This document shows positions 1 to 61,701 of a DNA stretch of 61,701 bases, piece by piece. The stretch's first letter is position 1. Every line of letters begins with the position of its first letter. The stretch comes from a virus (Duplodnaviria > Caudoviricetes), in IMG/VR virus record IMGVR_UViG_3300043171_000134, positions 1 to 61,701 of that record; one strand, given 5' to 3'. Under the pieces are notes generated by a model. The model was not told the origin of the DNA. It worked only from the letters and a program-made list of their open reading frames with translations, and made no database searches. Made by a program: the position numbers and the translations under genes.

Positions 1-127
1 GAGCGACGGTGCGCCCTGCCAGATCGAAGGTAGGGACCGGGAACTTGCCTAGCCGGATGGCTCGCTTTGCGGCCCGGACGTTCACGTATTCAAAGATCTC
101 GATCAGCTCATCGAGTTCAAGGATGGG
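1..127. repeat. Terminal direct repeat, copy 1 (identical to 61575-61701); probable circular-assembly overlap
   Basis: Exact 127-nt match of the first and last bases; 127 is a common assembler k-mer; an ORF reads through the junction. Confidence 0.95.
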
Positions 128-180
128 GAGTAAATTTTGGGTTTCCATTGTCGGGATTTGCCTGAAAGTGTCAAAAGTTG

Positions 181-1593
181 TTAGGCGCACTTTAGCACAG
201 GCTTGATGTATTCACGCAAGCCGATCAGCATTTCTTCTTGGTTTCGGGCATTTTGGGTGAGTTTGCTGCTGACCCGAGCTTCGTAGGTATTCTCGGTGAC
301 GATATGGTGCAGGACGATCCGCTTGCCGACTGCCCGCAAGCCCCCGGAGAGGCGAGCGCATGTCTGCTGGTAATCGTACAGGCTCCATAGCAGGCCGAAG
401 AAGATCAGGTTTTCAGATCCCGAGTAGTGGATATTCGTGCCTTCGCCGGCCGATTTCGGGCTGATGATCAGCCTGTCGAACTTGCCGGCATTCCAGTCAT
501 TCTCGTCCTGCTCCGTTTTCAGCAGACGCCAATTTTCGTTCGCCCTGGTGAGTGCCTTCTGGATGCGGAGCCGGTCAGGAATGTAGTGATAGACGATGAT
601 CACAGGCCCGCTCAGACCTTCCAGCAGCTCCATCAGGGCTTCGATCTTGGCGTCGTGGAATGAGTGCCACTTCGGGTGTTCGCTGTACACGAACCCGTTG
701 GCGAGCTGCAGCAGCTTGTTTGCCAGCACCCCGTTGTTCACGGCCCGGATGATATCGCCGGCAAAGCGCAGAATGTAGTTGCGCTCAAGCTCCTGATACG
801 CCTTGCGCTGATTCTTGGTCAGATCGACCCGGACGGTGTTGATGCGAGGTTCCTCGAACCCCTCGATGTAATCTTCGGCCCGCATGGATATGGTGATATC
901 GCGGATCCGCGAGCGGATCTGCCTCTTGGCATAGGGCTGCGCCCGGTAGGTGTTGCTCGGGTCGTGCCGGGTCGGAGCAATGAACCAGCGGTCATTGAAT
1001 GCCTTCTCAGACGTTCCGAGGCGCTTGCCCCAATCCAGCAGGAAGAACTGCGCCCACAAGCCCCTCAGAGAGCGTGTATCGGGCGAGCCGGACAGGTGAA
1101 CCATGCGGTCGATCTTTTTCCGAACGCGCCGCAGCTGCTTCCAGCGGGCCGAGGATTGGTAGCTGAAGCTCGCACACTCGTCCACGATGCAGTTGTCCCA
1201 ATGCCACTTCTTGACCCACCGTTTCTCATGGATCATCTGATCGACCAGCCAGCTGACGTTTTCCCGATTGATCAGGTGGATCTCGGCCGGCGTATTCATT
1301 GCCTTGATCCGCTGCTTCTCGGTTCCCATGATCTTCTGGACTTCAAAATCGCGAATGTGGTCCCACCTGGCAATCTCGTCCGTCCAGACTTTCCGGGCTA
1401 CGCGCTTGGGCGCGATGATCAGGGTATGACAGACCATGTAATCGTCGATGAGCTGTTGCAGGGCCATCAGCGAACTGACCGTCTTGCCGAGGCCCATGCC
1501 GACCCAACAGGCACAGTTCGGATGCTCCTGCTGGTGTTCCGACATACGGAACTGGAAGGGCAGGATTAGCTCTTTACCGAGTGTCTCGATCAA
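181..1593 (-). CDS. SNF2-family (SF2) helicase
   Basis: Walker A GMGLGKT, IIAP motif Ia, IVDE motif II, KLLQLANG, C-terminal helicase motifs. Confidence 0.92.
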   Translation of the reverse strand: MIETLGKELILPFQFRMSEHQQEHPNCACWVGMGLGKTVSSLMALQQLIDDYMVCHTLIIAPKRVARKVWTDEIARWDHIRDFEVQKIMGTEKQRIKAMNTPAEIHLINRENVSWLVDQMIHEKRWVKKWHWDNCIVDECASFSYQSSARWKQLRRVRKKIDRMVHLSGSPDTRSLRGLWAQFFLLDWGKRLGTSEKAFNDRWFIAPTRHDPSNTYRAQPYAKRQIRSRIRDITISMRAEDYIEGFEEPRINTVRVDLTKNQRKAYQELERNYILRFAGDIIRAVNNGVLANKLLQLANGFVYSEHPKWHSFHDAKIEALMELLEGLSGPVIIVYHYIPDRLRIQKALTRANENWRLLKTEQDENDWNAGKFDRLIISPKSAGEGTNIHYSGSENLIFFGLLWSLYDYQQTCARLSGGLRAVGKRIVLHHIVTENTYEARVSSKLTQNARNQEEMLIGLREYIKPVLKCA

Positions 1594-1753
1594 TGGTTAT
1601 CGACCTTATTTCGGTGATCGGATATCGAATGCCGCCGACGACGACAGCTCCACTTTTTCTTTCCTCAAATTTGCCGACAACGTGCGGCTCGTTTTTGCGC
1701 CTGAGAATGATCCGGACCCGCTGGCCCTTCCGAAAATTGTAGTGAATGGTCAT
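1574..1753 (-). CDS. Small hypothetical protein (SH3/KOW-like pattern)
   Basis: ATGA overlap with the upstream ORF; FRKGQRVRI pattern. Confidence 0.6.
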   Translation of the reverse strand: MTIHYNFRKGQRVRIILRRKNEPHVVGKFEERKSGAVVVGGIRYPITEIRSITIDRDTR

Positions 1754-1899
1754 TTCAAAATAACTATCGCCAACACTGTCCATGCGATTGCGAGGATTGG
1801 TGATCGAAAACCACCTCGATACGCATAGCCTTGCCAGAACCAGCGTAACCATGAAATACCGGCAATAATCGCGATCCCATAACCGATATATTCGATCAT
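1750..1899 (-). CDS. 49-aa two-helix membrane protein
   Basis: Hand translation MIEYIGYGIAIIAGISWLRWFWQGYAYRGGFRSPILAIAWTVLAIVILK; ATGA overlaps at both ends. Confidence 0.65.
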   Translation of the reverse strand: MIEYIGYGIAIIAGISWLRWFWQGYAYRGGFRSPILAIAWTVLAIVILK

Positions 1900-2174
1900 G
1901 TGTGTATCTTCAACAATTTCTTGAAGCCTTCAACATCGTCCACCCACATCGCTACGCCGCCATGCGTTTGAATCTGATCAATCTCGTCATACTGCAAAGG
2001 CGTCGGCTCGTTACCGGGCGCTTTGAACTCGATAGCAAACCAGTGACCGTCTTTGAGGAACAGGCGATCAGGGACACCGCGATGCGACGGACTCGCCCAC
2101 TTCCGTGTGTACCAACCGTTTGCTTTCGCCAGATCCGTACAACGCTTTTCCAGTTTCTTTTCAGCACCCATCAC
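1896..2174 (-). CDS. VRR-NUC domain nuclease
   Basis: E...GVPDR...IEFK.PG..PTPLQ PD-(D/E)XK pattern; usual neighbour of phage SNF2 and polA genes. Confidence 0.9.
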   Translation of the reverse strand: MMGAEKKLEKRCTDLAKANGWYTRKWASPSHRGVPDRLFLKDGHWFAIEFKAPGNEPTPLQYDEIDQIQTHGGVAMWVDDVEGFKKLLKIHT

Positions 2175-2589
2175 CTTTCCTCGCTAGAACTGTTGCAGCT
2201 AATCCGATTTTATCTTCTTCATCATGCAGGCGTCTGAGTTCAGCCATCCGATAATCATGCGACGGGAAATACTTTTCACTGACGATTCGATAGATATCGC
2301 CGGCAAACTGCAATCCCCACATTGTTGGCTCTTTAACAGCCGTAATATAGCCGGCAGCATCGAACAGTTTTTGTTCGTACTGTTTGTTTTGATCTTCCAA
2401 TTTGGCAATCAACGCATCACGAAGTAGCACTTCTTCCGCGTATTTGTAAAGTTTTTCAGTCACCCAATCGACACGACATTGCAGATCTTTCATTTCTAGT
2501 CGAAGCTGTAAATGCAGCAAACCTTGATTCATCCTTGCTTCCCGACATTTTTCCAGCTCTAAAGTGCTTTGCAATAATAATTCATTCAT
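2161..2589 (-). CDS. Hypothetical coiled-coil protein
   Basis: 142-aa ORF overlapping both neighbours; AT-rich. Confidence 0.6.
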   Translation of the reverse strand: MNELLLQSTLELEKCREARMNQGLLHLQLRLEMKDLQCRVDWVTEKLYKYAEEVLLRDALIAKLEDQNKQYEQKLFDAAGYITAVKEPTMWGLQFAGDIYRIVSEKYFPSHDYRMAELRRLHDEEDKIGLAATVLARKGDGC

Positions 2590-2905
2590 TTCCGCCGTAC
2601 CTAAGATGAGTTAAAAATCGGTTGAAATCACGATCTGTTAAATATTCCCGACAAATTTGTGGTTGTTTCGCTTTTCGTTTTGCTTTCAATTGAATATTGT
2701 ATTTCGGTTGTTCTGTTTCTAAAGCTCTTTTTTCAGCATCCATAGCTTCTATTCTTGAAGAAAAACGCTCAATTTCCACACGTTTCAAATCTTCAAACCA
2801 ATGGGCAGTTCTTTTGTGTTGCTCTAATCTATGGACTGCGCTCAGTGAAATACCAACGTACAACAATTCATTTTTACTATTGAAATGCCTATACAAATGA
2901 ATCAT
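2582..2905 (-). CDS. Small GIY-YIG endonuclease
   Basis: LYRHF...LLYVGIS...RLEQH...AE...PKYN; AT-rich relative to the genome. Confidence 0.85.
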   Translation of the reverse strand: MIHLYRHFNSKNELLYVGISLSAVHRLEQHKRTAHWFEDLKRVEIERFSSRIEAMDAEKRALETEQPKYNIQLKAKRKAKQPQICREYLTDRDFNRFLTHLRYGGNE

Positions 2906-4938
2906 TTTCGATACCTCTTAGATCTGAAACCGACAGCACCGACCGGCAAGCCATCAGCCCAATCAGGTTTGTCGCACATCACAGCGCAGACTTCTTTGAC
3001 CGATCCGAATCCTTCACGCGGCTCCATGATTATCTCGTCATGCACTGTCCCTAAAATCGGATATTTCATCGTGTTCAATTTGAACATCGCCAGCGCCATC
3101 AAATCTCTGGCAATTCCTTCGCAAGCGTTTTGGAGTAATTTTCCACCATAAGTCGAGCAACGCGTCCATTGTCGAGTGTAAGTATTGATGCCCATGTATC
3201 TAAGCTCTCCACCCGAAATTGTTGGCTTGAAGTACGCCAGTTTTCGTTTCGAGGGGAGGCGCATATAAAGATAGTCACCGACGACTCTGAACATGAGTTT
3301 ATTCGTCTTAAAAGTTGTACCAGGATTTTCGACAGCCAATATCGCAGCTTCATTTATGTTCTCCCACGTTTCTACAATTTGTGGATTCGCATCACGCCAA
3401 TCCCACTTGATCTGATCTGCCGTTTCGCCTTCGATCTTCGTGCCGTATTGCTTCGACATTTTGACGAACGCGGCCTGACCACCCTGATAGCCGAGCGCCA
3501 GCACAGCGATCTTGCCGAGGAAGCGTAGCTTCGGGAAATTCTTTCCGAATTCTTTCAAGTAATCCAGATCAGTCGGATGGCCGAACATGCGAGCTGCGGT
3601 GTACTCGTAAACCAGCCCATGCGTGGCGAATATCTCGAGTATGTCGAGCTGGCCGGCGAGCCATGCGGTGATCCGCGCCTCGATGGATTTGAAGTCGGCA
3701 AAGAGCAAATCGCGGCCGGCGCCGGGTATCAGCATTCCCCGGACGCAGCTGGCGAATATCTTCATTGGGTTTTGCGGCCACAGCATCTTGATCCAACCCA
3801 CGGATCGCTCCCTGAACGCTTCTATCGCCAGCTCCGGGTCTTCGATGATGGGTCTGAATAGGTTTTGCAGCTGCACGATCAGGCTCGACCAGCGGCCTGT
3901 CGATGCGCCACAGAACAGGAACATGCCCCGCAGTCGTTCGTCAGCGCACACGGACCGCTCCATTGCCGTGAACTTATCCGGCGCTTTCATATTGTGTAGC
4001 GAATAGATGCGCAGCACCCATCGAACATCTTGCGCCAGATCCTTGCGCTTGAGCGTGTCCTTGACCGTTTGCGCCTGTAGGTTTTCAATCTCGACACCCT
4101 GACTGCGAAACCACTCACTTAGCGCCTGTGTCTGCGACGGTTTCAGCCCGTTGATATCGTGCATTTTCTTAACCAGGCGGGCCTTGTATTCGGTGATTAG
4201 GTGCTGGACGTCTGCCACTCGTTCAAGATCGACGCGCCAGCCCCGGTCATTTATCTTCTGATCGAGCAGGAATAGTTTTTGCTCCGACTTGCCGAGGTCC
4301 GGCACGATCTGATCCAGATCCCGTTCGGCGTGAACATCGTCAACGCAATAGGTGTACAGGTTGTAAAATTTGTCCGGCACATCGTCGGGCAACCATCGAG
4401 TAGCCGGATTCAGTTTCGATGGCTTGCGAGGTTTCGACAGGCGCAGCATATCGGGCCGGCCATCCTCGTCTTTCTGGTGCGCTGTCTTGAGTGCCTTGCA
4501 GGCATCGCCTAGCCCCCGAGGGAGTGAGTGAGCTGCGGCCTTCGCGGCTGTGCAGACCCACTGGCTGCGCTTGGTTTGGGGGAAATTTATTATTTGTCCT
4601 GGTAGTCCGTTAAGAATCGTTCGCTCGAACTGACTGTTGTGCGCGCGGAGCTGCCCGCCACTGTTGATGTGCCAGCGGATCCGCTTGGGGCCTCTGAATC
4701 CGATGTGACACAGACCACCCTGTTTGGCGACGTAATTTCTGATCTGTCGCCGTAAGGATCTCGGTAGCAGGGGATCTGGAATCCAGAGATTGACCGGTTC
4801 GTCACCGAACGCATATGCGAGGCAAAGGATTTCCGTCGAGTAGCATTCGGCGTATCGGTAAACGCCAGATTTTTTGAGCAAGGTTCTGGAAAAGGTTTCA
4901 ATGTCGATGTGACAAATGAAAGGCATTTCAGAAGACAT
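2902..4938 (-). CDS. polA: Family A DNA polymerase with 3'-5' exonuclease (start may be ATG at 4926)
   Basis: ExoI DIETFS, ExoII AHNSQFER, ExoIII YCVDDV, motif A DFKSIEAR, motif B RFLGKIAVLALGY, motif C VHDE. Confidence 0.95.
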   Translation of the reverse strand: MSSEMPFICHIDIETFSRTLLKKSGVYRYAECYSTEILCLAYAFGDEPVNLWIPDPLLPRSLRRQIRNYVAKQGGLCHIGFRGPKRIRWHINSGGQLRAHNSQFERTILNGLPGQIINFPQTKRSQWVCTAAKAAAHSLPRGLGDACKALKTAHQKDEDGRPDMLRLSKPRKPSKLNPATRWLPDDVPDKFYNLYTYCVDDVHAERDLDQIVPDLGKSEQKLFLLDQKINDRGWRVDLERVADVQHLITEYKARLVKKMHDINGLKPSQTQALSEWFRSQGVEIENLQAQTVKDTLKRKDLAQDVRWVLRIYSLHNMKAPDKFTAMERSVCADERLRGMFLFCGASTGRWSSLIVQLQNLFRPIIEDPELAIEAFRERSVGWIKMLWPQNPMKIFASCVRGMLIPGAGRDLLFADFKSIEARITAWLAGQLDILEIFATHGLVYEYTAARMFGHPTDLDYLKEFGKNFPKLRFLGKIAVLALGYQGGQAAFVKMSKQYGTKIEGETADQIKWDWRDANPQIVETWENINEAAILAVENPGTTFKTNKLMFRVVGDYLYMRLPSKRKLAYFKPTISGGELRYMGINTYTRQWTRCSTYGGKLLQNACEGIARDLMALAMFKLNTMKYPILGTVHDEIIMEPREGFGSVKEVCAVMCDKPDWADGLPVGAVGFRSKRYRK

Positions 4939-5020
4939 TCATAGCCACAACGAATAGAAGGATGCCGCCGATAAGAAGGATCGTGCAGATGATCGAAACG
5001 TGATCTTCAAAGCGTTTCAT
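4928..5020 (-). CDS. 30-aa single-TM peptide
   Basis: MKRFEDHVSIICTILLIGGILLFVVAMNVF; ATGA overlap with the SET gene stop; fills the gap to polA. Confidence 0.5.
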   Translation of the reverse strand: MKRFEDHVSIICTILLIGGILLFVVAMNVF

Positions 5021-5394
5021 TTCGACTCCGGCTCCGGAATTCTCATTGCCTCATGTTCTTCGGGTCCGGACATATCGTAGTTGCATGTGAGTTCTTCGCC
5101 AGCCTTGATATCACAAAGAGCATTCTCGCCATCGGTGTTCGGATCTTCGGAATGATTCATAAACTTGTCACTGTCGAGACTGATTATGAAACTGCCATCA
5201 TCCTCCCGCCATGTGTAGCGGTACATATGATCTCGGGCCTGTTCAGGCAACGACTCTATAACGCGAACGGCAATCGTCATATCCATGATCGGATGCCTTT
5301 TCCAAAGCGCCTGACCTTTCTTCAAATCTTCTAAAGTGAACAAGCCGAGTCCGTGAATTTCGGAAGGCTTGACTTCGGTTTTGATCAGTAACAT
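5017..5394 (-). CDS. SET-domain protein-lysine methyltransferase
   Basis: S.IHGLGLF, FMNHSEDPN and DIKAGEELTCNY are the canonical SET motifs. Confidence 0.92.
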   Translation of the reverse strand: MLLIKTEVKPSEIHGLGLFTLEDLKKGQALWKRHPIMDMTIAVRVIESLPEQARDHMYRYTWREDDGSFIISLDSDKFMNHSEDPNTDGENALCDIKAGEELTCNYDMSGPEEHEAMRIPEPESK

Positions 5395-5405
5395 TCGTAT
5401 GCCTT

Positions 5406-5473
5406 AAAAAAGACAGTGCCGAGGGCGGGTACACCATAACGAAGATCCATCATTTTGGTTACCCCCGGCACTG
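5406..5473 (-). terminator. Long imperfect hairpin followed by a U-tract, between the SSB and SET genes
   Basis: CAGTGCCG...CGGCACTG outer stem (5414-5473) with further inner pairing, followed by TCTTTTTT on the minus strand. Confidence 0.55.
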
Positions 5474-5490
5474 CCAGTTTTTACCTAATG

Positions 5491-6072
5491 CTAATCGTCG
5501 TCGTCGTCCCAAGTATCGTCGGCATCATCATCGTCGTCGTCAACGTCGCTCAGTTCTTCGTCAGCTTTCGCTGGCGCATTACCGAACGCTTCGCCGGCCT
5601 TCATAAATTGCACGATACGCAGATTTGCATTCACTCCCTTGCCGCCAACCTCATGGTCTTGACACCACAGCGTAATCACCGTGTTGACGTAGCAGCCGGC
5701 ATACAAGATGCCATCAGCCTCGTCCACTGGCTTGCGCTTGCGATCCACCAGCACAGGTCGTGTGGTGTTCGACGTAGCGATGTAGAACATTCCTTCGTAA
5801 CCTTCATAGTCCTTCTTCTTGTCATGGTCTTTGGCAAGTCCGTAGCACCTTTTCAGACCTTTGGGCTTCTCACCGAACGCTTCGAGCACAATGCGTTTGG
5901 ATTCCGCTTTGATTTCTTTAATCACTTTCGCATGGGCCTTGTCGGAAGGGTCCAATAGGAACGTCGCCTGAAATTTCTCGGCTTGTCCCTTTGTAAATGA
6001 TTTGGCCTGATACAGATGCGGGAACGACAATCTCCCGCCCTCGATGCTGATTTTTTCACTTGTTATGCTCAT
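5491..6072 (-). CDS. Single-stranded DNA-binding protein (DUF2815/T7 gp2.5-like)
   Basis: RLSFPHL, YAGCYVN, GV.ANL..VQF.K.GE.FG, acidic C-terminal tail. Confidence 0.88.
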   Translation of the reverse strand: MSITSEKISIEGGRLSFPHLYQAKSFTKGQAEKFQATFLLDPSDKAHAKVIKEIKAESKRIVLEAFGEKPKGLKRCYGLAKDHDKKKDYEGYEGMFYIATSNTTRPVLVDRKRKPVDEADGILYAGCYVNTVITLWCQDHEVGGKGVNANLRIVQFMKAGEAFGNAPAKADEELSDVDDDDDDADDTWDDDDD

Positions 6073-6122
6073 TACCTTGTTACCTTGTTAATTGATTCCC
6101 GACTGAAAGTCGTCGGCACTTC

Positions 6123-6326
6123 TCAACAGTTTCGCGGGTAATCCCATTTCGAAACGTCGATGATCTGTTTCGCCTTGCGCCGCACGGAAATCGGTACGGT
6201 TTCGTTCTTCGCCACAAAATCAATAAAGTCGATCCGGAGTGCATTCTCCATGCCGTGCGCTCGCTCCGGATCGTCCAGTACGCGAGCGATTGCTTCGACG
6301 CGCCGGGTAATGTCAGTCGGTTTCAT
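6123..6326 (-). CDS. Hypothetical protein
   Basis: DDPERAHGMEN motif; fits the operon. Confidence 0.6.
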   Translation of the reverse strand: MKPTDITRRVEAIARVLDDPERAHGMENALRIDFIDFVAKNETVPISVRRKAKQIIDVSKWDYPRNC

Positions 6327-7461
6327 CAGGTAGCTCCGGCAGCTCGTCCACACTGGCGGCATATGCTTCACGCTTGTCGGAACCGGGAACCAGCACAGGC
6401 TTGCCGCGCGGCTTGTGACAATGCTTCTTCATAATCACATGATCTTCACCGAACGCTTTCTCAAATGCCGGCGCTGTGATCAGTTTCTTGGTGAACATAT
6501 CGGCCACCTTGATCTTGTGCGCTCTCATAGCTTTTTCAGCGTCTTTGGCATCCCGCCATGCACGATTCGAGCGACCTTCGACCATCTTAAAAGGTAAACC
6601 GTCGCCACCAATAATTTCTTTTCCTTGCGCGACCAGTGATGTAACTGATTCCGTTACATCTACGCACCACTTCACGATTTCGGGAACCAGACTCATAGCT
6701 TCTCCGAGTTCGGATTCCCCCATTTCGTTTGGGTTTGTAATCTCCTGCAGCTCATCGACCAGCGCATCCGTAACCATTTCATAACGGGTCTGACACGTTC
6801 CCTTGATCTTGCACCACTGGCAATGCGATCCGGCCTTGAATGGCGCGTCGTCGGTGTCAGCGAGGTCCGCTGCCGGCTCAACAATTTCGTTCGCCCAGGT
6901 GAGCAGTTCTTCGGCGCTAATCTCCCACTCGTCAATCCAGTCAAGGCGCGGCTGGCAGATGCACAGCTTGAACTTTTTGAAGTCGTACAGATGCCCATGC
7001 TCTTGGAACAGCCCGAGTGCGTACAGCTTCAACTGCGGGTTATCTTCGGCATGGATCTGAATGCCCTTGCCATACTTCAAGTCGATCACGACTGCCGTGC
7101 CATCGTTCAGCAGAGCGGCATCGAGTGTGCCGAATCCACCGTCAACCCATGCGTCATAGCTGACCTTCGCTTCGATCAGTTCTTCTTCGCACTCGAATTG
7201 CTCGACGTAATTCAGGAAATACTGAACATGGCCCGCCATTTCTTTGTCGCACTCGAACTCGCCATCAGGATCTTTCTGCCCGATAAAGGCGTCAGCGTTT
7301 TTCTTGTTGATTCGGGCCAGCTCACTGATCCAATGTGCGAACGTGCCTTCGGCGGCATAGACCGATGTGGTATCGGCCATGCCTTCGGTTGCTTTGACGG
7401 AGCCGGGACAGACCAGCCAGCGTTCAGCTGCAGATGGTCCCTTCGGTGAATGTTCGCTCAT
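6313..7461 (-). CDS. DUF2800-like Cas4/PD-(D/E)XK exonuclease
   Basis: PSAAERW..CPGS, AEGT.AH, FGTLD, IDLKYGKG, NPQLKLYALG, CQWC. Confidence 0.9.
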   Translation of the reverse strand: MSEHSPKGPSAAERWLVCPGSVKATEGMADTTSVYAAEGTFAHWISELARINKKNADAFIGQKDPDGEFECDKEMAGHVQYFLNYVEQFECEEELIEAKVSYDAWVDGGFGTLDAALLNDGTAVVIDLKYGKGIQIHAEDNPQLKLYALGLFQEHGHLYDFKKFKLCICQPRLDWIDEWEISAEELLTWANEIVEPAADLADTDDAPFKAGSHCQWCKIKGTCQTRYEMVTDALVDELQEITNPNEMGESELGEAMSLVPEIVKWCVDVTESVTSLVAQGKEIIGGDGLPFKMVEGRSNRAWRDAKDAEKAMRAHKIKVADMFTKKLITAPAFEKAFGEDHVIMKKHCHKPRGKPVLVPGSDKREAYAASVDELPELPDETD

Positions 7462-7850
7462 TACGCATCCTCCACCTGTGCCTTCGCATCATCAATGACA
7501 CGCTGGTATTTCTTCTCACTGAGCTGGCCGAGTGTCGATGCGCCATACGATTTCAGGAGCGATTTTACTGCCGCCTGGTTGATTGTCTCTTGCAGAATTT
7601 TTAGCTCCGCTCGCACATCTGGCAAAGTCAGCTCGGTGTCGTCGCCTTTCTTCTTATCCGTTTTGCCGACTGTGGTTTTCTTGCCCTTCTTCTTCTTCGG
7701 CGTCGGCGTCGGTTCTTCGTCGTCGTCAGGATCTTCGACGGTGGTCGGCCCGGTAGGCACATAGCCGCGCTCGGCTAGTAATGCTTCGAGCGCGGCGGCG
7801 ATTCGCCCAAGATTCGTGTCGATTGATTTGAGATCAGATTCGATGGTCAT
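7461..7850 (-). CDS. Hypothetical protein typical of the DUF2800-DUF2815-polA module
   Basis: Low-complexity linker and helical C-terminal domain (LL..YGA..L..L). Confidence 0.7.
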   Translation of the reverse strand: MTIESDLKSIDTNLGRIAAALEALLAERGYVPTGPTTVEDPDDDEEPTPTPKKKKGKKTTVGKTDKKKGDDTELTLPDVRAELKILQETINQAAVKSLLKSYGASTLGQLSEKKYQRVIDDAKAQVEDA

Positions 7851-8106
7851 AGCGTTCCTCTATAGATATGTGACACTCGGAATCCGTTTTCAGGACGTTC
7901 GTGTCGTAATGAAGGGTACGGCAGCTGCCGTGTTTTAGGTTGACGACCAGAATATGTCCGTGATCCTTGATTGCGTTCGGCATCATGCCGTGGCACTTGG
8001 GATCAATTTTCATGTACTGGTGGCTTTCGTACTGGAATGTGGCGCCACGGTCTAAGCAACCGAGCTTTGAAAGACGCCTGTCGTGCTGGTTCGTGATAAT
8101 TCTCAT
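7834..8106 (-). CDS. Hypothetical protein, first gene of the leftward replication operon
   Basis: GAGG upstream of the ATG; overlaps the next ORF. Confidence 0.65.
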   Translation of the reverse strand: MRIITNQHDRRLSKLGCLDRGATFQYESHQYMKIDPKCHGMMPNAIKDHGHILVVNLKHGSCRTLHYDTNVLKTDSECHISIEERYDHRI

Positions 8107-8149
8107 TTTGTATGCCTCACGTTGTTATCGCATTAACTTGATTGATTGC

Positions 8150-8217
8150 CGGGAGCAGCTGGTCGTCCACCTTGCGGGGGAGTTGCAGTTTTGGATGATT
8201 AAGTCCAGCTGCTCCCG
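8150..8217 (-). promoter_or_regulatory. 5' leader stem-loop of the replication operon
   Basis: Perfect 13-bp stem CGGGAGCAGCTGG/CCAGCTGCTCCCG with an inner GCAA-capped hairpin on the minus strand, directly after the predicted start site. Confidence 0.65.
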
Positions 8218-8225
8218 ACTTCCGA

Positions 8226-8254
8226 AGCGTACCCTTGAAAATGCGGCGGCGCAA
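8226..8254 (-). promoter_or_regulatory. Sigma70-like leftward promoter
   Basis: TTGCGC-17 nt-TACGCT on the minus strand. Confidence 0.6.
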
Positions 8255-8263
8255 GAATACGAT
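8235..8263 (+). promoter_or_regulatory. Sigma70-like rightward promoter
   Basis: TTGAAA-17 nt-TACGAT, overlapping the leftward promoter. Confidence 0.7.
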
Positions 8264-8302
8264 GCCCTTTCTGTATTAAATCCAACACAGGAATACGCGA
8301 TT

Positions 8303-8596
8303 GTGGTAAAGAAACCCCTGACAAAACGTCAAGAAGTACGCTATGACAAGGTTCTGAGCCAAATTCGTGATCGTTTCGGCTCCTACGAGTCCATAGCCCG
8401 AAAGTCATTCATCATTTACGATGAGGAAATCACCGGCAATACGATCCGAGTCTGGTTTTTGGAGCGCCGAATTTCCACCGATTTTTGCTTCATCCTGTAT
8501 GAAATGATGGGCCGGAGCTTTCCCATTTGCGACTTGCTGCCGTGGTTGATTCAGTATTTCGTTGAATTTCATCAACTTCAGGGAGAATCGGAGTGA
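8303..8596 (+). CDS. Cro/YdaS-like HTH regulator (GTG start preferred over 7967)
   Basis: RFGSYESIARK...ITGNTIRVW HTH-like pattern; first gene after the divergent promoters; AGGA upstream. Confidence 0.55.
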   Translation: MVKKPLTKRQEVRYDKVLSQIRDRFGSYESIARKSFIIYDEEITGNTIRVWFLERRISTDFCFILYEMMGRSFPICDLLPWLIQYFVEFHQLQGESE

Positions 8597-8931
8597 TTGG
8601 GTTCAAATTTCTGATTTTAGGGAAAGAAAACAAACCCCTGAATCACGGTACGATCATCGAGAAGGTGACCGAAGGCAAATATCTGTGTCAGTTCACCCGG
8701 ATACCGACCAGTTGCAGGGTGGTTGATGTGACTGAGATTCAGGGCTGGAATTTGTTTCCGACTGACGATGGCATGAATGAGTTCATTGCGGCGCTCGAAC
8801 CGAAGAAGCCGCCAGCTCCACCACCAGCAGATCCACCGAAAGTTCCACCAATAGATCCACCGAAAACGAACGGGAGCAAGCGAAATGCCAAGAAGTCAAA
8901 AGCCAAGAAAAAAGCACAAGCCAAAAAGTAA
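8593..8931 (+). CDS. Hypothetical protein with Pro-rich linker and Lys-rich tail
   Basis: GTGA overlap; PPADPPKVPP linker, KKSKAKKKAQAKK tail. Confidence 0.65.
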   Translation: MIGFKFLILGKENKPLNHGTIIEKVTEGKYLCQFTRIPTSCRVVDVTEIQGWNLFPTDDGMNEFIAALEPKKPPAPPPADPPKVPPIDPPKTNGSKRNAKKSKAKKKAQAKK

Positions 8932-8953
8932 CGGGACCGGAGGACAACCAGCA

Positions 8954-9493
8954 ATGGACAAAAAAGCATACGCCGGCAATGCCCGGTTCATCGAAATCGG
9001 TTCGCCAGGTGTTCCGTTTCGATTCACAGTCAACCTCGATACGCTCGAAGGTCTGCGCTTCGAGGAAAAACTGGAAGTGGTCAAACTGCCAGTGCCGGGA
9101 ACGGGTGTTGGTGACATTCCGCTTGAACATACAGAACAAGTTCAGAGCGCCGGCTGGTCCGTGATACTGCTGATCGGCGGTCATATGAACAATATCGACT
9201 TTCCATCCATCGAACCGGCAATGGCTTGCTACAACGCGATTATGAGCATGATCAACGCTATCGGTGTGCCATTGGTCTGCGGTACGAAGCTGCTGCCGCC
9301 TAAACCGCCCCCGGCTATCGTCGGCGCTGATGGCAAGGCTATGGATGCGGTCAAAGCGGCAGTCGAGTCTGCCGGCATCGAAACTGGCGAGGCCGGCGAG
9401 GATCTGCTGGACCCGGTGATAGACGATGAGTCGCCGATGTTGAGCGATGAAGAACTGGAAGCACTGACAGCTCCGGATGAAGATCCGAAATGA
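8954..9493 (+). CDS. Hypothetical protein
   Basis: GGAGG RBS before ATG 8954; acidic tail. Confidence 0.65.
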   Translation: MDKKAYAGNARFIEIGSPGVPFRFTVNLDTLEGLRFEEKLEVVKLPVPGTGVGDIPLEHTEQVQSAGWSVILLIGGHMNNIDFPSIEPAMACYNAIMSMINAIGVPLVCGTKLLPPKPPPAIVGADGKAMDAVKAAVESAGIETGEAGEDLLDPVIDDESPMLSDEELEALTAPDEDPK

Positions 9494-9660
9494 GATTCAC
9501 CTGGCGTTTGTTTATGTGCGTGATGGGCGACCACAGCCCTAGCCACGAATGGAAGGATATTTTCGCCGGCAAGCAGATTCGCGAGTGTGTCAACTGCGGC
9601 AAAATCGTGGAAGAACGGGCCGGCAGACCTATCGAGAAGTCTGGGAGATTGAAGCGATGA
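9490..9660 (+). CDS. 56-aa zinc-finger-like protein
   Basis: Hand translation with C....H and CVNCG; ATGA overlaps at both ends. Confidence 0.55.
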   Translation: MRFTWRLFMCVMGDHSPSHEWKDIFAGKQIRECVNCGKIVEERAGRPIEKSGRLKR

Positions 9661-9875
9661 CTGTCCGAGTAAAGAAGTCAGATCCACCGGAGACTACCGA
9701 AATACTGGCCGACTCCATCGTCCGTATCAGCGCGGCACTGACCAAACTGGACGCGACAGGCGTGAATCGAAAAGCAATCGTGATCCTGATTCAAGCCGCG
9801 ACCAAATTATCACGGCGAGATATTGAGGCTGTGCTCGACGCGCAGAAACGACTGGCTGCGTGGTATTGCCGGTGA
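9657..9875 (+). CDS. Hypothetical protein
   Basis: ATGA overlap; helical 72 aa. Confidence 0.6.
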   Translation: MTVRVKKSDPPETTEILADSIVRISAALTKLDATGVNRKAIVILIQAATKLSRRDIEAVLDAQKRLAAWYCR

Positions 9876-10108
9876 CCGGGCAGACGTATGATTACAAGCC
9901 CAAGTTTCCGGAGGTATTGAAAATGAGTGAAGATAAGATCCCGTATGCGGAGCTGGACAGACCGATAGATATCCCGCTTCTGGAAGACAACACGACAGTT
10001 TCGATGGGGAATATGCACTGGCACTTCCATCGAGAAAAGCCGTTCACATGGTTGCAGATCAAGCTATTGAGAATTTGTCTTGGCCTCACAGTCTCGAAAA
10101 ACGGCTAA
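9872..10108 (+). CDS. Hypothetical protein
   Basis: GTGA overlap; start uncertain. Confidence 0.45.
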   Translation: MTGQTYDYKPKFPEVLKMSEDKIPYAELDRPIDIPLLEDNTTVSMGNMHWHFHREKPFTWLQIKLLRICLGLTVSKNG

Positions 10109-10128
10109 AATCACAAAGGCATACATCA

Positions 10129-10338
10129 ATGAACAGCTACAAATTTGAAGTCGAATGTCCGTATTGCCATTTCAAGCAAACCATCGTCACCGATGTGGTC
10201 AACAATCCGATGAGCAACCATTCCGAGATCATCAACTGTGATGCCGAGGAAGGTGGTTGCGATCTGGAATTTGCTATCAAGTGGCAGCTCTATCCGCGCT
10301 ATCAAACCTTCACGCTGAATCCGCTCAAAGTCGCCTGA
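10129..10338 (+). CDS. Small zinc-ribbon protein
   Basis: CPYC...CDAEEGGC; immediately upstream of the primase gene. Confidence 0.65.
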   Translation: MNSYKFEVECPYCHFKQTIVTDVVNNPMSNHSEIINCDAEEGGCDLEFAIKWQLYPRYQTFTLNPLKVA

Positions 10339-10341
10339 CCA

Positions 10342-13128
10342 GTGGCGCGGATCTTCCGCATTTCAACCGGGCCATCCCGGTTGTCAACCCGCTTGAAGCG
10401 GCGCAAGGTGTCGTGGGCGAAGCTCGCGACTAAGCTGCAAACCTATCACCAGATCGACCACACCTACGAGCAGTACATGGCGTTCGATCGCGAGCGGCAG
10501 GCGCAGCTCAAGGACGTAGGCTATTACATAGGCGGCTGGTTCAAGGGATCGAAGCGGCTACAGTCTGAAATGACCCGGCGCTCCCTGATCACATTGGACG
10601 CTGACCATTTGGATTCGTGGGATATCGACGCCGTGATCGACGCCTATAAGGATTATGAGTTCGTCGCGCATTCGACCATGAAGCACAGCCCTGACACCCC
10701 GCGGCTGCGCATCGTATTTCCGCTCCACCAGGACATTAAGCCAGCTCAGTATGAGCCGGCATCCCGCGCGCTGGCGAACTGGCTCGGCATGGACTGTTAT
10801 GACGACACCACATTCCAGCCGGCGCGCATCATGTTCTGGCCGGCCGTCACTTCGGATGGTGAGATCTGGAAGCACCACAATGAGGGCGAACTGGTCAACC
10901 CTGAAATGCTGCTAGAAATGTACGACGACTGGCAGGACTTCGGCGAGTGGCCGCACTCCAAACGCGTCGATAAGCTGCGGCCGGCAGCTCGGGAAGCGGA
11001 AGACCCGCTCACCAAACCCGGCATCATTGGCGCATTCAACCGCACCTACGACATTCACGCTGCAATCGCGCAGTTCGAGCTACCTTATGAAACGACCGAC
11101 TTTGATAACCGTTATCGACCCTTTAACGCTACGGGGCCATCGGGCGCTGTTGTATATGACGATGTATTCCTCTACTCACACCATGAATCTGATGTGGTTG
11201 GACACCAGAATGTCAATGCGTGGGATCTCGTCCGCATTCACAAGTTTGCGGATCTCGATGCCAACACGGACGAAGACGAAACGCCGATGATGAAGCGGCC
11301 ATCATCGAAGCAGATGATGGCGCTGGCGATGAACGTACCGGAAGTGGCGTATGAGCTGCGCTACGGTGAGCTGTCCGACCTCGATGCAAGCGAGGCCCGA
11401 CCCTCGGCATCCCCTACTCCAACAAAGGCAAACCCATCGAAAGACGAAACCGGAAAGTCGGACCTCACATTCAAGAGCCTACTCGGCGAAATCTCTGCGA
11501 TCAACGTCGATGCGACAAACCTTTATGACGTATGCCAATCCGAAATCCCCCGAATCGCTGCTGCGCGGCTGGACCCGCAGGAGGATTCCATACTTGCCGG
11601 TGCGCTGCGCGAAAAATATCCCGCTCCGAAACCGACCAAAAGCAGCCTTGAAAAATCCATCGACATCACCGGCAAGCGACTGACCGCAGTTCTCGCAGAC
11701 GGTGAAGGCGGGATCGCTGATATTGAGCAGGAACTTGTGCAGGCTGTTCTCGATGATCACTTCGAAGGCGGGAAGACCATCAAGCGAATCGGACGCAAAT
11801 ACTGGACATATGAACGTGGTCTTTGGGCCATCACCAGTGACGAACGGATCAAAGGATGTACCGTCAAAACGCTCTCCCGACTTCGGGTGGAACGTCCCGA
11901 CGATGTGCTGCAACTGGTGGCTGCGGTGGGCGAGAGTAAAACCAGCACGCTCACCAGGGCGCTGTTTGATATGGAATGTAGCATCCTTGCGGAACGGGAG
12001 AAGCGGGACGACCCGCTCGGCCTCATGCGGACATTTCCGCTGCCAATAATCAACTGTCTGAACTGTGAAGTGCATTTCAATTACAAAGGGAAGATGAAAC
12101 GCAAGCAGCATAACCCGGACAATTTCTTCACGATACGGGTGGACACTGAATACGATCCGGATGCCGAATGCCCTGAGTGGGACCGCTTCAACGAGATAAT
12201 CTGGTCCGAGTCCAGTGACCCCAAAGATATGCAGCGGCATCTGGAAGAACTCGGAGGCTATGTGATCCAAATGTCCCGCTGGCTGAAAACGTGGGTGCTG
12301 TTCCACGGTCCGAAAGACACCGGCAAATCGACCGTCGCCGAAGTCCTGAATCAAATGCTCGGCTCCGCTTATCTCGCACAGGATTTCGGCAAATTCAACG
12401 AGAAGAACAGATCCACTTTCGCTGAATCCAATCTGATCGGCAAGCTGGCTATTGTGGACGACGACTACAGTCGCACGGCATCCCTGCCGGACGGATTCAT
12501 CAAGAAGGTCAGCGAGGAAAAATCCATGACGGCCGATATCAAATGGGGCGAATCGCTGAAATTTGTATCGCGGGCGTTACCCATGATCCTCGCGAACCAT
12601 TTTCCGAGGACCGCAGATATCTCCGATGCCCTGAACGAGCGCGCACTGGTATTCCCGTTTTACCATCGCATTGCCGGCGCCGACAGATCAGATAAACGCC
12701 GCGCCAGGATGATGGACGAACTGCCCGGCATACTGGTGCGATTCATCGCCGGCGTCCGTCGCCTGCGAAAGCGCGGCGCTTGGGATATCCCGCTCGATTG
12801 CGGCGTCGCCCACGGTGAATGGGAGTTCCATGCGAACCCGCTCAACGCATTTATGAAAGAGTGCATCTTCCTCGATCCGGAAAATCAGGTCGAACCGAAG
12901 CTGGCGCTGGAAGCGTACAAGCACTGGCTGGCCGAGAACGAAACGACCAAAGGCTCCATTCACGGACTCGGGCGCAATGAGCTGTTCACGCGCCTCGATC
13001 AGCTGCTCGGCGAACGGAGTTCTGTCGGCGGTCACCGAAAAGCGTGGAAAGGGTGGCGTTTGGTAGATCCGAGATTTGCGGACGTTGAAATTATTTCGGA
13101 TTCCGAATGGGACGATTCCGATGATTAG
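10342..13128 (+). CDS. Primase-polymerase fused to a D5/P4-type SF3 helicase
   Basis: N-terminal LDAD, HST.KH...PRLRIVFPL, D.TT....RIMFWP; C-terminal Walker A GPKDTGKST, Walker B IVDDD, motif C LAN. Confidence 0.9.
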   Translation: MARIFRISTGPSRLSTRLKRRKVSWAKLATKLQTYHQIDHTYEQYMAFDRERQAQLKDVGYYIGGWFKGSKRLQSEMTRRSLITLDADHLDSWDIDAVIDAYKDYEFVAHSTMKHSPDTPRLRIVFPLHQDIKPAQYEPASRALANWLGMDCYDDTTFQPARIMFWPAVTSDGEIWKHHNEGELVNPEMLLEMYDDWQDFGEWPHSKRVDKLRPAAREAEDPLTKPGIIGAFNRTYDIHAAIAQFELPYETTDFDNRYRPFNATGPSGAVVYDDVFLYSHHESDVVGHQNVNAWDLVRIHKFADLDANTDEDETPMMKRPSSKQMMALAMNVPEVAYELRYGELSDLDASEARPSASPTPTKANPSKDETGKSDLTFKSLLGEISAINVDATNLYDVCQSEIPRIAAARLDPQEDSILAGALREKYPAPKPTKSSLEKSIDITGKRLTAVLADGEGGIADIEQELVQAVLDDHFEGGKTIKRIGRKYWTYERGLWAITSDERIKGCTVKTLSRLRVERPDDVLQLVAAVGESKTSTLTRALFDMECSILAEREKRDDPLGLMRTFPLPIINCLNCEVHFNYKGKMKRKQHNPDNFFTIRVDTEYDPDAECPEWDRFNEIIWSESSDPKDMQRHLEELGGYVIQMSRWLKTWVLFHGPKDTGKSTVAEVLNQMLGSAYLAQDFGKFNEKNRSTFAESNLIGKLAIVDDDYSRTASLPDGFIKKVSEEKSMTADIKWGESLKFVSRALPMILANHFPRTADISDALNERALVFPFYHRIAGADRSDKRRARMMDELPGILVRFIAGVRRLRKRGAWDIPLDCGVAHGEWEFHANPLNAFMKECIFLDPENQVEPKLALEAYKHWLAENETTKGSIHGLGRNELFTRLDQLLGERSSVGGHRKAWKGWRLVDPRFADVEIISDSEWDDSDD

Positions 13129-13209
13129 CCGGCGAAATGTGTGGTTTTGGCGTTATTTTCCGAAAAACTTGGGGAATTAGCACCGGCGACAGCCCCCGGT
13201 ACGCCGAAA

Positions 13210-13331
13210 GTGATGTTTGTGAAGTTCTTCTCCTACTTATATTTATCGCGGGAGAATTTTTTTATTAAAAAGAGAAGTAGTACACATTCCCGTATATAAA
13301 AGAAATAGGGAAAAAACATCACAAACATCAT
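13210..13331. repeat. 45-bp imperfect inverted repeat around an AT-rich core; candidate replication origin
   Basis: Arms 13210-13254 and 13287-13331 match at 31/45 positions ungapped by hand count, with core TCACAAACATCA; lies between convergent genes just after the primase-helicase. Confidence 0.65.
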
Positions 13332-13351
13332 CCCCGGCACTTTCCGAAAAA

Positions 13352-13561
13352 TCAGGTGTACAGCACCAGCCAGTCCCGAAGTCGCATCTTTGACGCTTTC
13401 AGTTCGGCGAGCAGAGCGCTCCATTCGGCAACCGTCCATTCGCGTTGACCATTTGCAGCCAGCTCGAGTATTTCATCCGAGATCCAATCGTCCCGGCAAA
13501 TGGCGCGTCGGACCAACAGATGCCCGTAGTCGGACAACTGCTGGTCAGGACACCCAATCAT
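13352..13561 (-). CDS. Hypothetical protein
   Basis: ATGA overlap. Confidence 0.5.
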   Translation of the reverse strand: MIGCPDQQLSDYGHLLVRRAICRDDWISDEILELAANGQREWTVAEWSALLAELKASKMRLRDWLVLYT

Positions 13562-13752
13562 GTCAGTCTCGGCTGACGGCACTTGGGGAACAGGTGAGGC
13601 GCGTCAGGGTCGTGTTCTGGTTCGTGTCCGCTACCGCCGCATCGGCCGCAGAAGGCGAGTGCCTTTCCGACCCATACCATTCCGTCACCGGTACATCGAG
13701 TGCAGGGGTCGTCACAGATATCTCTCTTGTCGGGCTGTGAGTAAGATCGCAT
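13558..13752 (-). CDS. DnaJ-type zinc-finger protein
   Basis: CTRCTGDG and CGRCGGSG (two CxxCxGxG motifs). Confidence 0.6.
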   Translation of the reverse strand: MRSYSQPDKRDICDDPCTRCTGDGMVWVGKALAFCGRCGGSGHEPEHDPDAPHLFPKCRQPRLT

Positions 13753-13753
13753 T

Positions 13754-14185
13754 TCAGCTCCCCCTGGGTGACGCGTAGTCGCCGGCAATCGCCGGGTCTA
13801 GCTTGCCGTAGAAGTCGATCTCTTTCAGCCGGCATTGACCGTCGCACTCCGAACACCAGTGACCCTTGTCGCATGTGTCGTGGACGATGAAGTCCTGATG
13901 CCACGGACTGAATTCGACCATTGCTTCAACGCCAATCTCGCTGCCGCCGCAACTGTCGCAGACATAATCAATCGGCGTTTTTGTCGGCTGCTTGCGTTTC
14001 CCGAGGAATTCCAATCGAGCTTCGGACACGATGAACTCAGGGACAGGATCACCGTCGTCGTAGAACCATTCATCGGACGATTCCCAATCCAGTCCGGTGC
14101 GTCCCATTGCGTCGTAAACTTGCTGGTATGCGTCGTCGAGCTGCGTCGTGTCTAGGTCAATGCAAACTACTATTCTTGTGCTCAT
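13754..14185 (-). CDS. Hypothetical protein with zinc ribbon
   Basis: CDSCG...WCSEC; AAGGA RBS. Confidence 0.7.
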   Translation of the reverse strand: MSTRIVVCIDLDTTQLDDAYQQVYDAMGRTGLDWESSDEWFYDDGDPVPEFIVSEARLEFLGKRKQPTKTPIDYVCDSCGGSEIGVEAMVEFSPWHQDFIVHDTCDKGHWCSECDGQCRLKEIDFYGKLDPAIAGDYASPRGS

Positions 14186-14207
14186 GTCGGGATTTCCTTT
14201 AGCCAGG

Positions 14208-14525
14208 TTAAACTTCTACGTCGATTACTTCCCAATTCGTGTCCGTCGATCCGTTGTCTCCGATGATCGTCACGAATTGCGGTTCGCCCCAAAAGATCAC
14301 AGCCAGCTTGCCGCAAAATCCCGGCCCATCTGAAATGTAATCTTCGCGTACCATGATTTCGTCACAGGTCAAATACTTGATGCGATCCAGAATGTAATCG
14401 TCATTCGGATATCGAGCGTTTAATGCGACTCCGATTGCTATCAGTTCCAGTCCGTTTGCCGGCCGAATTTCGCCGGGCAGGATGGTTCCTGCATCTGATT
14501 TTGATAGTCCTAGTGGGTCATTCAT
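14208..14525 (-). CDS. Hypothetical early protein
   Basis: DYISDGPGFCG motif; ATGA overlap. Confidence 0.65.
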   Translation of the reverse strand: MNDPLGLSKSDAGTILPGEIRPANGLELIAIGVALNARYPNDDYILDRIKYLTCDEIMVREDYISDGPGFCGKLAVIFWGEPQFVTIIGDNGSTDTNWEVIDVEV

Positions 14526-14812
14526 GCCCTGTCCCTCTCTTTGATTATTTCGATGATAATGTCGTCCAGCAATTCGCCAGTCTGTGAATGGTCTGCACGG
14601 TTGAAGTCGTGGCATACCGTGAAAATTTCGCCTTCGGTGAGCTGCGTACCGTCATTAAAATGTGACGCACTGTTTTGAATTTCTTCTACTGAATAACCAA
14701 TGTGTGCCGGAAAATCACGGCGAAAGTTTTCCTGTGTGTGGATGCTATCTTCTAATGCTTGTGCCAGATTCGGCATTGGGTCGTCGCCTAGTGTGTTTCG
14801 TGGGTCATTCAT
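14522..14812 (-). CDS. Hypothetical acidic early protein
   Basis: GGAG RBS; operon packing. Confidence 0.6.
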   Translation of the reverse strand: MNDPRNTLGDDPMPNLAQALEDSIHTQENFRRDFPAHIGYSVEEIQNSASHFNDGTQLTEGEIFTVCHDFNRADHSQTGELLDDIIIEIIKERDRA

Positions 14813-14975
14813 GCTGGTTCTCCGTGGGTTTGGGATGATAATTTTCCAGAATCTTTTCGCTATCATCTATCGCTTGTTGGGCTTGCTTATTTATCTCTCG
14901 CATAATGTCTTCGTATTCAAAGCGAGAAATAACACCCTGCAACCAAAGGATGCGTGTGTATTTTTCAAAGTTCAT
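14805..14975 (-). CDS. 56-aa hypothetical protein
   Basis: Hand translation MNFEKYTRILWLQG...; GGGAG RBS, ATGA overlap. Confidence 0.55.
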   Translation of the reverse strand: MNFEKYTRILWLQGVISRFEYEDIMREINKQAQQAIDDSEKILENYHPKPTENQHE

Positions 14976-15253
14976 GCTGTCTCCCCTTTCATGTGTGAAT
15001 CGTTTTCGTTAGTCCAGTCGAGCTGTGCTTGGATGCTTTCGATTGAATCGCAGATGTGCTGGTGCAGATCGGCCCGCTTATAACTGCGCGGCGCCGATAG
15101 ACGTTTTCTAACGTGCGCTGTCACTGATCCGCGTGAAAATTTCAGCCCCTTCATTTCAAGGCCGATAGCGTATTTCCATTGCAATAGCTGAAACATGGGA
15201 ACGGTAATCAGTTCCCCCTGGTGGTTGTAAATTCGGACATTCATACCATTCAT
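14972..15253 (-). CDS. Hypothetical early protein
   Basis: LEMKGLKFSRGS motif; ATGA overlap. Confidence 0.65.
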   Translation of the reverse strand: MNGMNVRIYNHQGELITVPMFQLLQWKYAIGLEMKGLKFSRGSVTAHVRKRLSAPRSYKRADLHQHICDSIESIQAQLDWTNENDSHMKGETA

Positions 15254-15477
15254 CTGCAAGTCTCCAAATTGCCAACGTGAACATTGCGTTGCGTACCATC
15301 ATCGAATCTGATCGTTGCCAGTTTCGTTTCCGGCCCGAGCTGCACAAAGTCGATGATGCTTCCCCTTGCGAATGGCCCGAATGCTGTCGGTGGTTCGTCG
15401 CCTGTGAATTGTCCAGTGTTGCGGCAATGCGCCGACGATAGTCGTACCCTGTCTCCGATTTCTCTAGGTGCTGTCAT
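15250..15477 (-). CDS. SH3-like hypothetical protein
   Basis: IGDRVRL...IRFDDG...V...NLE. Confidence 0.6.
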   Translation of the reverse strand: MTAPREIGDRVRLSSAHCRNTGQFTGDEPPTAFGPFARGSIIDFVQLGPETKLATIRFDDGTQRNVHVGNLETCR

Positions 15478-15659
15478 TTTTTCGATTCCTCTGGTGTGTA
15501 TAGTTTGATGCCGCCCTGCCTTGTGAATTTCATCCCTGATTCGACAATGTTGCGCGGCAATTTTCGTGATGCTGTGCATTTATTCAATGCCCGAGTAATG
15601 TGAAACCGGAAACGTCCTGTCTCCGGCTGCCGATAAACGGCGCAATAACGCCGCGCCAT
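15474..15659 (-). CDS. Basic hypothetical protein
   Basis: TAATG and ATGA overlaps with its neighbours. Confidence 0.5.
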   Translation of the reverse strand: MARRYCAVYRQPETGRFRFHITRALNKCTASRKLPRNIVESGMKFTRQGGIKLYTPEESKK

Positions 15660-16225
15660 TAAATGACACCGGCGCGGCGTAATCCTTCGGCAAAATCCGG
15701 AACATCATCAAGCCGGCCGGCTGGCGCGAAATGATTGTGGCCCGATGTGCTGCCGCCATAATCCTTGCGCCCATCACAAGTGCGGAACATGATTTCGTGA
15801 CCCGGCCCGAGACACGACTGCGACACCTGAACGTACAGACTGTCGGTGTGTAGTGTGATTTCTCCGGGTACTGCAATGCCGCCCTTGTTGCTGCGAATGT
15901 CGTATTCGCTTCCTTCTAAGCCGATCACCTTTGCCAATCTTTTGAGCTGGCGCGCGGCCCGGTGGTGAAACTTGAGCTTGCGCGCATCACCCTCGCGACT
16001 GTATGCGTCGATTGGAACTGATACGAGTTCGGCTAATGTATCGGCCTGGCGCACTTCGTCCTGCTTGATGTGTTGCATTGCTTCATCGCAATCGAATCGA
16101 ATGCAATTCAGCAAGTCCCACACTTCTCCAACGTCTGTATATTCGGCCGCTTCGCATTTGTCGTGAAAGACTGCGATTTTGTCCGAGATAATGTGCAGAA
16201 TTTCTGCGTCTGTGTTGTCAGTCAT
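15659..16225 (-). CDS. Hypothetical early protein
   Basis: 188-aa ORF with RSNKGGIAVPGEITLH motif. Confidence 0.75.
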   Translation of the reverse strand: MTDNTDAEILHIISDKIAVFHDKCEAAEYTDVGEVWDLLNCIRFDCDEAMQHIKQDEVRQADTLAELVSVPIDAYSREGDARKLKFHHRAARQLKRLAKVIGLEGSEYDIRSNKGGIAVPGEITLHTDSLYVQVSQSCLGPGHEIMFRTCDGRKDYGGSTSGHNHFAPAGRLDDVPDFAEGLRRAGVI

Positions 16226-16413
16226 AGTCCTATGCCTTTGAAGTTGTAATTTCCGGCGCGGATCGCGTCGTCGTCTGCGTCAACTGCGGTCTTGTATTCC
16301 GGCCGCTTGCGTTCCCTGCTTTTGCAGTCCATACAAATTATGTCGGTGTTAAACATCGACATAATTGTGCTGCGGGTTTCCTTAAAACAACGGTCGCAAA
16401 TAGTCATGGTCAC
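16222..16413 (-). CDS. Small zinc-finger protein
   Basis: CDRC...MSMFNTDIICMDC; ATGA/GTGA overlaps. Confidence 0.7.
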   Translation of the reverse strand: MTMTICDRCFKETRSTIMSMFNTDIICMDCKSRERKRPEYKTAVDADDDAIRAGNYNFKGIGL

Positions 16414-16892
16414 AGTCTCCCTGCTTTTTCGGCGTCGAATACTTTCAGTGCCGTGGTGAATTGAATTCCTGTAGCTTTTTGGATGTGTCTCACCCGTTCA
16501 ATGTCAACGCGGCATAACAGCACCCCGCACCCCCTCACACCTTCGCCATTAGGCCCGATGGTCAAGTGCTGACTTCGCGACTTCGCCCGAATGCCGTAAT
16601 AGTGTGCGGTGTATCCGCCGGCCCGGTACGTCATTGCACTCGCCCAGGTGTGTATCGCTATGCCGAGAATGCCGCAAGCTGTATCAATTTTAATCCAGTC
16701 ATGCGTTTCCGGTAGTAAGCTGCGGCCGATCAATTCGGCATCGGTGCTTGCGCCATTTTCTGCGCGTTTGCACACTATCTCGAATGCGACCCCGTTGGCG
16801 TCTGCCAATGCTGCCAGCTTGTGAAAATCCAGCCCGTTTGCCTTGCGATAATTCGCCAGCCGGACTGCCTCGCCTAACCTCATATTGCTCAT
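16410..16892 (-). CDS. Hypothetical early protein
   Basis: 160-aa ORF in a tightly packed operon. Confidence 0.65.
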   Translation of the reverse strand: MSNMRLGEAVRLANYRKANGLDFHKLAALADANGVAFEIVCKRAENGASTDAELIGRSLLPETHDWIKIDTACGILGIAIHTWASAMTYRAGGYTAHYYGIRAKSRSQHLTIGPNGEGVRGCGVLLCRVDIERVRHIQKATGIQFTTALKVFDAEKAGRL

Positions 16893-17569
16893 GGTGTACC
16901 CCTTGCTATTTTGTCAACTTCTAACCGTTTGCGTCCCTTCGCTTTGAACCCGATCAAGTAGTCCCTTCTCGACAGGTAGCACAAGCCACAATTGGCGCAT
17001 GTGACTCGGCTTGTATTCTCTGCGGGGCATTGGACAATTTTCCGGCCGCGCGGCGTCTGCGTCACCTTGCCGGCATCCAACGGGATCACCACTACCGTGG
17101 GTATGCCGGAGTCTGCAAGTGTGTCCGCATGTGCCGCGTTATCGGCCGATAAATTGACGGTAAATCCGGCCGCATTCGCGGCCCGAATCGCGGCCCGATT
17201 TCGCCGCTTCCCAATGCTCTTATGTGTGTATGTGAATCCGCGCCGGCCGCGATTGGCTTTAACAAGTCTCGCCAGCTCGGTCGCGTTTATGTGGTCGCCA
17301 GGGCCGGGTAAATCGCCGGCTTGATTGTGCCGCCATAGCATCTGGCCCGGTATTGTCCTGATATGCCGGCAGAGCATATCCAGTGATATGCCGCGCGCGC
17401 CGCTGCTAACGCGTTGCCAATGCCAGCCTATTGGCCCGCCCTCGGCATAGCATCCGTGACCCCGTAACGCACAGTCAGGCGGGCAAGTGTCGGCGCTTGT
17501 GGTGGTGACGGGTATCGGCCCCGTTTTACGGTTAGCCGATACCCTGCTGAAATGGTAAAACGTCGCCAT
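16889..17569 (-). CDS. Cys-rich GP88-like (radical-SAM-like) phage protein
   Basis: N.KTG, TCPPDC......CYA, R....GD, YTH, NLS, CPA......TCANCGLC; TAATG overlap supports a start at 17569. Confidence 0.65.
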   Translation of the reverse strand: MATFYHFSRVSANRKTGPIPVTTTSADTCPPDCALRGHGCYAEGGPIGWHWQRVSSGARGISLDMLCRHIRTIPGQMLWRHNQAGDLPGPGDHINATELARLVKANRGRRGFTYTHKSIGKRRNRAAIRAANAAGFTVNLSADNAAHADTLADSGIPTVVVIPLDAGKVTQTPRGRKIVQCPAENTSRVTCANCGLCYLSRRDYLIGFKAKGRKRLEVDKIARGTP

Positions 17570-17931
17570 TACGGCATAACGTCCGCAAGCGTCTGATTGT
17601 TGAAATATAGATCCCGTTCGACTTTCAAGCCGGCATAGCCGCGTATTTCTTCCAATTGACTTAGCAGCACATAACCGAGTTCGGCGCACTGGTCGTCACC
17701 TAAATTGCAGAATGCGAATAAATGCCAGTCCTGCGCCTTGTCCGGTGTGCAGGGTTCACCGTTCACGGAATCCAACGGTGTGCCGGTCACGACGTACCAT
17801 GTAGCACTCGCCCACGGTGTGAATAGTTTCACAACAATGGGCTGGTCGTTGCCGCTTCGATTTTGATGCGCTAAGAATTCTTGATCAGCCGCGTATAGTT
17901 TCGCGGCTATTGCTTTCGTGATTAGTTTCAC
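17569..17931 (-). CDS. DUF2958-like protein
   Basis: VVKLFTPW..ATWY, ELGYV.L.QLE, VERDLYF. Confidence 0.8.
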   Translation of the reverse strand: MKLITKAIAAKLYAADQEFLAHQNRSGNDQPIVVKLFTPWASATWYVVTGTPLDSVNGEPCTPDKAQDWHLFAFCNLGDDQCAELGYVLLSQLEEIRGYAGLKVERDLYFNNQTLADVMP

Positions 17932-18266
17932 GGTGTTTTCTCCTTGTAGTGGGGGACTAAATCGGGTCTGAGCGTGTGCAGGGTCGCCAGTAAGCTGCGT
18001 TGATAGCCTGACCGGGGTTTGTATCCGCTAACGTATGAATTGCCGGCGTCGTCCAATGCTGCGGAAATATTGCAGCACTTGAATTCGTATGAGCCGCGTG
18101 ACCTGTTGACCAGTGCCGGCAACGTGCGCCGGCATAGTTCGGCCTTATTCACAGCCAGCCCGTTATTTTGAGCGTCGAGCAAAACGGCATAAGCCGAACA
18201 GATCGCAATCTGTTCGGCCTTGCTCCATGCCTTTGGGCGCGTCACAAAATGCCTCGGCTGGCGCAA
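17928..18266 (-). CDS. Stand-alone homologue of the N-terminal domain of some HNH/NO VEIN-type nucleases (start uncertain)
   Basis: WS..E......AY..L...NKAE...RS..S.EFK..NISA.L...G....GYKP. Confidence 0.6.
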   Translation of the reverse strand: MRQPRHFVTRPKAWSKAEQIAICSAYAVLLDAQNNGLAVNKAELCRRTLPALVNRSRGSYEFKCCNISAALDDAGNSYVSGYKPRSGYQRSLLATLHTLRPDLVPHYKEKTP

Positions 18267-18724
18267 CTGGTCGCAGTCCTGCCGCCGATAATGATGTGAT
18301 CCAATAACCGAATGTCGATAACTTCTAGCGCCGCTTTGATGCGCTTCGTTATGCGTTCGTCTGCCTGTGATGGTTCGGCGACTCCGGACGGGTGGTTATG
18401 CGCCAAAATTACGGCCGCCGCGTTGCAGAATAATGCCTCTTTAACAATCTCTCGCGGATAAACCGAAGTCCCGTCAATAGTGCCGCGAAATAGCTCACTG
18501 AATTTCAGGACACGGTGACGGTTATCAAGGTAAATACAGCAGAATAATTCGTGCGGTAAATGCGCTAGTTTATTGCGCAAGAATGATTCTGTGTCGGCTG
18601 GCGAACGGATCGCCACACCCACTATGGGGTCGCAGTATTCGCTAGCAGTCTCACAAATTGTCGTGCGGTCTGCGATTGTGTAGCGGCCGTTTTTCTTCCT
18701 TCTGTATAGCTTGGTTCTTTTCAT
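18242..18724 (-). CDS. radC: RadC-like JAB/MPN domain protein
   Basis: E.F...YLD, F.GTID...VYPREIVKEAL, HNHPSG...PS.AD, LLDHIIIG (intact JAMM motif). Confidence 0.93.
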   Translation of the reverse strand: MKRTKLYRRKKNGRYTIADRTTICETASEYCDPIVGVAIRSPADTESFLRNKLAHLPHELFCCIYLDNRHRVLKFSELFRGTIDGTSVYPREIVKEALFCNAAAVILAHNHPSGVAEPSQADERITKRIKAALEVIDIRLLDHIIIGGRTATSCASRGIL

Positions 18725-18742
18725 TGGGGTTTGCCTCTGGTG

Positions 18743-18821
18743 GTGATACAGGGCAGCACTAGCCGGCCGGAGGTGCGCAATGTTGGGCGCAATTATTCCG
18801 GCTAGTGCTGCGGTCTATCAC
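18743..18821. promoter_or_regulatory. Long stem-loop in the radC leader
   Basis: 24-nt arms GTGATACAGGGCAGCACTAGCCGG / CCGGCTAGTGCTGCGGTCTATCAC with an inner TGCGC/GCGCA hairpin. Confidence 0.7.
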
Positions 18822-18973
18822 CTCTCTTTGTGGCGCGTGAATATCTGCGATTTCCGGGTGTGGCCGCAGCAAGTAAAGCCGGGCGAGCTGTACATCTGCT
18901 TGCCGGCGCGGCGTTTCTCCGCGTACTTGCCGAGGGGTCTGCTTTTCGCTACGGGATTGTTGCGGCGTTTCAT
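18818..18973 (-). CDS. 51-aa basic protein
   Basis: Hand translation MKRRNNPVAKSRPLGKY...; GGAG RBS, ATGA overlap. Confidence 0.5.
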   Translation of the reverse strand: MKRRNNPVAKSRPLGKYAEKRRAGKQMYSSPGFTCCGHTRKSQIFTRHKER

Positions 18974-19203
18974 GCTGTCTCCGTGGGTTCGGGATTGATC
19001 ACCATTACGCGGCGCAGCTTGCCGTATCTAATATTGACGGTTAGTCCGTCGTTGTCGGCTTGCGGTTTGTTGATCGGTTTGCCTTCGTAAGGGTGTCCGA
19101 AGTTTTGGATAATGAAATCACTTCCGGCTGTCCATGCCGCCATAACTTTGGCGCGGCTTGAATAGTCCCGGCCATATGCCGGCGTTAGTGTGAGATAACT
19201 CAC
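18970..19203 (-). CDS. Hypothetical early phage protein
   Basis: LTLTPAYGRDY motif; GTGA overlap. Confidence 0.7.
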   Translation of the reverse strand: MSYLTLTPAYGRDYSSRAKVMAAWTAGSDFIIQNFGHPYEGKPINKPQADNDGLTVNIRYGKLRRVMVINPEPTETA

Positions 19204-19379
19204 TGTCGTTTCCGGTAAATATTCAAGCCGATAATTGCGTCTGTTCCTTCAATCTTTTGATTGCCGGAACTGGTCGCGATTATTATCGTTTTGCCTGACT
19301 TGCTCGGCCCGTGTTCCTTCGATAAATCGACGGTGATGGTTAGCTTGTTTCCTGCGGTCTTAATGTCTGCATTGATCAT
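19200..19379 (-). CDS. 59-aa protein, first gene of the early operon
   Basis: Hand translation MINADIKTAGNKLTITVDLSKEHGPSKSGKTIIIATSSGN...GLNIY; GAGGA RBS. Confidence 0.7.
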   Translation of the reverse strand: MINADIKTAGNKLTITVDLSKEHGPSKSGKTIIIATSSGNQKIEGTDAIIGLNIYRKRQ

Positions 19380-20134
19380 GGTGAGATTTCCTCTTTTGGG
19401 GGGTCACTACGGTATTGCCTGCCATCCGTTCGGCTGTCCTGCGGCCTTGTGCTGCGTCTGAGAATTCCGAGAATCGGTAAATCCGAGATTAACGCGTTTT
19501 CCATGATTCAGGCCGTTTCCAGTGGGGGCAGGGACTAGGGCCAATAGTATCGGAAAGCGGCGCAATCCGCAGCACTTAATTACACCAGCCGGCAACGGGT
19601 CGCAATTCACGGCGCCCAGGTGCATCGAATTACCAGCCGGCGCAGCAATTGGCACGGCCTGGCGTTTGGCCGCACCTCGATGCAAGCCGGCGCAACCGGT
19701 GACAACTTCAGACAATCGCAGCACTCCGAAGAACACGTTCGGATCTCCACACAGGACAAGGGGATCTCGTCGGCCGGCCGGATCTCGGTGGCCGGGCTGG
19801 TGGTGATGCGTGTCCAAGTGCAGCTGCGTGGCGCGGCCTAAGTGGGGGGCGTTTACCGGTCGCCACCTCGACTGGCTGCCGGCGGCCCTCGATGCCGGCG
19901 CCGGGGGCCAAAACCCGATCCCATGAATGAAAAAGAGTCTCATCGAATCTGAAAAACGTGGCCCGGATTGCTCGACCCATGCAAACGCCGCGTACAGTAC
20001 CTACCCCTATCTCTGAGTTACCAGTTTTTCTGCTCTTAGCAAAATATTTTTCGGAAAATCAGTAACATAAGGCACTCTTTGACACCTAATCAGAGCTGCA
20101 CCCTTGACACTACACACATCATATGGGTGAAATT

Positions 20135-20248
20135 GGCCGGACCCGCACTAGATGTATGCCTCTGGTGCTGATTTCGCCTCGCCCAGAACAGATTTTAGTG
20201 AGGCAATCACGGTCATATTCTGCCCGTCCGCAAGGGCGGGCATTTTTC
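20135..20248 (+). ncRNA. Candidate small regulatory RNA: three-way junction plus intrinsic terminator
   Basis: P1 GGCCG/CGGTC, P2 GCACTAGA/TCTGGTGC, P3 TGATT..GCCTCGC/GTGAGGC-AATCA; G-U pairs favour the plus strand; TTGACA upstream; complementary to several RBS regions. Confidence 0.6.
20221..20248 (+). terminator. Rho-independent terminator
   Basis: TGCCCGTCC-GCAA-GGGCGGGCA followed by TTTTT. Confidence 0.85.
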
Positions 20249-20278
20249 TGTCGAGTGAGGCGCTGCAAGGGGTTCAAG

Positions 20279-20449
20279 ATGGCTATACCAGGCATTACGC
20301 CGAAGCGAGGTCGCCGGCCACGCATTCAGAAAGTGTCGATTCGTTCGGCCGCTCACAATCTGGCGGGGTCGGAGAAGCCGTATCCGGTCTATCAATTTTC
20401 GCGCAGAATTTTTCTCGAGCGGCCCGGTCATAATCCTTTCAAGCCATGA
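20279..20449 (+). CDS. 56-aa basic protein preceding terS
   Basis: AAGGGG RBS; ATGA overlap with terS. Confidence 0.5.
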   Translation: MAIPGITPKRGRRPRIQKVSIRSAAHNLAGSEKPYPVYQFSRRIFLERPGHNPFKP

Positions 20450-21207
20450 AGACCACGAAACCTGATCACGTTTTGCATCACGCGAGGGCGCGAGGCCACC
20501 GTAAAGCGAAGCGAACACAGGTTGCCCTGGTGATTGATGTAGAGAACATGACGCCGCTGCGTTGGCAGGGGGTGATCGAGGCGACGGCGCACGGTAAGAA
20601 CCGCAAGGAAGCGGCCAAAGAAGCAGGAATTTCAAAGCGCACGTTGGACTCGTATTTAATTTCCAACATATCAGCGTACTCGCAGTTGCGTGAAGCTCAT
20701 TTGCTGCACTTACGGCGCGAATGGCCTTCCGAGCGAGCTGAAGAATTTCTGATCTTGATCGCTCGCGGCAGAACCATGCAGCGAGCTGCGGACAAGCTCG
20801 ACATTGGGAAGCGGTCATTGGGTCAGTTGTATGCACTGTTTTTGAACGACAAGGTGTACCGGCGTATGTATGACGAGGCCCGAGAAATGCAGGCCGAGAC
20901 TTTTGTTGACGACATACTCGATATCAGCGACGACTCAGGTCGTGACCGGCAGGAGAACGGGAAGATCAATCACGAAGTCGTCAACAGGTCGAAGATTCGC
21001 ATTGACACACGGAAGTGGATTATGGGAGCGATGGTTCACAAGCGATTTGGTGACAGGAAGCAACTCGAACATTCAGGCGAGATCAATCTAAACCACGCCG
21101 CCTTGCTCTCCGGAGGGCGTCGTCGCTTAGAAAAGCTGAATGAGGAACGCAAGGCAAGGAAGCCCGCAACGATTGATAACATTACTGGCACAGAGGTAGC
21201 GGCATGA
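20446..21207 (+). CDS. terS: Terminase small subunit with duplicated N-terminal HTH
   Basis: Y..ARE.QAE...DDI..I.DD...RSKIRIDTRKW pattern; upstream of terL. Confidence 0.8.
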   Translation: MKTTKPDHVLHHARARGHRKAKRTQVALVIDVENMTPLRWQGVIEATAHGKNRKEAAKEAGISKRTLDSYLISNISAYSQLREAHLLHLRREWPSERAEEFLILIARGRTMQRAADKLDIGKRSLGQLYALFLNDKVYRRMYDEAREMQAETFVDDILDISDDSGRDRQENGKINHEVVNRSKIRIDTRKWIMGAMVHKRFGDRKQLEHSGEINLNHAALLSGGRRRLEKLNEERKARKPATIDNITGTEVAA

Positions 21208-21428
21208 CCGACGAAGCAGTGAAAATCATCGTACCCGGCAGTGAATGGCGGGAAGAAGTTTTAAGTGAATTGAAGCGACTAACGGAAGATCTTGTTCGTT
21301 TGCGTCGGTTTTTGGTGTCGGAGGATTTTTACAAACTGTCGGAACAGCAATGCAATTTATTGCGAAATCAATCAACGGCGATGAGTCAGTACGCAGACAT
21401 TCTCACCAAAAGGCTACAGAGCAACTGA
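21204..21428 (+). CDS. Small helical protein (crAss001_48-like)
   Basis: E..EL....L..F...F..L......LL..Q..AM..Y..IL..R. Confidence 0.65.
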   Translation: MTDEAVKIIVPGSEWREEVLSELKRLTEDLVRLRRFLVSEDFYKLSEQQCNLLRNQSTAMSQYADILTKRLQSN

Positions 21429-21429
21429 T

Positions 21430-22935
21430 ATGACTGCGACGCCGGCCGTGGAACTACTTAACCAGGACAACTTTGTTCCGTGGGAAGAAGGCGAGCCGTT
21501 ATCAGAGTCGGAATTTGAGCAACAGCTGATTCACGATATGGATCAGTTTTACGACGACCCGCTTGGATGGGTGATGTACGCCTATCCGTGGGGAGTAGAG
21601 GGAACAGAGCTAGAAGAACACGATGGTCCGGATATCTGGCAAGCATCACAACTCAATCGTGTCGGCGAGGCGATTCGTAAGGATCCCGAAGGCACGATTC
21701 GGGAAGCTATTGCTTCCGGTCACGGTATTGGCAAGTCTGCAGAAGTCGCATGGATCATTATGTGGGCCATGTCCACCCGACCTCATCTTAACGGAGTCAT
21801 TACCGCAAACACCACGAATCAGCTCAATACGAAAACGTGGCGCGAACTCGCCCTCTGGCACAAGCGAGCGTGTAACACTCACTGGTTCAAGTGGACTGCT
21901 ACGAAATTTTTCCACCGTGATCATCCAGAAACGTGGTTCTGCGCTGCGACGCCGAATACTGAACATAATTCTGAAGCGTTCGCCGGCCTTCACGGACAGC
22001 ACGTTCTAATCGTCTATGACGAAGGCTCGGGTATTCCGGACAAGATTTTTGAAGTGTCCGAAGGAGCCATGACCGATCCGCGGGCGATGTGGTTTTGCTA
22101 TGGCAACCCGACCAAGAACACCGGCAAGTTCCGCAATCTCTTTATGAACGATGCCAGGTGGACGACACACCAGATCGACTCACGAACGTGCAAAATGACC
22201 AACAAGAAAGAGATTGCTGGTCAGATTGCAGAGTATGGAGAGGACAGTGATTTCATTCGAGTACGAGTCAAAGGCCAGTTCCCGCGAGCGGGATCTATGC
22301 AGTTTATTTCATCCGAGGTTTGCGACACTTGTATGCTTTGGGATGCGCCTTACGAGAGTTTCTTCCAGTTACCTATCGTACTTGGTGTCGATGTGGCGCG
22401 TTTCGGTGAGGACAAGAGCGTTATTGCGGTCCGACAGGGACGCAAGATCATCACACTGATTCGATATCGTAATCTGGACACCATGCAACTGGCTGCGAAA
22501 GTCGTGAACGCGGTCAAGGAATACTCGCCGGCGGCGACGTTCGTTGACGGAGTTGGCATTGGGGCTGGTGTAGTGGATCGTCTGCGTATGCTTGGTCACG
22601 ATATTATCGAAGTGAACGCCGGCAACAAGCCTGACGACGAAGATACCTACTACAACAAGCGCGTCGAAATGTGGGACCGGATGCGAATTCAAATGACCGA
22701 AGGCATGGACATTCCCAATGACGCGGATCTTCGCCAGTCCATGATTGGCATCGAATACGGGTTCAACGATAAAGAGCAGATGCGGCTCGAACGCAAGCAG
22801 GACATGAAGAAGCGCGGCCTGGACTCGCCTGATGATGGCGACGCGATTGCATACACCTACGCCGAGCACATGGGCGATATGACGCACAATTACTTTGAGC
22901 CGGAAGATCACTTCGAGCCGGGGTTCGTACACTGA
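21430..22935 (+). CDS. terL: Terminase large subunit
   Basis: Walker A GHGIGKS, Walker B IVYDE, GNP coupling motif, RNase H-like GVDVARFGED and SPDDGDA. Confidence 0.96.
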   Translation: MTATPAVELLNQDNFVPWEEGEPLSESEFEQQLIHDMDQFYDDPLGWVMYAYPWGVEGTELEEHDGPDIWQASQLNRVGEAIRKDPEGTIREAIASGHGIGKSAEVAWIIMWAMSTRPHLNGVITANTTNQLNTKTWRELALWHKRACNTHWFKWTATKFFHRDHPETWFCAATPNTEHNSEAFAGLHGQHVLIVYDEGSGIPDKIFEVSEGAMTDPRAMWFCYGNPTKNTGKFRNLFMNDARWTTHQIDSRTCKMTNKKEIAGQIAEYGEDSDFIRVRVKGQFPRAGSMQFISSEVCDTCMLWDAPYESFFQLPIVLGVDVARFGEDKSVIAVRQGRKIITLIRYRNLDTMQLAAKVVNAVKEYSPAATFVDGVGIGAGVVDRLRMLGHDIIEVNAGNKPDDEDTYYNKRVEMWDRMRIQMTEGMDIPNDADLRQSMIGIEYGFNDKEQMRLERKQDMKKRGLDSPDDGDAIAYTYAEHMGDMTHNYFEPEDHFEPGFVH

Positions 22936-23087
22936 TGCCGAAGGGAACTAAAGTGCATCGTTGCTTCGAGAAGATGAAGGCGAAAGGTGCGAGCGCCGGC
23001 AAGGCCGCACGGATCTGTCAGTCGTCAACCGGGCAATCGTTGCAGACCGGCAAACGTACTCACGGCGAATGGAAGAAAAAGAAATGA
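22935..23087 (+). CDS. 50-aa basic protein
   Basis: Hand translation MPKGTKVHRCFEKMKAKG...ICQSSTG; TGATG and ATGA overlaps. Confidence 0.6.
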   Translation: MPKGTKVHRCFEKMKAKGASAGKAARICQSSTGQSLQTGKRTHGEWKKKK

Positions 23088-23518
23088 GGATCCTGACGCA
23101 AAAAGGCAGCGGCCGGCACATGGATCAGGTCACTGAGGATTACAACGAGATCGAGGATTACGACGACCAGGACACGCGTAAAGCCAAGCTGGAAATGTGG
23201 ATGGCGAAGAAGGTCGGCACGGCGATCCACGAAAAATATCGTAGCCGGCAGTGGAAAGTGATGGTCAATCTCGAAGGGCAAATGCTGATCGTTGCCTGCG
23301 ATTCGATTTCCAATTACAAGGGCTACCACATCCACATGGCTGGCCGCACGATTCACGATCTGCAAGAGGAAGGAATTAAGGGAGCAGGCGAAATTCTTGA
23401 GCGGCATAATCTGGCGCGTAGCAAGCATTTCAATCCTGACAAATTCGAGGATTTACCGCGTGATCGCTTCGACAACGTAATCGCGACTGACAGCAGAGCG
23501 GTGCCAAGCAATGCCTAG
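23084..23518 (+). CDS. Hypothetical protein
   Basis: AGEILER motif; between terL and portal. Confidence 0.7.
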   Translation: MRILTQKGSGRHMDQVTEDYNEIEDYDDQDTRKAKLEMWMAKKVGTAIHEKYRSRQWKVMVNLEGQMLIVACDSISNYKGYHIHMAGRTIHDLQEEGIKGAGEILERHNLARSKHFNPDKFEDLPRDRFDNVIATDSRAVPSNA

Positions 23519-25943
23519 CGACCAAAATCAAGGCAATTACAACCCGGAGTATATGGAAACTGCGCCGGCAGACAATCGCGAAGGCAATCGCGATTTCGAG
23601 TTTGAGGAAGATCCCGCGCACCCGACTTCTCCTTCAGCCCCTCCCCGCCCTCAAGATCGTGGTGATCCCTACTCCCGATTGCCACAGGATCTACCACCAG
23701 GCGAAACCCCGTCAAGTTCCAGCGCCGGCTCGCGGGAAATGCTGGATGGCAGTGGCGGTCCGGATTCTTCCGATGCCGAAGGCGAAACAATGTCGTTTGT
23801 CGGTACGGAAGGCTGGCTGATCTCGAAAGCGCATGAGATCTACACCACATCGACAGACTACCTCGATGCCAACATCACGAATATTTGGGAAGTCAATCTG
23901 GCGCATTTCAATAACGAACACGCGCCAGCGACGAAGTTTAGGACGCAAAATTGGAAACGCTCAAAGGTTTTTCGTCCTAAAACTCGATCTATGACAAAAT
24001 CGTCGGAGGCCGCGCTCACCAATGCGATGTTCTCGACCACCGATGTGGTGGACATTCAGCCAGAAGACGAAATAGATCCTAAACAAATCGCGTCGGCAGC
24101 AGTCAACAAGGAAATCCTACAATATCGACTTGATCGGAAAATGCCCTGGTATCAGACCGTTGTCGGCGCGTTTCAATCAACGAAGGTCTATGGCCTGACG
24201 ATCTCATTCCAGTATTGGGATTATCACGAAGACACCGATATCGTGCCGGAGATTGGCCTCGATGGCGGGATACTCATGGATGAGGAAGGTTTTGCGCTCG
24301 GCCGTGAGCAGACTATGGTCCGGCGCGACGACTTGCGTTGCGATCTGGTGGCGCCAGAGAATTTCAGATTCGATCCGATGTGCGACTGGCGCGATCCCGC
24401 GACTACATCGCCTTACCTTCTCTACATGATGCCGGTGTATGCCGTTACTGCACTGGAAAACATGGAGAAGATCGACAACAAGACCGGGCAACCGGTCTGG
24501 AAACAACACGCCCTGGGCGATCTCTTAGCGACCCGGCGTAAGAATTACGACCGGACGCGTCAGGCGCGTGAGGGCCGCGAGCGGATCGACCCGGCAGATG
24601 AGCAGCACGGCAATTCGTACACGATGCTGTGGGCGCACATGAACATCGTCAACATCAATGGCGAGGACATGCTGTACTGGACGATGGGAACGGAGTTGTT
24701 GCTCACCGATCCGGTCCCGCTCAATCAGGCATTCCCGCATCTACAGCGCGGTGAGCGGCCGTTCACGGTTGGTTTCTCAACCATCGAAGCATTCCGAAAC
24801 TACCCCGCCGGCGACGTAGAACAAGCCAGCGGGCTGCAGCAAGAGATCAACCTTGTTGCGAATCAACGCCTCGATAACGTGAAGTTGGTTCTGAACAAGC
24901 GGTATTACGTCAAGCGCGGATCTCAAGTGGATCTCGATGCGTTGATTCGCAATGTCTCTGGTGGCGGCGTGATGATGAACGATCCTGAGAAGGACGTTAA
25001 AACTATCGACACCCGCGATGTGACCGGATCGTCTTATCAAGAGCAGGACCGGCTGTCCGTCGAACTCGATGAACTGACCGGCACGTTCTCGCAAACGTCG
25101 GTTCAGTCCAACCAGAATCTTAATGAAACCGTTGGCGGCATGGAGGCCATGCAATCTGGTGCTGGCGCTGTGCAGGATTACGGTCTGCGAATCTTCTTCG
25201 AGACTTGGGCTGAACCGACCCTGCGCCAGCTCGTCCGCTTGATCCAGTATTACGAGACTGATCAGACCATTCTCGCGCTGGCGCAAAAGAAGGCCGAACT
25301 CTGGCAAAAATTTGGCATTGACCAGGTGACTGACGAATTGCTGCGGCAAGAGCTGACCGTGCGCGTCAATGTAGGTATGGGCAACACCGATCCGCAGCGC
25401 CGGGTTGAAAAACTCATGTTCGCCGTGAAGAATGCTGCCGGCCTGCCGAAGATGGCCGAGCGCATGAAGTCCGAAGATATTGCCGACGAGATTTTCGGTA
25501 CTCTCGGATACAAAAATGCAGTTCGATTCTTCCGTAACGATCAGGAGCAGAAAGCCTACGAGCAGGAAAACCCGCCGCAGCCGCCGCCTGAGATCAAGTT
25601 GCAGCAGGAAGAACTCAAGATGCACACGAAGGACAACGAAGCGCGGCATCAGCGTGAGGTGATGAAGCTCGAAATGGAAGCTCAGACACGCTTTGCCAAA
25701 CTGGCGCTCGAGAAAAATATGAAGTTCAATGAAATGATGCAGCAACTTGGCCTCGCTCAGAAGAAGGATGCTGTTGCCGCTGAACAAGCCGCACGGAAAG
25801 ATGCTATGTCCGAACGGAAGGATGCTACTGCGGCCGAAATCGCCTTTAGAAAAGACAGGACCGATCGGCAGGGCAGGGCATTGGACAACGTAGTCCACCT
25901 GAAAGAAATGCAATTACGCCGCGATACCGGGGCGGGAGTTTAG
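23511..25943 (+). CDS. Portal protein
   Basis: 810 aa after terL; Q.EIN...NQRLDN, ET.GG motifs, long C-terminal coiled coil. Confidence 0.88.
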   Translation: MPSDQNQGNYNPEYMETAPADNREGNRDFEFEEDPAHPTSPSAPPRPQDRGDPYSRLPQDLPPGETPSSSSAGSREMLDGSGGPDSSDAEGETMSFVGTEGWLISKAHEIYTTSTDYLDANITNIWEVNLAHFNNEHAPATKFRTQNWKRSKVFRPKTRSMTKSSEAALTNAMFSTTDVVDIQPEDEIDPKQIASAAVNKEILQYRLDRKMPWYQTVVGAFQSTKVYGLTISFQYWDYHEDTDIVPEIGLDGGILMDEEGFALGREQTMVRRDDLRCDLVAPENFRFDPMCDWRDPATTSPYLLYMMPVYAVTALENMEKIDNKTGQPVWKQHALGDLLATRRKNYDRTRQAREGRERIDPADEQHGNSYTMLWAHMNIVNINGEDMLYWTMGTELLLTDPVPLNQAFPHLQRGERPFTVGFSTIEAFRNYPAGDVEQASGLQQEINLVANQRLDNVKLVLNKRYYVKRGSQVDLDALIRNVSGGGVMMNDPEKDVKTIDTRDVTGSSYQEQDRLSVELDELTGTFSQTSVQSNQNLNETVGGMEAMQSGAGAVQDYGLRIFFETWAEPTLRQLVRLIQYYETDQTILALAQKKAELWQKFGIDQVTDELLRQELTVRVNVGMGNTDPQRRVEKLMFAVKNAAGLPKMAERMKSEDIADEIFGTLGYKNAVRFFRNDQEQKAYEQENPPQPPPEIKLQQEELKMHTKDNEARHQREVMKLEMEAQTRFAKLALEKNMKFNEMMQQLGLAQKKDAVAAEQAARKDAMSERKDATAAEIAFRKDRTDRQGRALDNVVHLKEMQLRRDTGAGV

Positions 25944-25952
25944 GAGAACAAA

Positions 25953-26276
25953 ATGGCTGATCGTTTTTTGATTATTACCAAACGCAAGGTGATCGACACG
26001 CCGGCAAGTCCGGGGCCACCGCCAGTGATCGAAGTTTCGCATTTTGAAGTCGTACAGGCTTACATCGAAGATTCGTCAACACAGGTTGCTATCAATCTGG
26101 AATTGCCTGTGCCGAATATGGACGCGTATCACCTGAGTTTTAACGGGCCGGATCTGAACGCATCAATTCAACCAGTGACCGTCAAGGGTGGCGCGCGAGC
26201 GCCGGGTACTGGCCGGGAAATTGTTGAAGTCGAATCTGGCGGCAATGTCGTCGGTTCGGCAGAAGTGGACGTTTAG
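25953..26276 (+). CDS. Hypothetical protein
   Basis: AGGAG RBS. Confidence 0.7.
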   Translation: MADRFLIITKRKVIDTPASPGPPPVIEVSHFEVVQAYIEDSSTQVAINLELPVPNMDAYHLSFNGPDLNASIQPVTVKGGARAPGTGREIVEVESGGNVVGSAEVDV

Positions 26277-26286
26277 GAGAAATCTT

Positions 26287-26775
26287 ATGCCAAGAATCGC
26301 AACAGGTGGTGGATGGGCTGGTCGTCAAAACGGTGGTGGTCTTTGGGCGAATCGTCAAACTGGTCGCAGCGCAGGCGCTACTGAGTTAGCAGCCCGAGTA
26401 GCTGGTCGCCCTGGTGGTGGTCCGGGTCGTTCGGGTAGTGCGCGAGGCCAAGCGTTTCCGGAAGGAGCGTCAGGCGGTCCTCCACCCACACCACCGAGCG
26501 GTGGTGGCGGTGGTGGCGGTGGCGGTCCCGGTGGTCGTGGCGGTGGTGGCGGTCCTCCCCCTGGTGGCGGCGGTGGCGGTGGTGGCGGTCCGGGTCGTCC
26601 TCCGGGTGGTCGTAGTGGCGGTGTTCCTCCGGGCGGCGGTGGCGGCGGTGGCGGGCCGGGTCGTCAGGGTAGTGCTCGTCCAGCTTCGACTGGCGGTGGT
26701 GGCGGCGGTGGTGGCGGCGGTGGTCCGGGTCGTCCGGGCGGTCCTCGTAGCGGCAATCCCGGTGGAGGCTATTGA
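26287..26775 (+). CDS. Gly/Pro/Arg-rich disordered protein ending in GGGY
   Basis: AGGAG RBS; poly-Gly-PGR repeats encoded by mixed GGT/GGC codons. Confidence 0.7.
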   Translation: MPRIATGGGWAGRQNGGGLWANRQTGRSAGATELAARVAGRPGGGPGRSGSARGQAFPEGASGGPPPTPPSGGGGGGGGGPGGRGGGGGPPPGGGGGGGGGPGRPPGGRSGGVPPGGGGGGGGPGRQGSARPASTGGGGGGGGGGGPGRPGGPRSGNPGGGY

Positions 26776-26993
26776 TGGCTGACAAAATTCCAACAGGCCG
26801 AACCGGCGAGAGCAAAGTTGCATCACCGAAAGAGCCGCGAATCAAGATAAGTCAAGTGACTATCTATCACGGTGGAGCAACAGAATATATGGGATCCCCG
26901 GTTTGGACAGATGAAGCTGGCAGGCGTCACGTAGGCCCGAAACCAAAAACAACTGGTGGTGGTCGTGGCGGCGGCGGTGGAGGAGGTTACTAA
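26775..26993 (+). CDS. Small protein ending in GGGRGGGGGGY
   Basis: GGAGG RBS, TGATG overlap. Confidence 0.65.
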   Translation: MADKIPTGRTGESKVASPKEPRIKISQVTIYHGGATEYMGSPVWTDEAGRRHVGPKPKTTGGGRGGGGGGGY

Positions 26994-27036
26994 ATGATGG
27001 GCGCACTCGAAGAAGCAACAGTACGGGAGAAAGAAA

Positions 27037-27282
27037 ATGGCGCGGAAAATTAAAAGCGGCGGCGGTGTGACAGCACCGACTACATTTGGTAATCGAAAAC
27101 CTGAAATATTCCAGCCGATAGGTGGAGCATTGCCGGCAATGGGTGAGCGAATGACCAAACGTGAAGCGCGACGGGCAGGAAAGCAAGCCAAACTCGATCA
27201 CAAAAGAGCATTCGACGCCGGCCAGATGAAAACGGCCAATGAATTGACCAAACGGATGAAGCAACTGAAAGAACTTTACTAG
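27037..27282 (+). CDS. Small basic protein
   Basis: GGGAG RBS; Lys/Arg-rich. Confidence 0.65.
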   Translation: MARKIKSGGGVTAPTTFGNRKPEIFQPIGGALPAMGERMTKREARRAGKQAKLDHKRAFDAGQMKTANELTKRMKQLKELY

Positions 27283-27293
27283 GAGAAAGTGAA

Positions 27294-27626
27294 ATGGCTG
27301 ACCCGACACAGCTAGACGGAATAAATTTTATAAATGATCAGGAACGGCAATATTTTGCGGAAGCCGTTATTGGGGAAGAAGTCAGGCAGTTTTTGGTTTC
27401 TTCTGTTGGCAAATTTTTACACGGGTGTGCTCATGCTGAATACGATAAATGTCGGGATGAAATGTTCGATATCGACCCGTACAGCTACGAAGGCAAAAAA
27501 GAGTACATGAGATTAAAGGCGAACGCTTGGGCGGCAGTACACTTTATGCAGTGGTGCGTCGAGGCGGTACAAAACGGCCAGAATGCGGCAACGCAACTGG
27601 AAGGTTATCGAGAAGTAGGAGAATGA
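27294..27626 (+). CDS. Hypothetical head-module protein
   Basis: AGGAG RBS; directly before the scaffold gene. Confidence 0.75.
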   Translation: MADPTQLDGINFINDQERQYFAEAVIGEEVRQFLVSSVGKFLHGCAHAEYDKCRDEMFDIDPYSYEGKKEYMRLKANAWAAVHFMQWCVEAVQNGQNAATQLEGYREVGE

Positions 27627-27627
27627 C

Positions 27628-28893
27628 ATGAACACAGCTACCCAACAGGGCGCGCAGTCACCGCTAGTAGCGAAGCCGACGCAGCAGCCTAATCCAGATC
27701 TCGCTATCAACGAAGTCATTGTCAAAGAAAGTCCACGCGACATTTCGATTGCCGCTATGTCTGAGCGCATGGAAGCAAATCGTATCGAGGAAATACAAGA
27801 ATCCATTGAGGCTGATCCGGGGTTGGCCGCAAATCAAGCCCGGATCGACAATCAAATTAAGGCCGCTAATCAGGAAGCTATTGAAGCTGGCCTGTTACCG
27901 GCCCCCGATCCCGATGGCGCTGCATCACGACAACCGATGCACACGCCAACCGAACCAAAACCGGCTCCGCTACCCGCAGATGTGGCAGCGGATCCGCTAT
28001 CTGAGTACATCGTCATGCAGGATGGAAAACCGATGTTTTCCACCAAAGTGAACGGACAGCTTCGGCTTATCCCGCTCGAAGATGCGCGACGCGAACTGCA
28101 GATAGGAACTGCTGCTGCCATTCGTATGAATGAAGCTACACGTTTGCATCAACAAGTGAGCGAACGTGAAGTGGCTATGTCGGCAAATGAAGCCGCCCTG
28201 GCACAACGCGTGGCAACAGCACCAGCAGTAATATCGTCAGTACCCGCTCAAACGGATCTGACGGAGGAAGACCTCTACGATGAGGCGAAAGAAATCTTCA
28301 GCACTGCTTTTACCGGCACTGAGGAAGATGCTGCTAGAAAGCTGGCGAAAACCCTAGTCAAACTTCGTGGATCTGTTACCCCTACGGCACAGATGCAACC
28401 CCGAGTGGACGAGCGGGCTATCGTTAGAAAGGCAGCGCAAGCAGCCGTAGGTGCAATTCAGAATGTCGAAAAAACGAAGGATGTTCGAACTGGATATGTG
28501 AAATTTCAGGAGGACTACCCGGACGTTATGGGCGACCCTGCGTTGTACAAGATGGCCGACAACATGACAGACGAAATTGAGCGAGAAAACCCAACGTGGC
28601 CGATCTCTCAAGTCATGGACGAAGCAGGAAAGCGAACACGCGCATGGGTGAATAAACTGAAGGGTGTTGAGCCAGATCCCCCGGATCCGCTACCACCCGG
28701 CAGTCAAAACATCGGTGTGCTACCGCAACCTCCCACCCAAGACCATCGTCAAGATCGTAAATCGGAGCTAGTCAGGATCCCCACAGTCGCCAGTGCAGCT
28801 GTGCATGAGCAACCTGTAGATGATGTTGAAACTGAACAGTCACCGCAGGAAGCCTTTGCACAACTGAAGGCATCGAGGGGGCAACCTACCTAG
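27628..28893 (+). CDS. Capsid scaffolding protein
   Basis: Helical and acidic, KVNG motif, immediately upstream of the major capsid gene. Confidence 0.75.
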   Translation: MNTATQQGAQSPLVAKPTQQPNPDLAINEVIVKESPRDISIAAMSERMEANRIEEIQESIEADPGLAANQARIDNQIKAANQEAIEAGLLPAPDPDGAASRQPMHTPTEPKPAPLPADVAADPLSEYIVMQDGKPMFSTKVNGQLRLIPLEDARRELQIGTAAAIRMNEATRLHQQVSEREVAMSANEAALAQRVATAPAVISSVPAQTDLTEEDLYDEAKEIFSTAFTGTEEDAARKLAKTLVKLRGSVTPTAQMQPRVDERAIVRKAAQAAVGAIQNVEKTKDVRTGYVKFQEDYPDVMGDPALYKMADNMTDEIERENPTWPISQVMDEAGKRTRAWVNKLKGVEPDPPDPLPPGSQNIGVLPQPPTQDHRQDRKSELVRIPTVASAAVHEQPVDDVETEQSPQEAFAQLKASRGQPT

Positions 28894-28921
28894 CATTTTT
28901 TGAAGCTAAGGAGGAATTGTC

Positions 28922-29845
28922 ATGGCCGGACAAGTTTGGCAGACAAACGCTTTGGGTGGCTTCATGTGGTCACCCAATCTGAGCCGCAAGCTCAGAACGG
29001 CTTTACAGCCAATGGTGCGCTTTCGTCAGTTTTGTGATGCCCGAGAGGCATTCGGAAAAGGCAAAGGCGATGTGTTCAACTGGAACATTTATTCAGACGT
29101 TGCTGACCAGGGTGGAACCCTGAACGAAACTGATGTAATGCCTGAATCGAATTTCACAATCACGCAGTCGAGTTTGACGGTGACGGAATTCGGCAACAGT
29201 GTTCCATACACGAAGAAACTGGACGATTTGAGTGAGCATCCGGTAACGGAAATCATTCACAAAGTCCTGAAGAACGACGCCCGGAAGGCGCTCGATTCAG
29301 CTGCAAATGCGCAGTTCGAGTTGACGCCATTACGCGGAGTTAGTACATCGGCTACGGCCGTCACGTTCACGACCAATGGAGTTCCCTCGGGAGCGCCAAC
29401 GAACGCGTTCAATGACGACCACAGCAAGATTTTCGCCGATGAGCTGACCGAGCGGGATATTCCAACATTCGACGGTAACAACTATATGGCTATCGCTCGA
29501 CCGACTACCCTTCGCCCGTTGAAGGATTCGCTCGAAGCTATCCATCAGTTTGTCACTGAAGGTTGGCATGTCATTATGAACGGCGAAAAGGGTCGCCACG
29601 AAGGCATAAGGTATTGCGAGCAGACGAATATTGCATCGGAAGGTTGGGCTTTATCCGATGGCATTTTCTTCTTCGGCTCCGATACTGTCGTCGAGGCGTT
29701 TTCGATTCAAGAGGAAATTCGAGGCAAGATCCCCACCGACTACGGTCGTTCTCGGGGCATCGCCTGGTACGCACTCTTGGGTTACGGGATTGTCCACACT
29801 GATGCTGTGCAAGCGCGCATCATCAAATGGGACTCAACTGAATAG
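28922..29845 (+). CDS. Major capsid protein (N4 gp56-like)
   Basis: 307 aa, strong AAGGAGG RBS; RFRQF, L.E...P, E.GN, GE.G..EG.R, D.GR...AWY. Confidence 0.88.
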   Translation: MAGQVWQTNALGGFMWSPNLSRKLRTALQPMVRFRQFCDAREAFGKGKGDVFNWNIYSDVADQGGTLNETDVMPESNFTITQSSLTVTEFGNSVPYTKKLDDLSEHPVTEIIHKVLKNDARKALDSAANAQFELTPLRGVSTSATAVTFTTNGVPSGAPTNAFNDDHSKIFADELTERDIPTFDGNNYMAIARPTTLRPLKDSLEAIHQFVTEGWHVIMNGEKGRHEGIRYCEQTNIASEGWALSDGIFFFGSDTVVEAFSIQEEIRGKIPTDYGRSRGIAWYALLGYGIVHTDAVQARIIKWDSTE

Positions 29846-29857
29846 GGAGGCTTAATC

Positions 29858-30262
29858 ATGCGGAATCAAAATTTCTATGACAATGCGGACAGCCGAACTT
29901 ATCGGTTTCCCGCTGTAACTGTGTCAGCAGCAGCAGTCATTGGTCGCATTGCCGGACCAGCTGGTAAGACCGGACGAGTTCGAGGAATCGAATATCTGGT
30001 TACAACCGGTGTGACAGTTGCGGCAGCATTGGTATCTGTTGGCGTCAATGGGGCAACCCTGCCGGCGTCGGTTTCCATTCCCATATTAGCAGCCAATCTC
30101 GGTGGCGGTCAGACCGACGCCGAAATTAAGGCGGCTGGTGCGGAGGAAGTCGCAGGAGTCAATGACGTCGAGCTGACGGCAGACACGACGATTGAAGTCG
30201 CGAGTGACGGCGGTGCAACAGCCGGTGCGGTGGATTTGATCGTTAAAGTTGACTGGTTCTAA
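29858..30262 (+). CDS. Putative capsid decoration protein
   Basis: Beta-rich, small residues; follows the capsid gene. Confidence 0.6.
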   Translation: MRNQNFYDNADSRTYRFPAVTVSAAAVIGRIAGPAGKTGRVRGIEYLVTTGVTVAAALVSVGVNGATLPASVSIPILAANLGGGQTDAEIKAAGAEEVAGVNDVELTADTTIEVASDGGATAGAVDLIVKVDWF

Positions 30263-30278
30263 CCGGGAGGTAGATGCC

Positions 30279-30551
30279 ATGAGAGTACAAGCAGGCCACG
30301 GTGGTGGTTTTAAGGGCGAGTATGTAGCGCCCGCGCACAAGGCATCAACGGTTCGAGGCTCGTTTATGAGTGATGATTCCGTTGGAGTTCGTGATGGCTT
30401 GGGAGCCAGAGCGGATTTCGACAGCGAATCTATCTTCGACTTCGAGATCAACAACCAAGTGTCTAACTCGGGTAATCCACGGTCTAGCATCGTGGGTCCG
30501 AGAGGCACTAAGTCGGTGCAGGAAAAAGGTCACACGTTCACGATGTGCTGA
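30279..30551 (+). CDS. Hypothetical protein
   Basis: GGAGGT RBS; ends before the terminator. Confidence 0.6.
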   Translation: MRVQAGHGGGFKGEYVAPAHKASTVRGSFMSDDSVGVRDGLGARADFDSESIFDFEINNQVSNSGNPRSSIVGPRGTKSVQEKGHTFTMC

Positions 30552-30558
30552 TCGCAGT

Positions 30559-30591
30559 GATCCGGGGGGGCCTTTCCCCCCGGATCTCTTT
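30559..30591 (+). terminator. Intrinsic terminator after the capsid genes
   Basis: GATCCGGGGGG/CCCCCCGGATC stem followed by TCTTT. Confidence 0.75.
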
Positions 30592-30606
30592 AACCGGAGA
30601 AATGTA

Positions 30607-30933
30607 ATGCCGAAATATAGAGTTCCCGTTCCGAAAATGAGCGAGTACACGAACGACAATCTGATCATTGGCCCGAACATGGTCGATGAGGACAACATGG
30701 CAGATGGTGTCGAAGCTCAATTTACTGCTCAAGCCTGCATCGAAGACGGATGCTCTGGTCAGAAGTCAATCGACACCTTGTATGAGAATTTCAGCCAGGA
30801 CATTGTTGATGTGCCGCGAAGCACCATCCCCGAACTTGCCGTGGGACGATCAGGTGTGCCGAATCACGAAGGCACGAATAATCCCGCGCCGCTTTGCACG
30901 GATCTTCATAACTATCCGCACAGGAGATATTGA
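30607..30933 (+). CDS. Hypothetical protein
   Basis: GGAG RBS before ATG 30607. Confidence 0.6.
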   Translation: MPKYRVPVPKMSEYTNDNLIIGPNMVDEDNMADGVEAQFTAQACIEDGCSGQKSIDTLYENFSQDIVDVPRSTIPELAVGRSGVPNHEGTNNPAPLCTDLHNYPHRRY

Positions 30934-30935
30934 AA

Positions 30936-31163
30936 ATGGCAAAGAAGAAAGTGAAGGCGAAAAATGTTTCGCATACGAAGGGTGAAGAAAACGTCACAAA
31001 GGAAGTCAGTGTCAGTGTGACTGAATCAGATCCCGAGCCAACACCGAAACCAGCCATTCAAGCCGAACCTACGATGAAAACCGTAGGCAAGGGCGGCTTT
31101 GTCGAGCTTCTGACCAAATCAGAATACGACAAGAAGTATGGCAAAAAGAAAGCGAAAAAGTAA
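30936..31163 (+). CDS. Lys-rich small protein
   Basis: AGGAG RBS; MAKKKVKAK...KKYGKKKAKK. Confidence 0.65.
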   Translation: MAKKKVKAKNVSHTKGEENVTKEVSVSVTESDPEPTPKPAIQAEPTMKTVGKGGFVELLTKSEYDKKYGKKKAKK

Positions 31164-31173
31164 ACCACCGGTA

Positions 31174-31218
31174 GCGGATCCGCTCGTTCGCGTCCGTGGG
31201 GGCGCGAAGGGATTCCGC
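31174..31218 (+). promoter_or_regulatory. Intergenic stem-loop
   Basis: GCGGA/TCCGC outer stem and TTCGCGTCC/GGGCGCGAA inner stem. Confidence 0.55.
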
Positions 31219-31274
31219 ATGATCAAACTTTCTGATTGGAAGAAAGAAAAAGCACAAGCCAAAGGAAAACGACG

Positions 31275-31571
31275 ATGAAAGTATTCGACCCCGACAGCGA
31301 TTACGAAAAGCACCGAGACATAAAAGGCAATGTTCATTTTGTGCAGAATGGCGATATATTTTCGGTAGGCCATGAGTACATAGGTAAAGCCGCAAAATCC
31401 AATGCCAGCAAACCAGTTCGGCAAAAGGAACAAACGGCAGAGCAGAAAAGCGCGAAGGATCGCGCCAGCGAAAAACTGAAAGGATTCAAGGAACCGGAAA
31501 TGCCAGGTGAAGTGAAGGATGCTCTGGCAGAAAACAAAGAGGCATTAGCAGCGGAGGAACACGCGGAATGA
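31275..31571 (+). CDS. Hypothetical protein
   Basis: AAGGA RBS; ATGA overlap with the adaptor gene. Confidence 0.65.
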   Translation: MKVFDPDSDYEKHRDIKGNVHFVQNGDIFSVGHEYIGKAAKSNASKPVRQKEQTAEQKSAKDRASEKLKGFKEPEMPGEVKDALAENKEALAAEEHAE

Positions 31572-32251
31572 GCACGTACCTCGAATTGGTCGATGATCTG
31601 CACTACAAAGTGGGTGCAGCTGGAACTGCGCCCGCAGGCGTGACAGGTCTGACTGGCGAGGCTCGCCGGCTTGCTCTTTGGATTCAAGAAGCCGACGAAT
31701 ATATTCAGCTGAAATATGTCAACTGGAAATATTTGTATCAGCAGTACAGTGTTGCGACCATTGCCGATACGCCGACTGCTACCAAACCGGCGCTATTGAA
31801 GTATTGGGATTTCAAAACATTCAAGCTCATTGAGCCGGGAGCTACGGAAAAGAATCCGCTCAGTGCGGTTGAATACGACAAGGTTAAAACCGAAATTTTG
31901 ACGCCGATAGCGGAGACTGATATTCCGAGTCGCGCCATTGTTTTGAACGACAACAATCTGCAATTCGATCCAGTGCCGGACGATGCTTACACTATCGAAG
32001 CAGATTACTACGACAAGCCCACCTTACTGGCGGCGAATTCGGACGTATCGCTTATTCCAGAGGAATATCACAAGGCGATATTGGGTCGGGCTATGATGTT
32101 GTACGCGAATTTCGAGAGCGCACCTGAGATCAAAGATCAGGGCGAAGAAATTTACGTCGAGCAGCTGGCCCTTTTGGAAAACGATCAGCTGCCGAATCAA
32201 GAGCATTCACGATTCAATACGGGAGCAGTGATCGAAGTAATCGCGGAGTAG
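31568..32251 (+). CDS. Head-tail adaptor / tail tubular protein A-like
   Basis: M.TYLELV, PVPD..YTI...YY..P..L, IPEEYH.AI; position. Confidence 0.8.
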   Translation: MSTYLELVDDLHYKVGAAGTAPAGVTGLTGEARRLALWIQEADEYIQLKYVNWKYLYQQYSVATIADTPTATKPALLKYWDFKTFKLIEPGATEKNPLSAVEYDKVKTEILTPIAETDIPSRAIVLNDNNLQFDPVPDDAYTIEADYYDKPTLLAANSDVSLIPEEYHKAILGRAMMLYANFESAPEIKDQGEEIYVEQLALLENDQLPNQEHSRFNTGAVIEVIAE

Positions 32252-32253
32252 CG

Positions 32254-34473
32254 ATGGCCGATCTGATTTACCCGGTTAAAGACAGACTACGCTCTCGTAG
32301 GGCTGTCACCAAGACGAGCTACTATCCGCTTGAGGGTGGACTGGATATTGTCACGCCGGCACTTTCCATCCCTCCTGGTCGTGCTATCGGCATGGTCAAT
32401 TTCGAGCCGTGGTATCAGGGCGGCTATCGACGCATTCCCGGCTATGAGCGATTCGACGGCAGGCCCAAACCTTCTGATGCGTTATTCGACGGATTCGATG
32501 TAGATGATATAGCCGGCCTCACGTTGCGTGATGTAATCACTGGCGATACTTCTGGCGCCACCGGGGTTCTGTGTGGCATTTACGATGACAGTGCTGCTGG
32601 CGGTGTTTTTGGATCTGACACCATCGGTGTGACCAAAGTCGTCGGCACGTTTGTGGACACTGAAACGTGCAACGTCGGCGCGTTCACTATTGAATCAGAT
32701 CCGATCTCACTGTATGCGCCGGACGTTGATACGGAAGAAACCTTCCTGCTCGAAGCGGAGAATGTATATCGGGACGACATTTTAGAAGTACCAGGAGCCG
32801 GACAGTCCAGCGGAGTGTGGCAGCGCCTCGCCGATATTTACGCGATTCGCGACAATGTAGGCGTAACTGCGGGAATCCTGCACAAGGCCACCACATCGGG
32901 ATGGGATACCGCTCCGATCACGATGGCCGAGACAATCCGCTTCGATGCAGCTTTAGCAGCTGGTCAAGACGTTGTTGAAGGCGATACTCTGACCGGAGGT
33001 AGCAGTGGAGCAACCGGGACCATTCATCGGATTGTATTGAATGGTGGTTCAAACGCGTATGACGGGTCTGGTGAGGGATATTATGTCCTGACTGGTGTGG
33101 CTGGCGGTCCATTTACAGATAATGAAGCATTAGAGTCTCCCGCGCTAACACAAGTTGCTGATGCTGATGGTGTGAATTCGACATTTGCTTTTTCTCCGGG
33201 CGGTGTCTATCAATTCATCAATCATAACTACTTTGCCAGCTCGGCGACCTATCGAGTTTATGGTTGCAACGGTGTCGATCCAGCATTCGAGATTGATAAT
33301 GCCGATATCGTATCTCCGATCCTGATGCCGATAAACCCGGCAACCGGAGATCCCCCGACCAACAACACGCCGTTCCTGATCGAAGAACATCGAAATCATT
33401 TGTTTTTGGCATTCGAAGGCGGCTCCGCACAGCACTCTGTAGTTGGTGAACCGCTCGTTTGGAGCGGCTTTCTCGGGGCTGCCGAGTTCGGTTTGGGTGA
33501 TGAATTGACGGGCATGAACAGTGTTGTCGGTAACGTACTGGTGCTCTCGACCACGCGTGAGACTCGCGGCCTGTATGGCACATCGTCCTCAGATTGGGAA
33601 CTCAGGATCGTGGCAGAACAATCCGGCAGTCTGCTGTTTGGATCTCAGAAGATCGACACGGTTTATTCGCTCGATGATCTCGGCATTACCAGTGTCGCCA
33701 GATCCGATCAGTACGGTGATTTCATATCGGCTACGGTGTCACAGCAAGTACAGCCGCTCGTCACTGCGCAACGTCCGCGATTTACCGACTCAAGCATTGT
33801 GCGTGAATCAAATCAATTCCGGCTGTACTTTGACGACAATAGTTTTCTGATCATGTATATCCCGGCCGGCACACAAACTGAGACACAGGTTCGCAGGCGT
33901 ACCGCGAAGTCGCCGGCAGAATTCGGATTCGGATCGTATGACTTTACAGTCGCCATGATTTACAACTCTGACGACGAAACAGGTAAAGAGCGTACTTATT
34001 TTGTCACCACCGATCCGATCAATGAAGGGTTCGTATTTGAGGATCAGATTGGCAAGAATTTCGACGGTGAAGAAATTTCATCATATCTTCGCACAGCATT
34101 TAATCACCTCGGTACGCCTACGCTCCGCAAGCGATTCCGGCGAGCGGACCTTGAACTGAATGCGCCACAAACTTTGTCACTCCAATTTTCCGAAGACTTG
34201 AGCTACAGCACTGCGGAAGTTTCGAGTGGTATTACAGATTTAGAGACTGTGGATATTGCGGAAGTCGATATTTTCGGCGGTGGTGGTTTCTGGAATGACG
34301 TAAATTGGGACGATTTTCTGTGGGATGGCACTGCTATCGCTACAGCCCGCGCAGATCTATCCGGCACAGGCGAAAATGTCAGCTTTCTAATATTCAATGA
34401 ATCAGCGAAAGCAGCAGCTTGGGAAATGCAAGGCATCACAGTGCATTATGACCGTAGGAGATTGCAGCGTTGA
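32254..34473 (+). CDS. Tail nozzle / tail tubular protein B-like
   Basis: GGL, N.E....GGYRRI.GY, beta-propeller-like composition; position after the adaptor. Confidence 0.78.
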   Translation: MADLIYPVKDRLRSRRAVTKTSYYPLEGGLDIVTPALSIPPGRAIGMVNFEPWYQGGYRRIPGYERFDGRPKPSDALFDGFDVDDIAGLTLRDVITGDTSGATGVLCGIYDDSAAGGVFGSDTIGVTKVVGTFVDTETCNVGAFTIESDPISLYAPDVDTEETFLLEAENVYRDDILEVPGAGQSSGVWQRLADIYAIRDNVGVTAGILHKATTSGWDTAPITMAETIRFDAALAAGQDVVEGDTLTGGSSGATGTIHRIVLNGGSNAYDGSGEGYYVLTGVAGGPFTDNEALESPALTQVADADGVNSTFAFSPGGVYQFINHNYFASSATYRVYGCNGVDPAFEIDNADIVSPILMPINPATGDPPTNNTPFLIEEHRNHLFLAFEGGSAQHSVVGEPLVWSGFLGAAEFGLGDELTGMNSVVGNVLVLSTTRETRGLYGTSSSDWELRIVAEQSGSLLFGSQKIDTVYSLDDLGITSVARSDQYGDFISATVSQQVQPLVTAQRPRFTDSSIVRESNQFRLYFDDNSFLIMYIPAGTQTETQVRRRTAKSPAEFGFGSYDFTVAMIYNSDDETGKERTYFVTTDPINEGFVFEDQIGKNFDGEEISSYLRTAFNHLGTPTLRKRFRRADLELNAPQTLSLQFSEDLSYSTAEVSSGITDLETVDIAEVDIFGGGGFWNDVNWDDFLWDGTAIATARADLSGTGENVSFLIFNESAKAAAWEMQGITVHYDRRRLQR

Positions 34474-37400
34474 CTGTCACCAATCCTTATTACGAGTTTG
34501 ATCCCAACTTCACGCCGTTCACGAAGGCTCGCGCTGGCGACAACAATATTCAGTTTCAGTCGCTCCAAAACGCGTTTGACCTTTTGCCAGGTGATTCGGA
34601 TGCGCTGACGACAGACACGGCGATCTTTGCACCTGAGTCCGGATCGGGTAATTCCTATATCGTGACCATGCCTGATACGCGGACCTCGAATCAGGATGGC
34701 GACGGTGTTCGCTTCTTTGCGACTCACACAAACACTGGTTCGGCCTCACTGAACATTGACGGCATCGGCGCACTCGCTCTGGTGAATTGGACTGGCACAG
34801 TTTTGGGCGGCGGCGAGATCGTATCGGGCCGGCTCTACGAAATCCGGTACGACGCCACAAATGTGCAGTACGTAATATCCGCGTCAACCGAGGGTGCTAT
34901 TCAAGTCGGCTATGCCGAAGAATGGGCGATCAAAGCGGAAGATGTTCCGGTTTCTACCGCAGCTGGCGGCAATGGCACTACGGATTTCTCAGCATTCCAT
35001 TGGGCGCAAAAAGCATTGGCGACAGCGGTAAGCGGCCGGGTACTCACCGATATCAATACCGCAACGCCACCGACAACAGAAGGCGTTACGGGCGCGCATG
35101 AAATCTGGGATGCGGATCAAACCGACATTTTGCAACGATTAGGATTTGAAGGCAGCAATACGCTTGTTCTAAAAAACTTCATGCACGGTGGCGGTTTTCT
35201 AGTAGCTATCGAAGACGATACCGGCACAGAGCAAACATTGATCGAAACAGCAGATCTAGGGGGTGGCGATACATTTTGGACTGAGGTTGAAGCGTCAGCA
35301 GATATGGAGGGTTCTGATGGTGCGACTTCGTACACTGAAGTTTCACTTAATCTTGCAGTCGCGACTTTTGAGGGTGGCGCGGAGCTTGATACAGCACAAT
35401 TCCAGTCCGGCACATCTTCATTGTTTCTCGACAGATCACTCGATAGCTTCATTAGTTTCCCTGATATTCCCGCATTCGATTTTGGCACTGGCGATTGGAC
35501 TTTGGAAGGATATGCGAGATTAGCTTCGTTGCCAGCAGTCGGTTCTTCCAATGATCCCGGTTATTGCATGGTTTCAATTTGGGATGACGGCCTTGTTGAA
35601 CAGATCCGACTTGAGATCATTCGTGACGTCTTTGGTACGCGATTAAGCCTCTCGGGTGATGGATGGGGAGAATTAGGCACGATCAGCGGCGGTGTCGCGC
35701 TCAACACTTGGTTTCACTGGGCGATTACTCGAACGGGCGGCACTATCAATGCGTACTGGAATGGCAACCAAGAGACTAGCGATTTCGGGGCTGCTGCTAC
35801 CGACATGGGCGGTTCAGCAGCGCCGCTTCGTATTGGTCAATCGGATGGCATTGGAAGAACCGACTTCTTTGACGGTTGGATTGACGATGTTCGCTTGACG
35901 ATTGGCACTGCCAGGTACACCGGAACTGGCAGCATCACACCAGACAGTACGCCCTTCCCAACCAGCGGCCCGAGCACAGGATTCAAAGTAGGCAATTCAA
36001 CGATTCAAACAATTATTCGCGGATCTGGCGGCGATGCAGCTCAGACAATCACAGCTGCATTGGGTGGACTTGAAGTCAACAACACGCTCACAGGCGTGGG
36101 CATGGAGCGTGTTCTGACTGATTCGGATATCAGTAGTGGCGGCGCGGCTGTTGTTGCTCAATACAGGTTCGATAATGCAACTGCAGAAGCAGATCCCGGT
36201 AACGGCGACTTCCGCATGGACAACGCTACGCCGGCGTCCGTCACCGAGTTGTTTATCTCAAGCACGACCGACAACAACAACGACTTCGACAACATGCTCG
36301 GCTTCCTCAGTGCCGGCGATCAGATCTACATTCAGCAGGACGACGACGCTACGAAGTTCATTCTGTTTGATGTCACGGCGAACGTGGACAACACCGGCTG
36401 GTACTCAGTAGCCGGCACGGTGAACGCGAGCGGCACGATCTTCGGCAACAATGCCAAGTGTCACATTCTCTTACTGTTCGGTGGCACAGGTGGCGGCGGC
36501 AGTGGATCACTCACTGCTCCTGTTATCGCCCTGGCTGATATCAATACGGCGACGCCGCCAGCGGCAGAAGCCGTTACGGGCGCGTATGAGATTTGGGATG
36601 CCGATGAAACTGATCTGCTCGGCCGGCTAGGTTATTTCGCTTCGAACGACCTCGTACTTAGCAATCGAATGCACGGCGGCGAAGTCCGATTAACTGGTGA
36701 AGGTACGGGCGGCACACTTCGAACATTTTTCGTTGGCGATCCAAACAGCGTTACCGATATATCCGCAGTAACAAGTCTCAGACTTTTGGTCAACGCAGGT
36801 GCGGCAAACGCGATACAGGCAATAGGAAGCGGCGCGGTTCAGACCTATTACAACGACATAAAACGATTCGCCACAGCTGCCGGTGGTGTAGCTGTTTTGT
36901 ATGCCGATGGCAACACTGATGCCGAAGTTCGACAAATACATTTCTCACATCAAGACGGCACAGTTCGCGGTCGCATAGGACACGAAGCGAGCGATATTTT
37001 AACGATCCGTAATGAGGATCACCTGGGCGAGATCAATATAGTCCAAGAGGATGGGACCGGCGCTGATGTGATTGCATTCAGTTACGACGCCAGCAGCGGA
37101 CAGGTCGAACTCAATGCTGCGAACGTGGTGCGATTGGGATTCACTAATGGCGAGCAGGCATTCCGGGCGCAAGTCAACAGTTTTGCCGATGTTGCTCACA
37201 ATAATACTGTAGTTCTTCGGACCACAACTTCCGCGCTTGGGGGCGTCACGGTCAGCAATCTGCTGACTGGCGGCGGACTAGAGCGGGTGCTGACTGAATC
37301 GGATCTTCCCGGCCTGCAAGTAGCGGTGAAGAAGGCAGACACTTCCCGCGACACCACCACAACACTTGCTGACGATCCAGACCTTGCGATTACAGTCGAT

Positions 37401-37772
37401 GGCACTGCCTACTACGCTGTCACGATTCACGGACACGTTACTTGTGCAGCTGCCGGCATCGACATGAAATACGCGCTGGATGGCGCAACAGGCAGGATAA
37501 TTCAAGCGTTATTCACGTATGCACCAGAAACATCGACTATTGGTGGCGTGGCGATATTTGGTGAGTCCACCGATCAAGGCAATGGCGGCACGATGGATTT
37601 GGATGGGGTGTTTCAATATTCCTTCACTTATACGGGATATGTTTACTTCTCCACTGGTGGCGCTGGCGCTCGCACTATCGAATTCACATGGGCGCAGAAT
37701 ATTTCCAATGCTACGGCCGTGGTACTTAAAGAAGGTTCTTGGATGACAGTTCAAAAAGTTGGGGATTTCTAA
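34470..37772 (+). CDS. Tail fibre / receptor-binding protein with LamG-like domain and internal duplicated modules
   Basis: T.TNTG.ASLNIDG anchor; DFGTGDWTLE, NTWFHWAITR, GWIDDVRLT.G.ARY LamG pattern; repeated DINTATPP and ERVLT.SD motifs. Confidence 0.85.
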   Translation: MTVTNPYYEFDPNFTPFTKARAGDNNIQFQSLQNAFDLLPGDSDALTTDTAIFAPESGSGNSYIVTMPDTRTSNQDGDGVRFFATHTNTGSASLNIDGIGALALVNWTGTVLGGGEIVSGRLYEIRYDATNVQYVISASTEGAIQVGYAEEWAIKAEDVPVSTAAGGNGTTDFSAFHWAQKALATAVSGRVLTDINTATPPTTEGVTGAHEIWDADQTDILQRLGFEGSNTLVLKNFMHGGGFLVAIEDDTGTEQTLIETADLGGGDTFWTEVEASADMEGSDGATSYTEVSLNLAVATFEGGAELDTAQFQSGTSSLFLDRSLDSFISFPDIPAFDFGTGDWTLEGYARLASLPAVGSSNDPGYCMVSIWDDGLVEQIRLEIIRDVFGTRLSLSGDGWGELGTISGGVALNTWFHWAITRTGGTINAYWNGNQETSDFGAAATDMGGSAAPLRIGQSDGIGRTDFFDGWIDDVRLTIGTARYTGTGSITPDSTPFPTSGPSTGFKVGNSTIQTIIRGSGGDAAQTITAALGGLEVNNTLTGVGMERVLTDSDISSGGAAVVAQYRFDNATAEADPGNGDFRMDNATPASVTELFISSTTDNNNDFDNMLGFLSAGDQIYIQQDDDATKFILFDVTANVDNTGWYSVAGTVNASGTIFGNNAKCHILLLFGGTGGGGSGSLTAPVIALADINTATPPAAEAVTGAYEIWDADETDLLGRLGYFASNDLVLSNRMHGGEVRLTGEGTGGTLRTFFVGDPNSVTDISAVTSLRLLVNAGAANAIQAIGSGAVQTYYNDIKRFATAAGGVAVLYADGNTDAEVRQIHFSHQDGTVRGRIGHEASDILTIRNEDHLGEINIVQEDGTGADVIAFSYDASSGQVELNAANVVRLGFTNGEQAFRAQVNSFADVAHNNTVVLRTTTSALGGVTVSNLLTGGGLERVLTESDLPGLQVAVKKADTSRDTTTTLADDPDLAITVDGTAYYAVTIHGHVTCAAAGIDMKYALDGATGRIIQALFTYAPETSTIGGVAIFGESTDQGNGGTMDLDGVFQYSFTYTGYVYFSTGGAGARTIEFTWAQNISNATAVVLKEGSWMTVQKVGDF

Positions 37773-37793
37773 CATGAAGCAGGAGAATCCATA

Positions 37794-39542
37794 ATGCCAC
37801 GATACGGCGGCATGGGCGGGATGGGCGGCATGGGCGGCATGGGCGGTGACACCGGTTCAACGGTTATACCCGATCTGAATGGGGAAACCGAACCGGTTGA
37901 TCCGATTCCGCCAGTCGAGCCGCCACCGACAGACACAGGAGATGTACCAGTGCCAGATCCAGTAGGTATAGACGATCCAAATGATCCGACAATTCCTTTT
38001 GACGAAGGCGGCGGCGGCGGTGGCGGCGGTGGTGGAGGAATGGGCGGCGGCACTGTAGCGGACGACACGACAGTGCAGGATTTGTATCCGGAAGATCCCG
38101 GCGTTGTCGCCGCGGATCCGATTGACGTTCCCGATCCAACCGGTGCAGACACCGCTCTGGTCGATCCTGATGTGGGTGCTGTCGAGGGTACTGTCGAGGC
38201 CGATACCAGTACGGGGCGGATCGAGGAAACACTCGATGTTGGCGGGGGCGGCATTGATGCCGAGCAAACTGAACTCACGGACGAGCAGAGAGCTGATATG
38301 GAGCTTGCCAGGATACTCGAGCAAGACAGTCCGCTCATGCAACGCGCCCGTCAGGAAGCAATGCGGACAGCGAATGCGCGCGGCCTGCAGAACACCTCGA
38401 TGGCAGTCGGCGCGGCGCAAGGTGCGCTGGTAGATCGCGCACTGCCAATGGCCTTACAGAATGCGCAGCAGGCGTTACAACGTGACTTGGACAACACGTT
38501 AATGCGGCAGGATGCGTCCAAGTTCACGGCCGAGCAGCAAAATCAGTTGATGGAGATCGAAGCGACACTCGGACAAGATCTGAACATCTTCAATACCGAT
38601 CAGCTGAATCAGGCCATACGATTAACAGCAGAATTGCAAACTGCAATCGAGCAGGGAAATCAGCAAGCGATAAATGAAGTCAATATGCAGCTGGCACAGT
38701 TGCAGCGGGATGCGGAAGCACAGCAGGCCGATATTGATTACCAGCAAAATCAGGCTGTGGCAGATGCCCGGAATGCGCTCAACGCGCAGATCATGGATAA
38801 CATCACGCAGATCAATAAGCAGTTCCTTGTGAACATGGGTGCGGCTGATATTGCGAACATCAACGGAACGTACAACGTGCTGATTCAGACGAATGCAACG
38901 GCCGGTCAGATATACGAAGGGGCTTTGAATGCGATGGCAGCGGTCATGGACGATCCGGATATGACGCCTGCTCAGGTCTCCACGGCATTGGAACACATAC
39001 AGACGCAGTTGGAAGCGTCAATGCGAATGATCGCTGAAATAAATGATTTCGATTGGGATTTTTCCGTAAGCGACACTAGCACTGGCGGCGATGGCACTGG
39101 TGCTATGTGTTTCGAAGCCGGAACGTGCTTCCGCATGGCTGACGGTTCACTCAAGAAGGTCGAAGAAATCAAACTTCGCGATGAAATGGCAGTCGGCGGT
39201 ACGGTTAATGCGCTTATGGTTGGCGATGGTCTGTCAGAAGAATGGTTCGATGTAGATGGCGTTCATGTGACCGGTTCGCATGTAATGAAGAAGGACAATG
39301 AGGAATGGATGTTCATTAAGGATGCCGGATATCCGCGAATCGAAACGATTGACACTCTGTACTCCGTGATAAATGAAGGTCACAGGCTGATTGGTGAGAA
39401 CGGGCAAATCTTCCTAGATTTTGGTGACGAGGCTTACGACGCCTTTGGCGGCACTGAATGGGATGAGTGGTTGATCGACTCTTTGAACGGCAAGACAGAC
39501 ATAACATTTGTCGAGTGGGAAAAGGACCGGGTAGCAGCATGA
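37794..39542 (+). CDS. Putative ejection/pilot protein with C-terminal Hint domain
   Basis: Gln/Ala helical core; CFEAGT...ADG..K.VEEI (Cys439), VTGSH; N-terminal GGM repeats. Confidence 0.8.
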   Translation: MPRYGGMGGMGGMGGMGGDTGSTVIPDLNGETEPVDPIPPVEPPPTDTGDVPVPDPVGIDDPNDPTIPFDEGGGGGGGGGGGMGGGTVADDTTVQDLYPEDPGVVAADPIDVPDPTGADTALVDPDVGAVEGTVEADTSTGRIEETLDVGGGGIDAEQTELTDEQRADMELARILEQDSPLMQRARQEAMRTANARGLQNTSMAVGAAQGALVDRALPMALQNAQQALQRDLDNTLMRQDASKFTAEQQNQLMEIEATLGQDLNIFNTDQLNQAIRLTAELQTAIEQGNQQAINEVNMQLAQLQRDAEAQQADIDYQQNQAVADARNALNAQIMDNITQINKQFLVNMGAADIANINGTYNVLIQTNATAGQIYEGALNAMAAVMDDPDMTPAQVSTALEHIQTQLEASMRMIAEINDFDWDFSVSDTSTGGDGTGAMCFEAGTCFRMADGSLKKVEEIKLRDEMAVGGTVNALMVGDGLSEEWFDVDGVHVTGSHVMKKDNEEWMFIKDAGYPRIETIDTLYSVINEGHRLIGENGQIFLDFGDEAYDAFGGTEWDEWLIDSLNGKTDITFVEWEKDRVAA

Positions 39543-39973
39543 TCAGACCAGCAATATTGGCTGATGTTGACGCGATCTTCGATCTCGCGATAGCTTTATC
39601 TTCGCAATATCCGCAGCTAAAGCCTGATCTCGTAAAGATCCGCAAAGGCATCATTCAGGCGATAAGTTCGGCAAAACACTTCGCCTGGATAAGTGAAAGT
39701 CCTCACGAAGGCTTGAAGGGTGTGCTGATCGGTTTGACCAGTGAAAACCTGTGGGCGCAACGCAAGAATTGCTTTGTGCCTTTGTGGTATTCGGAACGAC
39801 GCGGCGACGGAGCGAAGTTGTTGCGAGCTTTCAAAATATGGGTGCAATCCCGACGAGCGATTCAAGTTGCCGGGTTTGTTGCTGATTCTAAATACGTTGA
39901 TTCGCGAGCGTGGTTGCTCGCCGAGCGTATTGGCTTTAAGAGATGCGTCGGTGCATATCTTTTGTATAACTAA
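39539..39973 (+). CDS. GNAT-fold protein (internal virion acetyltransferase-like)
   Basis: MIRPA...DV..I, G..LL..F..W, ERIGF. Confidence 0.7.
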   Translation: MIRPAILADVDAIFDLAIALSSQYPQLKPDLVKIRKGIIQAISSAKHFAWISESPHEGLKGVLIGLTSENLWAQRKNCFVPLWYSERRGDGAKLLRAFKIWVQSRRAIQVAGFVADSKYVDSRAWLLAERIGFKRCVGAYLLYN

Positions 39974-39985
39974 GTAGGTGGTGAA

Positions 39986-41011
39986 ATGGGATTTTTTAGC
40001 AGTATTTGGTCAGGAATAACGAGTGTCTTCACCGGCATTATGACGATCTTTTCGCCGATATTAAAACCGCTCGGCAAGATCCTCAATACAGGTTGGGGCA
40101 AGGCGTTAATGCTTGCAATGTCGGTGTTTACTTTGGGTACTTCCTTGATGGCTGGTGCTTCTGCTTGGGGCGTAGCGGCAGGCGAAGGCGCTAGTTTTAT
40201 GGGCAAATTCGTTGCAGGCGGCAAAGCGTTTCTTTCATCAGCACTCGGAATTAAGCCTAAAGGTGGTGAACAGTTAGCAGCGGGTACGGGAGTTGAAGCG
40301 GGAGTGCAAGCTGGATCAGGTGGCGCAGCGGCGCAGCTGCAGGCAGGAGGGGCGGTTAATCCGGGTGATCTGCTTGCTGCTAATGTTCCGGGCGGCGGCG
40401 AAGTTGCTCGCGGCTCGATGGCGATGGGTCCGGGTCCGACTGGCGACATAATGCGACAGGCTACGACAGCTGGCGGTCCGGGCGCAGGATCGGGCGCAAT
40501 TCCCGGCATGACTCCGGGCGCACCGGGTACACCTCTACCGGGTACTACACCTCCACCCACTCCGAGCGTGCTTCCGGGCGGGATTGATCCGGCAGGAACA
40601 TCTACCAAAGCAATGACGGGAATGGCGGCAAAACCGACAGCAGCCGCACCGCAGGGTTTTGGCACTCCGATAAAAGAAGGCGGTAATTGGTTATCGAAGG
40701 CCGCGAACAAAGCATGGGAATGGGCCAATACAGATCTCGGAACAGAAATAATTGGAGGCGCGATGCAAGGTTACTATCAAGGCAAACGCGACGATGCGTA
40801 TTACGCCGAACAACGACGCATTGATGATATGTGGCGCAACCCGAACGATCCGGGGATGATCGGTATCGAGTCAAGCCGACAGCGCACAGAGCGATACAGT
40901 CCTCCGCGAGGTCTAGCGGGTGCGCCTGCCATATACGCGAATCGCCTTTCTCAAGGGGCCATTGAAAATTACGCACCGTCAGTGCCGTTCATCGGCGGGG
41001 GAGGACAATAA
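39986..41011 (+). CDS. Putative ejection protein with membrane-active N-terminus
   Basis: MGFFSSIW amphipathic/hydrophobic start; Gly/Ala/Pro-rich. Confidence 0.65.
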   Translation: MGFFSSIWSGITSVFTGIMTIFSPILKPLGKILNTGWGKALMLAMSVFTLGTSLMAGASAWGVAAGEGASFMGKFVAGGKAFLSSALGIKPKGGEQLAAGTGVEAGVQAGSGGAAAQLQAGGAVNPGDLLAANVPGGGEVARGSMAMGPGPTGDIMRQATTAGGPGAGSGAIPGMTPGAPGTPLPGTTPPPTPSVLPGGIDPAGTSTKAMTGMAAKPTAAAPQGFGTPIKEGGNWLSKAANKAWEWANTDLGTEIIGGAMQGYYQGKRDDAYYAEQRRIDDMWRNPNDPGMIGIESSRQRTERYSPPRGLAGAPAIYANRLSQGAIENYAPSVPFIGGGGQ

Positions 41012-41778
41012 TGCCCGCACTAAGTCAAGCAGCAGCACAACAGGGTGGCGCACCGGCTCCGGTAGCTCCGCAACTGGCACAAGCAGCAGCACAGGCCGGC
41101 GCACCAGCTCCGGGCGCGGGCGCGGGACCGCCACCAGGAGCGGGCGCGGGACCGCCCGGAGCAGCACCAGTAGCACCGCCCGGAGCAGGCGCAACACCAC
41201 CGCCACGACAGATAGCGCCGGAACAGGGTGGTCAACAAGCCGCAGGCACAATGCCAGGTGGACGTCGCGGCAGACCTACCGGAGGTGTGCAACAGGTTGA
41301 TCCGAATGCTCCTGCTATCGAAGGCCACATGCCACCCGGTATGAACGAAGTAGAAGCGACACCGGGACAGCAGGCCGAGTACGAACGTGCGATGAAAGCA
41401 TTGGCGCAAGTGCTATATCAGAACGACAAGATGGCATCTGCAATGGTCGATCAGATCGTTCCTGACGATAAGATCGGTTCGACCACGAAGGCCAGCCTTA
41501 TGCTGATTCAGCAGATGGATGAAAAACTGCAGATGGATGAAAGTGTCGTTGCTCAGTTCTCAGTAGAAGTGGTCGAGCGGCTAACGGAGCTGGCCGAAGC
41601 TCGTCACAACATGCAGTACGGTGATCGGGAATTACAGGTGATCATGGGGGCTGTCTGGGAAGGTGTGCAGGCGATGTTCGGTATGGAGCAACAAGAAGCC
41701 GAAGCTCTTATTGCCGGCATAGGCGGCGAAGGTATTGCCGATCTGAAACAACAACATGAGGCTTTCTACAATGGGTAG
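41011..41778 (+). CDS. Hypothetical virion protein
   Basis: Pro/Gly/Ala-rich N-terminus, helical C-terminus. Confidence 0.7.
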   Translation: MPALSQAAAQQGGAPAPVAPQLAQAAAQAGAPAPGAGAGPPPGAGAGPPGAAPVAPPGAGATPPPRQIAPEQGGQQAAGTMPGGRRGRPTGGVQQVDPNAPAIEGHMPPGMNEVEATPGQQAEYERAMKALAQVLYQNDKMASAMVDQIVPDDKIGSTTKASLMLIQQMDEKLQMDESVVAQFSVEVVERLTELAEARHNMQYGDRELQVIMGAVWEGVQAMFGMEQQEAEALIAGIGGEGIADLKQQHEAFYNG

Positions 41779-42931
41779 TCTAGCTTTAGCAGGCGCAATC
41801 GGTGGTGCTGGCGAAGGAATGCAAAGACACGCCGCAGGCGAGCGCGAAACCCGTTTGCAGGACGACGAGCAAGCTCATCAACTGCAGCTGCAGCTGCAAC
41901 GTGACAAAGCTGCGGAGACACGGGCGACAAGTCGTGAGGAATTCGATGTTGGCATGGCTACAACTCGAAGTGAGTACGAAACTGGTCAATCTGAAATTGC
42001 ATCCAGAGAAGCAATCGAAGCTGCGAAGCTCCGATATACGCAGGATGAGTCTTTGCAAACGGCTGAATTGGCTTCTTTGGAACATCGAAACTGGCTGGAT
42101 AACGAAACCGAAATTGACAAGGCTCTCATTGTCGCAGGCGCGAAAGGCGGCGGTTTTGGTGCTGGCGCAGGCCAATATAGCGCACATGGTTGGGACGTTA
42201 CGTTTGGCGAAGCGACGATGGGTCCAGACGGTGTATTACAACCCGGCCCGGTATGGGCTTATCGAGGAAACGACCCGAATGTGTGGATGATGGACGGCAA
42301 TATGATGATCCGGGCCGGTACGAAGCCAGAAGATATCAAGCCGATTGCAGATCCGGAAAAACGTCGTTTTGTGGAAGACACTTTCATTAAAGAAGGTCTT
42401 GGCGACACGAATCAGGAAGATGATTTCATTTTTACTTACGGATATTTGCCGGTTCGCTACATGACGGAAATGACGCTCGACGCCAATGAAGATCTGGCGA
42501 CTTGGGTAATGGATCGCAGAGGCAGTTATCCCTACTACTCAGAAGCAGTGCAAAAACGTCTTGGCGTTAAATCGGATCCGTGGGCGCGACCCGGAGCCGG
42601 AGGTGGTGGCGCGGGCATTTCGTACACTCGACCCGGATCGCGAGGGGATCGAGCAGAGCGCAAAGTCACTGTGCCAGGTGAAAAGCTGGAAGAAATAGAA
42701 GTGCCAGATATCGCCAGAAGACCTGTGAGTCCACCCGAAATGCGAATGACTAAAGAGGCCGGCATAGTGCGTCAAGGTGCGCAAGCGGTAGGTGAGCTTG
42801 GTGCAGCGGGCCTTGATCTGGCAACAGAAGGTGCGCAAGCAGTTGGTGGAGCGATATCCAGAGGCTCGCGAGCGGTTTCGGATTTGTTCGCGCCGGCACA
42901 ATATGAGGAAGTTCCCCCCGAACTACAATAA
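41771..42931 (+). CDS. Putative ejection protein
   Basis: LALAGAIGGAG.G N-terminus followed by coiled coil. Confidence 0.65.
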   Translation: MGSLALAGAIGGAGEGMQRHAAGERETRLQDDEQAHQLQLQLQRDKAAETRATSREEFDVGMATTRSEYETGQSEIASREAIEAAKLRYTQDESLQTAELASLEHRNWLDNETEIDKALIVAGAKGGGFGAGAGQYSAHGWDVTFGEATMGPDGVLQPGPVWAYRGNDPNVWMMDGNMMIRAGTKPEDIKPIADPEKRRFVEDTFIKEGLGDTNQEDDFIFTYGYLPVRYMTEMTLDANEDLATWVMDRRGSYPYYSEAVQKRLGVKSDPWARPGAGGGGAGISYTRPGSRGDRAERKVTVPGEKLEEIEVPDIARRPVSPPEMRMTKEAGIVRQGAQAVGELGAAGLDLATEGAQAVGGAISRGSRAVSDLFAPAQYEEVPPELQ

Positions 42932-45900
42932 TGGCTTCCCGATATGAACAACTTGAGAAGGAATATGACGACCGTTATGCGGCAGGCGAATTCGATGTTC
43001 CTGACGATGAGCTTCGGCCGGGCGAACGTCGCAACGTCTTCACTCAATATCCGGGTACACAGCGAGAATTTCTAACTTCGATTCTGGAAGAAGAAGATCC
43101 GTTGTGGAGCGACTACGGAAAGATGGTCGCGTCCGGTGGTATTCAGATCGGCGCGGGAGTTGGCTGGCTATTCAATAACTTCGAGTGGGGCGAATCGCTA
43201 CAGGCAGGCGCTATGGATCTGTCTCAGTCATTCATGGACGATCTGTCGCCGCAAGCCAAACGGGCAATGTCCACGGAGTTCACTTCCCGCGACGAAGGCC
43301 AGCTCTGGACAAACAATAAGTGGAGCAAGGCCAAGCTGATCGCCGCTCAATCGCTGCTCGGCACAGCGGCCGGCATGGGTGTCGGATCTATACTCACGCG
43401 CGGGCTGGCGGCAGCAGGCATGACGAAGGCCGTGCAAACAGCAGCCGGAACAACGGTTCAGGTTCCGACCAGAACAGCCGGTGCGATCGGATACGGCCTC
43501 GGTGAGTCTGGGGTAGCCGCGCCGGGATCCGCAGCAGGCGTCGAAGAAGAAATCATGGCAATGAGCCATGTAGATCTGATGGGAAACGCCGATTTCCGGG
43601 CTGTTTACCTGGCACTCGAAAATGCCGATCCGGCCGAACGCGCCAGAAGGGCCAAAGAGATCTTGGCGAAAGCAGCCGCCGGCGACACTTTCTATCGGAA
43701 CATGGTTTCGACATTCATTCTCTCAGCACCATTAGGCGCAATCGTCGGCGGGTACGCTCGTAAATATCCGTTATTGGGCGGCACAACCAGATTCAAATCT
43801 ATCGGTATTGGAGCTGGTGGCGAAGCCACTCAGGAATTCCTGCAGTCTGGTGCTGAGAAAAGGGGTGAGAACATCGCCATGCAGCGAGCCGGCTTTGATA
43901 GGCCGACTTACGAAGGCGTACTCGAAGAAGCGGTAGGCGGCGCGATGGCTGGCGGCATGATGGGTGGGGCGGCAGGGATAGTCACGCCGCTCGATGCGAC
44001 AGGCCAAGTATTACCGGATGCAGAATCGCCGTTAGCTGCAATCGCGCTGGCAGAGCAGGACGAACTCGATGCGGCCGTCGATGCCGAACTGGCCGAACTG
44101 GAACGGATCGAACGAGAAGAAGAAGACCAAGCGCTTCGAGATTACATGGACGAAGAAGCAGATTTCATGCGCGCCAAAGACATGACCATCATGGAAGAAG
44201 AACGTGGGCAGGCGCTCGAAGCGCAACGGCAATCTCAGATAGATGAAGAATTCCGCAGGCGGAGTGCGCGGGAAGCTGCGGATCGCGGTTCGTTGCCAGG
44301 CGAACCGGAAACCATTGCGCAGCAACAGCAACGAGAATACGAAGACGAGCTTCGGGAAATTTGGGATATCGACGCCGAAGAAGAACGTATGCAGCGATTG
44401 GAAGCACTGCAGCAAGAATTCGATAAAGGCCGATTACCACATTTGAGGGGTTTATCACTTGCCGAGCGATTGACGCCGAAGGGTCAGCGGCAGGAAGAAA
44501 CAGAGCTATTCCTGTCAGGCACACAGCTGGCTGAAGGTGAGATCGTCGCCGGCTTGCCGGTCCCGACTGCGGGTCGTGCAACTACGACGCTTGGCATAGC
44601 TATGGAGGAAGCGCGAGAAAAACAAAAGACGCGCGCGGCCGAAGATCTACTGAAACCCATACCGACAGTTGCGGATCGCAAAAAGAGCAAGATGGGCGAA
44701 CCGGTTATGCCAGATGAACTGGTCGAGCCACCGAAGCCTGATATCCCGCCGACCACCAAAGCATTCAATCCGCGGCGAGACAACATCATCGTCGCTGCGG
44801 CGAAGGGCCGCGGGCTGGATAAGGACGCGTGGGCGGCAGAAGGCGTCGATCCGGCTGAATTTGCGGAGCCAGAAAACGCCTACGGCAGCAGACGAGCATT
44901 CCGCAGGGGCGGCATGACGCCTGATGAGGCTACTGAGTGGGCCGCAGAGCTTGGATTCGTCGCAGTTGATGAGCATGGCAAGGGGGAGCCTCACGCGGCC
45001 CTTGACGCCATCATGGAGACTTTAGGCGGCAATCCGGTGTACACGGCCGAGGGCGCACAGTTCGGAGCCGAGCAGGACCGATATCAAGCTGCCCTGGACG
45101 AACTCGCGCAAAAAACTCAGCGACAGGAAGGCATTGCTGGTGAGTGGGATATCGAAGTCGATGGGGTTGAAGCTCACATCACCGAGGACACCATCGGCAA
45201 TGTCACGGTGACATACGGGGATAACGAAACAATCACGGAGCGCATGGAGGGCGAATCTAATCGAGATCTCGTCCGGGCCATACTGCAGAGTGAAGCGGCA
45301 GGCGATGGTGTTATCCGAGAAAAACCTGTCGAAGGCGCACCACAAACCGAAGAAGAACAGATCGCATTTGAACGGGCAGAAGGCAAGAGAATTGTCGATG
45401 AAATGATTCCCGGCGACACCGGCATGGTCGAAACGACTGAAGAAAAGGTCAACGATCTCGAAGACGCTTTCTTTGCCGATGGCTGGAAATTCGATGCGGC
45501 CGAACAGACCTATCGAAAAGACAACCGTGTCGCGGTATTGACGGAGATCGAGGAAGGTCGCTGGCAAATAGTCTGGGAGACTGAGGGCGCTCCGGAAATG
45601 GAACCGGAAGCCGCCGATATGTTCGACGTTCCGGAGCTGGACGATGTTGCTGACGATCTGGGCGATCAAATCAGCAGACTGACGCCTGAATCAAATTCGA
45701 CGGACCGCAACATAGCAGTCGCGGATCTTGGGCGGCTTAAAAGAGCAAAGCATCCTCGCGCTGACGATCTGGCACAACGACTCAAGGACGCACTTGAACC
45801 ACAAGCCCAATTCCCATTGTCGGCCGAAGAAATACAGGAACTCGATCTCGATCAAATAGCCAGCGACACATCTGCCGCAGCAACTATCCCAGAGGGCAGG

Positions 45901-48717
45901 ATCAAGAAACCAGTTGTCCTGGGCGGCAGACAATTCGTTGTTACCGGGTACGGGATGGGAAGATTTTCATTTGCCGAAGTAATCCCGGCAGACGAATACG
46001 AAGGCGAAACCACTACATACAATGAAAAGACGACGCCTGTTGGTCGTCTAGCGAGAGAAGGCTATGACGGAATCCGGGTCAAGTATCGCGGCAAGGATTT
46101 CGTGCTCGGGAAAGAATGGGATCTCACAGCAGAAGGAACGGTAAAGGCGCGACGCCAAGCAGAACCAGCACCAACACCAGCCGAAGAAGCAACGGCAGTA
46201 ACAGCGGCAGTAGCAGCACTAGCACCAGCAGCACCAGATCAACGATTTAAGCTGGATTGGATGCCGGCTACTTTGCGCGTCAGGATATTGGGTGATTCGG
46301 CAGAGTCATTTTCAAGGATGGATAAAACCAGTCTGCAAGCCTACGCGATACGCATAGGCATATCGGATCAAGGCACGAAGATCGAAATCGCGCAACGCAT
46401 CAAGGATGCAGTTGCCACGCTTCCGACAACAGAAATTGACGAAGCAGCTGCGCAGCCTGTCGCGGATATGGTCGAGCGCAAGGCGAAATACGCGACTAAG
46501 AAAAAACTCACCAAGCTCCAAAAAGAAGCACTGGTAAAGGCAGTCGCACTGGCACAGATATCGCCAAACGGTGAAGTGCTTGTAAACGATCTCAGTGCGC
46601 GAAATGTCGGCGGGCAAGCTCTACAAGGATTGGTGGACAAAGGCACGATAGAAATAATTGAAGGTGTTGGATTTTACGAGACAGGCGCGAAGTACACAGT
46701 CAAATACATGCCGAAACCCGAGGCTGCGCCAGCTGCGCCAGCTGTGCCAGTTGCGCCAGCTGCGCCAGCTGCGCCAGCAGTACCAGGGGAAGCCGAAGGC
46801 ACCATCGGACAACGGCTATTCAGGCTCGGAGAAAAGATCAGAAAGAAGTACGGTCTGGAAAGTTTTGAGGTAGCGATCAACAACGAAGGCGAGATCGAGC
46901 TTTACGACATTGAAGTGCCGGTGGGTATGCAGAATCAGCGAAAGGGATCTCAGGCCATACGCGATCTGTCCGAGTTTGCTGATGAAAACAGTTTGCTGAT
47001 CCGACTTGAGCCGGGCCTCAGAGAAGATGAGCTGACGCCGCGTGAAGGTCTGGATCGCTTCTATAGTCGCCTCGGGTTTACTGCTGACAGAGAAATTGCG
47101 GGTTTCTACATACGCCAACCAGGTGCAACGCCGGAAACCGAAGCTCAGATCGAAGATCGCGAAGAACGTGAAGCGATACAGGCCGAAGGACTTACCGAAG
47201 ACGAAGAACTCGGTGAAATCCCGGGGTTTGAAGATCTGCCGAGTCGTGAAGAACTGGACACGATGGGGGAGGAAGCGGCTACGTCGCCAGAGAGTGATCT
47301 TCCGTATCCGTCAAAAGAGCAGCAGAGAACTGGCGAATACAAAAAAGTACCAATCACAATCAAAACTATGCCGATTAGGATCGAGAATCCTCACGGTACG
47401 TCACGCAACGGTATGCGGCAGTGGGGCCATTACGGAGAATTTGAAGGCACTGAAGGTGTCGATGGTGATGAGGTAGATGTAAACGTCAATCCAGATATTC
47501 AGACTGATTTTAATAATCAGGTTTACATCGTTGATCAGGTCGATGAGAACGGTAATTTTGACGAGCACAAGGTCATGCTCGGGTACGCGAGCGAGCTGGA
47601 CGCGGTAAAAGCATACAAGCGCAATTACGAGAAAGGCTGGAAGGTCGGTGTGGTCACGACAATGCCGATAGCGAGGTTCAAGAAATGGGTTTACGACAAA
47701 GCGGCGACCAAACGTCCGGCAAGTGAAGCAGTAGCAGTAAGACCGACACGCAAGCAAGAGCAGATAAAACGCCGAACAAAACGCGGAATCCGTTACAGCA
47801 AGAAAATTCGGACTGATGCTCGCGTCGAAGATGCAAAAGAATCAGTCAATGCGCCCAATAAAAAATGGGTAGCCGAAACACTCAGGAAGTTGCCGGAACA
47901 GGCAGAAACGGCCGACGAATATCTGGATAGATTTACTAGGGAATTGGAAACTTTAGACGAAGCTCTCGACGTAGTAGAAGAACGAGAAGCGGTAACTCGC
48001 GCTTATGATCGGCCACAGGTAGAACGGGATACTAAGAGGCTGCGTGATGCAGTGGAGGGCGCTAATATTTCTGTTCTCGATGATTACACGCAAGCGCCAG
48101 CTGAAATCGTCGCTGAAATGGAAAGAGAAGGTCAGACAGATGTGGCCGGCGTCACCAATCCTGAAAACGGCGACATTTATTTATTCTCTGACAAAATGGT
48201 GGATGCGCCTCATGCAAACCGGGTGACCATCCATGAAGTAACACATGCGGGATTGCAACTCGCATTCGGTGATGAGTTGAATCCGATGCTTCTGGATCTC
48301 GCCAACAACGTGCCGACGCAGCTGCAGGAGCGGGCTGATGAAATTGTCGATGTTTACGGTCTGGACGTAGGCAAGGATGCAGACAAAATCGAAATGGCCG
48401 ACGAGTTGGTCGCGCACGGAGCAGAGCATTTTCCGAATCTTCCCATCATTAAAAAGTTTGTTGCCAGGATTCGGAAAATACTTCGCAAAATGGGCTTTGT
48501 TGAACAGTGGACTGAAAACGATGTTATCGGCTTGATGATGGAAGCACAGGGAGCCATCAAACGTCGCGGCCGTTCGCTCGCAGGGATCTCCCTTGAGGAA
48601 GAAGTTGAAGTCGAAGAAACCGGTGAGGTTTTCACCATCGAACGGGATGCACAGGAATTGCTGACGCAAAACGAAAAACGTAAACAAGCCTGCGAACGCA
48701 TAAAGAGCTGTCTATGA
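42931..48717 (+). CDS. Large polyvalent injected protein (SAP-like, GNAT, inorganic-pyrophosphatase-like and zincin domains)
   Basis: GNAT ...QNQRKGS...FYSRLGF; InPase IENP.G..R, YG...GTEGVDGDEVDV, FDEHKVMLG; HEVTH. Confidence 0.85.
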   Translation: MASRYEQLEKEYDDRYAAGEFDVPDDELRPGERRNVFTQYPGTQREFLTSILEEEDPLWSDYGKMVASGGIQIGAGVGWLFNNFEWGESLQAGAMDLSQSFMDDLSPQAKRAMSTEFTSRDEGQLWTNNKWSKAKLIAAQSLLGTAAGMGVGSILTRGLAAAGMTKAVQTAAGTTVQVPTRTAGAIGYGLGESGVAAPGSAAGVEEEIMAMSHVDLMGNADFRAVYLALENADPAERARRAKEILAKAAAGDTFYRNMVSTFILSAPLGAIVGGYARKYPLLGGTTRFKSIGIGAGGEATQEFLQSGAEKRGENIAMQRAGFDRPTYEGVLEEAVGGAMAGGMMGGAAGIVTPLDATGQVLPDAESPLAAIALAEQDELDAAVDAELAELERIEREEEDQALRDYMDEEADFMRAKDMTIMEEERGQALEAQRQSQIDEEFRRRSAREAADRGSLPGEPETIAQQQQREYEDELREIWDIDAEEERMQRLEALQQEFDKGRLPHLRGLSLAERLTPKGQRQEETELFLSGTQLAEGEIVAGLPVPTAGRATTTLGIAMEEAREKQKTRAAEDLLKPIPTVADRKKSKMGEPVMPDELVEPPKPDIPPTTKAFNPRRDNIIVAAAKGRGLDKDAWAAEGVDPAEFAEPENAYGSRRAFRRGGMTPDEATEWAAELGFVAVDEHGKGEPHAALDAIMETLGGNPVYTAEGAQFGAEQDRYQAALDELAQKTQRQEGIAGEWDIEVDGVEAHITEDTIGNVTVTYGDNETITERMEGESNRDLVRAILQSEAAGDGVIREKPVEGAPQTEEEQIAFERAEGKRIVDEMIPGDTGMVETTEEKVNDLEDAFFADGWKFDAAEQTYRKDNRVAVLTEIEEGRWQIVWETEGAPEMEPEAADMFDVPELDDVADDLGDQISRLTPESNSTDRNIAVADLGRLKRAKHPRADDLAQRLKDALEPQAQFPLSAEEIQELDLDQIASDTSAAATIPEGRIKKPVVLGGRQFVVTGYGMGRFSFAEVIPADEYEGETTTYNEKTTPVGRLAREGYDGIRVKYRGKDFVLGKEWDLTAEGTVKARRQAEPAPTPAEEATAVTAAVAALAPAAPDQRFKLDWMPATLRVRILGDSAESFSRMDKTSLQAYAIRIGISDQGTKIEIAQRIKDAVATLPTTEIDEAAAQPVADMVERKAKYATKKKLTKLQKEALVKAVALAQISPNGEVLVNDLSARNVGGQALQGLVDKGTIEIIEGVGFYETGAKYTVKYMPKPEAAPAAPAVPVAPAAPAAPAVPGEAEGTIGQRLFRLGEKIRKKYGLESFEVAINNEGEIELYDIEVPVGMQNQRKGSQAIRDLSEFADENSLLIRLEPGLREDELTPREGLDRFYSRLGFTADREIAGFYIRQPGATPETEAQIEDREEREAIQAEGLTEDEELGEIPGFEDLPSREELDTMGEEAATSPESDLPYPSKEQQRTGEYKKVPITIKTMPIRIENPHGTSRNGMRQWGHYGEFEGTEGVDGDEVDVNVNPDIQTDFNNQVYIVDQVDENGNFDEHKVMLGYASELDAVKAYKRNYEKGWKVGVVTTMPIARFKKWVYDKAATKRPASEAVAVRPTRKQEQIKRRTKRGIRYSKKIRTDARVEDAKESVNAPNKKWVAETLRKLPEQAETADEYLDRFTRELETLDEALDVVEEREAVTRAYDRPQVERDTKRLRDAVEGANISVLDDYTQAPAEIVAEMEREGQTDVAGVTNPENGDIYLFSDKMVDAPHANRVTIHEVTHAGLQLAFGDELNPMLLDLANNVPTQLQERADEIVDVYGLDVGKDADKIEMADELVAHGAEHFPNLPIIKKFVARIRKILRKMGFVEQWTENDVIGLMMEAQGAIKRRGRSLAGISLEEEVEVEETGEVFTIERDAQELLTQNEKRKQACERIKSCL

Positions 48718-49334
48718 GAACGATTAGCCAAAAAGATTTGAATCGAGAGAAAAAGCGTAAGGGCGTAAGCGTCATACGTAAGCTCGGTTCACAACCGGAA
48801 AAGCCGGAGCCGGAGGTAAACGGTAGCCAATCTTTGTCGGGAGAAACTACTCGAGCCGATGTAGTACCGGCTCCGGCCTCTGAGTTTTATTCGCTCATGG
48901 GGAAAATGACGGAGATTATGGAACGACTGAGCGGAGTTGAAAATGAAGAAAAACCGAAAGAAGAAGGAACACAAGAAACGAAACCGGAAGAAGTATTAAG
49001 GCCGTTTCAACTGCTCAAGGAAATGCAGGATGCGGACGAATTACCGCCGCCGCAGCTCGTTGTATCAAAACCGAAAGCCGATGTAACGGAAACGCCGAAA
49101 CAGTCTAGTAATTGGGATCATGTTTTGCGTCGGGACGGAACTGGCCTTGTGCAGCAAATAGTTTCAATCGACAAAACAGGAAATCAGTGGACGCACGATT
49201 TTGCGCGAGCTGGAACAAAATTCATTATCGAAATTTTATCGAAATCGAACACAGGTTTAAGGTTCATGCACAAGTTCCATCGTAACGACGAGACTAAATT
49301 GATCGACACCGCTACGACGCGAGCCGAAGCATGA
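48714..49334 (+). CDS. Hypothetical protein with three C-terminal beta-hairpin repeats
   Basis: WDHVLRRDGTGLV / WTHDFARAGTKFI / FMHKFHRNDETKLI. Confidence 0.65.
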   Translation: MRTISQKDLNREKKRKGVSVIRKLGSQPEKPEPEVNGSQSLSGETTRADVVPAPASEFYSLMGKMTEIMERLSGVENEEKPKEEGTQETKPEEVLRPFQLLKEMQDADELPPPQLVVSKPKADVTETPKQSSNWDHVLRRDGTGLVQQIVSIDKTGNQWTHDFARAGTKFIIEILSKSNTGLRFMHKFHRNDETKLIDTATTRAEA

Positions 49335-49384
49335 GCGAAAAGAGTGTATGTGTTGCGCAATCTTGCGCGTTAAAGGAGTAAGAA

Positions 49385-49723
49385 ATGAGAATCAGCAGTG
49401 AAGCGCGAGCGGCGCGTAAAGATGCACAGCTCGCAAGAATAGCAGCGAAGAAGAAGAAGGGTATTGATTACCCTGACTTCTATGCCAACCAGCCGTTGCA
49501 GCTGGCGAGAGCGGAGATGAACCAACGAATCACCGTAGCTCGCCAAGCGCAGCGGCAGGCTGTCAAAGATTTGGAGATCGCCCAGGCAACTGGTGTCAAT
49601 CTCGAAATTGCCGAAGCTGCGGTCCGTAATGGTGCTTTGACATTGAGCGGGCTACAAACGCTCAAGAAAGCACGGTTCAAGCCATCTACCACAATGGCAT
49701 TATCAGCAGGAGGTGAGGCATGA
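49385..49723 (+). CDS. Hypothetical protein
   Basis: AAGGAG RBS. Confidence 0.65.
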   Translation: MRISSEARAARKDAQLARIAAKKKKGIDYPDFYANQPLQLARAEMNQRITVARQAQRQAVKDLEIAQATGVNLEIAEAAVRNGALTLSGLQTLKKARFKPSTTMALSAGGEA

Positions 49724-50172
49724 GTGCTTTCACTAATCTCGCGGAAGACGATTTCCTCGATCACTTTTTCACCAATACGACTTTTCCGAATGTCGGTGAT
49801 GCGGCCGGTTTATTGCCTTCTGCAGCACCGGGCGATTTATTCGCCTCGTTGCATACGGGTGATGCGGTCAGTGACACGACGACTCTGCAAACCGACAGCG
49901 AAACGACCTACACAGGTTATGCTCGCGTAGCCAATGCGCGATCAACGGCCGGCTGGACAGTTCTTACCGGCACGGTTGATAACGATGTGTTGAATCAATT
50001 CGGTGAAATGACAGCTGGTGGTCCGGTTACGATCACTGATGTTATTCTCGGTTTTGCGTCGTCTGGTGCTGGTGTAGCGCAGATTTGGGGTCAAGTGACT
50101 GTAGATCTGATCGTCAACAACGGTGTCAATCCGCAGTTTGCAATCGGCGCACTCGATGTGTCGATAGACTAA
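49720..50172 (+). CDS. Fibre-associated structural protein
   Basis: LHT.D, E.TYTGYARV...R...GW, NG..PQF..GAL patterns seen in small phage fibre/collar proteins. Confidence 0.7.
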   Translation: MSAFTNLAEDDFLDHFFTNTTFPNVGDAAGLLPSAAPGDLFASLHTGDAVSDTTTLQTDSETTYTGYARVANARSTAGWTVLTGTVDNDVLNQFGEMTAGGPVTITDVILGFASSGAGVAQIWGQVTVDLIVNNGVNPQFAIGALDVSID

Positions 50173-50196
50173 TGTTTCACATAAGGAATCCCGACA

Positions 50197-50679
50197 ATGA
50201 AAGAAACATTGCTAAAACGCACGCAGATGGGAGCGGATGACAATCAGGATTTGGTTGTCATTCGCTTGGGTGATCTAAGACCCACAGTTCCCTACCAAAC
50301 CGCGCTCAAAATCGCGGCGGCACTTCGAATGGGCTGCAAGCAAGCAGCCCGGTATGATCGTGCGCCCGCTACGTTCTGGCGTGATGTGGATATCGAAGAT
50401 CTCAATGATTCTCCACGACCGCATAAAGGTTTTCGTCGGTCAACACTGGTCCCGAACGTCAAGGATTACGAAGTGAGAGTAAACCCTCCGTTGGTCGGTT
50501 TATTTTTTGACGGAGTGGGCAAGGAAGTGACTTATGAAGACGGTATCCGGCTCCACCAGATGATACGGCGAGCCGGCCGGCGAGCAAAAGCGTGGGCAGG
50601 AGATATCAGCAGGGATAGTCGTTTGCTTGGGAATTTGACTGATGCAGAAGACGATCATCGACTAGGACTTGGAGGCTAA
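50197..50679 (+). CDS. Hypothetical protein with internal duplication
   Basis: VPYQTALKIAAALR..CKQA and VTYEDGIRLHQMIRRAGRRA. Confidence 0.65.
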   Translation: MKETLLKRTQMGADDNQDLVVIRLGDLRPTVPYQTALKIAAALRMGCKQAARYDRAPATFWRDVDIEDLNDSPRPHKGFRRSTLVPNVKDYEVRVNPPLVGLFFDGVGKEVTYEDGIRLHQMIRRAGRRAKAWAGDISRDSRLLGNLTDAEDDHRLGLGG

Positions 50680-50681
50680 AC

Positions 50682-51140
50682 ATGGCAGACGAAATTCGCA
50701 CTCTATTAAAGGATTTCAACCGAGATTTGCTAACCGAGGAATTGGTAGCGTCAGTGTTGCCTTTTGAGTCGGTATTCTTAGCCGGTTTCCAAAGGAAAGG
50801 TAATTCACGATTTGTTGGTGAACCGACTGCAGCACCGAAACTGATTTCGAGGGATGGTGTATCTGGTGTTGAAGACTTTGCTGATCCCGGCGAGATTCGA
50901 TTCGTTTTTACGACTGCCCTGACAGTGCCGCAAGGCTCGATACTCAGTGGTATTTTGAACAGTCACGATGCTACACAGCACACAGCTGATCAGGATCGAG
51001 CCAATCAGGATACGCTTGATTACATTGCACTGGAAACGCAATGGCCGAATATCGGCACCATGACGAATGCAGATCTGAGGCTTTACATCAGCAAATTGGC
51101 AAGAGTAATCATTCGTGACAATCGGAATGCGCCCATCTAA
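50682..51140 (+). CDS. Hypothetical protein (possible fibre chaperone)
   Basis: GGAGG RBS; position. Confidence 0.65.
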   Translation: MADEIRTLLKDFNRDLLTEELVASVLPFESVFLAGFQRKGNSRFVGEPTAAPKLISRDGVSGVEDFADPGEIRFVFTTALTVPQGSILSGILNSHDATQHTADQDRANQDTLDYIALETQWPNIGTMTNADLRLYISKLARVIIRDNRNAPI

Positions 51141-51142
51141 AG

Positions 51143-54100
51143 ATGGCTAATCTGCTCACCGATCTATCCCTGACCTCGACTTACGTAGTCACTGGATCGT
51201 TCGCTGATATTACAGGCATGTCGTCCACCGTGACGGTTGCCGGTACTGACAGCGTTGTGCTCCTGATGATGTCGCTGGTGCATATTCAGAATGCCTCTAG
51301 TGACGCTTGTGCCGAGTATCGGTTCACAAGCGGCGGCTCGCCTGTCGGCCCGGTAGTGTCAGCTTTTGCTGATGCGTCGGACGAGTTTAGTGGTCTCACG
51401 ATGATGTTCGCGCTTACCGGACTCAGCGCCGGCTCGCATACGTTTGCTGTTCAGGCGCAGAACAGATCTGGCGTTGCGACAATGGACACCGATTTCACTC
51501 GCACTTTCCAAGTGGTCGAGATCGAAGACAATGCGTCGATACTTGTTGACCTAGCGACCAGCGCGGCCGATAACGCGAGCGCGTCTTGGTCCAACATGGC
51601 TAACCTATCGCAAGCGCAAACTCCACAGACAGGTTCGCTGTTGTTGTTTATTGCTGGTGTGCAGGTATTAGGCGCTGTAGGAGATCCCGCTGCTGAGTAT
51701 CGCTTTGCGATTGATGGAAGTCGTGATGGTCCGTTCCTTTCTGATCGTGGCGATCAAACCAATGAAGTAGATGGCTTATCAATGGTTTGGGCAGAGACCG
51801 GCGTATCAGCGGCATCGCATACGTTCTCAATTCAGTGGCAAGATCGCAATGGCAGTCCGATCATGGACACTGGCAGGCAACGAACATTCCAGGTGGTCGA
51901 GATCACCGATGATTTCTCGCTGGAAGTTGATAATTCATCGGTTGATTCGGATACCGCACCGGCCAGTTACGCCAACATGGTTGATATGTCCGGTAGTCCT
52001 GATATCGACAGCACTGACAGCATTGTGTTGGTCTTGGCGAACTACGTTCAGGATGCAAGCACCTTACAAGATGAAAGAGTCGAGAGTCAGTTTTCTATCG
52101 GTTCTGGTGGGCTTGAAGGCGCAGAAATGGCGAGCCTCAAGGACAACACTGATTTAACTGCACCGACCGTGATGGCGAGAGCTGTGACTGGTGAGTCAGG
52201 TGTCACTTCAATGTCGATGCAATGGCAGATCGGCAAAGACTCACCGACTGCCGATACAGATAGGGAGCGGACCTTCCAAGTCATAGATCTGACAGCAGTG
52301 GTGCCTGTCGGAGATATCGCCGCTGCTCTTTCGATAGTCGTCGCCGTCGCCGCCGATCTGGATGCACAAGGCAAGCTCGATGCCGCTTTGAATTTGGTTC
52401 TGACTCAGGCAGCGGATCTGACTGCAGCTGGTGATATTCAAGCCGCATTGCCGATTGTTCTTTCGGTCATTGCGGATTTGAAAGCACAAGGCAAGCTCGA
52501 TGCCGCTTTGGATTTGGTTCTCACTCAGGCAGCAGATCTGACTGCAACCGGCCAGCTCGATGCCGCATTGCCGATTGTTCTTTCAGTCGTTGCGGATTTG
52601 AAAGCACAAGGCCAGCTCGATGCCGCCTTGAACATAGTTCTCACTCAGGCAGCAGATCTGACTGCAGCAGCTGGCCGACTGGATGCCGCATTGCCGATTG
52701 TTCTTTCGGTCATTGCGGATTTGAAAGCGCAAGGCCAGCTCGATGCCGCCTTGAACATAGTTCTCACCCAAGCAGCAGATCTGACTGCAGCCGGCGAGCT
52801 TCGAGCGGCATTGCCGATTGTTCTCTCCGTCGCCGCCGAGTTGAAAGCACAAGGCCAGCTCAATGCCGCTTTGGCTTTGGTTCTCGCTCAAGCAGCGGAT
52901 TTAACTGCAGCCGGCGAGCTTCGAGCGGCATTGCCGATTATTCTTTCGGTCATTGCGGATTTGAAAGGCACAGGAGAACTGAGCGCCGTTCAATCCATTA
53001 TCTTGACCCTTGCAGCCGATCTCACTGCGACTGGTGAATTAAGCACAGCTGCACTTATCGCTCTGACGGTTGCGGCCGACCTCGATGCCGGAGGCGAATT
53101 ACAAGCCGCCCTGGCAATAGTGCTATCGGTAGTGGCCGAACTTGATGCTCCGGGTTCGCTCGATGCTGCTCTGGATATCGTTGCGACGGTTGCAGCCGAT
53201 CTGACTGCAGCCGGCGAGCTGGATGCTGCGGCAAACATCATATTGACAGTTGTCGCGGATGTTACAGAAGCAGAAGCAGACGATCTGAATGCTGCACTCA
53301 ATATCGTTCTGGCGGTTGCGGCCGATCTGACCGCGGCCGGCGAGCTGCGAGCTGCGATAAACATCATATTGGCGGTTGCGGCCGATCTGACTGCGCCCGG
53401 CAAGCTCGATGCCGCTTTGGATTTGGTTCTCACTCAGGCAGCGGATCTGACTGCAGCCGGCCAGCTCGACGCCGCTCTTTCGATTGTTCTCTCCGTCGCC
53501 GCCGAGTTGAAAGCGAAAGGCCAGCTCGATGCCGCTTTGGATTTGGTTCTCACTCAGGCAGCGGATCTGACTGCAGCCGGCCAGCTCGACGCCGCATTGC
53601 CGATTATTCTTTCAGTCATTGCGGATTTGAAAGCGCAAGGCCAGCTCGATGCTGCGGCAAACATCATATTGACTGTAGCGGCCGATCTCACTGCAGCTGG
53701 CGAACTGGATACTGCACTCAATATCGTGTTATCGGTAGCGGCCGATCTACGTGCGGCTGGCGATCTGAATGCTGCACTCGATATCGTGTTATCGGTTGCG
53801 GCCGATCTCACTGCAGCCGGCGAGCTGGAAGCTGCAGCAAACATCATATTGTTGGTTATCGCGGATCTTAAATCTCCGGGCGATCTCAATGCTGATTTAG
53901 GGATCGCTCTGACGGTTGCGGCCGATCTCACTGCGGCCGGCAGGCTGGATGCTGCGGCAAACATCATATTGTCGATTGTCGCGGATCTTGAATCTCCGGG
54001 CGATCTCAATGCTGCACTCGATATCGCTCTGACGGTAGCGGCCGATCTCAACGCCGCAGGACAGCTCGATGCGAATATGCAGATCGTGTTGTCAATGGCT

Positions 54101-54400
54101 GCTGATCTTAAAGCGGCTGGCGACCTTCGAGCGGCAATGGGGCTTGTGCTGACTATTGCTGCGGCGCTGTCAGTCGTAGGCAATTTAGCTGCCTCACTAC
54201 TTATCAGTCTGACTGTCAACGCGGATCTCCAAGAGACACCACCACCACCACCGGTCATAGCCGGCGCGGCTGCACCACCACCAGGACCGCCGCCGACCAT
54301 AGCTTTGACAGAACAGCAAGTCGTTCAACGTCAGCTCCAACGCGAGGACGACGAAGCAATGTCAGTCGTGCTCACTGCACTAGGGATAATCAGCAAATGA
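51143..54400 (+). CDS. Fibre-like protein: three beta-rich domains plus 32 tandem 20-aa repeats
   Basis: RTFQV x3; repeat consensus G.L.AAL.IVL..AADL.AA. Confidence 0.8.
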   Translation: MANLLTDLSLTSTYVVTGSFADITGMSSTVTVAGTDSVVLLMMSLVHIQNASSDACAEYRFTSGGSPVGPVVSAFADASDEFSGLTMMFALTGLSAGSHTFAVQAQNRSGVATMDTDFTRTFQVVEIEDNASILVDLATSAADNASASWSNMANLSQAQTPQTGSLLLFIAGVQVLGAVGDPAAEYRFAIDGSRDGPFLSDRGDQTNEVDGLSMVWAETGVSAASHTFSIQWQDRNGSPIMDTGRQRTFQVVEITDDFSLEVDNSSVDSDTAPASYANMVDMSGSPDIDSTDSIVLVLANYVQDASTLQDERVESQFSIGSGGLEGAEMASLKDNTDLTAPTVMARAVTGESGVTSMSMQWQIGKDSPTADTDRERTFQVIDLTAVVPVGDIAAALSIVVAVAADLDAQGKLDAALNLVLTQAADLTAAGDIQAALPIVLSVIADLKAQGKLDAALDLVLTQAADLTATGQLDAALPIVLSVVADLKAQGQLDAALNIVLTQAADLTAAAGRLDAALPIVLSVIADLKAQGQLDAALNIVLTQAADLTAAGELRAALPIVLSVAAELKAQGQLNAALALVLAQAADLTAAGELRAALPIILSVIADLKGTGELSAVQSIILTLAADLTATGELSTAALIALTVAADLDAGGELQAALAIVLSVVAELDAPGSLDAALDIVATVAADLTAAGELDAAANIILTVVADVTEAEADDLNAALNIVLAVAADLTAAGELRAAINIILAVAADLTAPGKLDAALDLVLTQAADLTAAGQLDAALSIVLSVAAELKAKGQLDAALDLVLTQAADLTAAGQLDAALPIILSVIADLKAQGQLDAAANIILTVAADLTAAGELDTALNIVLSVAADLRAAGDLNAALDIVLSVAADLTAAGELEAAANIILLVIADLKSPGDLNADLGIALTVAADLTAAGRLDAAANIILSIVADLESPGDLNAALDIALTVAADLNAAGQLDANMQIVLSMAADLKAAGDLRAAMGLVLTIAAALSVVGNLAASLLISLTVNADLQETPPPPPVIAGAAAPPPGPPPTIALTEQQVVQRQLQREDDEAMSVVLTALGIISK
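52310..54238 (+). repeat. Coding tandem repeat: 32 units of about 60 bp with 120-bp higher-order periodicity
   Basis: Counted in the translation; near-identical DNA units such as GATTTGGTTCTCACTCAGGCAGCGGATCTGACTGCAGC. Confidence 0.9.
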
Positions 54401-57400
54401 GTTCACTCGAAGCGTGTATCAGAAAAGCCGGTAAGCTACTTCGCAAAGATGATGCCGACGCAATCCGCAAAATTCGTGACGACATTTACGGAGTCGGTGA
54501 TGTATCTCGGGATGCAGCGAACCAAAATGCTGTCGATGAGTATGTTCAGATCCTTGACGAGGAACGTGACACCATAGTCAACCAGGTGGAAGAACGTGGC
54601 GGCGTAATGGCTGACCGGAGATTGTCACCGTCTGAATTCGCAAAGGAAACTGCGGTAAAGATGGAAGAAGAAGCGCGAGTATTTCCGAGGCTCGGTATGC
54701 AACGCGACAAGGATCACCGCCTCGACATGCTCGATATGCCGCCGGCAGATCTGCATGAGATTTTGAAACAGTTCGACCCGGAGCTGGCCCTGACGATGTT
54801 GCAGGAACATGGCGGCTTAAATGCTCTGCAAGCATTGGAAGGTGTCGAGCGAATAAACGCAATGGAAATTTACATCGAGAATATCGAGCCGTTTCTTTCC
54901 GACGAGCCGGCGCTTCGCTACATGAAGGATCTGTTCGGCAAGGAGATCCCCGAGCGGAAAGAAAAAGCACCGAAGCGTGAAGAACTGCAGGACGATATGT
55001 TTGGAGCTGATCTGGCAGCGCAAAAACTCTCGGACCTCCAACGCAAAAGGGATCGTGAGCGCAATATTGGGCAGGAAGATTTGGAAACGGGTGACGTTAG
55101 CGACTTGTTCAGTGAAGCTCGCGAACAGGTAGATATTGAAGATGTGACAGGCAAAAGACCAGATTACGAAATCATCCCAAATGAAATGCAAGGTGGTTTC
55201 ATGGTTCGTTTGAAAAGCAACAAGCTGTTGCGAACTTGGTTTCCGACGCGCGAGGCCGCGCAAGCAGAAGTTGACAGATTGACCAACACAGCTACGGATC
55301 AAGAAATAAGTGACGCTATCGACAATGCGTTAAGGAGCGGCAAGAATCTCAGATACAAAGTGGACGACATATTCGAGCGTGACAACGTAGATGCCAATCC
55401 AGACAACCCAATGGCTGTTTTAACGAAACACGGCGCGGCAATGCAACTTGCCCAAGAATCAACCCCGACAAAAAGGGGCGGCTTTCGCGGACTGATCGAC
55501 AGTATTCTCAAATCTGGCGATATGAAAATCGAAGGTATTTTGATGGCCGTACCACAGTCGAAATTAAAAGACTTTATTCGTTACGGCATGGTTTCGGTCA
55601 AAGATTACGTCAATGAAGTGAAGCTCATGGACGCGTATATGAATCGGCTCATGGAAGGTCACGCCATTCTTGGAAAGAAATGGCTGGCTTTTAATAACAA
55701 GAACAAAGATGGGGCCAAGCTGCTCGGTGAGTTTATACACGCATCGACACTGGCAGGCGTCGATCCGATTGCGTATCAAGCCCCGGACGCTGCTACGTTC
55801 AAAAAGATGAACAAGACACAACGCAAGATTTGGCGCAAACGTGCGATAGATCACAAGGTTTTAATGCCGTTTTGGGAAAAGCTCGGCGGCATGGGTGAAC
55901 AAGTCGATTACACGCATAAAGAATTAGATCCGGTCACCGACAAATACGTTGAAACGTATTCGATGAAGGTGTCCGAAGCGCAGGCGATCTATCTGGAAGT
56001 GCGGGATACATATGCCGATCAACGCACTCGAGTAATTCACGGTCTTGAAGAACGCATCATGGAAACCGAAGCTGACCAAGCATTGAAAGTGAAATTGATC
56101 ACGCAGCTACGCAGACAGTTTGAAGTCGGCAAGATCGTGCCGTATTTCCCGCTGCAGCGTTTCGGCAGATATTGGGTTATTGCACAAGATCCGGATACTG
56201 GCGAAATCGTCGGATTCTTCAAACGAGAAAAACGCAGTGAGCGTAACAAGTTGGTCGCAGAGCTGCGCGAGCAGAAATTTGTCGCATTCCCGGCAGAAGA
56301 AATGGCGACTGACTTTGCTGCGGTCAATAAGATAGATCCGACTTTCGTTACTAAGGTAACGGGTATGCTCAAAGAAGCGGATGTTGTTTTTACAGATCCG
56401 GAGACAGGAGAGAAAACGACTCAACCAGGCACAGCGATTCAAGATGAGATCTGGCAGTTGTATCTCCGATCACTTCCGGAAATGTCTGCCCGAAAAGCCT
56501 ACATTCATCGTAAAGGCCGACTTGGATTTACGCATGATGCTTTGCGGGCCTTTGGAGATAACACATTTCACAGCACTCACCAGTTGGCAAAACTCAAACA
56601 CGGTTATGAATTGAACAGAAAACTCCGTGACGCTGGTGTAGAAGCGGAAGTTTTGCTGCAACGAGCGGCCTTGATTGACAACATGGAAAAACTCGACTAC
56701 CGCCCGGAAGGATACGAAGGTATGTCAATGCACGATGTTTTGTGGGAGATGGCAGCACCGGAATATCGAGGGTTGTATCACAAATATCAAAAGGAAAACG
56801 GCACTCAAGATAATGCCTTACTCGATCAGGATGCAGCTGATCGAGCGCGAGCAAAAATCAAAGCTGAATCAGAGCATGACGGTGATTGGGCTGTTCCGGT
56901 TGCCAGAGAGTTGGCGAAGCGACACGAATACACAATGAATCCGAAATCAGCGGCATGGGCTACGAATCTGACTGCGTTCGGTTTCCTGTGGTTCCTGAGT
57001 ACGTCGCCGGCAGCTGGCGTTTTGAACCTGACACAAACCGCGATTTCAGCGTACCCGATCTTACGCGCCAAATTCATGGGTGCTGGCGCTGGCATGGCTT
57101 TGTTGAAAGCGTCGAAGGAATACTCCACAGCTCCCACCATCGAAAAGTATATGAGCAAGCTGCACAACGATATGTTTGACGATCCGACACAGCCAGGGAC
57201 ACAGCTGGAAGCGCCGGATCGTGGGGAAAAAGCTGCGCTGCAATACTTCGATGAGATCGGCATGTTTGCCAAAACCCGAGTTCGGGAAATGATGGGTTTT
57301 GCCGAGCGAGGTGCGGAATTCGGTGACACTCGCGAGCGGATAATGAAAATGACCGGATGGATTTTCCACAAGTCCGAAGAAATGAATCGCGTCGTTACCG

Positions 57401-58554
57401 CTATGGCCGCGTACCGGCTTGCTCGCAGAAAGTTTGCCGGCGACACAGGAACAGAGCAGGACAAGCATGAAAGGGCTGTCGAATTGGCCGAAGAACTGGT
57501 CGAAATGTCGCATTACGATTACACCAATACGAACCGACCTCGCCTGATGCAAGGCGATATGGGTCGAGTGGTATTCCTGTTCCGCAATTACAGTCTGAAT
57601 ATGCAGTACAGGCTGATCCGTGATTTCAAGGACGGGATTTGGAAGAACAAAGATATTCCAAAGCAGGATCGTATAGAAGCGAGACAACGATTCATCGGCA
57701 TCATTGGAATGACCAGTTTATTTGCCGGCCTATCTGGCTGGCCGCTGGTTGCCGGCGTCAGATTTCTGCTCGACACAATGCTTGGCGACGACGACGAACC
57801 ATTTGACTCCCGCACCGAGCTGCGTAAGTGGATGACAGAGGCATGGGGTGAAACAGCATCCGAGGCGATCTGGAAGGGACCGTGGGACACCATGACTCAG
57901 GCAACGCTATCGAGTCGCGCCAGCCTGAACAATCTCTGGATTCGGGAAATGCCGCAAAATCTTCGTGGCAAAGATCTGTTGTTGCATCTGGCCGGCGAAG
58001 GACTCGGGCCGATCATGGGTATCGGTTTGAATATGGCACAAGGCTTTTCGGATTTTCAAGGTGGACATACTGGTCGAATGTGGGAACGAATCGTGCCGAA
58101 GGCTGCTTCTGACGTTATGAAAGGATTTCGCTTTATGACGCAGGGCGCGCAGACCTATCAAAAAGATCTGATTATGACGCCGGAGGAATTCAACAGTTGG
58201 GATCTCGCTGTTCAATTCATGGGTTTTACGCCTGCCAATCTGACCCTTCGTTACGAGCAAAACCGGGCGATCAAGGATATGGAAGCGAAGCTAAAAACGC
58301 GTCGCACTCACATTCTCAATACCCTGTTTAATGCCTACAAAATGGGAGATCGAAGCGGTGCGCGTGAAGCGATGCAATGGGTACTTGCTTGGAACAAGGC
58401 CAATCCTCGATTTCCGATTAACCCGAACACGATTCTGCGGTCCGCACAAACCCGAGCTGATTACGATATGCGAACAGTCGGCGGCATAGCTGTCGATAGA
58501 CGACTGCAATATCTCCAACAAGAACTGCGATTCACTGAGAGGCCGAACCGATGA
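54397..58554 (+). CDS. Large injected protein with PLxRFG domain
   Basis: YFPLQRFGRY; long helical C-terminal region of internal-virion type. Confidence 0.82.
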   Translation: MSSLEACIRKAGKLLRKDDADAIRKIRDDIYGVGDVSRDAANQNAVDEYVQILDEERDTIVNQVEERGGVMADRRLSPSEFAKETAVKMEEEARVFPRLGMQRDKDHRLDMLDMPPADLHEILKQFDPELALTMLQEHGGLNALQALEGVERINAMEIYIENIEPFLSDEPALRYMKDLFGKEIPERKEKAPKREELQDDMFGADLAAQKLSDLQRKRDRERNIGQEDLETGDVSDLFSEAREQVDIEDVTGKRPDYEIIPNEMQGGFMVRLKSNKLLRTWFPTREAAQAEVDRLTNTATDQEISDAIDNALRSGKNLRYKVDDIFERDNVDANPDNPMAVLTKHGAAMQLAQESTPTKRGGFRGLIDSILKSGDMKIEGILMAVPQSKLKDFIRYGMVSVKDYVNEVKLMDAYMNRLMEGHAILGKKWLAFNNKNKDGAKLLGEFIHASTLAGVDPIAYQAPDAATFKKMNKTQRKIWRKRAIDHKVLMPFWEKLGGMGEQVDYTHKELDPVTDKYVETYSMKVSEAQAIYLEVRDTYADQRTRVIHGLEERIMETEADQALKVKLITQLRRQFEVGKIVPYFPLQRFGRYWVIAQDPDTGEIVGFFKREKRSERNKLVAELREQKFVAFPAEEMATDFAAVNKIDPTFVTKVTGMLKEADVVFTDPETGEKTTQPGTAIQDEIWQLYLRSLPEMSARKAYIHRKGRLGFTHDALRAFGDNTFHSTHQLAKLKHGYELNRKLRDAGVEAEVLLQRAALIDNMEKLDYRPEGYEGMSMHDVLWEMAAPEYRGLYHKYQKENGTQDNALLDQDAADRARAKIKAESEHDGDWAVPVARELAKRHEYTMNPKSAAWATNLTAFGFLWFLSTSPAAGVLNLTQTAISAYPILRAKFMGAGAGMALLKASKEYSTAPTIEKYMSKLHNDMFDDPTQPGTQLEAPDRGEKAALQYFDEIGMFAKTRVREMMGFAERGAEFGDTRERIMKMTGWIFHKSEEMNRVVTAMAAYRLARRKFAGDTGTEQDKHERAVELAEELVEMSHYDYTNTNRPRLMQGDMGRVVFLFRNYSLNMQYRLIRDFKDGIWKNKDIPKQDRIEARQRFIGIIGMTSLFAGLSGWPLVAGVRFLLDTMLGDDDEPFDSRTELRKWMTEAWGETASEAIWKGPWDTMTQATLSSRASLNNLWIREMPQNLRGKDLLLHLAGEGLGPIMGIGLNMAQGFSDFQGGHTGRMWERIVPKAASDVMKGFRFMTQGAQTYQKDLIMTPEEFNSWDLAVQFMGFTPANLTLRYEQNRAIKDMEAKLKTRRTHILNTLFNAYKMGDRSGAREAMQWVLAWNKANPRFPINPNTILRSAQTRADYDMRTVGGIAVDRRLQYLQQELRFTERPNR

Positions 58555-59006
58555 ATTTTACAAAGGAACACGCTTTCGATCTTGCGCAACGATACGCCGG
58601 CATGAAAGAAGTCGGTGGATCTGTAGATAACCCTCAGATCATGTCAATGCTCAATCTCGATATGAGCTGGCCGGAAAATGACGAAGTGCCGTGGTGCAGC
58701 GCATTCGTAAATTACATCTGCTGGCTGGCGCGTATGCCGCGCTCGAAGAATCTCCGCGCCCGGTCATGGCTGATAATCGGAAAAGGCATCAACCTGGACA
58801 ACGCCGAACCCGGCGATATCATCATCCTAAAACGCGGATCTGGCGACCAGCCCGGCCCGGAAGTTCTCAAAGCTCCGGGGCATGTAGGCTTTTATGCTGG
58901 CCGTTTTGGCGAATTCATCGAAGTGCTCGGTGGCAATCAATCCGACACTGTGAAAGTATCCCGATACCCGACAAAGCGGCTATTGGGTGTTAGGAGACTG
59001 ACATGA
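58551..59006 (+). CDS. Endolysin, TIGR02594/NlpC-P60 type
   Basis: DEVPWCSAFVN, ARSW, GHVGFY, LGGNQS. Confidence 0.9.
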   Translation: MNFTKEHAFDLAQRYAGMKEVGGSVDNPQIMSMLNLDMSWPENDEVPWCSAFVNYICWLARMPRSKNLRARSWLIIGKGINLDNAEPGDIIILKRGSGDQPGPEVLKAPGHVGFYAGRFGEFIEVLGGNQSDTVKVSRYPTKRLLGVRRLT

Positions 59007-59422
59007 GAAAGCTGTTTCAATTCTTTATCGCCGCACTACTGCTCGGATCGCTCACGATCACATCGGCACAATCCCCGACCTACCCTCGGGATGCGATTGT
59101 TTGCTGGACTCACCCGACTGAGTACGAACTGTTGCCGGGTCAGACCGTTGCCGATCCGATCCTTGACGGAGATCTCGCCAACACACGCATTACGGCCGAG
59201 CGCCAGAGCGGGATAGTGATCATTGATGAACTGGTTCCCGTAACCGGAGTGCCAGGTAGCGCCCAATGCAAAACTTTTGTCGGTGCGATCCCGCAGCCCG
59301 GCACATACACATTCCTCGGGTACAGCATTACTGTTGACGATATTAGTTCGGACGCCAGCGCAGCGGCGGTCAAAAAGTACACGGGAAAGCCCCGCCCCCC
59401 GGCAGGTCTGGGTGTTCAATAG
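59003..59422 (+). CDS. Secreted FN3-like single-domain protein
   Basis: Signal peptide; W..P, GTYTF, S..S, P.PP.GL. Confidence 0.6.
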   Translation: MRKLFQFFIAALLLGSLTITSAQSPTYPRDAIVCWTHPTEYELLPGQTVADPILDGDLANTRITAERQSGIVIIDELVPVTGVPGSAQCKTFVGAIPQPGTYTFLGYSITVDDISSDASAAAVKKYTGKPRPPAGLGVQ

Positions 59423-59437
59423 GATAGGAGTTAAATC

Positions 59438-59641
59438 ATGGCATTAAGCAAACCATCAAGTACGATCCAAGCAGCCGGCATTGCTGGATTTATTGCGGCG
59501 TCTTTGCTGTTGGTAGTTAAGCTCGCATGGCCGCAGATCTATGTGCAGATCCCGCCCGAATATCAGGGCTATCTGGTCACTGCAATTATGATCGGCTTTG
59601 GCTACTTCAAGAAAGAAAACGTACTGCCGTTGAAGAAATGA
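59438..59641 (+). CDS. Holin (two TM helices)
   Basis: Two hydrophobic segments and a basic C-terminus; located in the lysis cassette. Confidence 0.7.
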   Translation: MALSKPSSTIQAAGIAGFIAASLLLVVKLAWPQIYVQIPPEYQGYLVTAIMIGFGYFKKENVLPLKK

Positions 59642-59982
59642 AGATCTGGACTTGGCTCAAATCACTTAGTTGGATCGCGATTGCAGGAGCGATTGGCACG
59701 GCAGCATTGATGATCATCAACGCTCGCCGGGCCGGCGCATTGGAAGTAACGGTTGCGCATGGCGAATCGCAGATCAAAGAGCTTAACAAGGGATCTGCAG
59801 CTGACATTCACGCGGCGAGAAAACTGCAAAGTCAGATCGACGCGAAAAAGATAGATGCACGTTTGGTGCGCAAGAAATCCGAGGCTAGTTTAGAGAGGCT
59901 AGGTCAAGATGAAACTATGGCTGATATTGCTGCTCGCTTTAACGGCTCAAGGGTGCGCCGTCGAAAGGATGCAGCTCCCTGA
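59638..59982 (+). CDS. Inner-membrane spanin (Rz-like)
   Basis: N-terminal TM helix plus coiled coil; ATGA overlap; overlaps the lipoprotein gene. Confidence 0.7.
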   Translation: MKIWTWLKSLSWIAIAGAIGTAALMIINARRAGALEVTVAHGESQIKELNKGSAADIHAARKLQSQIDAKKIDARLVRKKSEASLERLGQDETMADIAARFNGSRVRRRKDAAP

Positions 59983-60316
59983 CTTCGAGGAAGCCGAGCG
60001 ATCGGGCAAAGAAGTAACCGACCCGACTGGCTATCCGGTGCTGTGCGAGATCCCTAATTGGGACGTACAGTGCTGGCAAGCGTTCACGGTGTTCGAGGAA
60101 ATTGCCGTGGATAATCTTGAATTGGCCCAACTAAACGCCGACATTGCGAGAGATTCCGATGCAGCTTACGACCACATTCTCAACGCCGCGAAAGCGCAAC
60201 AAGAAATTTCCAAGATTCGGGAGGAAATGCTCGAACAAGAGCGCCGGGATCATCTGTTCGACAATGTTAAATACCTTGCCATTATCGGCGTCGGCATTTT
60301 AGGAGTGGCGCTATGA
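59909..60316 (+). CDS. Outer-membrane spanin-like lipoprotein with an extra C-terminal hydrophobic helix
   Basis: MKLWLILLLALTAQG-C lipobox; ends YLAIIGVGILGVAL. Confidence 0.7.
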   Translation: MKLWLILLLALTAQGCAVERMQLPDFEEAERSGKEVTDPTGYPVLCEIPNWDVQCWQAFTVFEEIAVDNLELAQLNADIARDSDAAYDHILNAAKAQQEISKIREEMLEQERRDHLFDNVKYLAIIGVGILGVAL

Positions 60317-61203
60317 AGAAACGGACTAAGAACATTTTCTGGCTTACTGTAGGAATACTTCTGACGCTTTGGGTGTTGTCCATGCTTGTGCCGGTAGTGT
60401 TCGCATCCGAGGACGACGATGGTTGCAGAAACGGACATTTCCAATGCGGTCACGACGATGGCAACGACGGTGGTGCTGGCGGTGCTGGTGGTGATGGTGG
60501 TGATGGCGGGTCTGGTGGCACTGGTGGTGACGGTGGCGAGGCTGATGCAAACGCGGAAGCGATAGCCAATGCGGAAGGTGGTGCTGGTGGAGCTGGCGGC
60601 GGCGGTGATGCGTCAGTCGTTTTCGGCAAGCGGGCGCCGACTAATTTCCTTTATATGCAGAACCAGGTGGAGGCTTGCGGGCGCACGTTCGGCTTTAGTG
60701 GATCGAATACGTCCGGGGGATGGGCCTTCGGGATCCCGATCCCACGCAGCTGGACGCCGACTTGCGATTTGTGGAAAGCGGCCGAGGAAGCGCAGCAAAA
60801 TCAATTCGTCTATCTCAGCTATATGTTCCAGTGCAGCATCAATGCTGTACGGAATGTAATGGGGGATGAATTGTGCAGTGAATTTGAATCGCTGGCGCTG
60901 GTCGAAATGGGGATCGTCACGGAAGCACCGGATCTCGGTGGGCTATACGATCAGGCCGCGCAATCCGGCTGGATGCTGGCCGAAGTCACCGAAGAAGAAT
61001 ATATCGAACAACAGCAAATGATCGCGGACAAATTTGCTCAGTACGACAACCTGATTGAAGAACGGCAAAAGGAACACGAACTTGATGATGCGGAAATCGC
61101 ACGATTGCAGGAAGAAGCAGCTGCGCGGGAAGCGGAGCTAAAGAAGGATGATGCCCGACGCGCAGCGGCCCGAGCCGTATTGGAAGATGAGGGGGAATCG
61201 TAA
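60313..61203 (+). CDS. Exported Gly-rich, Cys-containing protein
   Basis: N-terminal signal/TM helix, GGAGGDGG repeats, several Cys, C-terminal coiled coil. Confidence 0.7.
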   Translation: MKKRTKNIFWLTVGILLTLWVLSMLVPVVFASEDDDGCRNGHFQCGHDDGNDGGAGGAGGDGGDGGSGGTGGDGGEADANAEAIANAEGGAGGAGGGGDASVVFGKRAPTNFLYMQNQVEACGRTFGFSGSNTSGGWAFGIPIPRSWTPTCDLWKAAEEAQQNQFVYLSYMFQCSINAVRNVMGDELCSEFESLALVEMGIVTEAPDLGGLYDQAAQSGWMLAEVTEEEYIEQQQMIADKFAQYDNLIEERQKEHELDDAEIARLQEEAAAREAELKKDDARRAAARAVLEDEGES

Positions 61204-61490
61204 TGGATAAAGCAATACAACATAACGTGATCACGGCAGTGGTGACTGCCGGCGTTCTCGGCGTTCTCGGTTGGGCTGGCGGGGTGTTCGAGGCTGGATC
61301 TACTGCCCTCGATGAGCAGCAGATCGAAGCCGTTATTGCGCGGGTAATGGTGACGGATTCAGGTCAGACTTTTGCACAAGCACTGAATTCGTTGAATAAC
61401 ACATCAATCGTGTTGGACACTACCGTCAAAGAATTGACTAAGGAAGTCGATGATTTGGAAGTTGCCGTGCTTGCGCTGGCATCAGAGTGA
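61203..61490 (+). CDS. Membrane-anchored coiled-coil protein
   Basis: TAATG overlap; N-terminal TM helix. Confidence 0.65.
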   Translation: MDKAIQHNVITAVVTAGVLGVLGWAGGVFEAGSTALDEQQIEAVIARVMVTDSGQTFAQALNSLNNTSIVLDTTVKELTKEVDDLEVAVLALASE

Positions 61491-61491
61491 A

Positions 61492-61701
61492 TCAGGCTGC
61501 ATCATCCCAATCTTCCATCTGCCGAATAGCTTCCTTCTTCTTCTGCTCGAAAAACTTACCCACGGCATCTACATGAGCGACGGTGCGCCCTGCCAGATCG
61601 AAGGTAGGGACCGGGAACTTGCCTAGCCGGATGGCTCGCTTTGCGGCCCGGACGTTCACGTATTCAAAGATCTCGATCAGCTCATCGAGTTCAAGGATGG
61701 G
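61492..61701 (-). CDS. 76-aa PrtN/AlpA/excisionase-like DNA-binding protein spanning the circular junction (ATG at 148, stop at 61492-61494)
   Basis: Hand translation across the junction: METQNLLPILELDELIEIFEYVNVRAAKRAIRLGKFPVPTFDLAGRTVAHVDAVGKFF...; the IRLGKFPVP pattern resembles AlpA/PrtN winged HTH proteins; missing from the ORF track. Confidence 0.7.
   Translation of the reverse strand, partial: PILELDELIEIFEYVNVRAAKRAIRLGKFPVPTFDLAGRTVAHVDAVGKFFEQKKKEAIRQMEDWDDAA
61575..61701. repeat. Terminal direct repeat, copy 2
   Basis: Identical to 1-127. Confidence 0.95.

Follow-up and report, generated by a model that had tools for sequence, protein, structure and literature searches.

In phage lambda, the late leader is transcribed from PR' to tR' as the so-called 6S RNA, and the late genes are expressed by read-through upon antitermination by Q; we know of no pairing of this leader with early ribosome-binding sites. 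The put RNA of phage HK022 and the boxA/boxB elements of lambda nut are likewise leader RNAs, which act in cis by modifying the polymerase to pass terminators. The c4 RNA of phages P1 and P7 has its sites of action in the ant mRNA of its own operon and functions in the immunity of these temperate phages, and the CI RNA of phage P4, which is likewise small and structured and derives from the 5' portion of an operon, pairs with repeated complementary sites and terminates transcription within that same operon. As described for virulent Pseudomonas phages, short 5' UTR RNAs arising by premature termination are common, and where a terminator follows a promoter at once, the product is either a long mRNA or, from the same 5' end, an abundant RNA of under 250 nt (PMC10914365). 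Short RNAs terminated just after promoters are recorded for many virulent phages, none of them with an assigned function (PMC10914365).

The locus analyzed herein belongs to a virus record of 61.7 kb with a G+C content of 52.8% (61,701 nucleotides; hereafter the window). Similar to the lambda late leader, a promoter-proximal intrinsic terminator heads the whole late operon, and a short terminated RNA is the predicted default; the differences are that no Q-like family was found among the approximately 60 ORFs scanned and that the leader here is a covarying three-way junction with invariant loops. As in put and nut, a conserved linear motif is accompanied by a hairpin whose loop is conserved while its stem varies, but a three-way junction is found in place of the two hairpins of put or the single boxB. 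The locus also resembles the P1/P7 c4 system, in which the loops of a small structured phage RNA pair around a ribosome-binding site and block translation (PMC12197685), a mode of action that is proposed here. In contrast to c4, however, the candidate targets are spread over both strands and at least three transcription units at distances of 1.4-15 kb, in agreement with the original prediction of targets on both strands and in several operons, and no Rfam c4 match was obtained. Unlike in P4 CI, the complementarity is to ribosome-binding sites that belong to other operons, and the corresponding Rfam family was also unmatched. While the Pseudomonas phage RNAs were found by transcript sequencing (PMC10914365), the present element is known from DNA alone; its family differs from those RNAs in having covariation support and a specific candidate seed-target relation.

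Genome setting and predicted fold of the leader RNA

As summarized in Table 1, the leader element is situated in the divergent gap that separates the early and late blocks, directly upstream of a 56-aa ORF and the terminase small subunit gene (TerS), and its placement at the head of the late block, as had been noticed beforehand, was thereby confirmed. TerS marks the start of the packaging and structural block. The leftward replication operon encodes a 90-aa ORF, an exonuclease, a Gp2.5-like SSB, a SET-domain protein (5017-5394), a DNA polymerase, endonucleases and a helicase, and no tRNA genes were found in the whole window. With regard to the 56-aa ORF, four of the six differences from its counterpart in the relative L001 were synonymous, and homologues were present at 22 metagenome and 14 viral loci; a search of Pfam, PHROG and Atlas with this ORF gave no match. 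A blastn search of positions 19900-20500 against phage records gave no match to cultured relatives either, and the nearest cultured phages were remote, with a TerL identity of at most 49%. The DNA runs containing the locus are labelled as marine sediment metagenome, no RNA run was among those listed for it, and reads from four DNA runs could be placed on positions 5300-20300, where relatives were present.

No integrase or repressor family was matched among the approximately 60 ORFs, a subset of the total, that were given to PHROGs and Pfam, and the idea that the RNA might provide a repressor-free immunity found no backing. Among these ORFs, there was also no Q-, N-, sigma- or RNA-polymerase-like family (Pfam/PHROG). 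Several small ORFs belong to no family at all, and a novel antitermination factor is possible among them.

Table 1. Positions of the gene blocks, RNA parts and candidate target sites in the window
Feature	Position	Strand	Basis or content
Leftward replication operon	8106 to 181	-	ORF lists and family searches
Rightward block	~8.6 to 13.1 kb	+	Last gene primase-helicase 10342-13128; 69-aa ORF 10129 before primase-helicase
Leftward early block	~19.4 to 13.75 kb	-	Includes RadC (18242-18724), DUF7227, DUF2958
Rightward late block	20279 to end	+	56-aa ORF, TerS, TerL, portal, major head protein, large DarB-like virion proteins
Promoter-like site: TTGACA (20104-09), 18-nt spacer, TGAAAT (20128-33)	20104..20133	+	Read from sequence
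Leader RNA, three-way junction and intrinsic terminator (model R1)	20135..20248	+	Fold, covariation, seven copies
P1 helix	20135-39/20210-14	+	Predicted fold
Invariant CCGGACCCGC (P1 3' half, junction J1/2, first two P2 bases)	20137..20146	+	Identical in 7/7 copies
P2 hairpin, stem 20145-52/20161-68, loop 20153-60 UGUAUGCC (8 nt)	20145..20168	+	Predicted fold
Invariant 9-mer GUAUGCCUC (P2 loop)	20154-62	+	Identical in 7/7 copies
P3 arm, internal loop and apical region with conserved CCAGAACA (20183-90)	20169..20209	+	Predicted fold and covariation
Intrinsic terminator	20221..20248	+	9-bp stem (7 G-C), GCAA loop, T5
First late gene, 56-aa basic ORF (N-terminal RGRRPR)	20279..20449	+	Stop overlaps TerS start
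Terminase small subunit (TerS)	20446..21207	+	PHROG 1482 E = 1.7e-19; Pfam Sf6_terminase E = 1.6e-18
Candidate target AGGCATACATC, 1 nt before ATG 10129 (69-aa ORF preceding primase-helicase)	10117..10127	+	11-nt match to 20151-61
Candidate target GAGGCATACA, before ATG 8106 (first ORF, leftward replication operon)	8109..8118	-	10-nt match to 20153-62
Candidate target AGGCATAC, before ATG 5394 (SET-domain protein)	5397..5404	-	8-nt match
Candidate target CACCAGAGGCA, before ATG 18724 (RadC-like JAB protein)	18732..18742	-	11-nt match
Weak candidate target CACCAGAGG, before ATG 15477	15488..15496	-	9-nt match, sixth site found
Doubtful target AGGCATA, before ATG 16225	16231..16237	-	7-nt match

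The RNA of positions 20135-20248 gave a minimum free energy of -49.8 kcal/mol, compared with a mean of -33.4 kcal/mol for shuffled sequences (z = -4.76), and equal stability was attained by none of 200 dinucleotide shuffles; the junction of the fold is three-way, as in the original prediction. In the predicted fold, the P2 loop was mostly unpaired (probability 0.91), while the 3' strand of P2 (0.00) and the terminator (0.02) were closed, and opening of the P2 hairpin was calculated to cost 10.1 kcal/mol. The terminator has the G+C-rich hairpin (20221-20242) and following U tract (T5) that characterize intrinsic terminators, is separated from the junction by a 6-nt linker, and, of all sites that scans of positions 1-60000 listed, had the largest number of stem pairs together with the highest G+C. 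Its stem was retained in all seven copies of the element described below, with U-G/C-G swaps, and the U tract in the relatives was short (4-5) and interrupted. The RNA had been described as being closed by a GCAA terminator; a terminator with a GCAA loop is indeed present, but it forms a separate hairpin 3' of the junction and does not close the junction itself.

A search of the whole window against Rfam 15 at the gathering thresholds gave no match, including the c4 and P4 CI/IsrK-type families. When E values up to 10 were allowed for positions 20080-20290, eight chance-level matches of 8-22 bits were obtained against thresholds of 35-80, and none of the eight was a phage regulatory RNA. The conserved junction and loops with a terminator within 6 nt correspond to the usual layout of a riboswitch, which could suggest a sensor whose three-way junction binds a metabolite or an ion and thereby sets termination. 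Such a sensor appeared most unlikely to us: the Rfam scores given above, which include no family even at E up to 10, speak against it, as do the separate arrangement of P1 and the terminator, both of which are predicted to be stable, and the lack of a competing antiterminator helix on inspection. A kissing interaction between the loops L2 and L3 and an antiterminator helix between the 5' region and the terminator were also considered and rejected, as they amounted by eye to only 3-5 bp and were not retained in relatives.

Copies in relatives and covariation

Copies of the element were sought by means of TerS, the small ORF, two DNA patterns and a covariance model, and seven distinct copies were identified in related uncultured phage contigs, each with a homologue of the small ORF directly downstream. 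Besides that of the window, these copies are in L053 (same contig as L001 and L031), L009, L033 (same contig as L003), L010 (same contig as L002, L032 and L054; identical copy in L011), L045 (same contig as L034; identical copy in L012) and L046. The covariance-model search of 38 sources found only six known copies, and the seventh (L033) was obtained from a separate search; three further matches to the model had E values of 0.33-0.59. Six pattern matches in unrelated bacterial genomes were dismissed as chance occurrences that are not instances of the model.

In the alignment fitted to the model, 94.8% of 252 cells were paired, versus 36-42% when the partners were slid, and nine of the 36 pairs showed compensatory changes in the seven copies, a number that was matched by none of 500 shuffles, it being understood that an alignment fitted to the model favours the structure. 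A separate MAFFT/RNAalifold run with six copies revealed compensatory changes at six of 34 pairs. By helix, the compensatory pairs were distributed over P2 (3/8) and P3 (4/11, plus 1/3 in its apical part), and P1, which was either invariant or broken once, had none. The P2 loop remained constant while the P2 stem covaried; the first loop base alone is variable, the U of the window being replaced by C in L010 and by A in L046. Invariant or near-invariant stretches included CCGGACCCGC, GUAUGCCUC, CCAGAACA, the -35 CTTGAC and a stretch covering the -10, and CCAGAACA was also found in the terminator loop of an otherwise unrelated leader (L036:4175). The element was assigned to the + strand because of several G-U pairs. 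Compensatory changes in homologues, the feature by which a structured RNA family is recognized, were found in this manner, and the leader element is a new RNA family of a known type, namely a promoter-proximal, terminator-ended late leader.

Proposed terminator read-through and the late operon

The promoter-like site that precedes the RNA implies a transcription start at approximately 20139-41. Its -35 CTTGAC and a block TG.GTG.AATTG were invariant in the six aligned relatives. The site was absent from the consensus-scan list because its -10 element has no A at position 2, and this poor -10 element is a point against a gate acting in cis, as are the predicted closure of the terminator, for which inspection gave no alternative antiterminator pairing, and the lack of a Q-, N-, sigma- or RNA-polymerase-like family among the approximately 60 ORFs scanned. 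The last position of the promoter-like site is 20133 and that of the terminator is 20248; with the start codon of the first late gene at 20279, a gap of 30 nt lies between the terminator and this codon. Because this gap is short and the 6-8 nt linker before the terminator is unconserved among the relatives, no separate late promoter was seen. Given that there is no space for a second promoter, the late genes should, as judged from the sequence, depend on read-through of the terminator at 20221-20248, and such a dependence makes gating in cis the safest function to be assigned to the RNA, whatever else it does.

We are confident that the element is a conserved structured RNA gating the late operon. 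In the form of its core statement, the best explanation of the locus is probably that the element serves the packaging and structural operon as its conserved, structured 5' leader with a terminator gate. Direct support exists for the fold with its covariation in seven copies, for single-stranded motifs that do not vary, for the terminator, and for a location after the promoter-like site and ahead of the first late gene; the core statement is worded as probable because the transcription start, the termination and the regulated read-through are all inferred. According to this explanation, transcription from the promoter-like site (20104-20133) would give a nascent RNA that folds into the three-way junction, and the strong terminator at 20221-20248 would stop most polymerases and release an RNA of approximately 105-110 nt. 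Read-through alone would then give late-gene expression, with the terminator serving as the gate of the late operon. The conserved junction and loops would be a likely handle for a factor that relieves termination, and leakiness of the terminator would be one option for read-through, the U tracts being short (4-5 U).

Among the more distant relatives possessing the small ORF, L013, L016, L027/28, L036, L037 and L043 have different leaders whose ends likewise resemble terminator hairpins, which favours this explanation, as do the reports of short terminated 5' UTR RNAs in virulent Pseudomonas phages (PMC10914365); L018-L026 have no gap, and L035 has a plain promoter-like stretch only. Complementarity between the loop and the read-through 5' UTR extended over only 5-6 nt: the UTR of the window contains GAGGC, L033 and L010 have AGGCA, and L046 and L012 share GGCAUA.

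As a special case of the cis gate, the RNA might direct processive antitermination, in which the junction would bind RNA polymerase or a small phage protein and confer terminator resistance over the 41-kb late operon, with the invariant loops as the contact surfaces for the protein or the polymerase. The location of the element at the very start of a long operon and immediately before a terminator, the invariant single-stranded motifs held by covarying stems, the recurrence of CCAGAACA in the distant L036, within the hairpin loop of its leader, and the small arginine-rich protein encoded by the first downstream gene would all be in line with such a function. On the other hand, no known antiterminator family was matched among the approximately 60 ORFs scanned, the small ORF also occurs in relatives that have no leader at all (L018-L026 and L035), and antitermination leaves the complementarity to ribosome-binding sites, described below, unexplained. 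Moreover, the late block contains few other terminator-like sites and few further strong terminators, and processive antitermination is therefore not obviously needed. We consider this special case unlikely.

Complementarity of the P2 loop to early ribosome-binding sites

According to the original prediction, the terminated leader acts in trans as a small RNA directed against ribosome-binding sites and brings about an RNA-based switch from early to late expression. In this model, the loop GUAUGCCUC would pair with (G)AGGCAUAC(A) at the ribosome-binding sites of ORF 8106, ORF 10129 and the SET gene, and less surely of radC, so that initiation would be blocked upon firing of the late promoter. 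We advance this model only tentatively. Such an action in trans is compatible with the gating in cis described above, and the two are not mutually exclusive.

The five complementarities on which the prediction was based are all present, each located 2-8 nt 5' of an ATG, and a sixth site was found before ATG 15477 (Table 1). At ORF 10129, whose start is backed by a PHROG 6504 alignment from residue 3, AGGCATACAT lies inside the 11-nt match, and the loop-only duplex was calculated at -18.9 kcal/mol. The corresponding values were -16.2 kcal/mol at ORF 8106 and -13.1 kcal/mol at the SET gene (SET domain E = 6.6e-9), where the site directly follows a terminator-like hairpin with T6 (5406-5475; -36 kcal/mol). 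The match at radC extends to 15/16 and pairs mostly with the closed 3' strand of P2, and the site at ORF 15477 also pairs with this strand, with a loop-only duplex of only -5.2 kcal/mol. Both the loop and the 3' strand of P2 had been proposed to pair with the targets; the accessibility of the loop agrees with the former part, while the 3' strand required for radC and ORF 15477 is predicted to be fully paired, and the need to melt P2 at these two sites, at the cost given above, counts against trans action there. The site at 16231-16237 coincides with the 3' coding end of ORF 16222-16407, the ORF upstream, and is also unfavourable to the model: in L010 it is likewise coding sequence, and in L053 it is missing along with that ORF.

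The AGGCA(TAC) core shared by the sites had been distinguished from the ordinary Shine-Dalgarno sequence, and this held insofar as AGGCAUAC is a non-canonical ribosome-binding-site motif; however, the AGG is common to both, which weakens the case for trans action. No promoter common to the target sites was seen. The notion that all targets are first genes of transcription units was rejected, as ORF 10129 follows a 61-aa ORF (9923-10108), and radC was likewise rejected as the first gene of a unit, two small conserved ORFs preceding it.

When the whole 114-nt RNA was compared with 62 start regions, the lengths of the five longest matches summed to 51, a value that 0.05% of 4000 windows of 114 nt drawn at random from the genome attained, compared with none of 600 dinucleotide shuffles (maximum 46), and the antisense strand gave 8, 8, 8, 8 and 8. 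Only three of these five matches lie within P2, the other two being a 10-nt match of the terminator stem to the start region of ORF 17569 and a 9-nt match of 20209-17 to ORF 34470. The loop 10-mer alone matched 4/65 start regions by 7-mer and 3/65 by 8-mer. At least four matches by 7-mer and at least three by 8-mer were attained by 0.45% and 0.077%, respectively, of all genome 10-mers, by 4.2% and 0.48% of the 1882 CCTC-containing 10-mers, and by 1.1% and 0.17% of 20000 random N7CCT 10-mers, and nearly all of the genome 10-mers that attained the levels of the loop were antisense to canonical sites. Random sense windows away from start codons averaged 0.32 matches, and four or more were encountered in 0/5000 trials. 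The contiguous matches of the seed were thus commoner at start codons than in the shuffled and anti-SD controls, and this excess over the genome-window, shuffle, anti-SD-conditioned and non-start controls, with p values of about 0.002-0.01 overall, is in favour of trans action, to be read as the outcome of a test that was post hoc. A reading confined to gating in cis makes this complementarity a coincidence. In terms of duplex energy, the best-five sum was -113 kcal/mol, and 9.9% of 2921 random 29-mers were as good; this non-significant result counts against the trans model.

The same energy test would fit a different explanation, in which the stand-alone RNA has its targets in the host, or in which the complementarity is due to chance and the RNA is a structural spacer flanked by a terminator. 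Host targets are possible; the strong covariation and the invariant loops, however, argue for a specific function, and the contiguous-match tests likewise stand against chance, so that we rate this explanation as very unlikely.

Matches of at least 7 nt to 20151-20167 were found at 6/26 early but only 1/36 late start regions (Fisher p = 0.018), and the late genes possess canonical AGGAG-type ribosome-binding sites, both of which support the model. AGGCATA, the complement of the loop, was present in 4/62 start regions, in a tie for third place among all 7-mers behind TAGGAGA and AGGAGAA (six each), and is the most recurrent non-canonical 7-mer of the start regions. This recurrence makes it a second, private class of ribosome-binding site and is a further point in favour of trans action, as is the combination of an accessible, invariant loop with a covarying stem.

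The co-conservation of seed and targets in the relatives was mixed. The match at the radC site spans 11 nt in the window and L053 and 9 nt (loop) in L010, but is reduced to 7 nt in L009 and to 4 nt in L046. The 9-nt match in L010, at AGGCATACG, includes a G opposite the C that is the first loop base in that relative, in accordance with the trans model. In opposition to the model, L046 retains the loop and yet has no match of at least 7 nt at any start region in 9 kb of early genes. The CACCAG upstream of radC is retained in relatives with other P2 stems, but is unpaired there. L046, L010 and L009 end short of the replication module, in which the three loop-type targets are located, and these three best targets could be compared only in L053, which retains the sites but, at 83-98% nucleotide identity, is too close a relative for the comparison to support the model. 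Searches for relatives of the replication module with the primase (query and alignment) and with the DNA polymerase (query) returned the same near relative only, plus L046 and L054, which lack the module. AGGCAWA followed by ATG occurred 20 times in 129.9 kb of element-bearing loci and not once in 178.8 kb of element-free loci, a contrast that favours trans action but represents a single event because the element-bearing loci form one clade.

What stands of the proposed silencing is a conserved structured element with an accessible loop complementary to an early ribosome-binding-site motif, and what does not stand out is the energy of the duplexes. A dual-function RNA, which would be both the cis gate of the 41-kb late operon and an anti-RBS regulator of approximately 105 nt with multiple targets, is regarded here as possible, if somewhat doubtful. 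In a literature search of limited extent, which provides a thin basis, no description of a phage leader RNA masking a private class of ribosome-binding site was seen.

Should the trans model prove true, firing of the late promoter would shut down the synthesis of early and replication proteins without a protein repressor, and the element would represent an RNA-only translational switch from early to late expression in a phage of the virulent type. The phage would then time its programme by means of a private ribosome-binding-site motif on a subset of the early genes, which would later be masked by an RNA derived from the late leader. If trans action fails, the element would still be a new cis-regulatory leader, with no known antiterminator family among the ORFs scanned. 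The family offers a structure backed by covariation, a constant location at the changeover from the early to the late block, and a falsifiable hypothesis that sets a 9-nt loop against a ribosome-binding-site motif.

The first late gene and the terminase small subunit

Downstream of the leader RNA, a three-way junction (P1, P2 and P3) followed by an intrinsic terminator, the late block opens with a 56-aa ORF (see the table below) carrying RGRRPR at its N-terminus and a conserved YPVYQFSRRIFLERPGHNPF at its C-terminus, and its stop overlaps the start of the gene for the terminase small subunit (TerS). In 22 metagenome and 14 viral loci a homologue of this ORF stands at the front of the packaging module, and the ORF was without a match in Pfam, PHROG and Atlas. 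Its product may be an unrecognised terminase accessory or a DNA- or RNA-binding protein. In some relatives, namely the uncultured phage loci L003, L010 and L004, an extra gene of 183 aa (1158-1709 in L003) separates TerS from the small ORF; where this gene is present, the leader element is found about 900 nt upstream of TerS, versus about 200 nt otherwise. Further into the late block, the two very large late proteins gave PHROG matches of the DarB-like antirestriction and helicase type.

Features recorded in the window around the leader RNA, its candidate targets and the late genes
Feature	Positions	Strand	Remarks
Long hairpin with T6	5406-5475	-	-36 kcal/mol
12-bp inverted repeat	8151-8216	-	GGGAGCAGCTGG / CCAGCTGCTCCC
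61-aa conserved ORF	9923-10108	+	
14-bp perfect hairpin	18753-18811	-	about 10 nt upstream of radC start region
51-aa conserved ORF	18818-18973	-	very basic, CC..H stretch
77-aa conserved ORF	18970-19203	-	
178-aa ORF	19407-19943	-	low complexity, G+C-rich
Conserved non-coding blocks	19995-20085		upstream of leader RNA
56-aa ORF	20279-20449	+	basic, first late gene
Very large late protein	42931-48717		1928 aa
Very large late protein	54397-58554		1385 aa

Hairpins and small ORFs near candidate target genes

The start regions of radC, the SET-domain gene and ORF 8106 are among the candidate targets of the leader RNA. The 86-nt stretch containing the radC-upstream hairpin was calculated at -37.8 kcal/mol, and in L010, L009 and L046, which also carry the leader element, the stem differs in sequence with its pairing retained. 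Since this hairpin is without a U tract, it may serve as a processing or stabilising hairpin. The long hairpin and the T6 run directly up to the SET-domain gene's AGGCATAC start region and constitute a terminator-like site, with the SSB gene on one side and the SET gene on the other. The inverted repeat precedes the start region of ORF 8106 by about 30 nt and is located in the divergent gap at 8.1-8.6 kb. The conserved ORFs of 61, 51 and 77 aa are small enough to be missed easily by length filters, and none of them had a family match.

The promoter-like region of the leader and a motif common to two leaders

The 178-aa ORF upstream of the leader gave no family match; at the protein level it shares 87% identity with the close relative, the surrounding 6.2-kb aligned block being 92% identical at the nucleotide level, and the corresponding region of L003 contains a tandem repeat. 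The ORF may be non-coding. The conserved non-coding blocks upstream of the leader include CAGTACCTACCCCTATCTCTGAG, which can be recognised in the distant L013 too, and one that is A/T-rich and ends in a first TTGACAC. A second TTGACAC, 25 nt further on, forms the -35 of the putative leader promoter; in L033, on the same contig as L003, an insertion of about 50 nt separates the two copies.

The apical part of P3 in the leader RNA has a conserved 8-mer, CCAGAACA, which also occurs in the terminator-hairpin loop of the late leader of the more distant relative L036 (about 4150-4215), a leader unrelated to that of the window. CCAGAACA may represent a recognition motif common to both leaders.
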